A stretch of DNA of 64,000 nucleotides from Ranitomeya imitator (lineage: Eukaryota): assembly GCF_032444005.1 (NCBI RefSeq), contig NC_091291.1:7812001-7876000 (forward strand), in the 5' to 3' direction. Under the pieces are notes generated by a model. It was not told the origin of the DNA and made no database searches. It saw nothing but the letters and a program-made list of their open reading frames with translations. The translations under genes and the position numbers were made by a program. Of this stretch, positions 1 through 64,000 are shown one piece after another. Position 1 is the stretch's first letter. Each line of letters starts with the position of its first letter.

Positions 1-50
1 GGTGGTCGGGGATCAGCGGCGCCTTCGTCTGACGTCTTCTTTCCCCACAG

Positions 51-1824
51 GACAGGAAGCAGAAGCAGATGCAGGTCCTCACTCAGGGCACCGACATCTG
101 CAGGTCTCAGGTGCGGCAGCAGAGGCTGGAGGTGAGGTCATGTGACTCCGGAGGGGCCGGGGTGCACGGACTTATGAGAATGCAGCAGCCATTCCTCACT
201 GCGCCATCTCTGCTTGCTGTCAGTGATGAGACCCCCGGACTGACCGCAGCGTTTGTCGTCTCACCAGGTGCAGCAGTTCGTGCAGGAGAAGCTTCGCCCG
301 CAGCCGCACGAGATCTTCCAGGAGACGCAGCGGCTGCATGACGCCGTCCAGAAGGACATGAAGCATTTCTCCTCCGTCTTCCTCCCAGCGATGCAGAAAG
401 TGCGCTTAGACCGGTGAGAGACCCCCGGGGGTCCGGCTGCTGCAGTCACCTCCAGAGCTGCAGTCACTGCTCTGCTTCCTCCGCACGGCGGCTGGAGGTC
501 GGGGGTCGTGTTGTCTTTTCTCGCTCAAGCAGGAAAGTAGCAGAAGCTGTGCTTGCAGCTCTGGGTGTAACTGGAGGATGAGGTCAAGTCTGTTCTGTAT
601 GACCCTGACTGCTGCCCCCTGATGCTTCAGGACAAATCTGCAAAATTGTGCATGCAGCTCTGGATGTGACTAGAGTATAAGATCTGATGTGAATTGTCCC
701 TTGTGCAGGACGACCCCGGTGCCGACTCAGGACCTGTCCATAAACCGCGTCTCCAACCCCCACTCTCCGCACTACGCCGCCTACAGCGAGATCTACGCCA
801 GTGTCGGCCTGTCTCTGTATAAGGTGAGTGGTCGGCGCTGACACACTGTGACGCTCTCCAGCTGTGGGGTGTATAGATGCCTGCGCTGACACACTGTGAC
901 GCTCTCCAGCTGTGGGGTGTATAGATGCCTGGGCTGACGCACTGTGACGCTCTCCAGCTGTGGGGTGTATACAGTCCTGCGCTGACACACTGTGACGTCC
1001 TCCAGCTGTGGGGTGTATACAGTCCTGCTCTGACACACTGTGACGCCCTCCAGCTGTGGGGTGTATAGATTCCTGGGCTGACACACTGTGACGCTCTCCG
1101 GCTGTGGGGTGTATAGATGCCTGCGCTGACACACTGTGACGCTCTCCAGCTGTGGGGTGTATAGATTCCTGCGCTGACACACTGTGACGTCTTCATGCTC
1201 CCCGCAGGCCCCGGAGATGCTTGTGCCCCACGTGGCGGAGATGAAGCGCCGGCTCCATTTCCTCCGCTCCCAACATGAAAGCCGCCGTCGCGCTGCCGCC
1301 AGGTTCGAGTGGCACCTCGCCGACAGCCCGACCACCTGCGTCGACAGTGAGTAGATGTTTCCCTCTCACAGCTGAGGGGTCGTTACTTTGGGCAGCGCAC
1401 ACCGCTCCGTTACAATGTGTCGTCTGCCCAGGATATTGTCGCTGGTACACTGTAACAAACCCTCTGCTCGGCCGCCTCTTCCCTCCGCAGCGCTGATGCA
1501 GCAGATCTCCTCTCACTACACGCAGCAGACGGAGCAGCTCGTCCCTCAGCTGCAGCAGCTCGTCCAGCAGTGCGAGAGGAGCCAGGAGTACGGGAAGGCG
1601 GTGCAGGCGGCTGTGAGCGACTGGTGAGTGCGGGGCGGCGCCCCCTGTGGCCGCCATATTGGCCGTGACTTGGTAATGAGTCCTCTCTCCGCTGCAGGTG
1701 GGAGCAGCCGGCGCAGCTGTGCCTCCCCCAGGAGGAGCGCGGCGGGCAGACCCTGCGCCAGTGGCGGGATCGCTGGACGGTGGCGGTGACAGCGCTGCAG
1801 AGGGCGACCGCCAGCCACAGCTGA
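51..1824 (+). CDS. HAUS5: HAUS augmin-like complex subunit 5, 3' part (5' end outside window); coding exons 51-131, 268-413, 709-823, 1208-1346, 1491-1623, 1698-1824
   Basis: All introns are GT..AG with consistent phases (0,2,0,1,2). The spliced product DRKQKQMQVLTQG...VQQFVQEKLRPQPHEIFQE...GLSLYKAPEMLVPHVAEMKRRLHFLRSQ...VSDWWEQPAQLCLPQEERGGQTLRQWRDRWTVAVTALQRATASHS* matches the recalled HAUS5 C-terminus (DWWEQPGQ...LPQWRLRW). HAUS5 lies near ETV2 in mammals. Confidence 0.93.
835..1190. repeat. 48-bp minisatellite, about 7 copies, in a HAUS5 intron
   Basis: Unit CTGACACACTGTGACGCTCTCCAGCTGTGGGGTGTATAGATGCCTGCG; gives the 16-aa periodicity in the ORF track. Confidence 0.95.
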
Positions 1825-2181
1825 GCGGAGTGGGAAGTCTCACTGGTGGCGGAGGCGGCGGACCCCCTGAATGTTTATACCATTGTGGGGGTCCTCCCCT
1901 GTAGACTAGCAACTCCTCACAGCCTGTACTCGCACACTGTAACAAATCCTCAGCTGTGGACGACACGAATAGGAACGTTCCCATTCACTGACAGCAAGCG
2001 GGGCCGAACGTCTGCTGGGACCGGACTCTGCAGCTTTATTTATAGGGGTCCGGCCCTTTAAGTGGCAGTCGTCTCCTCGAGGTCGCGGAGCAGAGAACAC
2101 GAAGCGTCGCCTGTTCCCTGACATTAGTGGCGCACTGCGCTGGAGACGTGCGGCCCCTCACTGTAACCCCCCACTAACCCC

Positions 2182-2187
2182 AATAAA
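2182..2187 (+). terminator. Probable HAUS5 polyadenylation signal
   Basis: First AATAAA about 360 nt after the TGA at 1822-1824. Confidence 0.6.
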
Positions 2188-3496
2188 CAGCATTTTCTCT
2201 ACAACTGTGTCCGATCCCTTCCCAGAAACTGTATGTGGGGGGGCGAGAGGGTGGGGGCGGGGGTCTGTGGATGCTGACGAGACCCCCCTTGGTAACATTA
2301 GTGCAGACACATTGCAAGGTTTCGGCTGCGCTGGGCCTTTATCGAGCCATAAACAAGAGCGCTGCATTCTAAGGCTCGATAAAGGTCCCGCAGCCTCAGC
2401 CCTTGATATATATTGTTATTCCTGTAGTAACAATGTTCCATCTCTTGTAAATGGTGGAATTCTGGGTGCTCATCACTTCTAGGTTCCTTTTCTCATTGCT
2501 GCCTCCAGGTGGCGCTGCTGGTGATGTTCGTTGCTGCCCCCCAGGTGGCGCTGCTGTACTGCTAAGCTTCCTCTGGGGGGGGCACAGTTTGGGTCCGGAG
2601 CATTAATGGAATTCGCAATATTTTCTCAAAATGCATTGAAAATAGAAAGTGTAGAGGGCTAAGATGATTTATAAACTGCTGCACTCCCTAGTGTGACCAG
2701 CGGGGGCAGATGAGAGCAATGCCAGTGTAGTTCCTCTGATGCCCATGGGGTGGCGGACAAGGACAGTGCTGGCGCAGTTGCAATTGTGGCCAGCGGGGGC
2801 AGACAGGAGCAATGCTATATTATTTTTATTTCTAGAGCGCCAACATATGCGGCAGCGCTTTACCTGTTAGAGGGTCTTGTACGTATCTCGGATACAGGAG
2901 CAGTGAGGGTCCCGGGAGACGTGAATGGTGAAATGTGCTTATATTGTACAATACAGCCATAATGTACTGACTGGGGGCTGCACAGACCGGTCAGCGGGCA
3001 GAGAGGGCTAACCAGGGCATGGAGGGGAGGACAGATGATACCGGGGTTCGGATTTTGTATGGGCGAGTCTGCAGAAACGTGTTTTTAGGCTGCGCAATGG
3101 GGGTGATGTCAGGAGTAGAGGTGTATAATTGGGGGGTCATCAGCAGAGAGGTGGGACTGGAAACCGAATCTACAGATGGTTTGTCCAATAGGGGCGGTGT
3201 ATAGAGAGAAGAGAAGGGGGGGCCCAGGACTGAGGACCCCCGACAGTAAGGGGAAAAGGAGTTTGGAGATTAGTGACCGGTCTGTAGTTAGCAGCGCAGT
3301 TCTGGTCCAGGGGTGGTATTGAGTAATGATGGGTGATGGAATGAGGAGGGAGAAATACTGGATGAGAAGCAGAGATTAAATATATTAGGTGAGTGGTGAC
3401 AGCTGTGGATAGGGACTGGAGGAGATGTGGGGGAACAGGGTCCTGGTGCAGTTCCTCTCATGAGCAGCGATGGTGTTATTCTACTTTGTTACCAGC

Positions 3497-4096
3497 AGGG
3501 GCAGACAAGATCAGTGATGGTGCCGTTCCTAATGTGACCAAGGGGAGCAGACGGGAGCAGTGATGGTGCAGTTCCTAATGTGACCAGGGGAGCAGTGATG
3601 GTGCAGTTCCTAATGTGACCAGGGGGAGCAGACGGGAGCAGTGATGGTGCAGTTCCTAATGTGACCAGGGGAGCAGTGATGGTGCAGTTCCTAATGTGAC
3701 CAGGGGGAGAAGACGAGAGCAGTGATGGTGCAGTTCCTAATGTGACCAGGGGGAGCAGACGGGAGCAGTGATGGTGCAGTTCCTAATGTGACCAGGGGGA
3801 GCAGACGGGAGCAGTGATGGTGCAGTTCCTAATGTGACCAGGGGGAGCAGACGGGAGCAGTGATGGTGCAGTTCCTAATGTGACCAGGGGAGCAGTGATG
3901 GTGCAGTTCCTAATGTGACCAGGGGGAGCAGACGAGAGCAGTGATGGTGCAGTTCCTAATGTGACCAGGGGGAGCAGACGAGAGCAGTGATGGTGCAGTT
4001 CCTAATGTGACCAGGGGGAGCAGACGAGAGCAGTGATGGTGCAGTTCCTAATGTGACCAGGGGGAGCAGACGAGAGCAGTGATGGTGCAGTTCCTC
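3497..4096. repeat. 46/35-bp minisatellite between HAUS5 and ETV2
   Basis: Unit GCAGTGATGGTGCAGTTCCTAATGTGACCAGGGGGAGCAGACGGGA with a shorter variant. Confidence 0.95.
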
Positions 4097-4302
4097 TCCT
4101 AACCTGCGAGGGGCAGACTAGCATTGCTGCATTCTTTACAGCACACATAGGTTTTTCTCTCCTTGGGGGGGGGGGGGGGGAGGGGTGGCGCAGGATGATG
4201 ATTATGACTATTTGAGTCTTTTTGGGTCTGTCGCTGACTTTTTACCCCAGGCTGCTGCTCCCAAAAATCAGATATTACTTAAGAAAAGCAAAAAATATAT
4301 AT

Positions 4303-4308
4303 TTTATT
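4303..4308 (-). terminator. Probable ETV2 polyadenylation signal
   Basis: TTTATT on + (AATAAA on -) about 285 nt past the ETV2 stop, within an AU-rich 3' UTR. Confidence 0.55.
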
Positions 4309-4592
4309 ATGTAAATACAAATTATATCAAAATATTTACAACTCGTCTTAAAGGGGAATGTACCTGAACATGATCTATACAAAGCAAAGGATGACTGGAA
4401 ACCATCCTTAAAGGGGCGGCGCCCCAGTAAATTAGTGGGTTAGCATATCGCTCAGTTGTTCATCCTGCCCCGTCCCCCTGTCTCCTCAGTGCTGGGGTGG
4501 TCCTGGCTTTGGAGGATTGAGGGTTTCCCCCTAACCACAGTCCAGGACCTGTGTGGAGTCCTCAGTGCTTGGCGCGGGGCCCTTGTGGCCCC

Positions 4593-7500
4593 TCAGACGT
4601 TCCTCTGGCTCTTGGCTTCCTGCTGTGAGGGTCGGCTCATCAGCTCCTGGAGGTCGCACACAAACTTGTAGACGTAGCGCTGGCCGCCCGTCTTGTGGAT
4701 GATGTTCTTGTGGTAGTAGTAGCGTAAGCCGCGGCTCAGCTTCTCGTAGTTCATTCTGGGCTTGTTCTTCCGTTTCCCCCATCGGCGAGCGACCTGCGAG
4801 ATGGGAAAGTGGCGGAATAGGTCAGACCCCGCCCACGAGGAGCAGCGAGACCCCGCCCATAAGGAGCCGTGAGACCAAGGACGGAGAGGGCGAAACCTAC
4901 CTCGTTGGGGTCCGAAAGCTTAAACTCCCAGCCGTTCCCCGTCCAGCTGATCAGTCGCTGACAGGAGGAGTCTTGGAGTAATTCCAGGAGGAACTGCCAG
5001 AGTTGGATGGGACCAGAACCTGCTGGAAGCAAGAAAAAGCCATTGGATGATGGGATCAGGTCCAGGCAGTATGGCCGGTGGCGGCTCGGATACACGACTG
5101 GTTAGATACACAGCAGGGGTGCACTGGGGCTCACCTGATGTCGGGGGCTTGTCCTTTCCTCCGCTCCCCCTCGGGGTAGAAGTGGGGTAGTATCCATCTT
5201 TATCGGTGGTCCTGTGTCCGGTGCGGCCGGCCGTCTGCTGGAAACAAGCGTCGGTGTAGGAGAAACCTGGGGGACGGCATCGCAGTGATACATTGTAACA
5301 AATGCAGAATTCTATAGAATGGATACAATTGAGCCGTATTGTTTCTGCCGCCCTTGTCTTTACGCTTCCGTGACTTTTATGTTGCACTTTATTCATTGTT
5401 TATTTAATTTGCGCCTCTGTGACTTTCCCTTTATTTGGGTTTTTTTTTTTTTTTTTTAACTTATCCTGTTTTATCCTCATTCATTTGCAACTTTTTGAAA
5501 GTTTGTTCTGCGCTCCCAAAACTGTTTTGCAATTACTAAGACACAATTTTAAAAAAATTCTTAGATTTTTGGCCAAAATGTAATAATCGGTGGGCGCCGT
5601 TGTAAAGTTTGGCACAAAAAAAAAAATGAAACTATGATGACTCGTTGCCAAAGTCTTCTGGTCCGTGTGACGACCAGGCGGGGGGCACCCTCTCCTAGTG
5701 TCGTCAGACCCTCCTTACCTGTGACGGGCGCTGTCCGGTGGGCCGTGCCATGCGTCTGCGGGCTGCTCACGTCCTGGTTGCAGCTCATCCAGGTGGCGTC
5801 GTCCCAGCTGTGCCATTCCTGCGATGCCCAGGCGAAGCTGTGGTCGCCCACTGAGCCGGCTGCCATATTGCTGGGGTAGGGGTCTGACATGGGAAAGGAC
5901 GCCTCCTCCTGGCCGTGGTATATGGAGTCCTCGCTGTCCATCGTAGAGAGACGCTGGAGCTCCTCGGGCATCACAGGGGGTAACGTCTGCAACGACGGCA
6001 GATACTCCTGTGTTGTGGCCTCCAGTCCTAGTAAATAAAAATATATATATATATTTACCAAGGGATGGCTGCTGTAAGAGATGGGCAGCATGGAGGAACT
6101 ACAAGTGCCAGCATGCCTCACAAGACCAAAGGATAAAGTTAAAATATGGGTCCTCATCATCACATTTTCAGACTAAGTAGTAAACGATGGGACTTGTGAT
6201 TCCACTACAGGAGTCTGCATGGCGGTGGATGTTGGGAGTAGTCACCCTCCACCTGATGATTGAGGGGTTGTAGTCCCCAGGTACTGAGACCCCCGCTGCC
6301 GCCTACTGTCCCCAGGTACTGACGTCCCCGCTGCCACCTACCGTCCCCAGGTACCGAGGCCCCCGCCGCCGCCTACCGTCCCCAGGTACTGATGCCCCCG
6401 CCTACAGTCCCCAGGTACAGACGCCCCCGCCGCCGCCTACTGTCCCCAGGTACTGACACCCCCCCCCCCCCCCCCGCCGCCTACCGTCCCCAGGTACTGA
6501 CGCCCCCGCCTACCGTTCCCAGTTACTGATGCCCCCGCCGCCGCCTACTGTCCCCAGGTACTGACGCCCCCCGCCACCACCTACTGTCCCCAGGTACTGA
6601 CGCCCCCGCCTACCGTCCCCAGGTACTGACGCCCCCGCCTACCGTCCCCAGGTACTGACGCCCCCGCCTACCGTCCCCAGGTACTGACGCCCCCGCCTAC
6701 CGTCCCCAGGTACTGACGCCTCCGCCTACCGTCCCCAGGTACTGACGCCGCCGCCTACCGTCCCCAGGTACTGACGCCCCCGCCTACCGTCCCCAGGTAC
6801 TGACGCCCCCGCCTACCGTCCCCAGGTACTGACGCCGCCGCCTACCGTCCCCAGGTACTGACGCCCCCGCCGCCGCCTACCGTCCCCAGGTACTGACGCC
6901 GCCGCCTACCGTCCCCAGGTACTGACGCCGCCGCCTACCGTCCCCAGGTACTGACGCCCCCGCCTACCGTCCCCAGGTACTGACGCCCCCGCCTACCGTC
7001 CCCAGGTACTGACGCCCCCGCCGCCGCCTACCGTCCCCAGGTACTGACGCCCCCGCCGCCGCCTACCGTCCCCAGGTACTGACGCCCCCGCCGCCGCCTA
7101 CCGTCCCCAGGTACTGACGCCCCCGCCGCCGCCTACCGTCCCCAGGTACTGACGCCCCCGCCGCCGCCTACCGTCCCCAGGTACTGACGCCGCCGCCTAC
7201 CGTCCCCAGGTACTGACGCCGCCGCCTACCGTCCCCAGGTACTGACGCCCCCGCCTACCGTCCCCAGGTACTGACGCCCCCGCCTACCGTCCCCAGGTAC
7301 TGACGCCCCCGCCTACCGTCCCCAGGTACTGACGCCCCCGCCTACCGTCCCCAGGTACTGACGCCGCCGCCTACCGTCCCCAGGTACTGACGCCCCCGCC
7401 GCCGCCTACCTTCCCCAGGTACTGACGCCCCCGCCGCCGCCTACCGTCCCCAGGTACTGACGCCCCCGCCTACCGTCCCCAGGTACTGACGCCCCCGCCT

Positions 7501-8312
7501 ACCGTCCCCAGGTACTGACGCCGCCACCTACCGTCCCCAGGTACTGACGCCGCCTACCGTCCCCAGCTACTGACGCCCCCGCCCACCGTCCCCAGGTATT
7601 GATGTCCCCGCTGCCGCCTACCGTCCCCAGGTATTGATGCCCCCGCCGCCTACCGTCCCCAGCTACTGACGCCCCCCGCCTACCGTCCTCAGCTACTGAC
7701 GCCCCCGCCTACCGTCCTCAGCTACTGACGCCCCCGCCTACCGTCCCCAGGTATTGATGCCCCCGCTGCCACCTACCTTGGGTGTAGGGCTCCCAGTAGT
7801 ACAGGGATTGCTCCGTGTAGGCAGCGCAGGAGGGCAGGGGGACGCTGCCGGGGCACACGGCCGGCTCCGGGTACAGGCCCTTGTCTGGGTTCAGCTCAAG
7901 ATCATGGAGAAAAGTTGGATCTTCATATTTGAAATCTGGAAGAAAACAAAAATTGTAGGAAAGGGGTTCGCGCCTCAATCTGTGCCCAAAACCAGTGCCA
8001 GCCCCCCATCGGCCTCATCCGCTGGCACTGACACAATGTAACAATTCAGTCTCTTGTGGCTGCAACATTGTATCAAGTTATTTACAAATATGTGCACAGT
8101 ATATAAAAAACACCCAGTGATGGCATGATGGGATTTGTAGCTCTTCAGGATCTGCTTACTCAGACATGAGCTGTGTCTCATGTTATCTACTTAAGGGGAA
8201 GGATTTAACCCTTTATCACACAGAAAAGCTTCTTACCTATAGAAGAAGAAGTGTCCACATTGGGGACCTCCTGGGGGGTCATCTCAGGGCAGTAGAAGCT
8301 GCTGGACTCCAT
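4593..8312 (-). CDS. ETV2: ETS variant transcription factor 2 (ETV2/ER71/etsrp), complete, 331 aa; coding exons 8312-8237, 7935-7777, 6027-5719, 5266-5135, 5019-4901, 4793-4593
   Basis: Exon lengths 76+159+309+132+119+201=996 nt, open, GT..AG, phases 1,1,1,1,0. N-terminus [17 protein letters not shown] carries the ETV2 PQEVP motif. C-terminal ETS domain [88 protein letters not shown]. No PNT domain; adjacent to HAUS5. Confidence 0.95.
6276..7776. repeat. 29/35-bp GC-rich minisatellite, about 50 copies, filling most of ETV2 intron 3
   Basis: Unit CTACCGTCCCCAGGTACTGACGCCCCCGC(CGCCGC); abuts the exon 3 donor. Confidence 0.95.
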
Positions 8313-8879
8313 CTGAGCAGAGAAGATAAGAGGTTACATCAGATGTGACCTGATGGGGGTTGTCCTGTATGGTGGGGTGATGATGAGGAGGAAAAAGTAA
8401 TAAGATAATGTTGGGGTGTCAGGAGGAAGAAGGTTAGGGCCCAGGCTAAGAGGAAAGAAAATGTGTTACTGGGTTATGATGATAATGGGGCACAAATAAT
8501 TAGGAAAATTGGGTCGGTGCCTTTAAAATGTTACAATGTAGATAACAAGTATCACTAGATTAAAAGAAAAACACATGAGCCGTGCACACAGTGAACCGGC
8601 CTGTAAGGACACCGTTCACACCACGAAAAAAGGCACAAATAAAACAAAAAAATACTCTGTTGCAAAAAAATATAACAAAGGGTGGAAAAACAAAGGGTGT
8701 TTGGTTAATATGTTTTTTTGCAAAAAATGTATATTAAGCCGCTCTACCAAACGTCAAGGTATACCCATATAGAGCAGTCCTAACTAGACTCACTAGAGAA
8801 CAAGGGGCGCCCAGGGGTAAAAGCTGGGGTGCAGAACATAAGGTTAGGGCTACACAATATGGGGAATAAAAACGGGAGG

Positions 8880-9730
8880 TGCTGGTAGATGGGGGGCAGG
8901 CGGGTAAGAGGTGATGGATGGGTAAAAATGGGTGCAGGTGAATAAGGATGGGGTGCGGATAGATGGGGGTATGGGGGTGGGTAGATAAAAATGGGTGCAG
9001 GTAAATAAGGATGGGGTGCGGATAGATGGGGGTATGGGGGTGGGTAGATAAAAATGGGTGCAGGTAAATAAGGATGGGGTGCGGATAGATGGGGGTATGG
9101 GGGTGGGTAGATATAAATGGGTGTTGGTAAATAAGGATGGGGTGCGGATAGATGGGGTTGCGGGTGAGTAGATAAAAATGGGTGCAGGTAAATAAGGATG
9201 GGGAATAGATAGATCGGCATGGGGAGCAGATAGATGGGGATAGGGGGTGGGTAGATAAAAATGGGGGCAGGTAAATAAGGATGGGATGTAGGCAGATAAG
9301 GATGGGGTGCAAGTTAATAAAAATGAGGTGCAGATGAATAAGGATGTGGTACTGGTGGATAAGGATGGGGGGCATTTGGGTAAGGTCGGGGTGCAGATAT
9401 AGGGATTGGATACGGGCAGATACGGATGGGTTTGGACACATGAGGATGAGTTACGGGTAGATGAGGATGGAGTGCAGGTAGGTAAGGATAGGGGGTGGGT
9501 AGATAAAAATGGGGTGCAGGTAAGTAAGGATGGGAATAGATCGGGATGGGGATAGGGGGTGGGTAGATAAAAATGGGGTGCAGGTAAATAAGGATGGGAT
9601 GCAGGCAGATAAGGATGGGGCGCAGATATAGGGATCAGATATGGGCAGATACAGATGGGGGGCAGGTGGGTAAGGATAGGAGGTGGGCAGATATAATTGG
9701 GGTGCAGGTGAATAAGGCTGGGGTGCAGGG
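8880..9730. repeat. Degenerate 63-bp G-rich tandem repeat in ETV2 intron 1
   Basis: AATAAGGATGGGGTGCGG recurs at 8941, 9004 and onward; 21-aa periodicity in the ORF track. Confidence 0.85.
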
Positions 9731-9756
9731 GTCAGGCCTCTGTGGGGGTCACTCAC

Positions 9757-9825
9757 CTCTCGGTGCGGCGGCGGCGGCTGCTGCTCGGGGCTGCTGTACG
9801 TTGATGTCCCGGATGAGTAGAACTT
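9757..9825 (-). other. ETV2: ETV2 non-coding exon 1 (5' end approximate)
   Basis: Donor GAG|GTGAGT at 9756-9751; TATA about 30 nt upstream; no ATG in the exon. The exon 2 acceptor (..ctgctcAG) directly abuts the ATG at 8312. Confidence 0.75.
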
Positions 9826-9850
9826 TTGACTTTCCCTCCCTGCTGCCCCC

Positions 9851-9943
9851 TATATACAGTCAGCTCGCCTCTGATTGGTGGACGGGGAAGTGACGTTTCT
9901 TTCTTCTCCAAACTTTCATGGGGGGAGAATTTCCGTGACGTCA
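9851..9943 (-). promoter_or_regulatory. ETV2 core promoter: TATA (9851-9856), CCAAT (9874-9878), ETS-CRE composite GGAAGTGACGT (9886-9896), TTCCG plus full CRE TGACGTCA (9931-9943)
   Basis: Motifs read directly and are spaced as expected upstream of exon 1. CRE/CREB control of Etv2 is established in mouse. Confidence 0.75.
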
Positions 9944-11814
9944 GAAATCACAACTCCAGACTCCTGTCCCTCTACAGAGGAGGGGGCTGTTATCAGTGGG
10001 GTCCTATAGCAGCCTGACACCAGGGACATGGACAAATAATGTCCAGCACTAATTAATGACAGGAGTAATGCTGAGCTATAAATATCCGGCCCTTCTAAAA
10101 AAAGACGGAAGAATCCAGATGTTTTGTAACAGTTTTCTGGGGTGAAACAAAGTTGCTAATTTTGTCTCATCCATTTTTGTGTAAATATTTACTAATTGTC
10201 ACTTTTTTTTGGTTATTTTCACCCCTGTTGATATTTTTGCAATCTGTCACCAGGTCATTACACATCAGACCTATATAAATCCATGTGGTCTGATTGGGCC
10301 TGATACAACCTGCTCTCCTCCAGTCTGGGTCGGTGGGCATGCTGGGAGTTGTAGTTCTGGTGTTTGATGTTCTTCCTGTGTCAGCAGAGCTGTGACTTTA
10401 TCTATTGTCTCTGGGGACTGATTTCTTTTCCAGTCTTTTATCTCCAGCTCCCGACTTCTGCTGCCGAAGATAAAGGAACAGATATTAATCAGTGTCACTC
10501 GCCAGCAGAGCTTGCAATCTAGACCGGGGGTGAATTGGCTCAAATCTCCATCGTTTTCTTGCCAGTTGGTTAATTTTCATTATATAGTAGGTGGGATTTG
10601 TGGCAAAAATGGAAATGATGGGGTGCTAAAACTTTTGCAACATCCATTAAAATTTGGGGGAAATGGCCTAGGACTCAAAGAATTTTGTGTAACATTGCAC
10701 AAGGATATAAAGAAGCCCCAAAAGACAAGATCTTTGCGCCTACACCTGGAATGACACATTGTATCCGTTATGGCCGCAGCGATTATTTGGTATTACCCAA
10801 AGGTTCTGTTCATACTTAATTTTTCGAAGAGGACCCGATTCTTTAAAACTGCTTTAAAAACTTTTGGAAAAAAAATTCCCATTCATATCAACTTTGCGGT
10901 TCATATGTGGATTTTTTTTTTTAAGGCGTTTATTTTCCCCCTTGAAGAAGACATGAAAAAAAGCCTGATAGGAAAAAAAAATGTGAATAAAGGAAACATA
11001 ATCAAAAAGGCTGCAATGAAAAAAAAGGAAAAAAAAATCTCTTCCAAAACTTTTCTAAAGTTTTTCAGGAAAAGAAAAAAAAAAAAAACTCCTCTAAAAA
11101 CTTCCCCAAAATTTGACTGTTTCCTGAAGTTATTTACACTTGAAAAACTTTTTTTTAAAAAACATTAAAAAGACTTAAAAAAAAAAAATATTGACTAAAT
11201 ACATATCAATATATGATATCAAGAAAATTAACAGAAATTATATCGCTGCGCCCAATTATAAGGATTCATTTTATGGTCCATTGTTATTTTTTTGTTTCCT
11301 AAAAGTAGTAAGGTGTGACTCCATGAGCTGATGCAGTAATAACCAAAAATAGCAGGGTGCCTAAACTTTTGCAACTTCCATCAATGTTGGGTGTCGCATA
11401 GAAATGAATGGAAATCACGTCCTGTGACTACGATGAATGTGACACCCCCTTCTCACAGTGTGGGGACCCCGCAGAGGTGCTGATTATGGCGGTGGGACCC
11501 CCTTACGTTAAGTCTCATCAGAGGAAAAATCAGACTCCGCATTTGGTGCAGATTTTTTCATAGTTTCAGCAGCAGAATCTGCACAAGTTAAATGTGGATT
11601 TTGGTGCAGATTTTGGTGGAGATTTTGGTGCAGATTTCAGCCGTCGTAAAGTCCATCTACTTCTGCACAAAGAATTAAAAAATATTCAATTTGCGTGCGA
11701 TTCCGCACGAAAAAAAATTGCAGAATCTGGATGATTACATCGAAACTGTAAAATATTATGGATTTTAGGTGCGGAAATTCTGCACTAATTAAGCGACATG
11801 TGACCTCTGCCTCA

Positions 11815-12116
11815 GGCTGGATTCACACGTTGCGAGTTTACTGCAGATTTTCTCCACTGATTTGGTTGCAGAAGATTCCGGGTATAATGCAGTAAAGCAA
11901 ATGTGACTTCAAGAAATCTCATCTACTCGATGCACAAGTGCCGAAATCAAAATGCGTTCCGGATTTTCGTATTCTTCTGGTGTCAATTTTTTATTCCACT
12001 GGAGAGGATGAAATCTGCACCAAAATCAGCAGCAAAATCTGAATGTTGCATGCACAAATTTAGCTGCAGAAAAGCTAGAAAAATCTGCACCGAATGCACA
12101 AGGTGTGAACTTATCC
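11815..12116. mobile_element. Palindromic MITE-like element
   Basis: Imperfect terminal inverted repeats GGCTGGATTCACAC / GTGTGAACTTATCC with internal TGCAGATTT / AAATCTGCA symmetry; family not assignable. Confidence 0.45.
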
Positions 12117-12565
12117 TTGCAATAGAACTGTGCAGGTAAAACAAGGACGAGCCCACCAAGCCATAGGGCCGAGCGCCCCTTTAAGGGCCCATTATTAGGA
12201 CCCCCCAATGTCTGCAGGACAATCCGGAATGACATACGTTGCAGATTTGTTCAGACCTCACATGTCCTCAAATCATGAAGATCCAATTAGTCAAGATAAG
12301 AAAGTGCTGAACACGACCTGGCCGGGGAGATAAGCTACTGGAATCCACCCCACCCAAGAGTCTGGGGGGCAGCTATCAGAGCCCCCCGCCACCCGCAGGA
12401 CCAGAGCACACAACATTCAAAGGAGAAAAATAAAATCTTTGTTTCTTGGTTTCAGAATTTACCCTCAGATTTTCTGCAGTAAGATAACCTGCGCTGATAG
12501 CGAGGACGCGGTTAAAGGGACGGGCACCCAGCACCCGGAGAGCGGAGGGACATAAGGGGAGTTAA

Positions 12566-12726
12566 AGGGATTCTCCAACAAAACAACAAACAAGTCTTTG
12601 TGTCCCTTGTCCGGAGTGTTCCTGTAATAATTCCCTATAAATAACCACATGGGGTCCTCATGATTTCTACATGAACTCTAGCGCCACCTATAGGAAGTAG
12701 CGATCCTAAAAGTCAATATGGACCCT
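12566..12726. mobile_element. T2/Kolobok-type MITE
   Basis: TTAA|AGGG...CCCT|TTAA ends (TTAA at 12562-12565 and 12727-12730), the hallmark of amphibian T2 MITEs. Confidence 0.45.
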
Positions 12727-12851
12727 TTAACGAGCCTTCAACCATGACAGGGTAACAAACCAAATCCAACACTCTGTTTGCAGACACGTGCTTGGGGGTG
12801 TTCGCCCCTCATCAGCGCAAAGCAGGAGGTTATTGTCCTGGTGAGAAGCTT

Positions 12852-12908
12852 TATTATTATTATTATTATTTATTGTTATAGCGCCATTTATTCCATGGCG
12901 CTTTACAC
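12852..12908 (-). mobile_element. 57-bp 3'-terminal LINE fragment (L2-type) with 11-bp target-site duplication
   Basis: GTGAGAAGCTT at 12841-12851 and 12909-12919; hairpin AGCGCCAT-N7-ATGGCGCT at 12880-12902; (TAA)n tail. Confidence 0.75.
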
Positions 12909-13109
12909 GTGAGAAGCTTCTGACAAGGGGAGTTGGGGGGGGGGGGGGAAGGTTTCCCTGTGTGGAGACTAATAGGAGGAACAGTGCATGGCCGATAAGT
13001 GAGGAACGGTTCATCTGAAGACCCCCTACACAATTACCTGATACCCCAATATGTCAGCATTGGTGATAGCGACCCAAATATTGCACCCCCGTCTACTACT
13101 TATCTAACT

Positions 13110-14028
13110 NNNNNNNNNNNNNNNNNNNNNNNNNNNNNNNNNNNNNNNNNNNNNNNNNNNNNNNNNNNNNNNNNNNNNNNNNNNNNNNNNNNNNNNNNNN
13201 NNNNNNNNNNNNNNNNNNNNNNNNNNNNNNNNNNNNNNNNNNNNNNNNNNNNNNNNNNNNNNNNNNNNNNNNNNNNNNNNNNNNNNNNNNNNNNNNNNNN
13301 NNNNNNNNNNNNNNNNNNNNNNNNNNNNNNNNNNNNNNNNNNNNNNNNNNNNNNNNNNNNNNNNNNNNNNNNNNNNNNNNNNNNNNNNNNNNNNNNNNNN
13401 NNNNNNNNNNNNNNNNNNNNNNNNNNNNNNNNNNNNNNNNNNNNNNNNNNNNNNNNNNNNNNNNNNNNNNNNNNNNNNNNNNNNNNNNNNNNNNNNNNNN
13501 NNNNNNNNNNNNNNNNNNNNNNNNNNNNNNNNNNNNNNNNNNNNNNNNNNNNNNNNNNNNNNNNNNNNNNNNNNNNNNNNNNNNNNNNNNNNNNNNNNNN
13601 NNNNNNNNNNNNNNNNNNNNNNNNNNNNNNNNNNNNNNNNNNNNNNNNNNNNNNNNNNNNNNNNNNNNNNNNNNNNNNNNNNNNNNNNNNNNNNNNNNNN
13701 NNNNNNNNNNNNNNNNNNNNNNNNNNNNNNNNNNNNNNNNNNNNNNNNNNNNNNNNNNNNNNNNNNNNNNNNNNNNNNNNNNNNNNNNNNNNNNNNNNNN
13801 NNNNNNNNNNNNNNNNNNNNNNNNNNNNNNNNNNNNNNNNNNNNNNNNNNNNNNNNNNNNNNNNNNNNNNNNNNNNNNNNNNNNNNNNNNNNNNNNNNNN
13901 NNNNNNNNNNNNNNNNNNNNNNNNNNNNNNNNNNNNNNNNNNNNNNNNNNNNNNNNNNNNNNNNNNNNNNNNNNNNNNNNNNNNNNNNNNNNNNNNNNNN
14001 NNNNNNNNCCGCACACAGATCTCAGCGC
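13110..14028. other. Assembly gap, 919 N
   Basis: Run of N. Confidence 1.
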
Positions 14029-14515
14029 CCGATCGTCGGCTCATAATTATTTTAGAAATCCGTTAATTAATTGAATCAGAATTTCACATGAATTTGTAAC
14101 AAAATGACCCAGAAGTAAATGCGATAATTGTAAGTAGCAGGAGCTCGTCGGTGCCTGTGATGGGACCTGTGGGACCTCCATGATGAGCCCCCTGCAGTGC
14201 CCCCCTGCCTCCCCTCACCCGGCACACGCACCAGCCCCCCCCTCTGCTGACCCCGGAGCAGCAGGGACCCCTCTTACAGGACTTGTGTTTAGATAAGTGT
14301 TTTTTCCACAGTTCAACGTCTTTTTGATGGATCCTCGCGGCCACTTTCATAGTTGCTGTTTTATTTTGGAAAAAATAAATCTCATTGACAAATGATGTGG
14401 AAATGGTTTCAAATCACAGAGGAGGAGGACAGGCGGCAGCCCCCCACAATCACTGAGCCCCCAGAGAAAGTGCTTTTATCAGGATCACATTCCACCAATC
14501 AATCTCCATTTTATT

Positions 14516-15450
14516 TACCGCCTCTGATCCTACCGCCCCAGATCCCACCACCCCTGATCTCACAGCCTTTGATCCTACCGCCCCTGATCCCACCACCCCT
14601 GATCCCACCACCCCTGATCCCACCGCCTCTGATCCCACCGCCCCTGATTCCACCACCCCTGATCTCACCGCCCCTGATCCCACAGTCCCTGATCCCACTG
14701 CCCCTGATCCCACCGTCCCTGATCCCACCACCCCTGATCCCACCGCCTCTGATCCCACCACCCCTGATCCCACCGCCTCTGATCCCACAGCCTCTGATCC
14801 CACCACCCCTGATCTCACCGCCCCTGATCCCACAGTCCCTGATCCCACTGCCCCTGATCCCACCGTCCCTGATCCCACCACCCCTGATCCCACCGCCCCT
14901 GATTCCACCGCCCCTGATGCCACCACCCCTGATCCCACCGTCCCTGATCCCACAGCCTCTGATCCTACTGCCCCTGATCCTACCACCCCTATCCCACCGC
15001 CCCTGATCCCACCACCCCTGATCCCACCACCCCCTGATCCCACAGCCTCTAATCCCACCGCCCCTGATCCCACCGCCCCTGATCCCACCACCCCTGATCC
15101 CACCGTCCCTGATCCCACAGCCTCTGATCCTACCGCCCCTGATCCTACCACCCCTGATCCCACCGCCCCTGATCCCACCACCCCCTGATCCCACAGCCTC
15201 TGATCCCACCGCCCCTCATCCCACCGCCCCTGATCCCACCACCCCTGATCCCACCGTCCCTGATCCCACCGTCCCTGATCCCACAGCCCCTGATCCCACA
15301 GCCCCTGATCCCACCGCTCCTGATCCCACCGCCCCTGATCCCACCGCCCGATTCCACCGCCCCTGATCCCACCGCTCCTGATCCCACAGCCCCTGATCCC
15401 ACCGCCCCTGATCCCACCGCCCCTGATTCCACAGCCTCTGATCCCACCTC
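14516..15450. repeat. 15-bp C-rich minisatellite, about 60 copies
   Basis: Unit CCCCTGATCCCACCG. Confidence 0.95.
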
Positions 15451-15654
15451 CCCGGTCTGAGATACACGACAAGGCGCAGGGTAACGATAGAAAAGGTGAA
15501 AATATCACATTAATAAAGATGAATCATAAGGGAAAAATAACACTATCATAAATAGTAACAATGTATAAATGGAACGTTCTAAAACTTGGAAGCGACAAGA
15601 GCAACTAAAATAATAGGACGAAATAGAAAAATAAAAAAGAAACAATGTTATATA

Positions 15655-15710
15655 ATATTATTATTATTATTTATATAGCACCATTAATTCCATGGTGCTG
15701 TACATGAGAA
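15655..15710 (-). mobile_element. L2-type LINE 3'-end fragment
   Basis: Hairpin AGCACCAT-TAATTCC-ATGGTGCT next to a (TTA)n run; same family as 12852-12908. Confidence 0.6.
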
Positions 15711-16169
15711 GGGGGTATACATATATACTATGATAAGAAGGTAGAAGATAAAATGCAAAGAATGATGAGATAAAACTGTAGTTAGATTGCAAAGAAAATG
15801 TGTCTATATCTAAGAGTAGTGATTGGCTGCAGCGGTCAGGTGATTTGCAGGATCGGTAAGCTGGTGTAATAAGGGGTAAGTAACACTATAGACATGACTT
15901 CCCAGGTGAGGTGGGTCCTCAAAGCCCTGGGGATGGAAAAACAGTTGTTATACAGCACAGACAGGTGACGCTGGCGCAGCAGAGAGATCCAGATGTAACA
16001 ATACAAGATGTGGCAGAACAATAACAGGACGAGCAAATGGGATCCCTGAGATCCGATAAAGCAGAGCTGACATTACGACAATGTCAACCAAAGGAGCAGA
16101 GAGTGAAACTGTATCAGACGCTCCATGACAGAACTGGTCTGATTTCATAGCAGAATCATTTCAGGATTG

Positions 16170-17530
16170 AAAAATCAGTAAAGCTGAGCTTGGTTTGTCA
16201 CAGAGTGCTTTGCAGAGCCTGCAGAGTTACTAAGCAAAGTATCAAAAGTAGCAATCTGGGTTGTTCACAGAATACAATGTAGAGCTGGAACCAATACATA
16301 TAAGTGTAATCCAGCAAAGTATCAGAAGAAGTAGAGCTGGGTTTGTTATAGAGTGCTGTATAGAGATGGTACTGGTATTGCAAAAGTACCCATCAAAGCA
16401 TCAGAAACAGCAGAGCTGGGTTTGTCACAGAGTGCTACTTAGAGCTGACAGTGGCATAGCAGAGTCACCCAGCAAAATAGCAGAAGTAGCAGAGCTGGGT
16501 TTGTCGCAGAGTCCTATGTAGAGCAGGCAGTATATTGGCAGAGTTACCCAAGAAAGGATCAGAAACAGCAGCACTGGGTTAGTCACAGAGTGTTATGTAG
16601 AGCATTCTGTAGGTTGATGATAGAGTGGTGTGGAGAGCTGATAGTGATATAGTAGAGTTACCCAGCAAAGTATAAGAAGTAGCAGAGCTGGGTTTGTCAC
16701 AAAGTGCTATGTGGAACGGGCATTGATATATCAGAGTTACCTGGCAAAGAATAAGAAGTAGCAGAGCTGGGTTTGTCACAGAGTCCTGTGTAGAGGGGTA
16801 ATTGATATATCAGAGTTACCCAGCGAAGTATCAGAAGTAGTAGAGCTGGGTTTGTCACTGAGTGCTATGTAGAGCATTCTGTAGGTTGATGATAGAGTGG
16901 TATGGAGAGCTGACAGTGATATAGTAGAGTTACCCAGCAAAGAATAAGAAGTAGCAGAGCTGGGTTTGTCACAGAGTCCTATGTAGAGCGGTCATTGATA
17001 TATCAGAGTTACCCAGCAAAGAATAAGAAGTAGCAGAGCTGGCTTTGTCACAGAGTCCTGTGTAGAGCGGTCATTGATATATCAGAGTTACCCAGCGATG
17101 TATCAGAAGTAGCAGAGCTGGGTTTATCACAGAGTGCTATGCAGAGTGGTCATTTATATATCAGAGTTACCCAGCAAAGAATAAGAAGTAGCAGAGCTGG
17201 TTTTGTCACAGAGTCCTGTGTAGAGCGGTCATTGATATATCAGAGTTACCCAGCGATGTATCAGAAGTAGCAGAGCTGGGTTTATCACAGAGTGCTATGT
17301 AGAGTGGTCATTTATATATCAGAGTTACCCAGCGAAGTATCAGAAGTAGCAGAGCTGGGTTTGTCACAGAGTGCTATGTAGAGCGGTCATTGATATATCA
17401 GAGTTACCCAGCGATGTATCAGAAGTAGCAGAGCTGGTTTTGTCACAGAGTCCTGTGTAGAGTGGTCATTGATATATCAGAGTTACCCAGCGAAGTATCA
17501 GAAGTAGCAGAGCTGGGTTTGTCACAGAGT
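16170..17530. repeat. 79-bp satellite, about 17 copies
   Basis: CAGAGTTACCCAGC recurs at 17083 and 17162; each unit contains GTAGCAGAGCTGGGTTTGTCA. Confidence 0.9.
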
Positions 17531-19106
17531 CCAAAGCAGGGCCAGTCATCAATATGGCAACTTTCCAGCAGAAGCCTAAAAAGAGTGTTGGAAACCGATG
17601 CACCAGGGGACATAAAGAGACGCCGCTGGATCCTGGGAACAGTTATTTCTTTATTTGATAACTTTTTCTATCTTATGGCGACTTTGTTAAAATCCAGGAT
17701 TTATATTTCCCCCCCTTCTTCCCTTTGTCAGCATCGCTGTGATGGAATATTCTTAACCGGTCATTAGCTCCTTTACCAGATCAGGTTCAGCTCTTTATTC
17801 CTTTCCGTTGGGTTAATGGGGAGTTTGTCATTTAAGGGTCACTCAGGTCAAACAGCTCAATCCCCCCTCGCCCCCTGCTCCTTATAGTGTAACACGTCCA
17901 TCCGTAGCCATTACATTCCTGATCACCGATGCACTAAACCTATTATAGATACATTCACCCGGTGAGATGGTGGACAGATATCTCTGATTTTACCATTTGG
18001 TCATTTTTAGGTCCAGAATGATTAATGCCTCTATCCGTCCCTATCACAGGCGGGGCTCAACTTTCCAGATACTAAGTTCCAAATCATCTACAAAGTCAAA
18101 TCCTGTCTACCTGCATTCACCACTAGGGGGAGCTCAGGGGCTTGCTGCATACAGGTTCTACATAGACCTCAGTAATACAAGGAACGGCTCCCCCTTGTGG
18201 TGACTGAACAGAAAACCGATAATGATATCGACAAACTGATCGGCACATCGAAAATATTTCGATAAGGTCAAATAGTGTTAAAAGCTTGAATGTTAAAGTA
18301 GATGAGATATATTGGGAAAGTCTAAGATCCCCTGCAGCTTCACCTCGGGACATTTATTCACGCCGTGCCGAGGGATACAAAGTATTCAGTCCTCTACTGC
18401 TGATACTTCTCACAGCTGAAGGTTTGTTACAATGTATCCAATCTAGACAATGTTCTGTAAACTGATCTTTATCTTGTTACATTGTAACAAGATGGCGATA
18501 AATACTAATCTTTCCCATACACTGACAGCAAGCAGAGATAATGAACATGATGCAGAATGGAAACACAAGGTTTATTACAAAGATGCACATCCTCCATGAT
18601 GCGATGGATGAGGATACAATATTGGGGTCTCCAGTCCCCCTGAGATCACATCAGTGTGTGGGGCAGACATCAGCAGACTCCATCAGATAAGCCCCTTATA
18701 CCGCAGGCCTGCAGACCCCACTGCACATAGAAGCCTCTAATCCCCTGATGAGGAGACAGCAGACCCCAGAGCTCCTCTGATACAGACACCAAGACCCCAT
18801 TGTGAAACCCTGAGCAATGAGGAGAGTCTGGGGGGGAAGGAGGCGACGCTGGTACATTGCAACAAACCCTCACCTGTCATGCAAAACACTTACCACCCCC
18901 AGCAGGGGTCCGATACTATTACAAAACGCAGGGTGATCAGAGCCGAATTATTCCCCCCTAGATGTCATCATATATGGTCTGCATGTAGCAGAGCGCAGGA
19001 GGTTTTGCAATGTGATATGACCATGGCTTATCTAGAATTTTGCACAGGACTGCCGGTTCAGCCGTATTATGATGATTGGATGAACTAATCGGCAGAAGCA
19101 GCGCAA

Positions 19107-21790
19107 AGACAAATTCAGCTCTGCTACATCTGCCCCGGACACCAGCTCTGCTACATCTGCCCCGGACACCAGCTCTGCTACATCTGCCCCGGACACCCAC
19201 TCTGCTACATCTGCCCCGTACACCCGCTCTGCTACATCTGCCCCGGACACCCGCTCTGCTACATCCGCCCCATACATCAGCTCTGCTACATCTGCCCCGG
19301 ACACCAGCTCTGCTACATCTGCCCCGGACACCAGCTCTGCTACATCTGCCCCGGACACCAGCTCTGCTACATCTGCCCCGTACATTCGCTCTGCTACATC
19401 TGCCCCATACACCCGCTCTGCTACATCTGCCCCGGAGACCAGCTCTGCTACATCTGCCCCGGACACCAGCTCTGCTACATCTGCCCCGTACATTCGCTCT
19501 GCTACATCTGCCCCATACACCCGCTCTGCTACATCTGCCCCGGACACCAGCTCTGCTACTTCTGCCCCGGACACCAGCTCTGCTACATCTGCCCCATACA
19601 CCCGCTCTGCTACATCTGCCCCGGACACCAGCTCTGCTACTTCTGCCCCGGACACCAGCTCTGCTACATCTGCCCCGTACACCTGCTCTGCTACATCTGC
19701 CCCAGACAGCAGCTCTGCTACATCTGCCCCAGACACCAGCTCTGCTACATCTGCCCCGGACACCAGCTCTGCTACATCTGCCCCATACACCCGTTCTGCT
19801 ACATCTGCCCCGGACACCAGCTCTGCTACATCTGCCCCGGACACCCGCTCTGCTACATCTGCCCCAGACACCAGCTCTGCTACATCTGCCCCGGACAGCA
19901 GCTCTGCTACATCTGCCCCAGACACCAGCTCTGCTACATCTGCCCCAGACACCAGCTCTGCTACATCTACCCAGGACACCAGCTCTGCTACATCTGCCCC
20001 GTACACCCGCTCTGCTACATCTGCCCCGTACACCCGCTCTGCTACATCTGCCCCGTACATTCGCTCTGCTACATCTGCCCCGTACACCCGCTCTGCTACA
20101 TCTGCCCCGTACACCCGCTCTGCTACATCTGCCCCGTACACCAGCTCTGCTACATCTGCCCCGTACACCCGCTCTGCTACATCTTCCCCGTACACCAGCT
20201 CTGCTACATCTGCCCCGTACACCCGCTCTGCTACATCTGCCCCGTACACCCGCTCTGCTACATCTGCCCCGTACACCCGCTCTGTTACATCTGCCCCGTA
20301 TACCAGCTCTGCTACATCTGCCCCGTACACCCGCTCTGCTACATCTGCCCCGGACACCAGCTCTGCTGCATCTGCCCCGTACACCCGCTCTGCTGCATCT
20401 GCCCCGTACACCCGCTCTGCTGCATCTGCCCCGTACATTCGCTCTGCTACATCTGCCCCGTACATTCGCTCTGCTACATCTGCCCCGTACATCCGCTCTG
20501 CTACATCTGCCCAGGACACCAGCTCTGCTACATCTGCCCCGTACAACAGCTCTGCTACATCTGCCCCGTACACCCGCTCTGTTACATCTGCCCCATACAA
20601 CAGCTCTGCTACATCTGCCCCGTACACCCGCTCTGTTACATCTGCCCCGTACACCCGCTCTGCTACATCTGCCCCGTACACCCGCTCTGCTACATCTGCC
20701 CCGGACACCAGCTCTGCTACATCTGCCCCGTACATTCGCTCTGCTACATCTGCCCCGATCACCTGCTCTGCTACATCTGCCCCGCACACCAGCTCTGCTA
20801 CATCTGCCCCGGACACCAGCTCTGCTGCATCTGCCCCGTACACCCGCTCTGCTGCATCTGCCCCGTACATTCGCTCTGCTACATCTGCCCCGTACATTCG
20901 CTCTGCTACATCTGCCCCGTACATTCGCTCTGCTACATCTGCCCCGTACACCAGCTCTGCTACATCTGCCCCGTACACCAGCTCTGCTACATCTGCCCCG
21001 CACACCAGCTCTGCTACATCTGCCCCGTACACCAGCTCTGCTACATCTGCCCCGTACATTCGCTCTGCTACATCTGCCCCGTACATTCGCTCTGCTACAT
21101 CTGCCCCGTACATTCGCTCTGCTACATCTGCCCCGTACATTCGCTCTGCTACATCTGCCCCGTACATTCGCTCTGCTACATCTGCCCCGTACATTCGCTC
21201 TGCTACATCTGCCCCGTACACCAGCTCTGCTACATCTGCCCCGATCACCTGCTCTGCTACATCTGCCCCGCACACCAGCTCTGCTACATCTGCCCCGGAC
21301 ACCAGCTCTGCTGCATCTGCCCCGTACACCCGCTCTGCTGCATCTGCCCCGTACATTCGCTCTGCTACATCTGCCCCGTACATTCGCTCTGCTACATCTG
21401 CCCCGTACACCAGCTCTGCTACATCTGCCCCGCACACCAGCTCTGCTACATCTGCCCCGGACACCAGCTCTGCTGCATCTGCCCCGTACACCCGCTCTGC
21501 TGCATCTGCCCCGTACATTCGCTCTGCTACATCTGCCCCGTACATTCGCTCTGCTACATCTGCCCCGCACATCAGCTCTGCTACATCTGCCCCGTACATT
21601 CGCTCTGCTACATCTGCCCCGTACATTCGCTCTGCTACATCTGCCCCGCACATCAGCTCTGCTACATCTGCCCCGCACATCAGCTCTGCTACATCTGCCC
21701 CGTACATTCGCTCTGCTACATCTGCCCCGCACATCAGCTCTGCTACATCTGCCCCGTACATTCGCTCTGCTACATCTGCCCCGTACATCC
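19107..21790. repeat. 27-bp minisatellite, about 99 copies
   Basis: Unit ACCAGCTCTGCTACATCTGCCCCGGAC; source of the three 918-948 aa repeat ORFs. Confidence 0.97.
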
Positions 21791-22999
21791 ACGCCTGGTG
21801 TCATTCAGAAAACTCCTATAAACTCCAAAAACTAACAGAACTTCACCCCATTAAAAGGCCGGGACCCTCGGCCCATAAACCGTGGCCCCTGAGCTGACAC
21901 TTTCCTTCTGCAATGTCTGAGGTTGGGGGGAGACGTTTAGGATGAAGGTGATACATTTATGCCTCTTCCTCGCCCATTAAAGCTATTTTGCCAAGTGAAG
22001 AGCTTGTTGTTCTTTCCTCTCGGTGACGGTATTTCCTGGTGTTTTCTGACAAATAAACCCGACCTTGTTGTTTTTTTGTTGTTTTTCTTTTTTTTTTTTA
22101 CAATCTCCCTTTTATATTTTAACAATTAAATCTCGGATTTACCGCCCCTTTAATTTAGGCTCATAATAGGCACCAACGAACTTATCCTTAAAATTCCAAA
22201 TGTGCTGGCCCTTTAATTTCACCCTTAAACAATTGATCCTTAAAAAAAACTAATAAATTTCTTTATAATTTTTTTTATTGTAGAAATCATTCAGCTTTCT
22301 CAGACTCCTGAACGGTGCAACAAAGACATGTAACCTGTAATGATCGATACTAGAGGCAACAATAACTTAGTAAAAATGCTAAAAAATAATATATAATTCT
22401 GCAATTTTGGCTGAATGCAAATATTTTTAGAAGAATATTTTTATCTATTATTATAATGTATTTATTTTTATGTGTTTCTAAACTTTTAATTTTGCTTTTT
22501 TTTGGTTCAAATGTTTCATTATTTTTTAACTTTTTTTAAATTCTATTTTGTTGTTGAATTTTTCTTAATTATATACCTGATTTTTATTTTTTTATTATTT
22601 ATTTGTGCTGATTCTTTGAAATGTTTCCTTCTTGTTATATACATTATATAGTTTTTTACTTTTGATAATTTTTTTTCTTTTACAAGGGCTGCTTTAGATG
22701 AAGCACGGCTACTTTGCTGAGGCTCGTGGTCTGTGACCGTTCCGCCACCTGTGGTTTGTGTTTGCTGCCCCTCTTTACACCACGGTGTCCGCACTTTACA
22801 GAGCGGCTAATGGAGGCCAATAAACACAACTCTGCCGAGACGCTGCTTCCATTTACTGCAGGTTCCTAAGGCCCCATACACATTAGACAAAAGTCGGCCG
22901 AACCCTGATGTGTCAGGAAGTCTCCCAACTATGATGGTGGCAGAGAAGGATCCGACCTGTGGGATTTCTAATAGCCCATCCTTTTTATGAGGAGTCTGA

Positions 23000-24650
23000 A
23001 GGGGACAGAAGGGTCTTGAGATGGGGACAGAGGAGCCTGGAATAGAGGACAGATCGGTCTGGATGGAGAACAGAGGAGTCTGGAGGGGACAGAGGCGTTC
23101 GGAGGGGGCTGATGGGTCTGGAGGGGACAAGGGGTCTGTAGGGGAGACAGAGGAGTCTATAGGAGAGATAGGGGGTCTTAGAAGGGACAGAGGAGTCTTA
23201 AGTAGAAGACACAGAGGTATAGAGGGGACTGAGGGGTCTAGATGAGGGGAAAGAAAAGTCTAGAGGGGAGACAGAGGGGTCTAGAGGGAAGATAGTGGAG
23301 TCTGGAGGGGGACAGAGGAGTCTTGAGATGGGAACACAGGAGTCTCAAGGAGGAAACAGAGGATTCAAAAGGGGTCTGGAGGTGGGGAAAGAGGGTCTTG
23401 AGGGGGTCAGAGGGGATTGGATGGCATAGGTGGGTCTGAAGGAGGGGACAGAGGAGCCTGATTGAGAGTACAGAGGGGTCTGTAAGTAAGGACACAGGGT
23501 TCTGGCGGGATAGAGGGGACAGATGGGTCTGGAGGGGACAGAGGGGTCTGGAGGGGACAGAGGGGTCTGGAGGTGGGACAGAGAGGTTTAGAGGGGTCTG
23601 AAGGTGGAATAGAGGAGGACAGAGGGGTGTGGAGGTGGAGACAGAGGGGTCTGGAGGTGGTGACGGGTCTGGAGGTGGTGAAAGGGGTCTGGAGTTGGGG
23701 ACAGAGGGGTCTGGAGATGGAGACAGAGGGGTCTGGAGATGTGGACAGAGGGGTTAGGAGGAGATAGAGGGGTCTGGAGGTGGAGACAGAGGGGTCAGGA
23801 GGTGGAGACAGAGGGGTCTGGAGGTGGGGACAAAGGTGTCTGGAGGTAGTGACAGAGGGGTCTGGAAGGGACAAAGGGGTTTGGAGGTGGGACAGAGGGG
23901 TCTGGAGGTGGCAACAGAGGGGTCTGGAGGTGGAGACAGAGGGGTCTGGAAGTGGGGACAGAGGGGTCTGGAGGTGGTGACAAAGGGGTCTGGAGGTGGG
24001 GACAGAGGGGACTGAAGGTAGTGACAGAGGGGTCTGAAGGAGATAGAGGGGTCTGTAGGTGGTGACTGAGGGGTCTGGAGATGGGGACAGAGGGGTCTGG
24101 AGGTGGGGACAGAGGGGTCTGTAGGTGGTAACTGAGGGGTCTGGAGATGGGGACAGAGGGGTCTGGAGGTGGGGACAGAGGGGTCTGGAGATGGGGACAG
24201 AGGGGTCTGTAGGTGGTGACAGAGGGGTCTGTAGGTGGTGACAGAGGGGTCTGGAGATGGGGACAGAGGGGTCTGTAGGTGGTGACAGAGTGGTCTGTAG
24301 GTTTTGACAGAGGGGTCTGGAGATGGGGACAGAGGGGTATGTAGGTGGTGACAGAGGGGACTGGAGATGGGGACAGAGGGGTCTGGAGGTGGTGACAGAG
24401 GGGTCTGTAGGTGGTGACAGAGGGGTCTGTAGGTGGTGACAGAGGGGTCTGGAGATGGGGACAGAGGGGTCTGTAGGTGGTGACAGAGGGGTCTGGAGAT
24501 GGGGACAGAGGGGTCTGTAGGTGGTGACAGAGGGGACTGGAGGTGGTGACAGAGGGGTCTGGAGGTGGTGACAGAGGGGTCTGGAGGTGGTGACAGAGGG
24601 GTCTGGAGGTGGTGACAGAGGGGTCTAGAGGTGGTGACAGAGGGGTCTGG
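23000..24650. repeat. 22-bp GA-rich minisatellite, degenerate at the left end
   Basis: Unit ACAGAGGGGTCTGGAGGTGGTG / ...GGAGATGGGG. Confidence 0.9.
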
Positions 24651-25898
24651 CAGCAGCTCTCTTATAGAGAACACAGGAGCTCTCGGCAAGCACTTGTTCA
24701 GCTGACAGCTTTGTACTGTGTATTGGGGCCGTTGAGAAGCGAGCACTTGCTTTTCGGCACTGACTGCAGCTCTGTAAATCGTGTATGGTGAAGTGAGGCC
24801 GATCCACCATTGCGGACCCAGATGTTTTGCATCTTGCGCCCCGTCAGGATTCAGGCAGACACTTTAGAGAACACTCTACAACATGGCGGCCATGATTCCA
24901 AGCCCGTGTTCACACGCCGCAGCCGCAGGGAGATCCCATCTGCAGAATGCGGTCGGATCGCTGAGGACATCGGTGTCCGTGGTGACAGGTGCTGCACAAG
25001 TCTCCGATCCCTGACCTGGGTGACAGGCATTGCCTCAGGGCAGGGATCCAATATTTTTGCAACTTAAAGTGGGGGGGGGGGCTGTCATTGAAAATGGCTA
25101 AGATTGCAGAGTGGCCGCAGTAAGAAAACGCCCTTCCGAAAACTATTAATCATTATTTTCTATAGTCAATAAAAGAGGAAAAAAATAAATAGTTTGGGGG
25201 GGGGGGGAGGGGGGAGTTGGTTTGGCCCAAATTGTGGTGTCACCAGTGCGGAGGATGCCCCCGAACACTAAGGGTTAACGGCTTCCTGCATCGCTGGTAG
25301 CTGAAACTTTACAAGCTGTTTAACAAGTTGGGAGATCCAGTTACCCCGGGTGCAGGGGCAGGAGGGGCAGGTTAGGGCCGTCACATCAATCAGCGGTACC
25401 TTATAAAATAACAGTAAAGTGAAGGCATGGACCTGCTTCCTCCCCCTCCCCAGGTCCCTTCTGTCTGAGGCTATTTTAAGCTCCGTTGTTTGAACTTCTA
25501 AGCCCCAGAGGGGTCTGCAGGGACGACCTGGGACCCTCAGATAAGACCTCACTGATTTGGAAACTTTTGGCTGAAATAACATTAAGGGAAGAAGTTGGAA
25601 AATTGGTCACCGAGACGCCCCCCACCCTTTACCTCCTCCATCACTTACTGAGACACCTTATACCTCTCCTCTAATGGGGAGGCCCATCACCTCTCGCCCT
25701 GTACTACAACCTCCAGCGTCTGTGCGTGATGTCCGGAGGGTGAGGCGAGCAGTGAAGGGGAAAATGACCCCAAACCTGCAAAATTCTTACAAAACCATTC
25801 TAAAGAGTTACAAGAGATACAAAAACGCGCAAAATTGTTACAAGAGATACAAAACCATACAAAAAGTTGTTCTATCAGATTGAAAAAAAAAAAAAAAA

Positions 25899-26396
25899 TC
25901 GTTACATTTGATACAAAGTTGTTACATTAGATACAAAGTTGTTACATTAGATACAAAGTTGTTACATTAGATACAAAGTTGTTACATTAGATACAAAGTT
26001 GTTACATTAGATACAAAGTTGTTACATTAGAAACAAAGTTGTTACATTAGAAACAAAGTTGTTACATTAGATACAAAGTTGTTACATTAGATACAAAGTT
26101 GTTACATTAGAAACAAAGTTGTTACATTAGATACAAAGTTGTTACATTAGATACAAAGTTGTTACATTAGAAACAAAGTTGTTACATTAGATACAAAGTT
26201 GTTACATTAGATACAAAGTTGTTACATTAGAAACAAAGTTGTTACATTAGATACAAAGTTGTTACATTAGATACAAAGTTGTTACATTAGATACAAAGTT
26301 GTTACATTAGAAACAAAGTTGTTACATTAGATACAAAGTTGTTACATTAGATACAAAGTTGTTACATTAGATACAAAGTTGTTACATTAGATACAA
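25899..26396. repeat. 20-bp minisatellite, about 25 near-perfect copies, with degenerate copies to about 27370
   Basis: Unit GTTACATTAGATACAAAGTT. Confidence 0.95.
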
Positions 26397-28214
26397 AAAA
26401 AAAACATAAAAAATTGTTGCATTTTAATACAAAAAAATAACATTGTTACATTAGATACAAAAATCCAAACTGTTACATTAGATACAACATTGTTACATTA
26501 AAACACAAAATGGTTACATTAGACACCAAAATATAAAACTGTGACATTAAATACAAGATATACAAAAAATATATTACATTAGATACAAAATTGTTACATT
26601 AGATTTCCCGCCCCTAAAAAGAAAATGGATAAACGAGATAACAAAATATACAAAATTGCTACATTTAGAACAAAAAAAAAAATACAAAATTTTTACATTC
26701 AATACAAAAATCAAAATTGTTACATCAGATACAAAACGCAAAATTGTTACATTAGATACAAAATTTTTATATTTAAATACAAAAACACAAAATTGTTACA
26801 TTAGACACAAAAAATACAAAATTGTTACATTAGACACAAAAAAATACAAAATTGTTACATTAAATACAAGAGATACAAAAAGAAATGTTACATTAGATAC
26901 AAAACTGTTACATTAAATACAAAAAAAAAATCCAAGCTTGTTACATGAGATCAAAAAAAGATACAAAATTGTTACGAGATACAAAAGTGGGGAAATAGTT
27001 AAACAAAGTTAAAAAAAAGATACAAACTTGTTACATAAATAAATAAATAAAAATATATACAAAAGTTGTTACATTAGATGCAAAAAAAAAAAAAATACAA
27101 TTTATCTGGGATAGAAAAAGATACAAAATTGTTTCATTAGATTTCCCGCCCCCAAAAAAGAAAATGGATAAATGAGATAACAAAATATACAAAAGTGTCC
27201 AATAAAAGATACAAAATGACTACATGTGCATACAACAAACATACAAAATTGTTACATGAGCGGCCAAAAAAGATGCAAGATTTTCACCTGAGATCCAAAC
27301 AGATACAAAATTGTTACAGAAGCAGTAAATAAAAGGATTTTGTAAATATTTTTGATATTTTTGTTACATTTGGTTTGTACCTGAAAACTAAAAAAAAAGG
27401 GGTCGGCACTGAGCCTTTGAGATTTTGGAGCAAGTCTTATGCGCAAAGCCATTGTCTTGAGACCCCCAAAATGACCCGGACGGACGGTCCCCCGGTTTCT
27501 CACAATGCTGAACACTAGATCGGCCACATTGGCCATTATGAAGCCTGAATAAACTGACAACTCCAGTGACGGCTCTGGTGACAGCCATGTTGGTTGTCAC
27601 CTAGTTTTTCCAATTCCACTGATGGGCAGAGATTTTTCCAATCTGGGTTTCTGCTCCATTTTGTGACCCGGACGCTCGGCCCCTGTGGTCCCAAGGAGGA
27701 AGGGGGGCTCCAGATCTTCCCAGCCCGTGCCTCTGTTATCACAATGGAGGAGCAGATGCAGATATAGGATATCGGAGGACAATGCCAATAGTACATGACG
27801 GGGGGAGCGCGGCTTAATGCAGGACGTGGGGGCAAGGGCCACGCAGGAAGTGGCTCTCAGGCCTCGCTGTTATGACAGCCCGGAGGAAGTCGCTGATGGC
27901 ACTTTGTAGATTGTTAGATCTCTGCTCCTGAAGTCCCATCATCCACAATCAGGGGCTCCCCATCATTCACACACAATGGCCGCGGGGGGACAGGGATGGT
28001 GGCCGTAGGGATCCATGGGCACCACGCATTAGGTTATAGACGCAGCTGCAGGGCATATATATATATATATATATTAGCACACACTGTGAAGAGGTAGAAT
28101 TTGGGCACAATATGGCGGTAAGACTTCACGGTGTAGCAGCGGTATGTATGCACTGTATGGCAGAAATATGCAGGTGATGCAGGGCAATATTAGGTAGGCT
28201 ATCAGGTAGGGTAA

Positions 28215-28900
28215 CTTGGGCACACCATGGCAGGCAGGGTGCACAATATTAGGTAGGCTATCGGGCATGGTTATACGGGCACGCCATGGTAAGCAGGGTG
28301 CACAATATTAGGCAGGCTATAGGGCAGGGTTACATGGCACACCATGGCAGGCAGGCTATAGGACACGGTTATACGGGCATGCCATGGCAGGCAGGGTGCA
28401 CAATATTAGGCAGGCTATAGGGCAGGGTTATATGGCCACGCCATGACAGGCAGGGGGCACAATATTAGGCAGGCTATAGGACACGGTTATACGGGCACAC
28501 CATGACAGGCAGGGTGCACAATATTAGGCAGGCTATAGGACACGGTTATACGGGCATGCCATGGCAGGCAGGGTGCACAATATTAGGCAGGCTATAGGGC
28601 AGGGTTATATGGGCACGCCATGACAGGCAGGGGGCACAATATTAGGCAGGCTATAGGACACGGTTATATGGGCACGCCATGACAGGCAGGGGGCACAATA
28701 TTAGGCAGGCTATAGGACACGGTTATACGGGCACGCCATGACAGGCAGGGGGCACAATATTAGGCAGGCTATAGGACACGGTTATACGGGCACACCATGA
28801 CAGGCAGGGTGCACAATATTAGGCAGGCTATAGGGCAGGGTTATATGGGCACGCCATGACAGGCAGGCTATAGGGCAGGGTTATATTGGCACACCATGAC
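28215..28900. repeat. 59-bp minisatellite, about 11 copies
   Basis: GACAGGCAGG recurs at 28681 and 28740. Confidence 0.92.
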
Positions 28901-29504
28901 AGGTACCGACTGATCCACCATTTCTGCTCTCGAGTGTTGCATCCTGCTGACGACGCCAGGTGTAAACAGGTGCCTAAGATGCACCAGTGCAGAAGCTGAG
29001 GACACAGCGGTAACTTCACCAAAGATTATTTATTACTCTAACACATTTACAATAGATACAAGCGTCGTGAACCCGTCACTGTCGTTGCTCTGTCCATCTG
29101 GTGGTCATGACACCTGCCGTCCAGGTCCTAATGGGAGTCTATGCTACTACGCCGTTAGTGCCTTCTTGGTGAGTCCATTTCTTGGTCAGTTGCGTTCTTT
29201 TGGGTCTGGTCACTTGTAAAGGCGGCTATAAGCCAACCTCGCTGCACCACACGTCCGTCCTTCTACAGGTTCAGCCGTCGTCTCTGCCCCTTCTCTGTTG
29301 TCCTTGGCCTTTTGTAGTTCCTAACTGGGAAACAGCTCTCATCTGACCTGGTGTCTCCTCCAATCTCTTCTGTAAAGGAACATGCCCTACACTCTTCAGT
29401 TCCTGCTAATGCAATTCTCTGTGCTTTCCTATCATCTTGGACCAGCAGATGGTGGTGTTCACTAGCAGACACTCTGTGCGTCTCCTCAGGTGTCCATCTC
29501 CTTA

Positions 29505-31915
29505 CATAAACACTGTATAGCAGTATCAGACATAGTATGGCGGTATTATGTAGACACTGTGTAGTAGTATCAGATATAGTACGGCAGTATTGTCTAGACA
29601 CTCTATAGTAGTATCAGACATAGTATGGCGGTATTATGTAGACACTGTATAGTAGTATCAGACATATTATGGCAGTATTGTGTAGACACTGTATAGTAGT
29701 ATCAGACATAGTATGGCGGTATTATGTAGACACTGTATAGTAGTATCAGACATAGTATGGCGGTATTATGTAGACACTGTATAGTAGTATCAGACATAGT
29801 ATGGTGGTATTATGTAGACACTGTATAGTAGTATCAGATATAGTACGGCAGTATTATGTAGACACTGTATAGTAGTATCAGACATAGTATGGCAGTATTG
29901 TGTAGACACTGTATAGTAGTATCAGATATAGTATGGCAGTATTGTGTAGACACTCTATAGTAGTATCAGACATAGTATGGTGGTATTATGTAGACACTGT
30001 ATAGTAGTATCATAGTATGGCAGTGTTGTGTAGACACTCTATAGTAGTATCAGACATAGTACGGCAGTGTTGTGTAGACACTGTATAGCAGTATCAGACA
30101 TAGTATGGCGGTATTATGTAGACACTGTATAGTAGTATCAGATATAGTATGGCAGTGTTGTGTAGACACTGTATAGTAGTATCAGACATAGTATGGTGGT
30201 ATTATGTAGACACTGTATAGTAGTATCAGACATAGTATGGCAGTATTGTGTAGACACTGTATAGTAGTATCAGACATAGTATGGCGGTATTATGTAGACA
30301 CTGTATAGTAGTGTCAGACATAGTATGGCGGTATTATGTAGACACTGTATAGTAGTATCAGATATAGTATGGCAGTGTTGTGTAGACACTGTATAGTAGT
30401 ATCAGACATAGTATGGTGGTATTATGTAGACACTGTATAGTAGTATCAGACATAGTATGGCAGTATTATGTAGACACTGTATAGTAGTATCAGACATAGT
30501 ATGGCAGTATTGTGTAGACACTGTATAGTAGTATCAGACATAGTATGGCGGTATTATGTAGACACTGTATAGTAGTGTCAGACATAGTATGGCGGTATTA
30601 TGTAGACACTGTATAGTAGTATCAGATATAGTATGGCAGTGTTGTGTAGACACTGTATAGTAGTATCAGACATAGTATGGTGGTATTATGTAGACACTGT
30701 ATAGTAGTATCATAGTATGGCAGTATTATGTAGACACTCTATAGTAGTATCAGACATAGTACGGCAGTGTTGTGTAGACACTCTATAGTAGTATCAGACA
30801 TAGTATGGCGGTATTATGTAGACACTGTATAGTAGTATCAGATATAGTATGGCAGTGTTGTGTAGACACTGTATAGTAGTATCAGACATAGTATGGTGGT
30901 ATTATGTAGACACTGTATAGTAGTATCAGACATAGTATGGCAGTATTGTGTAGACACTGTATAGTAGTATCAGACATAGTATGGCGGTATTATGTAGACA
31001 CTGTATAGTAGTGTCAGACATAGTATGGCAGTATTGTGTAGACACTGTATAGTAGTATCATAGTATGGCAGTATTGTGTAGACACTATAGTAGTATCAGA
31101 CATAGTATGGCAGTATTGTGTAGACACTGTATAGTAGTATCATACATAGTATGGCGGTATTGTGTAGACACTGTATAGTAGTATCAGACATAGTATGGCA
31201 GTATCATGTAGACATTGTATAGTAGTATCATACATAGTATGGCGGTATTGTGTAGACAATGTATAGTAGTATCATACATAGTATGGCAGTATTGTGTAGA
31301 CACTGTATAGTGGCATCCGACATAGTATAGCAATATTATGTAGACACTGTATATTAGTATCAGACATAGTATGGCAGTATTGTGTAGACACTGTACAGTG
31401 GCATCAGACATAGTATGGCAGTATTATGTAGACACTATATAGTAGTATCATAGTATGGCGGTATTATGTAGACACTGTATAGCAGTATCAGACATAGTAT
31501 GGAGGTATTGTATAGACACTGTAAAGTAGTATCATACATAGTATGGCAGCATTAGGTGGACACTGTATAGTAGTATCAGACATAGTATGGCGGTATTGTG
31601 TAGACACTGTATAGTGGCATCAGACACAGTATAGCAATATTATGTAGATACTGTTTAGTGGTATCAGACATAGTATGGTGGTATTATGTAGACACTGTAC
31701 AGTGGCATCAGACATAGTATGGCAGTATTATGTAGACACTATATAGTAGTATCATAGTATGGCGGTATTATGTAGACACTGTATAGCAGTATCAGACATA
31801 GTATGGCGGTATTGTATAGACACTGTAAAGCAGTATCATACATAGTATGGCATCATTATGTGGACACTGTATAGTAGTATCAGACATAGTATGGCAGTAT
31901 TATGTAGACACTGCA
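29505..31915. repeat. 44-bp satellite, about 55 copies
   Basis: Unit GTAGACACTGTATAGTAGTATCAGACATAGTATGGCGGTATTAT. Confidence 0.95.
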
Positions 31916-33384
31916 AGGAAATTTAATCTGGCCATTGAAAGTCAGTACTCTACAGGATAGGTGCTGTGGAGCAGAATGATATATGCAGAGTATAGCACTG
32001 TTAAAGGGGCTTTCCCCTTTTTGTAATAATGAATAAACCTTATTAATGACTGTTATTGATACTATATTGATTGGTTTCACCGCTCTGCCCCCCGCCCCAC
32101 CCCCACCCCCACTGTCTGCAATGTCGGATGCTTTGGGTATCTCGGCTATAAAGAACAGCGGCAGTGCCGGGTATTACAGCACAGCTATAAAGAACAGCGG
32201 CAGTGCCGGGTATTACAGCACAGGAGCGAGAAAGCAGCAATCCTCATCAAAAACCCTGCGGACTACATGTACAGTATGTGATTGTTACACTTAAAGAGAT
32301 AGTGAACTACAAGTCATAGAGACGCTGTATGGCAGCATTATGTAGGCACTGATCACATGAATATGTAGATAAAGGGCAGATTTACGTAGACACAGTATGG
32401 TAGTATTATATTACATCTGTGTGACGTGGATTCGATGTAGCAGAGCTGTAATGACACCGCAGCTGAAAGATTTATACTTATTAGAGGAAATGATCTATAA
32501 AAACCGTAAATTAGCGGAGACGGCAGATCATTCTTTCACCAGAAAACTCAGAGATTATTGCACAAAGATGGCACAAGAATATCAACCGCTTATCACAGCT
32601 GCAAAACCACAAGAAGTAAGTCACGGCCAACCTCCACATATTACAGCAAAGGGGGCAGCCGCAGGACTTACACAACCTACAGAACAGAAGAAGACAGCAG
32701 CCAAGAAAGGATTATAGCACATATATTCCTGCACATAGGAGCAGTATTATAGTAGTTATATTTTTGTACATAGGGGGCAGTATTATAGTAGTTATATTCC
32801 TGCACATAGGGGCAGTATTATAGTAGTTATATTATTGTACATAGGAGCAGTATTATAGTAGTTATATTCTTGTACATAGGAGCAGTATTATAGTAGTTAT
32901 ATTCTTGTACATAGGGGCAGTATTATAGTAGTTATATTCTTGTACATAGGGGCAGTATTATAGTAGTTATATTCTTGTACATAGGGGGCAGTATTATAGT
33001 AGTTATATTCTTGTACATAGGGGCAGTATTATAGTAGTTATATTCTTGTACATAGGGGCAGTATTATAGTAGTTATATTCTTGTACATAGGAGCAGTATT
33101 ATAGCAGTTATATTCTTGTACATAGGAGCAGTATTATAGCAGTTATATTCTTGTACATAGGAGCAGTATTATAGTAGTTATATTCTTGTACATAGGAGCA
33201 GTATTATAGCAGTTATATTCTTGAACGTAGGGCCAGTATTATAGTAGTTATATTTTTGTACATAGGAGCAGTATTATAGTAGTTATATTCTTGTACATAG
33301 GAGCAGTATTATAGTAGTTATATTCCTGTACATAGGGGCAGTATTATAGTAGTTATATTCCTGTACATAGGGGCAGTATTATAG

Positions 33385-33866
33385 TAACATAGGAACATAG
33401 TTAGTAAGGCCGAAAAAAGACATTTGTCCATCCAGTTCAGCCTATATTCCATCATAATAAATCCCCAGATCTACGTCCTTCTACAGAACCTAATAATTGT
33501 ATGATACAATATTGTTCTGCTCCAGGAAGACATCCAGGCCTCTCTTGAACCCCTCGACTGAGTTCGCCATCACCACCTCCTCAGGCAAGCAATTCCAGAT
33601 TCTCACTGCCCTAACAGTAAAGAATCCTCTTCTATGTTGGTGGAAAAACCTTCTCTCCTCCAGACGCAAAGAATGCCCCCTTGTGCCCGTCACCTTCCTT
33701 GGTATAAACAGATCCTCAGCGAGATATTTGTATTGTCCCCTTATATACTTATACATGGTTATTAGATCGCCCCTCAGTCGTCTTTTTTCTAGACTAAATA
33801 ATCCTAATTTCGCTAATCTATCTGGGTATTGTAGTTCTCCCATCCCCTTTATTAATTTTGTTGCCC
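33385..33866 (-). mobile_element. CR1 LINE, 5'-truncated 3' fragment (ORF2 C-terminus, 3' UTR and CTATGTT tail)
   Basis: ORF 33843-33490 LAKLGLFSLEKRRLRGDLITMYKYIRG...TRGHSLRLEERRF...RRGFFTVRAVRIWNCLPEEVV...FKRGLDVFL is the typical CR1 ORF2 end; 3' end ..GGCTGAACTGGATGGAC..CTATGTTCCTATGTTAC. Confidence 0.93.
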
Positions 33867-35649
33867 TACTATAATAGTAGTTATATTCTTGTACATAGGA
33901 GCAGTATTATAGCAGTTATATTCTTGTACATAGGAGCAGTATTATAGTAGTTATATTATTGTACATAGGGGCAGTATTATAGTAGTTATATTATTGTATA
34001 TAGGGGCAGTATTATAGTAGTTATATTCTTGTACATAGGAGCAGTATTATAGTAGTTATATTCTTGTACATAGGAGCAGTATTATAGTAGTTATATTCTT
34101 GTACATAGGGGCAGTATTACAGTAGTTATATTCTTGTACATAGGAGCAGTATTATAGTAGTTATATTCTTGTACATAGGGGCAGTATTACAGTAGTTATA
34201 TTCTTGTACATAGGAGCAGTATTATAGCAGTTATATTATTGCATATAGGGGCAGTATTATAGTAGTTATATTCTTGTACATAGGAGCAGTATTATAGTAG
34301 ATATATTCTTGTACATAGGAGCAGTATTATAGTAGTTATATTCTTGTACATAGGGGCAGTATTATAGTAGTTATATTCTTGTACATAGGGGCAGTATTAT
34401 AGTAGTTATAGTCTTGTACATAGGAGCAGTATTATAGTATTTATATTCTTGTACATAGGGGGCAGTATTATAGTAGTTATATTCTTGTACATAGGAGCAG
34501 TATTATAGTAGTTATATTCTTGTACATAGGGGCAGTATTATAGTAGTTATATTCTTGTACATAGGAGCAGTATTATAGTAGTTATAGTCTTGTACATAGG
34601 AGCAGTATTATAGTATTTATATTCTTGTACATAGGGGGCAGTATTATAGTAGTTATATTCTTGTACATAGGAGCAGTATTATAGTAGTTATAGTCTTGTA
34701 CATAGGAGCAGTATTATAGTATTTATATTCTTGTACATAGGAGCAGTATTATAGTAGGTATATTCTTGTACATAGGAGCAGTATTATAGTAGTTATATTC
34801 TTGTACATAGGGGCAGTATTATAGTAGTTATATTCTTGTACATAGGGGCAGTATTATAGTAGTTATATTCTTGTACATAGGAGCAGTATTATAGTAGTTA
34901 TATTCTTGTACATAGGGGGCAGTATTATAGTAGTTATATTCTTGTACATAGGAGCAGTATTATAGTAGTTATATTCTTGTACATAGGAGCAGTATTATAG
35001 TAGGTATATTCTTGTACATAGGAGCAGTATTATAGTAGTTATATTCTTGTACATAGGGGCAGTATTATAGTAGTTATATTATTGTATATAGGGGCAGTAT
35101 TATAGTAGTTATATTCTTGTACATAGGAGCAGTATTATAGTAGTTATATTCTTGTACATAGGGGCAGTATTATAGTAGATATATTCTTGTACATAGGAGC
35201 AGTATTATAGTAGTTATATTCTTGTACATAGGGGCAGTATTATAGTAGTTATATTCTTGTACATAGGGGCAGTATTATAGTAGTTATAGTCTTGTACATA
35301 GGAGCAGTATTATAGTATTTATATTCTTGTACATAGGGGGCAGTATTATAGTAGTTATAGTCTTGTATATAGGAGCAGTATTATAGTAGTTATATTCTTG
35401 TACATAGGAGCAGTATTATAGCAGTTATATTATTGTACATAGGGGCAGTATTATAGTAGTTATATTCTTGTACATAGGGGCAGTATTATAGTAGTTATAT
35501 TCTTGTACATAGGGGCAGTATTATAGTAGTTATAGTCTAGTATATAGGAGCAGTATTATAGTAGTTATATTCTTGTACATAGGAGCAGTATTATAGCAGT
35601 TATATTATTGTACATAGGGGCAGTATTATAGCAGTTATATTATTGTACA

Positions 35650-36146
35650 CTAGATGGCAGCCCGATTCTAAAGAATCGGGAGTCTAGAATCCATATATAC
35701 TTTATTTATTCAAATGTAAGAATAATACAATTAATAAATAATAGTAAGAAAGAACAAAAATAATAGGCAGTATATGGAGAAAACACCAAACAAAAGTTCA
35801 AAATTGGTGTGAAAATGTCACTGAACCACTTCACAACTAAATATATATAGTTTTGGTAAATGGTATTATCATTTTTTTGACGAAATTCGGCAGGAGCTTG
35901 AAGAGCAACGTCACTGGGCCCGCCTCCACGCAGTAGAAACTTGCTGTGAGGTAAAAATTCAAAAATCACACCAAAATGGCGGGCGGAGTGTGTCACAGTA
36001 CGGCACGTTTCTGATTGGTCGCTCGCAGCAGGCGGCAACCAATCAGACACTGGACACTGTTGACGTCACTTATCTCCGGACATTAGCTCCGGACGGAAGT
36101 TGGCACAAATTGCAGGAAGTAGTATTCTAGGCAATTATATATTAGA
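35650..36146 (-). mobile_element. Non-autonomous Helitron, 497 bp
   Basis: On the - strand it starts TC and ends CTAG; a perfect 9-bp hairpin CCCGATTCT-AA-AGAATCGGG (35661-35680) lies 7 nt from the CTAG; it sits between A and T of the satellite (..GTACA|TAGGAGCAG..) with no TSD. Confidence 0.85.
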
Positions 36147-39100
36147 TAGGAGCAGTATTATAGTAGTTATATTCTTGTACATAGGGGCAGTATTATAGTA
36201 GTTATATTCTTGTACATAGGGAGCAGTATTATAGCAGTTATATTCTTGTACATAGGGGCAGTATTATAGCAGTTATATTATTGTACATAGGAGCAGTATT
36301 ATAGTAGTTATATTCTTGTACATAGGGGGCAGTATTATAGTAGTTATATTCCTGCACATAGGGGCAGTATTATAGTAGTTATATTCTTGTACATAGGGAG
36401 CAGTATTATAGCAGTTATATTCTTGTACATAGGGGCAGTATTATAGCAGTTATATTATTGTACATAGGAGCAGTATTATAGTAGTTATATTCTTGTACAT
36501 AGGGGGCAGTATTATAGTAGTTATATTCCTGCACATAGGGGCAGTATTATAGTAGTTATATTCCTGCACATAGGGGCAGTATTATAGTAGTTATATTCCT
36601 GCACATAGGGGCAGTATTATAGTAGTTATATTCTTGTACATAGGGGCAGTATTATAGTAGTTATATTCTTGTACATAGGGGCAGTATTATAGCAGTTGTA
36701 TTATTGTACATAGGAGCAGTATTATAGTAGTTATATTCTTGTACATAGGGGCAGTATTATAGTAGTTATATTCTTGTACATAGGGGCAGTATTATAGTAG
36801 TTATATTCTTGTACATAGGGGCAGTATTATAGCAGTTGTATTATTGTACATAGGAGCAGTATTATAGTAGTTATATTCTTGTACATAGGGGCAGTATTAT
36901 AGCAGTTATATTATTGTACATATGAGCAGTATTATAGTAGTTATATTCTTGTATATAGAAGCAGTATTATAGTAGTTATATTCCTGTAAATAGGGGAAGT
37001 ATTATAGTAGTTATATTCCTGTACATAGGGGCAGTACTATAGTAGTTATATTCTTCTACATAGGGGCAGTATTATAGTAGTTATATTCTTGTACATAGGG
37101 GCAGTACTATAGTAGTTATATTCTTCTACATAGGGGCAGTATTATAGTAGTTATATTCTTGTACATAGGGGCAGTATTATAGTAGTTATATTCTTGTACA
37201 TAGGGGCAGTACTATAGTAGTTATATTCTTCTACATAGGGGGCAATATTATAGTAGTTATATTCTTGTACATAGGGGCAGTATTATAGTAGTTATATTCC
37301 TGTACATAGGGGCAGTACTATAGTAGTTATATTCTTCTACATAGGGGCAGTATTATAGTAGTTATATTCTTGTACATAGGGGCAGTATTATAGTAGTTAT
37401 ATTCTTGTACATAGGGGCAGTATTATAGTAGTTATATTCTTGTACATAGGAGCAGTATTATAGTAGTTATATTCTTGTACACAGAAGCAGTATTATAGTA
37501 GTTATATTCTTGTACACAGGAGCAGTATTATAGTAGTTATATTCTTGTACATATGGGGCAGTATTATAGTAGTTATATTCTTGTACACAGGAGCAGTATT
37601 ATAGTAGTTATATTCTTGTACATAGAGGCAGTATTATAGTAGTTATATTCTTGTACATAGGGGCAGTATTATAGTAGTTATATTCTTGTACATAGGAGCA
37701 GTATTATAGTAGTTATATTCTTGTACATAGGGAGCAGTATTATAGTAGTTATATTCTTGTACATAGGGAGCAGTATTATAGTAGTTATATTCTTGTACAT
37801 AGGGGCAGTATTATAGTAGTTATATTCTTGTACATAGGGAGCAGTATTATAGTAGTTATATTCTTGTACATAGGAGCAGTATTATAGTAGTTATATTCTT
37901 GTACATAGGGGCAGTATTATAGTAGTTATATTCTTGTACATAAGAGCAGTATTATAGTAGTTATATTCTTGTACATAGGGAGCAGTATTATAGTAGTTAT
38001 ATTCTTGTACATAGGGGCAGTATTATAGTAGTTATATTCTTGTACATAGGAGCAGTATTATAGTAGTTATATTCTTGTACATAGGGGCAGTATTATAGTA
38101 GTTATATTCTTGTACATAGGAGCAGTATTATAGTAGTTATATTCTTGTACATAGGGAGCAGTATTATAGTAGTTATATTCTTGTACATAGGGGCAGTATT
38201 ATAGTAGTTATATTCTTGTACATAGGAGCAGTATTATAATAGTTATATTCTTGTACATAGGGGCAGTATTATAGTAGTTATATTCTTGTACATATGAGCA
38301 GTATTATAGTAGTTATATTCTTGTATATAGAAGCAGTATTATAGTAGTTATATTCCTGTAAATAGGGGCAGTATTATAGTAGTTATATTCCTGTACATAG
38401 GGGCAGTACTATAGTAGTTATATTCTTCTACATAGGGGCAGTATTATAGTAGTTATATTCTTGTACATAGGAGCAGTATTATAGTAGTTATATTCTTGTA
38501 CATAGGGGCAGTATTATAGTAGTTATATTCTTGTACATAGGGGCAGTATTATAGTAGTTATATTCTTGTACATAGGGGCAGTACTATAGTAGTTATATTC
38601 TTGTACATATGAGCAGTATTATAGTAGTTATATTCTTGTATATAGAAGCAGTATTATAGTAGTTATATTCCTGTACATAGGGGCAGTATTATAGTAGTTA
38701 TATTCTTGTACATAGGGGCAGTACTATAGTAGTTATATTCTTCTACATAGGGGCAGTATTATAGTAGTTATATTCTTGTACATAGGAGCAGTATTATAGT
38801 AGTTATATTCTTGTACATAGGAGCAGTATTATAATAGTTATATTCTTGTACATAGGGGCAGTATTATAGTAGTTATATTCTTGTACATATGAGCAGTATT
38901 ATAGTAGTTATATTCTTGTATATAGAAGCAGTATTATAGTAGTTATATTCCTGTAAATAGGGGCAGTATTATAGTAGTTATATTCCTGTACATAGGGGCA
39001 GTACTATAGTAGTTATATTCTTCTACATAGGGGCAGTATTATAGTAGTTATATTCTTGTACATAGGGGCAGTATTATAGTAGTTATATTCTTGTACATAG

Positions 39101-42100
39101 GGGCAGTATTATAGTAGTTATATTCTTGTACACAGAAGCAGTATTATAGTAGTTATATTCTTGTACACAGGAGCAGTATTATAGTAGTTATATTCTTGTA
39201 CATATGGGGCAGTATTATAGTAGTTATATTCTTGTACACAGGAGCAGTATTATAGTAGTTATATTCTTGTACATAGAGGCAGTATTATAGTAGTTATATT
39301 CTTGTACATAGGGGCAGTATTATAGTAGTTATATTCTTGTACATAGGAGCAGTATTATAGTAGTTATATTCTTGTACATAGGGAGCAGTATTATAGTAGT
39401 TATATTCTTGTACATAGGGAGCAGTATTATAGTAGTTATATTCTTGTACATAGGGGCAGTATTATAGTAGTTATATTCTTGTACATAGGGAGCAGTATTA
39501 TAGTAGTTATATTCTTGTACATAGGAGCAGTATTATAGTAGTTATATTCTTGTACATAGGGGCAGTATTATAGTAGTTATATTCTTGTACATAAGAGCAG
39601 TATTATAGTAGTTATATTCTTGTACATAGGGAGCAGTATTATAGTAGTTATATTCTTGTACATAGGGGCAGTATTATAGTAGTTATATTCTTGTACATAG
39701 GAGCAGTATTATAGTAGTTATATTCTTGTACATAGGGGCAGTATTATAGTAGTTATATTCTTGTACATAGGAGCAGTATTATAGTAGTTATATTCTTGTA
39801 CATAGGGAGCAGTATTATAGTAGTTATATTCTTGTACATAGGGGCAGTATTATAGTAGTTATATTCTTGTACATAGGAGCAGTATTATAGTAGTTATATT
39901 CTTGTACATAGGAGCAGTATTATAGTAGTTATATTCTTGTACATAGGGGCAGTATTATAGTAGTTATATTCTTGTACATAAGAGCAGTATTATAGTAGTT
40001 ATATTCTTGTACATAGGGAGCAGTATTATAGTAGTTATATTCTTGTACATAGGGGCAGTATTATAGTAGTTATATTCTTGTACATAGGAGCAGTATTATA
40101 GTAGTTATATTCTTGTACATAGGGGCAGTATTATAGTAGTTATATTCTTGTACATAGGAGCAGTATTATAGTAGTTATATTCTTGTACATAGGGAGCAGT
40201 ATTATAGTAGTTATATTCTTGTACATAGGGGCAGTATTATAGTAGTTATATTCTTGTACATAGGAGCAGTATTATAATAGTTATATTCTTGTACATAGGG
40301 GCAGTATTATAGTAGTTATATTCTTGTACATATGAGCAGTATTATAGTAGTTATATTCTTGTATATAGAAGCAGTATTATAGTAGTTATATTCCTGTAAA
40401 TAGGGGCAGTATTATAGTAGTTATATTCCTGTACATAGGGGCAGTACTATAGTAGTTATATTCTTCTACATAGGGGCAGTATTATAGTAGTTATATTCTT
40501 GTACATAGGAGCAGTATTATAGTAGTTATATTCTTGTACATAGGGGCAGTATTATAGTAGTTATATTCTTGTACATAGGGGCAGTATTATAGTAGTTATA
40601 TTCTTGTACATAGGGGCAGTACTATAGTAGTTATATTCTTGTACATATGAGCAGTATTATAGTAGTTATATTCTTGTATATAGAAGCAGTATTATAGTAG
40701 TTATATTCCTGTACATAGGGGCAGTATTATAGTAGTTATATTCTTGTACATAGGGGCAGTACTATAGTAGTTATATTCTTCTACATAGGGGCAGTATTAT
40801 AGTAGTTATATTCTTGTACATAGGAGCAGTATTATAGTAGTTATATTCTTGTACATAGGAGCAGTATTATAATAGTTATATTCTTGTACATAGGGGCAGT
40901 ATTATAGTAGTTATATTCTTGTACATATGAGCAGTATTATAGTAGTTATATTCTTGTATATAGAAGCAGTATTATAGTAGTTATATTCCTGTAAATAGGG
41001 GCAGTATTAGTTATATTCCTGTACATAGGGGCAGTACTATAGTAGTTATATTCTTCTACATAGGGGCAGTATTATAGTAGTTATATTCTTGTACATAGGG
41101 GCAGTATTATAGTAGTTATATTCTTGTACATAGGGGCAGTACTATAGTAGTTATATTCTTCTACATAGGGGGCAATATTATAGTAGTTATATTCTTGTAC
41201 ATAGGGGCAGTATTATAGTAGTTATATTCCTGTACATAGGGGCAGTACTATAGTAGTTATATTCCTGTACATAGGGGCAGTACTATAGTAGTTATATTCT
41301 TCTACATAGGGGCAGTATTATAGTAGTTATATTCTTGTACATAGGAGCAGTATTATAGTAGTTATATTCTTGTACATAGGAGCAGTATTATAGTAGTTAT
41401 ATTCTTCTACATAGGGGCAGTATTATAGTAGTTATATTCTTGTACATAGGGGCAGTACTATAGTAGTTATATTCTTGTACATAGGGGCAGTACTATAGTA
41501 GTTATATTCTTCTACATAGGGGCAGTATTATAGTAGTTATATTCTTGTACATAGGGGCAGTATTATAGTAGTTATATTCTTGTACATAGGGGCAGTATTA
41601 TAGTAGTTATATTCTTGTATATAGGGGCAGTATTATAGTAGTTATATTCTTGTACATAGGGGCAGTATTGTAGTAGTTATATTCTTTTACATAGGGGCAG
41701 TATTATAGGAGTTATATTCTTGTACATAGGAGCAGTATTATAGTAGTTATATTCTTGTATATAGGGGCAGTATTATAGTAGTTATATTCTTGTACATAGG
41801 GGCAGTATTATAGTAGTTATATTCATGTACATAGGGGCAGTATTATAGTAGTTATATTCTTGTATATAGGGGCAGTATTATAGTAGTTATATTCTTGTAC
41901 ATAGGGGCAGTATTATAGTAGTTATATTCTTGTACATAGGAGCAGTATTATAGTAGTTATATTCTTGTACATAGGAGCAGTATTATAGTAGTTATATTCT
42001 TGTACATAGGGGCAGTATTATAGTAGTTATATTCTTGTACATAGGGGCAGTATTATAGTAGTTATATTCTTGTACATAGGAGCAGTATTATAGTAGTTAT

Positions 42101-43354
42101 ATTCTTGTACATAGGAGCAGTATTATAGTAGTTATATTCTTGTACATAGGGGTAGTATTATAGTAGTTATATTCTTGTATATAGGGGCAGTATTATAGTA
42201 GTTATATTCTTGTACATAGGGGCAGTATTATAGTAGTTATATTCTTGTACATAGGAGCAGTATTATAGTAGTTATATTCTTGTACATAGGAGCAGTATTA
42301 TAGTAGTTATATTCTTGTACATAGGGGCAGTATTATAGTAGTTATATTCTTGTACATAGGGGCAGTATTATAGTAGTTATATTCTTGTACATAGGAGCAG
42401 TATTATAGTAGTTATATTCTTGTACATAGAGGCAGTATTATAGTAGTTATATTCTTGTACATAGGAGCAGTATTATAGTAGTTATATTCTTGTACATAGG
42501 GGCAGTATTATAATAGTTATATTCTTGTACATAGGGGCAGTATTATAGTAGTTATAGTCTTGTACATAGGAACAGTATTATAGTAGTTATATTCTTGTAC
42601 ATAGGGGCAGTATTATAGTAGTTATATTCTTGTATATAGGGGCAGTATTATAGTAGTTATATTCTTGTACATAGGGGCAGTATTATAATAGTTATATTCT
42701 TGTACATAGGAGCAGTATTATAGTAGTTATATTCTTGTACATAGGGGCAGTATTATAGTAGTTATATTCTTGTACATAGGGGCAGTATTATAGTAGTTAT
42801 ATTCTTCTACATAGGGGGCAGTATTATAGTATTTTTTTTTTTTCAATTATGTACAGTAATTGCCACTGACAATGTATCACTGAGCCATGTATCTAATTAC
42901 ATCCTGTGTGATACTATCTCTTGTGTAAATTTTGATTTTTCGCTTTCATGGAATTGGATCTTTTCTGACATTGATGTCAGCGTTTCCGCCTGATCGTTCT
43001 TCGGTTCCTTACCACCTGGTTACTGGTCCTCTGGAAGGCAGCCATTATTGCTGATCTTATATTACCAGTCACAGGTATATGAAGCCTCCTGAGTGGAGAA
43101 AATATTTTCTATATTCTGCCAATGTAAAAAAAAATTGTGGAGATCCCTGCCCAGTGCCCTGCATCTGCAATAAAGTGTAGTAGAACAGCGCCCCCAGTGG
43201 CCACTCACACCATTGAAAACCTGTCACCAAAACATGCAAGGAACAGCATTTTATTGTTATACTTTTATTATTTAATATAATAATAATAATTATATTAATA
43301 CAAATAATAACAATAATAATATACATACAAATAATAATGTTATAATAATATTGC

Positions 43355-43398
<44 letters not shown>

Positions 43399-44274
43399 TA
43401 GACGTGTGTGCCTCTTACTCCGGCACTTCTCGCTTTGTAAATGTACTCTTTATATTTCAGCTTCTCTGTACCTCTGCTTGCTTTCATTAAATGGAAACAT
43501 TCATCTTTATATACTGTACAGATCTCATGGTTGTCACAGCTGAGGGTTTGTTACAAAGGTTTTAACAATCGCCTGTGATCTAAACTGGATATATCTGTAA
43601 CAAAACCCTCATCTGAGAGAGGTCTCAGGCCTCTAACCATGAATATTTCCATTCTTTGAGAACAAGCAGAGGTCTTGGATCAGGTTTCAGAATGATTTGT
43701 TTTTTTTATGACATGAAGGAGACTTGTTAGACTGTGATCTCATCCTGAGCCTCCTGGTTCATGAGTAGAATTCCAGAGCTGCAGTTGTAGACTGACACTT
43801 CCACAGTCAGTGCATTGTGATGGGTGATGTTGGGTGGGATCCTGCTGCCCCCTGTCCTGGGTTTCTGTCTGGTCTGTAGATTGTACAGGGCTGTGGCTTA
43901 GGCTGTAGATATAGTGGTTGTAGCAACAATGGGTTTTATCTTCATCTATGAACCAAATGTCATCTAACCATGGAAAGTGTGAGTCACCCCCAAAAGGAGC
44001 AGCAGCAGCAGCACAGCCCCCCAGTCACTGTGCAGACAGATAGCAGAGACCTCCACACCAGGAAGGGGGATGTCAGGCATAATATATAGTCATGGTGGTA
44101 GTAATAGTCCCAGTAGTAATAGCAGGAGGAGGAGGAGTAATTGTGGTAGTAATAGTGGTAGTAATAGTGGTAGTAATAGCTAAAGTAGTTTTTGTAGAAG
44201 TAGTAGAAGTTAGAAGTATTAGTATTAGTCTTAAAAGTAGTAGTGTTAGTAGTCTTAGCAGTAGTAGTGATAGT

Positions 44275-44335
44275 AAAGCGCCGTGGAATAAATGGCGCTA
44301 TAATAATAATAAATAATAATAATAAAAATAATAAT
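44275..44335 (+). mobile_element. L2-type LINE 3'-end fragment, about 61 bp
   Basis: AAAGCGCCGTGGAATAAATGGCGCTA followed by (AAT)n; reverse complement of the 12852 element. Confidence 0.7.
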
Positions 44336-44614
44336 AGTAGTAGTAATCTTAATAGAAGTAGCCTTAGTAGTAGTCATAGTAGTAGTAATCCTAACAGAAG
44401 TACATTCAATAGTAGTATTAGTAATAGCAGTAGACACAGTAGCAGAACTAGGCTTAGTATTAGTAGTAATATTAATCTTAATAGAAGTGCCCTTAATAGT
44501 AGTAGTAGCAGCAGTAATAGCCGGCAAGTAGTTTCAGTAGTAGAATTAGTAGTATCACTATTATTATTTGTAGTATTATCATTTCTTCCATTGTATTTCC
44601 TTCATATATTCTTA

Positions 44615-47600
44615 TAGTAATAGTAGGAATATTTCCAGCAGTATTAGTGATAGTAGGAATATTTCCAGCAGTATTGGTAATAGTAGGAATATTTCCAGCA
44701 GTATTAGTAATAGTAGGAATATTACCAGCAGTATTGGTAATAGTAGGAATATTTCCAGCAGTATTAGTAATAGTAGGAATATTACCAGCAGTATTAGTAA
44801 TAGTAGGAATATTACCAGCAGTATTAGTAATAGTAGGAATATTACCAGCAGTATTAGTAATAGTAGGAATATTACCAGCAGTATTAGTAATAGTAGGAAT
44901 ATTACCAGCAGTATTAGTAATAGTAGGAATATTACCAGCAGTATTAGTAATAGTAGGAATATTACCAGCAGTATTAGTAATAGTAGGAATATTACCAGCA
45001 GTATTAGTAATAGTAGGAATATTACCAGCAGTATTGGTAATAGTAGGAATATTCCCAGCAGTATTGGTAATGGTAGGAATATTTCCATCAGTATTAGTAA
45101 TAGTAGGAATATTACCAGCAGTATTGGTAATAGTAGGAATATTTCCAGCAGTATTAGTAATAGTAGGAATATTACCAGCAGTATTAGTAATAGTAGGAAT
45201 ATTACCAGCAGTATTAGTAATAGTAGGAATATTACCAGCAGTATTAGTAATAGTAGGAATATTACCAGCAGTATTGGTAATAGTAGGAATATTACCAGCA
45301 GTATTGGTAATAGTAGGAATATTACCAGCAGTATTGGTAATAGTAGTAATACTACCAGCAGTAATAGTAATAGTAGGAATATTACCAGCAGTATTGGTAA
45401 TAGTAGGAATATTACCAGCAGTATTGGTAATAGTAGGAATATTACCAGCAGTATTGGTAATAGTAGGAATATTACCAGCAGTATTAATAATAGTAGGAAT
45501 ATTACCAGCAGTATTAGTAATAGTAGGAATATTACCAGCAGTATTAGTAATAGTAGGAATATTTCCAGCAGTATTAGTAATAGTAGGAATATTACCAGCA
45601 GTATTAGTAATAGTAGGGATATTACCAGCAGTATTAGTAATAGTAGTAATATTACAGCAGTATTAGTAATAGTAGGAATATTACCAGCAGTATTAGTAAT
45701 AGTAGGAATATTACCAGCAGTATTAATAATAGTAGGAATATTACCAGCAGTATTAATAATAGTAGGAATATTACCAGCAGTATTAGAAATAGTAGGAATA
45801 TTACCAGCAGTATTAATAATAGTAGGAATATTACCAGCAGTATTAGTAATAGTAGGAATATTACCAGCAGTATTAGAAATAGTAGGAATATTACCAGCAG
45901 TATTAGTAATAGTAGGAATATTATCAGCAGTATTAGTAATAGTAGGAATATTACAGCAGTATTAGTAATAGTAGGAATATTACCAGCAGTATTAGTAATA
46001 GTAGGGATATTACCAGCAGTATTAGTAATAGTAGGAATATTACCAGCAGTATTAGTAATAGTAGGGATATTACCAGCAGTATTAGTAATAGTAGTAATAT
46101 TACCAGCAGTAATAGTAATAGTAGGAATATTACCAGCAGTATTAGTAATAGTAGGAATATTATCAGCAGTATTAGTAATAGTAGGAATATTACCAGCAGT
46201 ATTAGTAATAGTAGTAATATTACCAGCAGTAATAGTAATAGTAGGAATATTACCAGCAGTATTAGTAATAGTAGGAATATTATCAGCAGTATTAGTAATA
46301 GTAGGAATATTACCAGCAGTAATAGTAATAGTAGGAATATTACCAGCCGTATTAGTAATAGTAGTAATATTACCAGCAGTAATAGTAATAGTAGGAATAT
46401 TACCAGCAGTATTAGTAATAGTAGGAATATTACAGCAGTATTAGTAATAGTAGGAATATTACCAGCAGTAATAGTAATAGTAGGAATATTACCAGCAGTA
46501 ATAGTAATAGTAGGAATATTACCAGCAGTATTAGTAATAGTAGGAATATTTCCAGCAGTATTAGTAATAGTAGGAATATTACCAGCAGTATTAGTAATAG
46601 TAGGGATATTATCAGCAGTATTAGTAATAGTAGTAATATTACCAGCAGTAATAGTAATAGTAGGAATATTACCAGCAGTATTAGTAATAGTAGGAATATT
46701 ACCAGCAGTATTAGTAATAGTAGGAATATTACCAGCAGTATTGGTAATAGTAGGAATATTCCCAGCAGTATTGGTAATGGTAGGAATATTTCCATCAGTA
46801 TTAGTAATAGTAGGAATATTACCAGCAGTATTGGTAATAGTAGGAATATTTCCAGCAGTATTAGTAATAGTAGGAATATTACCAGCAGTATTAGTAATAG
46901 TAGGAATATTACCAGCAGTATTAGTAATAGTAGGAATATTACCAGCAGTATTAGTAATAGTAGGAATATTACCAGCAGTATTGGTAATAGTAGGAATATT
47001 ACCAGCAGTATTGGTAATAGTAGGAATATTACCAGCAGTATTGGTAATAGTAGTAATACTACCAGCAGTAATAGTAATAGTAGGAATATTACCAGCAGTA
47101 TTGGTAATAGTAGGAATATTACCAGCAGTATTGGTAATAGTAGGAATATTACCAGCAGTATTGGTAATAGTAGGAATATTACCAGCAGTATTAATAATAG
47201 TAGGAATATTACCAGCAGTATTAGTAATAGTAGGAATATTACCAGCAGTATTAGTAATAGTAGGAATATTTCCAGCAGTATTAGTAATAGTAGGAATATT
47301 ACCAGCAGTATTAGTAATAGTAGGGATATTACCAGCAGTATTAGTAATAGTAGTAATATTACAGCAGTATTAGTAATAGTAAGAATATTACCAGCAGTAT
47401 TAGTAATAGTAGGAATATTACCAGCAGTATTAGTAATAGTAGGAATATTACCAGCAGTATTAATAATAGTAGGAATATTACCAGCAGTATTAGAAATAGT
47501 AGGAATATTACCAGCAGTATTAATAATAGTAGGAATATTACCAGCAGTATTAGTAATAGTAGGAATATTACCAGCAGTATTAGAAATAGTAGGAATATTA

Positions 47601-48900
47601 CCAGCAGTATTAGTAATAGTAGGAATATTATCAGCAGTATTAGTAATAGTAGGAATATTACAGCAGTATTAGTAATAGTAGGAATATTACCAGCAGTATT
47701 AGTAATAGTAGGGATATTACCAGCAGTATTAGTAATAGTAGGAATATTACCAGCAGTATTAGTAATAGTAGGGATATTACCAGCAGTATTAGTAATAGTA
47801 GTAATATTACCAGCAGTAATAGTAATAGTAGGAATATTACCAGCAGTATTAGTAATAGTAGGAATATTATCAGCAGTATTAGTAATAGTAGGAATATTAC
47901 CAGCAGTAATAGTAATAGTAGGAATATTACCAGCCGTATTAGTAATAGTAGTAATATTACCAGCAGTAATAGTAATAGTAGGAATATTACCAGCAGTATT
48001 AGTAATAGTAGGAATATTACAGCAGTATTAGTAATAGTAGGAATATTACCAGCAGTAATAGTAATAGTAGGAATATTACCAGCAGTATTAGTAATAGTAG
48101 GAATATTACCAGCAGTAATAGTAATAGTAGGAATATTACCAGCAGTATTAGTAATAGTAGGAATATTATCAGCAGTATTAGTAATAGTAGTAATATTACC
48201 AGCAGTAATAGTAATAGTAGGAATATTACCAGCAGTATTAGTAATAGTAGGAATATTACAGCAGTATTAGTAATAGTAGGAATATTACCAGCAGTATTAG
48301 TAATAGTAGGGATATTACCAGCAGTATTAGTAATAGTAGGAATATTACCAGCAGTATTAGTAATAGTAGGGATATTACCAGCAGTATTAGTAATAGTAGT
48401 AATATTACCAGCAGTATTAGTAATAGTAGGAATATTACCAGCAGTATTAGTAATAGTAGGAATATTACCAGCAGTATTAGTAATAGTAGGAATATTACCA
48501 GCAGTAATAGTAATAGTAGGAATATTACCAGCCGTATTAGTAATAGTAGGAATATTACCAGCAGTATTAGTAATAGTAGGAATATCACCAGCAGTATTAA
48601 TAATAGTAGGAATATTACCAGCAGTATTAGTAATAGTAGGAATATTACCAGCAGTATTAGTAATAGTAGGAATATTACCAGCAGTATTGGTAATAGTAGG
48701 AATATTACCAGCAGTATTGGTAATAGTAGGAATATTACCAGCAGTATTAGTAATAGTAGGAATATTACCAGCAGTATTAGTAATAGTAGGAATATTACCA
48801 GCAGTATTGGTAATAGTAGGAATATTTCCAGCAGTATTAGTAATAGTAGGAATATTACCAGCAGTATTGGTAATAGTAGGAATATTTCCAGCAGTAACAG
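44615..48900. repeat. 30-bp satellite, about 140 copies, with an internal 1.7-kb duplication
   Basis: Unit GTAATAGTAGGAATATTACCAGCAGTATTA; seven 29-bp deletion units. Confidence 0.97.
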
Positions 48901-49280
48901 TGATAGTGATACTTTGGTTTCCATCAGTGGCAGCAGTGTCTCTTCTTCTTCTCAGTGGTAGTATTATATTATTACACTACAATCCTGAGACCCCTCACAT
49001 CCCCACATTCTCTGCAGAGGACCCTCCTGGATAATAAGGTCCTATCCTCATTATTTATACCTGCAGCCCCCCATCTCTGCTGCCTGTGGAGCTGCTGACA
49101 GGGGTGAGAAGCACCCCTCTTTTTCCATACACCCCTTCCCATCTTTGGGGTCTCTCTGGCACCTGCTGGAGGGATAGTGAGACCTTTAGTGGAGTCGTCT
49201 CTTGGTTTCTTCTTCTCTGCAGCAAGTTCAGGAGTGAAGTTAAAGTTTCAATTTTTTTTCTTCTTGAACATCTGTCACCA

Positions 49281-49308
49281 AAAAGGAAACCAAAGTGACA
49301 TCACTTCC
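49281..49308 (+). promoter_or_regulatory. Candidate promoter of the FLI1-like gene: GGAA core and CRE-like/ETS composite GTGACATCACTTCC (49295-49308)
   Basis: Read directly about 135 nt upstream of the MDCTIK ATG; the TSS is not determinable. Confidence 0.5.
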
Positions 49309-49442
49309 CCAAAAAGAGGGGACCCAGAGTCAGAGAGCAGCACACAGTCACACACAGCCGGCTCTGCTGCAGAACCTCACCTGGACATGGCCTCCTCCTG
49401 AGGCTCCTGCAGCACCTGCTCCTGAGCTCCACTCCAGGTGAC

Positions 49443-49460
49443 ATGGACTGCACCATCAAG
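49443..49460 (+). CDS. fli1b: First coding exon (MDCTIK) of a FLI1-family ETS gene, probably fli1b/fli1rs; downstream exons not seen in the window
   Basis: GACATGG Kozak context, six codons, then strong donor AAG|GTAGGT. FLI1 exon 1 encodes MDGTIK with a phase-0 intron; as recalled, teleost fli1b starts MDCTIK. Head-to-head with ETV2 as in the zebrafish etv2-fli1b pair. Only 18 nt are visible, so the call depends on synteny. Confidence 0.7.
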
Positions 49461-50084
49461 GTAGGTGATGCTGCAGCAGCAGCAGGGAGCCCAGGAGCTG
49501 GACACCAGGGCCTGCAGCCACCCCCTTCCTTCTTCCCCTGTGACACTCAGCCCTGGGGCGGTTATTCCGAAGCCCCCACTCTTTCCTTTTGGTACCAGAT
49601 TTCCTCTTCCTTTAGTGGTTCATGTCTCAGCTTAAATAACAGCAAGAGAAACCTCCAGATCTAGAGCTCAGAGCTGGGACCTGGGGAGGGACCCAGCACC
49701 ACCCAGGGGAGCAGCATGGGGGACCCACTGCAGACCCCTGGGGGGCTCAGCAAGACTGGGGGGCTGCAGCTGTTACCTGTAGTCAATGGACACGAAGGGA
49801 GGAGCAGAGCCTGGTGCTCAGGATCCTGGGGCTGAACAGGTGGGTGATGGCAGCAGAAGGGATAGGTGCTAGGGTGAGGGGAACTAGGAGGAGACCCCCA
49901 CCCCAGACATGAAAATCTGTAATAAGTCCCAGGACGGTGTAATATAGAATCACTGTCTGTTATTCATTGTTACATTTATATTCTTTGTATTGTTTAATAT
50001 ATTGTGCAAATTGGCTTCAACATTTTGTTTTCCATAATTGCTAAAAATATAATATAACGAGATAAGGTAGAAGTATTTTATATG

Positions 50085-50152
50085 AAATAATATTCTGCTG
50101 CCTCCACTTATATAGTCGAAAAAGATATCATTTCCAGTACTGGGATATTTTA

Positions 50153-50199
<47 letters not shown>

Positions 50200-50379
50200 A
50201 TATTAATTTTACCTATTTATATGTATATTTTGCTTATCTGTATATGAGATAATATTCTGCTGCCTCCACTTATATAGTCGTAAAAAATATAATTTCCAGT
50301 ACTGGGATGTTTTATAATTATATATATATATATGTTAATTTTACTTATTTATATGTATATTTTGCTTATCTGTATATAC

Positions 50380-50410
<31 letters not shown>

Positions 50411-50592
50411 GATATATATTCACATTTTATATCCTATTACATTTAGATTTATATATAATTATTCTTATTAATAACAGTTGTAATTAATGATAGTTCTTTT
50501 ATAATTATTAATAATTAATATAAACGATAGATTTTATATTTATACATTCTGCACATATATTATATATAGATGCTATATATATGTGAGCCCAT

Positions 50593-50656
<64 letters not shown>

Positions 50657-51263
50657 TCCTAAATGCTCACATTCTAAGCTTCTGCATTTGTAACATTTCT
50701 TTCGCAGTGCATTTATTTCTTTAATATTTCTTTTCCTTCTCTATAACTTTTCATGCTTCATTTTTAGATTGTCGTTTAGATTCTAGTTCTCAAAGACATT
50801 TGCGCTTTTTTTTTTATCATTTTCCATCAGGGCAGGGGGGCTCATGTTTAAAAAGCTGCAGCTAAAAATGGCGAATATGGAGGGTTGATGAGATGAGTAA
50901 AGATTAAGAGATAAAAGGAATCTGGGCGCGAATAAGATGATGATGATGATGGTGGTTGTAGTCTCAGGTTGGGGACCACTATAAGTAAAATTCTCTCCCA
51001 GATTCTGGATCTTTTGTGTAACCATCTTTATTATTACAGATCTTTATGTTATGTCTGAATTTATACGATTGATGTGAATGCATCGATTACATTTCCATAC
51101 CTGTGTTATAGATTTATGTTTTGTTATATTTGTTCTATTATTTGCCCTAATTATGATTTCTTATTGCTGCATTTATTTTGTTTACTAAGATATGTTTATA
51201 TATATATATATATAATCTTTTTCTTTTTAAATATTGCTGCATTTATTTTGTTTACTAAGATAT

Positions 51264-51298
<35 letters not shown>

Positions 51299-51345
51299 CT
51301 TAATCTTTTTAATTATTGCTGCATTTATTTTGTTTACTAAGATAT

Positions 51346-51392
<47 letters not shown>

Positions 51393-51519
51393 ATCTTTTT
51401 CTTTTTAAATATTGCTGCATTTATTTTGTTTACTAAGATATGTTTATATATATGTGTATATATATATATATATATAATCTTTTTCTTTTTAATTATTGCT
51501 GCATTTATTTTGTTTACTA

Positions 51520-51558
<39 letters not shown>

Positions 51559-51560
51559 CA
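50085..51560. repeat. AT-rich region with (TA)n microsatellites and short tandem duplications
   Basis: (TA)n at about 50155, 50595, 51260 and 51530; about 5 copies of ATTGCTGCATTTATTTTGTTTACTAAGATATGTTTA-(TA)n. Confidence 0.85.
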
Positions 51561-52259
51561 TTTTCTTTTTAGTTATTGTGGCCTTTACTTATTTATTATA
51601 TTTTGGCTTGGTTTTCATTTAATATTATTTGATTATTTTATTTGCAATTTATTTTTATTCTTTTGCATTTGTTAAATGTCGTTTTTTTTTTTCAGATTTT
51701 TTTTATTGATTGATTTCACTTTTTTTTATTTGTAGTTTTTTTTTATTTTCATTTTGTATCATTCTCTGAAAAAAAAAAAAAGGGACCAATTAGTGCAGTT
51801 GTTCTGATCTCCATCAGTAATGTTCTTCACACGATAACTCCTAGCAGGAGGCATGCTGAGAGTTGTAGTCAGAGCCACTGGTTGGAGTCCAGAGTATGTT
51901 TTCTATGGGGCTGCATTAATAACAAATATAAGTCCTATAATAATAAGAGAATTAGAAGGAGACGTGATGGAACGTTCATGAATTATCCAGATAAATGGAG
52001 TTTTCTGTGTTACTTAGTTGCAGTTTTTGGTGAGTTTAGCAGATGAGGAAGCTGCTGTTTCCGCAAAGTGAAGCAGATTCGGAGAGGGGGAGTTAACCCC
52101 TTGTGGGGAGAATAGTTTCAGAGCTCCAGATGTAGCAGAGCCGAGAGTGTCATAAAGGTGAACACTAATGCATAGAATTGTGATCTCATCTTTAGCCAGG
52201 TCTAAGGACACACTCAGCTCTGCCTCATCCATGTCAGGTGTCCACTGTAATGGAGGGAA

Positions 52260-53350
52260 AATGGAAAACCAGATGACAAACTCAGCTTTCCTACTTATAT
52301 ATTATGATAATACTGTAAGATTCAAAAACCCAGATGCCGATTTCTTGAGTTTTTTTGAGAATGGAAAAACTCAGCTCTGCTACATGTGTATATGAGGTTT
52401 GGTGTTAGAAGATATTTTACCAACTGTAATGCTGATTTCTTCAGTTTTGAGAATGACAGTCTCATCTCTGCTGCATTTATATATTAAAAGATGTTTTAGC
52501 AAATATAATAAATGCTGATTTATTGGATTGTGGAGTATGACAAACTCAGCTCTGCTACAACTCTATTAGGAATTTATAATAATGCTGAGAAATGAAATAT
52601 ATAAAATAAATAATAATAATAATAAATATATAATATAATAATTATATATTATATTATATATGATATATTATAATATTATATATTCTATTATTATTATATA
52701 TTAGATTATATATAATAATAATAATAATAATAATACAATAGATACTGCTTTCTGGAGTTGTAAATTAAAACAAACTCAGCTCTGCTACAACTCTATTAGG
52801 AATTTATATTAATGCTGAAAGTTTAAATATGTAAAATAAATAATAATAATAAATATATAATATAATAATATTATAATTATATATTATAATATTAAATATA
52901 TTATTTTATATATTATATTTTTATTTATATTATATATATTACATATTATTATTATATTATTATTTATATTATATATTATAATAATAATAATATAATAGAT
53001 ACTACTTTCTGGAGTTAAAAAGTAAAACAACTCAGCTCTGTTACAAGACTATGAAGAATTTATAATGACGCTGAGAGTTGATATATATTATATATCATAA
53101 ATAGTGAAAAATATAATATATCATAATATAATAATATAATATGATATAGTATAATATAACATAACAGATGCTGATTTCTGGAGTTTTAGAGTAAAACAAA
53201 CTCAGCTCTGCTACATCCCCATATTGTGTCTCTATATTAGGCATAGATAATATGAATTATATATAGGTAAGTTTACTTCCACATAAAACTATTAATACAA
53301 TTCATTATTTTATGGCATACAGATGTAGCAGAGCTGACTTTGTCATTCAA
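52260..53350. repeat. Degenerate AT-rich tandem copies of a dispersed repeat containing ACAAACTCAGCTCTGCTACA
   Basis: The motif recurs at about 52370, 52540, 52772, 53028, 53197 and inverted at 53322. Confidence 0.7.
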
Positions 53351-53839
53351 CTCTCTGGGTATTTGTAGGCAGTACATTCTGATAGATAGGCAGTTAATGC
53401 AATCTGGGGTTCACATGTGAGGGTCTGAGCTAATGAGACGTTCCCACAATGGGGTCCTCTGCTGTCTGCGCCCGCCATAATCTAGTTTCGCCCTTTGTGG
53501 CGGTCACCATTGTTGCAGATGTTGTGTTCTTGCACGTTGGTGTCAGCGTTGTGTAACCTCAGCCCCACCGTCGCACGCCCGCCACCATTTACGGAAAGTG
53601 CTTACACAACACTGTTAACCCTTCTCGTGCTGCAGGAAATCTGCTGAATCTCTGGGCCCATTGTTGTGTCAGAGCCGGGGCCCCGGCAGCATCCTCTGGT
53701 TTCAGACCAGCATGTTTGTACCTACGGCATATTGTGGACCAAATCCTGACCCGTCCGCGGGTCCAATCACCCAAAGTGACAACTTCAGAGGCGGGGGAAG
53801 ATCGGGGCTGTAATATGGGCCCAAAGATCTGAAAAACTG

Positions 53840-55310
53840 CCCGCCGCCTCCATCATCAGTATCTGGTGACTGCCCGTCACCTCCATCATCAGTATCTGGT
53901 GACCACCCGTCTCCTCCATCTTCAGTATCTGGTGACCACCCATCACCTCCATCATCAGTATCTGGTGACCGCCCGTCACCTCCATCATCAGTATCTGGTG
54001 ACCGTCCGTCACCTCCATCATCAGTATCTGGTGACCGCCCGTCACCTCCATCATCAGTATCTGGTGACCGCCCGTCACCTCCATCATCAGTATCTGGTGA
54101 CCGCCCATCTCCTCCATCATCAGTATCTGGTGACCGCCCATCCCCTCCATCATCAGTATCTGGTGACCACCCGTCTCCTCCATCATCAGTATCTGGTGAC
54201 CGCCCGTCACCTCCATCATCAGTATCTGGTGACCGCCCGTCACCTCCATCATCAGTATCTGGTGACCGCCCATCCCCTCCATCATCAGTATCTGGTGACC
54301 ACCCGTCTCCTCCATCATCAGTATCTGGTGACCGCCCGTCACCTCCATCATCAGTATCTGGTGACCACCCGTCTCCTCCATCATCAGTATCTGGTGACCG
54401 CCCATCCCCTCCATCATCAGTATCTGGTGACCGCCCATCTCCTCCATCATCAGTATCTGGTGACCGCCCATCCCCTCCATCATCAGTATCTGGTGACCGC
54501 CCATCCCCTCCATCATCAGTATCTGGTGACCGCCCGTCACCTCCATCATCAGTATCTGGTGACCGCCCATCCCCTCCATCATCAGTATCTGGTGACCGCC
54601 CATCCCCTCCATCATCAGTATCTGGTGACCGCCCATCTCCTCCATCATCAGTATCTGGTGACCGCCCATCCCCTCCATCATCAGTATCTGGTGACCGCCC
54701 ATCCCCTCCATCATCAGTATCTGGTGACCGCCCATCTCCTCCATCATCAGTATCTGGTGACCGCCCATCCCCTCCATCATCAGTATCTGGTGACCGCCCA
54801 TCCCCTCCATCATCAGTATCTGGTGACCGCCCATCCCCTCCATCATCAGTATCTGGTGACCGCCCATCCCCTCCATCATCAGTATCTGGTGACCGCCCAT
54901 CCCCTCCATCATCAGTATCTGGTGACTGCCCGTCACCTCCATCATCAGTATCTGGTGACCGCCCGTCTCCTCCATCATCAGTATCTGGTGACCGCCCGTC
55001 TCCTCCATCATCAGTACCTGGTGACCGCCCGTCTCCTCCATCATCAGTATCTGGTGACCGCCCATCTCCTCCATCATCAGTATCTGGTGACCGCCCATCC
55101 CCTCCATCATCAGTATCTGGTGACCGCCCATCCCCTCCATCATCAGTATCTGGTGACCGCCCGTCACCTCCATCATCAGTATCTGGTGACCGCCCGTCTC
55201 CTCCATCATCAGTATCTGGTGACCGCCCGTCTCCTCCATCATCAGTATCTGGTGACCGCCCGTCTCCTCCATCATCAGTATCTGGTGACCACCCATCGCC
55301 TTCATCATCT
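53840..55310. repeat. 33-bp minisatellite, about 44 copies
   Basis: Unit CCATCATCAGTATCTGGTGACCGCCCGTCACCT; source of the DTDDGGDGRSP repeat ORF. Confidence 0.97.
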
Positions 55311-55689
55311 CTGTCCTCTGCTGATGGTTTGTTACATTGTATCAAGTTTTGGAGAATAGAGAATTGTCTAAACTGGATGCAACAGTAACAAACGCTCTGC
55401 TGTGCAATAATTAGGACTTGTTCTGATCCTCCCTGTTGTGGTAGGCGGCTCCTCGGGGGCGGGGCTAAAGGTGCTCAGGTCAAAGGTCATTCTGGATGAG
55501 AGCTGCACAATGTAAGAAAGTGAACGAGAAAAATCTATAAAGGAGAAATCTCCGAATATCTATCTGGTGATAAAATATAAATTACCGGCAGTCACATGAC
55601 CGGCGCCGCGACTAACGCTGACCGAGATCGGATACAGCAATGCACACCACGGGCCGGATCTGAGACTGTACCACACATTACAGTCTTAG

Positions 55690-58600
55690 GTACACTGGAC
55701 TGGGATTAGATACACAGCTCAGCAGTCGGTATCACACAGGAGAGGATTAGATACACGGCTCAGCAGTCAGTATCACACAGGAGAGGATTAGATACACGGC
55801 TCAGCAGTCAGTATCACACAGGATAGGATTAGATACACGGCTCAGCAGACAGTATCACACAGGATAGGATTAGATACACGGCTCAGCAGACAGTATCACA
55901 CAGGATAGGATTAGATACACGGCTCAGCAGTCAGTATCACACAGGAGAGGATTAGATACACGGCTCAGCAGTCAGTATCACAGGAGAGGATTAGATACAC
56001 GGCTCAGCAGACAGTATCACACAGGAGAGGATTAGATACACGGCTCAGCAGTCAGTATCACACAGGATAGGATTAGATACACGGCTCAGCAGACAGTATC
56101 ACACAGGATAGGATTAGATACACGGCTCAGCAGACAGTATCACACAGTAGAGGATTAGATACCAGGCTGAGCAGACAGTATCACACAGGATAGGATTAGA
56201 TACACGGCTCAGCAGACAGTATCACACAGGAGAGGATTAGATACACGGCTCAGCAGACAGTATCACACAGGATAGGATTAGATACACGGCTCAGCAGACA
56301 GTATCACACAGGAGAGGATTAGATACACGGCTCAGCAGACAGTATCACACAGGAGAGGATTAGATACACGGCTCAGCAGTCAGTATCACACAGGAGAGGA
56401 TTAGATACACGGCTCAGCAGTCAGTATCACACAGGAGAGGATTAGATACACAACCCAGCAGACAGTATCACACAGGAGAGGATTAGATACACGGCTCAGC
56501 AGTCAGTATCACACAGGAGAGGATTAGATACACAACCCAGCAGACAGTATCACACAGGAGAGGATTAGATACACGGCTCAGCAGTCAGTATCACACAGGA
56601 GAGGATTAGATGCACGGCTCAGCAGTCAGTATCACACAGGAGAGGATTAGATACACGGCTCAGCAGTCAGTATCACACAGGATAGGATTAGATACACGGC
56701 TCAGCAGACAGTATCACACAGTAGAGGATTAGATACCAGGCTCAGCAGACAGTATCACACAGGATAGGATTAGATACACGGCTCAGCAGACAGTATCACA
56801 CAGGAGAGGATTAGATACACGGCTCAGCAGACAGTATCACACAGGATAGGATTAGATACACGGCTCAGCAGACAGTATCACACAGGAGAGGATTAGATAC
56901 ACGGCTCAGCAGACAGTATCACACAGGAGAGGATTAGATACACGGCTCAGCAGTCAGTATCACACAGGAGAGGATTAGATACACGGCTCAGCAGACAGTA
57001 TCACACAGGATAGGATTAGATACACGGCTCAGCAGTCAGTATCACACAGGAGAGGATTAGATACACAACCCAGCAGACAGTATCACACAGGAGAGGATTA
57101 GATACACGGCTCAGCAGTCAGTATCACACAGGAGAGGATTAGATGCACGGCTCAGCAGTCAGTATCACACAGGAGAGGATTAGATACACGGCTCAGCAGT
57201 CAGTATCACACAGGATAGGATTAGATACACGGCTCAGCAGACAGTATCACACAGGAGAGAATTAGATACACGTCTCAGCAGTCAGTATCACACAGGAGAG
57301 GATTAGATACACGGCTCAGCAGTCAGTATCACACAGGAGAGGATTAGATACACGGCTCAGCAGTCAGTATCACACAGGAGAGGATTAGATACACGGCTCA
57401 GCAGTCAGTATCACACAGGATAGGATTAGATACACGGCTCAGCAGTCAGTATCACACAGGAGAGGATTAGATACACGGCTCAGCAGTCAGTATCACACAG
57501 GATGGGATTAGATACACGGCTCAGCAGTCAGTATCACACAGGATAGGATTAGATACACGGTTCAGCAGACAGTATCACACAGGAGAGGATTAGATGCACG
57601 GCTCAGCAGTCAGTATCACACAGGAGAGGATTAGATACACGGCTCAGCAGTCAGTATCACACAGGATAGGATTAGATACACGGCTCAGCAGACAGTATCA
57701 CACAGGAGAGAATTAGATACACGTCTCAGCAGTCAGTATCACACAGGAGAGGATTAGATACACGGCTCAGCAGTCAGTATCACACAGGAGAGGATTAGAT
57801 ACACGGCTCAGCAGACAGTATCACACAGGATGGGATTAGATACACGGCTCAGCAGTCAGTATCACACAGGACAGGATTAGATACACAGCTCAGCAGTCAG
57901 TATCACACAGGAGAGGATTAGATACACGGCTCAGCAGTCAGTATCACACAGGATAGGATTAGATACACGGCTCAGCAGACAGTATCACACAGGAGAGAAT
58001 TAGATACACGTCTCAGCAGTCAGTATCACACAGGAGAGGATTAGATACACGGCTCAGCAGTCAGTATCACACAGGAGAGGATTAGATACACGGCTCAGCA
58101 GTCAGTATCACACAGGATAGGATTAGATACACGGCTCAGCAGTCAGTATCACACAGGAGAGGATTAGATACACGGCTCAGCAGTCAGTATCACACAGGAG
58201 AGGATTAGATACACGGCTCAGCAGTCAGTATCACACAGGATGGGATTAGATACACGGCTCAGCAGTCAGTATCACACAGGATAGGATTAGATACACGGTT
58301 CAGCAGTCAGTATCACACAGGAGAGGATTAGATACACGGCTCAGCAGACAGTATCACTCAGGAGAGGATTAGATACACGGCTCAGCAGTCAGTATCACAC
58401 AGGAGAGGATTAGATACACGGCTCAGCAGTCAGTATCACACAGGAGAGGATTAGATACACGGCTCAGCAGTTAGTATCACACAGGAGAGGATTAGATACA
58501 TGGCTCAGCAGTCAGTATCACACAGGATAGGATTAGATACACGGCTCAGCAGACAGTATCACACAGGAGAGAATTAGATACACGTCTCAGCAGTCAGTAT

Positions 58601-60395
58601 CACACAGGAGAGGATTAGATACACGGCTCAGCAGTCAGTATCACACAGGAGAGGATTAGATACACGGCTCAGCAGTCAGTATCACACAGGATAGGATTAG
58701 ATACACGGCTCAGCAGTCAGTATCACACAGGAGAGGATTAGATACACGGCTCAGCAGTTAGTATCACACAGGAGAGGATTAGATACACGGCTCAGCAGTC
58801 AGTATCACACAGGAGAGGATTAGATACACGGCTCAGCAGTTAGTATCACACAGGAGAGGATTAGATACACGGCTCAGCAGTCAGTATCACACAGGAGAGG
58901 ATTAGATACATGGCTCAGCAGTCAGTATCACACAGGATAGGATTAGATACACGGCTCAGCAGACAGTGTCACACAGGATAGGATTAGATACACGGCTCAG
59001 CAGACAGTATCACACAGGGGAGGATTAGATACACGACTCAGCAGCCCGTATCACAGAGGAGAGGATTAGATACACGGCTCAGCAGCCAGTATCACACAGG
59101 GGAGGATTAGATACACGGCTCAGCGGACAGTATCACACAGGAGAGGATTAGATACAGGGCTCAGCAGTCAGTATCACACAGGAAAGGATTAGATACATGG
59201 CTCAGCAGACAGTATCACACAGGAGAGGATTAGATACACGGCTCAGCAGACAGTATCACTCAGGAGAGGATTAGATACACGGTTCAGCAGTCAGTATCAC
59301 ACAGGATAGGATTAGATACACAGCTCAGCAGACAGTGTCACACAGGATAGGATTAGATACATGGCTCAGCAGACAGTATCACACAGGAGAGGATTAGATA
59401 CACGGCTCAGCAGACAGTATCACTCAGGAGAGGATTAGATACACGGCTCAGCAGTCAGTATCACACAGGATAGGATTAGATACACAGCTCAGCAGACAGT
59501 GTCACACAGGATAGGATTAGATACATGGCTCAGCAGACAGTATCACACAGGAGAGGATTAGATACACGGCTCAGCAGTCAGTATCACACAGGATAGGATT
59601 AGATACACAGTTCAGCAGTCAGTATCACACAGGATAGGATTAGATACACAGTTCAGCAGACAGTATCACACAGGATAGGATTAGATACACGGCTCAGCAG
59701 ACAGTATCACACAGGATAGGATTAGATACATGGCTCAGCAGTCAGTATCACACAGGAGAGGATTAGATACACGGCTCAGCAGTCAGTATCACACAGGAGA
59801 GGATTAGATACATGGCTCAGCAGACAGTATCACACAGGATAGGATTAGATACACGGCTCAGCAGTCAGTATCACACAGGATAGGATTAGATACACGGCTC
59901 AGCAGACAGTATCACACAGGAGAGGATTAGATACACGGCTCAGCAGTCAGTATCACACAGGAGAGGATTAGATACACGGCTCAGCAGACAGTATCACACA
60001 GGAGAGGATTAGATACATGGCTCAGCAGTCAGTATCACACAGGATAGGATTAGATACACGGCTCAGCAGTCAGTATCACACAGGATAGGATTAGATACAC
60101 AGCTCAGCAGTCAGTATCACACAGGATAGGATTAGATACACGGCTCAGCAGTCAGTATCACACAGGAGAGGATTAGATACACGGCTCAGCAGTCAGTATC
60201 ACACAGGAGAGGATTAGATACATGGCTCAGCAGACAGTATCACACAGGATAGGATTAGATACACGGCTCAGCAGTCAGTATCACACAGGAGAGGATTAGA
60301 TACACGGCTCAGCAGACAGTATCACACAGGAGAGGATTAGATACACGGCTCAGCAGACAGTATCACACAGGAGAGGATTAGATACACGGCTCAGT
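55690..60395. repeat. 41-bp satellite, about 115 copies
   Basis: Unit GATTAGATACACGGCTCAGCAGTCAGTATCACACAGGAGAG (55745 to 55786). Confidence 0.98.
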
Positions 60396-60649
60396 GTACA
60401 GTGTGATGGGAGTTGTAGTCCTCCATAGCTGATAGTTGTTATTACAGGTTTCCTGTTCTCTCAGTGTCACCTGCAGTCGGACCTTTATCTCACTGACTGT
60501 TTCCAGGTTTGAGCAGTTTCCTTCCTCCTTTGCTCCCGGCCCATCCGCAGCCCCTCAGATCTGTGCCCCCCGGACTGTGACGCTGGGGATCGTCCTAGTA
60601 CTTAACCCAAAGAGATTATACCTGCTGCCATATTGGACAGTCATGTGAT

Positions 60650-62875
60650 CTGGGGGTCTGGGCCGGGTTCACACTCTGGGGGTCTGGGCCGGGTTCATAC
60701 TCTGGGGGTCTGGGCCGGGTTCACACTCTGGGGTCTGGGCGGGGTTCACACTCTGGGGGTCTGGGCCGGGTTCATACTCTGGGGGTCTGGGCCGGGTTGA
60801 TACTCTGGGGGTCTGGGCTGGGTTCACACTCTGGGGTCTGGGCCGAGTTCATACTCTGGGGGTCTGGGCCGGGTTCACACTCTGGGGTCTGGGCGGGGTT
60901 CACACTCTGGGGGTCTGGGCCGGGTTCATACTCTGGGGGTCTGGGCCGGGTTGATACTCTGGGGGTCTGGGCTGGGTTCACACTCTGGGGTCTGGGCCGA
61001 GTTCATACTCTGGGGGTCTGGGCCGGGTTCACACTCTGGGGTCTGGGCCGGGTTCACACTCTGGGGGTCTGGGCCGGGTTCACACTCTGGGGGTCTGGGC
61101 CGAGTTCATACTCTGGGGGTCTGGGCCGGGTTCACACTCTGGGGTCTGGGCGGGGTTCACACTCTGGGGGTCTGGGCCGGGTTGATACTCTGGGGTCTGG
61201 GCCGGGTTCACACTCTGGGGGTCCGGGCCGGGTTCACACTCTGGGGGTCTGGGCCGGGTTCACACTCTGGGGGTCCGGGCCGGGTTCACACTCTGGGGGT
61301 CTGGGCCGGGTTCACACTCTGGGGGTCTGGGCCGGGTTCGCACTCTGGGGGTCCGGGCCGGGTTCACACTCTGGGGGTCTGGGCCAGGTTCACACTCTGG
61401 GGTCTGGGCGGGGTTCACACTCTGGGGGTCTGGGCCGGGTTGATACTCTGGGGTCTGGGCCGGGTTCACACTCTGGGGGTCCGGGCCGGGTTCACACTCT
61501 GGGGGTCTGGGCCGGGTTCACACTCTGGGGGTCCGGGCCGGGTTCACACTCTGGGGGTCTGGGCCGGGTTCACACTCTGGGGGTCTGGGCCGGGTTCGCA
61601 CTCTGGGGGTCCGGGCCGGGTTCACACTCTGGGGGTCCGGGCCGGGTTCACACTCTGGGGGTCCGGGCCGGGTTCACACTCTGGGGGTCTGGGCCGGGTT
61701 CACACTCTGGGGGTCTGGGCCGGGTTCGCACTCTGGGGTCTGGGCCGGGTTCGCACTCTGGGGGTCTGAGCCGGGTTCACACTCTGGGGTCTGGGGGGGT
61801 TCACACTCTGGGGGTCTGAGCCGGGTTCACACTCTGGGGTCTGGGGGGGTTCACACTCTGGGGGTCTGGGCCGGGTTCACACTCTGGGGTCTGGGCTGGG
61901 TTCACACTCTGGGGGTCCGGGCCGGGTTCACACTCTGGGGGTCCGAGCCGGGTTCACACTCTGGGGGTCTGGGCCGGGTTCACACTCTGGGGGTCTGGGC
62001 CGGGTTCGCACTCTGGGGTCTGGGCCGGGTTCGCACTCTGGGGGTCTGAGCCGGGTTCACACTCTGGGGTCTGGGGGGGTTCACACTCTGGGGGTCTGAG
62101 CCGGGTTCACACTCTGGGGTCTGGGGGGGTTCACACTCTGGGGGTCTGGGCCGGGTTCACACTCTGGGGTCTGGGCCGGGTTCACACTCTGGGGGTCTGG
62201 GCCGGGTTCACACTCTGGGGGTCTGGGCCGGGTTCACACTCTGGGGTCTGGGCCGGGTTCACACTCTGGGGTCTGGGCCGGGTTCACACTCTGGGGGTCT
62301 GGGCCGGGTTCACACTCTGGGGGTCTGGGCCGGGTTCACACTCTGGGGGTCTGGGCCGGGTTCACACTCTGGGGGTCTGGGCCGGGTTCGCACTCTGGGG
62401 GTCTGAGCCGGGTTCACACTCTGGGGGTCTGGGCCGGGTTCGCACTCTGGGGGTCTGGGCCGGGTTCGCACTCTGGGGGTCTGAGCCGGGTTCACACTCT
62501 GGGGGTCTGGGCCGGGTTCGCACTCTGGGGGTCTGAGCCGGGTTCACACTCTGGGGGTCTGGGCCGGGTTCACACTCTGGGGGTCTGGGCCGGGTTCGCA
62601 CTCTGGGGGTCTGAGCTGGGTTCACACTCTGGGGTCTGGGGGGGTTCACACTCTGGGGTCTGGGCCGGGTTCACACTCTGGGGTCTGGGCCGGGTTCACA
62701 CTCTGGGGGTCTGGGCCGGGTTCACACTCTGGGGTCTGGGGGGGTTCACACTCTGGGGTCTGGGGGGGTTCACACTCTGGGGTCTGGGCCGGGTTCACAC
62801 TCTGGGGTCTGGGCCGGGTTCACACTCTGGGGGTCTGGGCCGGGTTCACACTCTGGGAGTCTGGGCCGGGTTCAC
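60650..62875. repeat. 25-27-bp G-rich minisatellite, about 85 copies
   Basis: Unit GGGCCGGGTTCACACTCTGGGGGTCT. Confidence 0.97.
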
Positions 62876-63239
62876 GCCCAGGGGGCAATACCGTCCGTTT
62901 CTTATGGGACCACCTTTGATCACTTCTCTGTGACTATTTGTGGATTGAGACATGTTATTTGTTCTGCTCCGGAGTCCGATATGTCTCAGTCTGGAGTCCA
63001 GAGGATTATTGAGACTGGATACATTGTAGCAAACCTTCAGCTGTGAGAAGTTTTGGAGGATTTTTTAGATAAGGTTCGTTCCCTGACAGCAAGCAGAGGG
63101 ATGTCAGCTCATGAGCCGCCGCTCACTGTGGATGACTCCGACAGCGGCCGAGTGCAGCCATTCCAATACCATTACATTGGAAAATCGCTCGTAAGGCAAT
63201 TCCCACTGCCCTTGACCTTCAATTACTGGCGCACCTCGC

Positions 63240-64000
63240 TGTAACGTGTAGTCGACGCCGCGTCTCCGAGCTGGAAAGCTGCCGAAACGGGCGGTTACCT
63301 GTCTTCAATACGTGGAATTGGCGACTAATGGACCCCCACGCGACTAATTAAAGGTTACGGGGTCGCCGCTCCTACATTGCATAGGACAGGGGGGCACCTA
63401 CATGACTCCATGTAAGCTGATGGCTTGCTGGGACTTGTAGTGAGGCCTGCAGCCCCCGTTATCAGGACTGGTGGCCGCTCACCACTTCTTCTCCAGCACA
63501 GGAAGCCGCGCGTCCATTGTGATAATCCGCTCTTATCTGAAGCTCCAGACGGTAGGAAATTTCCGTCCCGGCATCCGGAGTATCCCCCCTGCACAATCAG
63601 GGAGAGGCCTGGACCCAGAGGAATGCGGGATCTGGAGAAACACCCGATCCCCCCAATCCTGAGACCCCCGGACGCCAATCCGCTACATGCGATGCCGCAT
63701 TACGACCGTCCGCGATGGCGAGACGGAGCCGCAAACGCTTCCAAATCTGAAAACTCACCGTAGACTTCAATGCAAACCCCGGACCACCGAAAACATCCCG
63801 GCCTCGCCGCAGTGCGGCCATATTAGAGATACGAGTCGCCACCGTGCACGACTCACGTTGAAGTCTATGGAATCTAAGTCGCATGCAACTCGCAACCTGC
63901 ATCTGAGCGACACTGCGGCAGCCGCGCCGTGGTCACAGTCGGCCGTGGGTCGCAACGTGACGCTATTGACCACCGCTAGACGCCGCCATCTTCATGCCAC
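63240..64000. promoter_or_regulatory. CpG-rich, promoter-like island
   Basis: Dense CpG; ZNF143-like GCTGGGACTTGTAGT (63427-63441); YY1 consensus CCGCCATCTT (63983-63992). Part may be MITE-derived. Confidence 0.4.

Follow-up and report, generated by a model that had tools for sequence, protein, structure and literature searches.

Results

A six-codon exon lies divergently from ETV2

At the start of the window, by which we mean the whole 64,000-nt stretch of DNA that was analysed, lie the 3′ exons of HAUS5, followed tail-to-tail by an ETS gene on the minus strand, ETV2, and then by ~41 kb of mostly tandem-repeat sequence. At the far side of these repeats, a tiny exon on the plus strand encodes MDCTIK and ends in a phase-0 splice donor. 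We consider this exon (49443-49460) very likely to be the first coding exon of FLI1B (zebrafish fli1b/fli1rs), an ERG-subfamily ETS gene that is paired with ETV2, and we use that name for the gene below. The features on the HAUS5 and ETV2 side of the locus are as follows:

1..1824, plus strand: HAUS5 3′ exons, tail-to-tail with ETV2 (Pfam HAUS5)
4593..8312, minus strand: ETV2 gene, six exons, stop codon at 4595-4593
~8312-8241, 7942-7775, 6027-5719 and 5266-5135, minus strand: ETV2 exons mapped by tblastn
5022-4901 and 4793-4596, minus strand: ETV2 ETS-domain exons, Pfam Ets on both, splice sites read
8313..49239, no strand: ETV2-FLI1B intergenic region, ~41 kb, mostly tandem-repeat arrays

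The minus-strand neighbour is ETV2, rather than ETS1 or ETS2. It carries a C-terminal, ETS1-like ETS domain, a Pfam scan of its six exon ORFs gave no hit to a PNT domain, and it lies beside HAUS5; the RBM42 side of the expected ETV2 synteny was seen in Ascaphus and Pristimantis (below). When the last ETV2 exon was run by HMMER against 1.84 billion representatives, the best full-length relatives were proteins named 'ETS translocation variant 2' from Hyperolius riggenbachi (90%) and Spea bombifrons (86%), followed by ETV2 of Hymenochirus, Ambystoma and Rhinatrema; no FLI1-type protein was returned among the representatives by this ETS exon. The Pfam HAUS5 match covers profile positions 572-619 of 643, and the tail-to-tail order of HAUS5 and ETV2 is also found in Spea and Hymenochirus, an arrangement likewise stated for amphibians in the literature (PMC10992995). 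Since the best relatives are frog ETV2 proteins and the HAUS5 arrangement is common to Spea and Hymenochirus, the genome is anuran and the neighbour is ETV2. This bears out the original prediction, made from the sequence of the window, of an exon head-to-head with ETV2 in a frog-like genome.

ETV2 (8312-4593, minus strand) and FLI1B exon 1 (49443, plus strand) face apart across ~41 kb, and the window shows no further convincing gene between them. The intergenic minisatellites include a 35-mer present 288 times (32711-42831), a 30-mer present 143 times (44615-48907), a 44-mer present 55 times (29510-31913) and a 27-mer present 99 times (19118-21787), and the same region holds an assembly gap (13110-14008). 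Inside the 35-mer array, an ORF on the minus strand (33493-33906) resembles the C-terminal end of a LINE reverse transcriptase of CR1/L2 type; it gave no Pfam hit. Further arrays occupy FLI1B intron 1 (53847-55309; a 41-mer ×114 at 55703-60394; a 26-mer ×87 at 60649-62875), and a HAUS5 intron is filled by 7.4 copies of a 48-bp tandem repeat (835-1189).

The exon itself reads ATGGACTGCACCATCAAG|GTAGGT at 49443-49466 on the plus strand, that is, ATG GAC TGC ACC ATC AAG followed by the donor GTAGGT, exactly as originally described. Its surroundings form a short, non-repetitive, GC-richer island flanked by large minisatellite arrays, and with a coding part of just 18 nt, the exon might be thought a chance ATG...GT match within that island. 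The degenerate pattern ATGGAYNNNACNATHAARGT (M-D-x-T-I-K plus GT), scanned on both strands, matches a single time in the 64 kb, and the M-D-x-T-I-K plus GT pattern was found in 0 of 100 dinucleotide-preserving shuffles of the window. Moreover, RNA is spliced exactly at the donor, and an identical exon occupies the orthologous position in fishes and in Ascaphus, as described below. Shuffles, RNA splicing and orthologous exons together rule out a chance match, to which we assign a practically negligible probability.

The exon is transcribed and spliced in frame to an exon beyond the window

The FLI1B features defined by the pattern and by RNA are as follows:

49443..49460, plus strand: coding part of FLI1B exon 1, MDCTIK, with a phase-0 end (pattern, RNA contigs, fish and Ascaphus counterparts)
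49325..49460, plus strand: FLI1B exon 1 according to RNA contigs, a 5′UTR of at least ~118 nt plus 18 coding nt
49461..49466, plus strand: splice donor GTAGGT of intron 1 (contig loose ends from 49461 in three runs)
49461..64000, plus strand: FLI1B intron 1, incomplete, running off the window; largely minisatellites, exon-2 letters absent
49752..49839, plus strand: possible alternative first exon 1b, in-frame ATG at 49786, MDTKGGAEPGAQDPGAEQ, donor GTGGGT (contig of a single run)

RNA evidence was drawn from contigs of Logan assemblies of four public RNA runs (X35, X11, X12 and X13); the 231 bases around the exon are also present in DNA runs of several organisms and in small RNA runs of several studies. 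Mismatch-free alignments were obtained for contigs of X35 (49325-49461), X12 (49345-49461) and X13 (49343-49461), and the X11 contig aligned over 49378-49449, after which it carries one synonymous base difference; one low-depth X11 contig extends back to 49216. After exon 1, the contigs of all four runs read AGGCCCTCACAGTGGTCAGTGAGGACCACC (in X11, ...GAGGCCCTCAAAGTGG), which translates in frame across the junction as MDCTIK-EALTVVSEDH, with EALKV in X11, which represents one organism. Exon 2 itself opens with G, as does the intron at 49461, and the junction thus reads AAG|GAG. The contigs of the four runs measure 144, 846, 1093 and 1420 nt, three of them therefore carrying much downstream sequence; 30 letters past the junction were seen of each contig, and 16 residues of the gene's own protein.

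Allowing up to 3 mismatches, these 30 exon-2 letters have no match in the window, and motif scans for exon 2 within the window found none, in agreement with the original prediction, which had noticed no exon 2 over the following 14.5 kb. Exon 2 therefore lies past position 64000, which gives intron 1 a length of more than 14.5 kb. Of the two fates that the prediction had considered, a gene continuing past 64000 or a relic exon, only the former stands: contigs of four runs are spliced to an exon 2 outside the window, so the gene continues. The junction that it had proposed looking for, from 49460 to an EALSVVS-type exon, is the one that the contigs cross into EALTVVSEDH or EALKV. The segment 49443-49460 is a transcribed and spliced first coding exon in use: a six-codon MDC[TSP]IK first exon in phase 0, spliced on RNA contigs to an EAL.VVSED exon, which also upholds its predicted assignment to an ERG-subfamily gene.

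A second first exon may be in use further downstream. One 118-nt X12 contig aligns there with 7 mismatches and has a loose end, AGGCCCTCACAGTGG..., as in the exon 1 contigs; the stretch 49752-49839 could possibly be an alternative first exon spliced to the same exon 2. We also note that a FLI1B-like model from Crotalus (P0358) starts with MDTEVNGAPAG before EALSVVS, a start that may equal the alternative exon 1b.

A cysteine at position 3 marks the ETV2-linked paralogue

Herring, sturgeon and paddlefish each have an MDCTIK|GTAGGC exon head-to-head with etv2, 2.3-9 kb upstream of it. In herring and sturgeon, a gene encoding SAM_PNT and Ets domains is called from this exon onwards, and herring exon 2 begins EALSVVSEDQ; no gene is called at the paddlefish exon. 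Starting from a herring exon-3 ORF, we collected FLI1B proteins stepwise. The fish fli1rs proteins fetched begin with MDCTIK (60), MDCSIK (7) or MDCPIK (6), and none with MDGTIK; most of the 60 MDCTIK proteins are named 'Fli-1 proto-oncogene, ETS transcription factor-related sequence' or Fli1b, and the MDCTIK start was also present in one whale-shark and one bichir protein. FLI1 proteins fetched start with MDGTIK or MFQTVPDTSSYVK and ERG proteins with MASTIK or MIQTVPDPAAHIK, and Cys3 was found in none of the FLI1 and ERG proteins fetched.

Because fli1rs/Fli1b proteins start with MDC.., FLI1 with MDGTIK and ERG with MASTIK, Cys3 (MDCTIK) is a simple marker of the ETV2-linked paralogue, separating FLI1B, FLI1 and ERG in every sequence examined. 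At the window locus, residue 3 is Cys and the neighbour is ETV2, and not the MDGTIK start of canonical FLI1 and its linkage to ETS1, a gene that does contain a PNT domain; likewise, neither the MASTIK or MIQTVPDPAAHIK start of ERG nor its linkage to ETS2 is found there. The Cys3 start, common to the etv2-linked fish genes, the fish fli1rs proteins and an Ascaphus protein, thus agrees with the prediction of a fli1b-type gene.

Orthologous genes were found in other frogs. The Ascaphus truei protein (P0351), deposited as 'hypothetical protein FKM82_013149' in a model without most of the ETS domain, starts MDCTIKEALSVVSEDH / MDCTIKEALSVVSEDHTLF and is identical to the window transcript at 15/16 residues; its exon 1 is ATGGATTGTACTATCAAG|GTAGGT, and its intron 1 spans ~22 kb. 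The Pristimantis euphronides protein (P0379) is named 'Friend leukemia integration 1b'; its model is without exons 1-2, and exon 2, read immediately upstream of the gene model (L007:8917), encodes EALSVVSEDH. An unnamed metaclust protein of frog type (P0368) reads EALSVVSEDHTMF, and the EDH motif is common to the window transcript, Ascaphus, Pristimantis and P0368. A SAM_PNT domain was detected in both P0351 and P0379, and an Ets domain also in P0379. In Ascaphus and Pristimantis, an RRM gene that we take to be RBM42-like comes next after FLI1B, in tail-to-tail orientation. Adjacency to ETV2 was not demonstrable within the 10-kb flank in either species, the 10 kb upstream of Spea ETV2 yielded no MD.TIK exon, and the Hymenochirus contig ends at ETV2.

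The tiny first exon is missing from several FLI1B gene models, namely those of Pristimantis, snakes (P0357, P0358) and a turtle (P0347); in the snake and turtle models, spurious residues precede EALSVVS.

Frog FLI1B proteins group with neither FLI1 nor ERG

We inferred a tree from 43 proteins (445 columns, IQ-TREE, LG+C20) with ETS1/ETS2 as outgroup. As the PNT/ETS exons of the window gene lie beyond the window, Ascaphus, Pristimantis and P0368 served as its proxies, tied to the window locus by the N-terminal 16 residues, a promoter block and synteny. The ERG clade (100/100), the FLI1 clade (98/99) and the frog trio (100/100) were recovered, with the trio placed outside FLI1 and ERG as sister to turtle, lizard and snake FLI1B-like proteins (85/87). 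AU tests rejected trees uniting the trio with FLI1 (p 0.0001) or with ERG (p 0.0005). The basal order of the shark, bichir+sturgeon and teleost FLI1B groups is unsettled in this tree, and the best tree unites all FLI1B sequences in one clade with weak support (49/36). In terms of the PNT+ETS phylogeny proposed with the original prediction, it is the frog proxies that lie outside FLI1 and ERG (AU p≤0.0005). The frog branch is long (0.46), and the gene is thus fast-evolving in frogs.

Some database proteins are apparently misnamed (P0354/P0341/P0373 set). P0354, deposited as 'FLI1 factor, partial [Polypterus senegalus]', groups with ERG in the tree; a Lerista 'hypothetical protein' is FLI1; and an 'unnamed protein' from Ranitomeya joins retroelement and ERG sequence in a chimera.

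These results bear on whether the window gene could instead be the canonical FLI1 (or ERG) of the frog, lying near ETV2 by accident. The MDGTIK exon of FLI1 and the MASTIK exon of ERG share the six-codon structure and the EALSVVS junction, and the 16 residues seen are all that is at hand of the window gene itself; yet its neighbour is ETV2 beside HAUS5 and not ETS1 or ETS2, and its Cys3 occurs in the fli1rs/FLI1B set and in no FLI1 or ERG protein fetched. The AU tests, furthermore, exclude the EDH-sharing frog proteins from both clades, and the RBM42-like RRM gene that follows in Ascaphus and Pristimantis is as expected of an ETV2 region. With the ETV2/HAUS5 neighbours, Cys3 and the AU tests on the frog proxies, a canonical FLI1 or ERG identity is largely refuted, and we regard it as extremely unlikely.

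Conserved non-coding blocks flank exon 1

Two blocks of non-coding conservation were identified on either side of the exon:

49240..49315, plus strand: promoter block alignable with the sequence upstream of Ascaphus FLI1B exon 1; E-box CATCTG, ETS-type GGAA/TTCC motifs
49574..49647, plus strand: intron-1 conserved non-coding element, rich in ETS-type motifs (TTTCCT.., CTTCCT; fish alignment)

By blastn, the promoter block is 88% identical to Ascaphus over 49 bp (window 49267-49313 against L006 9750-9797). The intron-1 element matches sturgeon and paddlefish at 80% over 80 bp and herring at 75% over 97 bp. It lies ~115 bp into the intron, as far downstream of exon 1 as its counterparts in the three fishes, and its degenerate pattern matches exactly in 3/3 fish loci; in Ascaphus L006 it was not found within 3 mismatches, though the promoter block is shared. 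The promoter block and the intron-1 element are likely regulatory inputs.

This conservation also bears on the possibility that exon 1 is a relic, part of a decaying pseudogene or a non-coding transcript without a functional downstream gene. Such decay might be read into the 14.5 kb downstream without exon 2, the flooding of the intron and intergenic region with minisatellites, the long frog FLI1B branch (0.46) and the variation between organisms of the residue after EAL (T versus K). Ascaphus likewise has a long intron 1 (22 kb), however, and intact PNT (+ETS) proteins are encoded by the orthologous genes of other frogs; in three studies, contigs of 846, 1093 and 1420 nt stay in frame beyond the junction, and conservation of the promoter block and of the intron element spans very long distances. 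We therefore judge a relic exon to be very improbable, and retain a first coding exon of a continuing FLI1B gene as the best explanation.

Discussion

Our data place a transcribed FLI1B gene beside ETV2 in a frog. Transcription starts near 49325-49345, from a promoter near 49.3 kb, exon 1 supplies six codons, and splicing at AAG|GT crosses a long, repeat-filled intron to the EALTVVSEDH exon. By analogy with the Ascaphus and Pristimantis orthologues, the full product would combine a PNT (SAM_PNT) domain with an ERG-type ETS domain and would bind GGAA-core sites. The promoter block with its ETS motifs, shared among frogs, and the intron-1 element, shared with ray-finned fishes, may both feed into FLI1B regulation. 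In zebrafish, Fli1b is partly redundant with Etv2 in vasculogenesis and acts upstream of scl/tal1 in haematopoiesis (PMC12010910), and the frog gene might accordingly be expected to share part of its role with Etv2 in precursors of endothelium and blood.

A wider reading, which we offer tentatively and hold to be rather unlikely as a whole, is that frogs in general, probably including Xenopus, express this fast-evolving third FLI1/ERG paralogue (P0368 being frog-like), that the intron-1 element, retained since the divergence from ray-finned fishes, is an ETV2/FLI-responsive enhancer coupling the two genes, and that exon 1b provides an alternative N-terminus. If this were true, haemangioblast studies of Fli1, Erg and Etv2 in frogs may have overlooked a third paralogue.

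Three ancestral vertebrate couplets, ETS1-FLI1, ETS2-ERG and ETV2-FLI1B, have been described by one group (PMC7604627, 2020; PMC10992995, 2024), with ETV2-FLI1B kept in lizards and geckos, FLI1B lost in mammals and both genes lost in birds. For amphibians, these two papers give ETV2-RBM42-HAUS5 linkage alone, with FLI1B unmentioned, and a 2025 zebrafish paper treats fli1b as the product of a fish 'genomic duplication' (PMC12010910). The window frog retains this pair of blood and vessel regulators that was lost in mammals and birds. The original prediction was thus right that an amphibian keeps the ETV2-FLI1B pair, as ETV2, RNA and Cys3 indicate; its framing of the pair as a novelty is overstated, the couplet having been published for lizards and frog proteins having been deposited. 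Because the couplet was published in 2020 and 2024 and frog FLI1B proteins were already in databases, our finding is an expected infill and no surprise, which supplies the step missing between fishes and squamates in the three-couplet picture and leaves the known evolutionary scheme unchanged. The contigs add direct evidence at the RNA level for an intact, expressed ETV2-FLI1B couplet in an anuran. The finding also corrects the annotation of a gene that is easy to overlook, its first coding exon being just 18 nt long, and points frog developmental biologists to a gene that may act redundantly with Etv2 and Fli1.

Among known systems, the gene compares most directly with zebrafish/teleost fli1b (= fli1rs), with which it has in common the MDCTIK exon, the phase-0 GTAGG donor, the EAL.VVSED junction, the head-to-head partner etv2 and the intron-1 non-coding element. 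It differs in its spacing, which minisatellite arrays have expanded from 2-9 kb in fishes to ~41 kb in the window frog, and in exon 2, which reads EALSVVSEDQ in fish and EALTVVSEDH here; the long branch, moreover, is that of the frog proteins, and function has been tested in zebrafish only. In two other frog species, Ascaphus FLI1B resembles it in MDCTIKEAL.VVSEDH (15/16 residues), the promoter block and the long intron 1, and Pristimantis FLI1B in its EALSVVSEDH exon 2. The squamate ETV2-FLI1B pair (PMC7604627; PMC10992995) is likewise an ancestral couplet kept in a tetrapod, with reptile FLI1B sister to that of frogs, whereas the squamate papers showed the couplet in lizards and geckos. Finally, canonical FLI1 (ETS1-linked) and ERG (ETS2-linked) share the tiny first coding exon, the long intron 1, the EALSVVS exon 2 and alternative first exons, but start with MDGTIK and MASTIK, have other partner genes and form separate clades.
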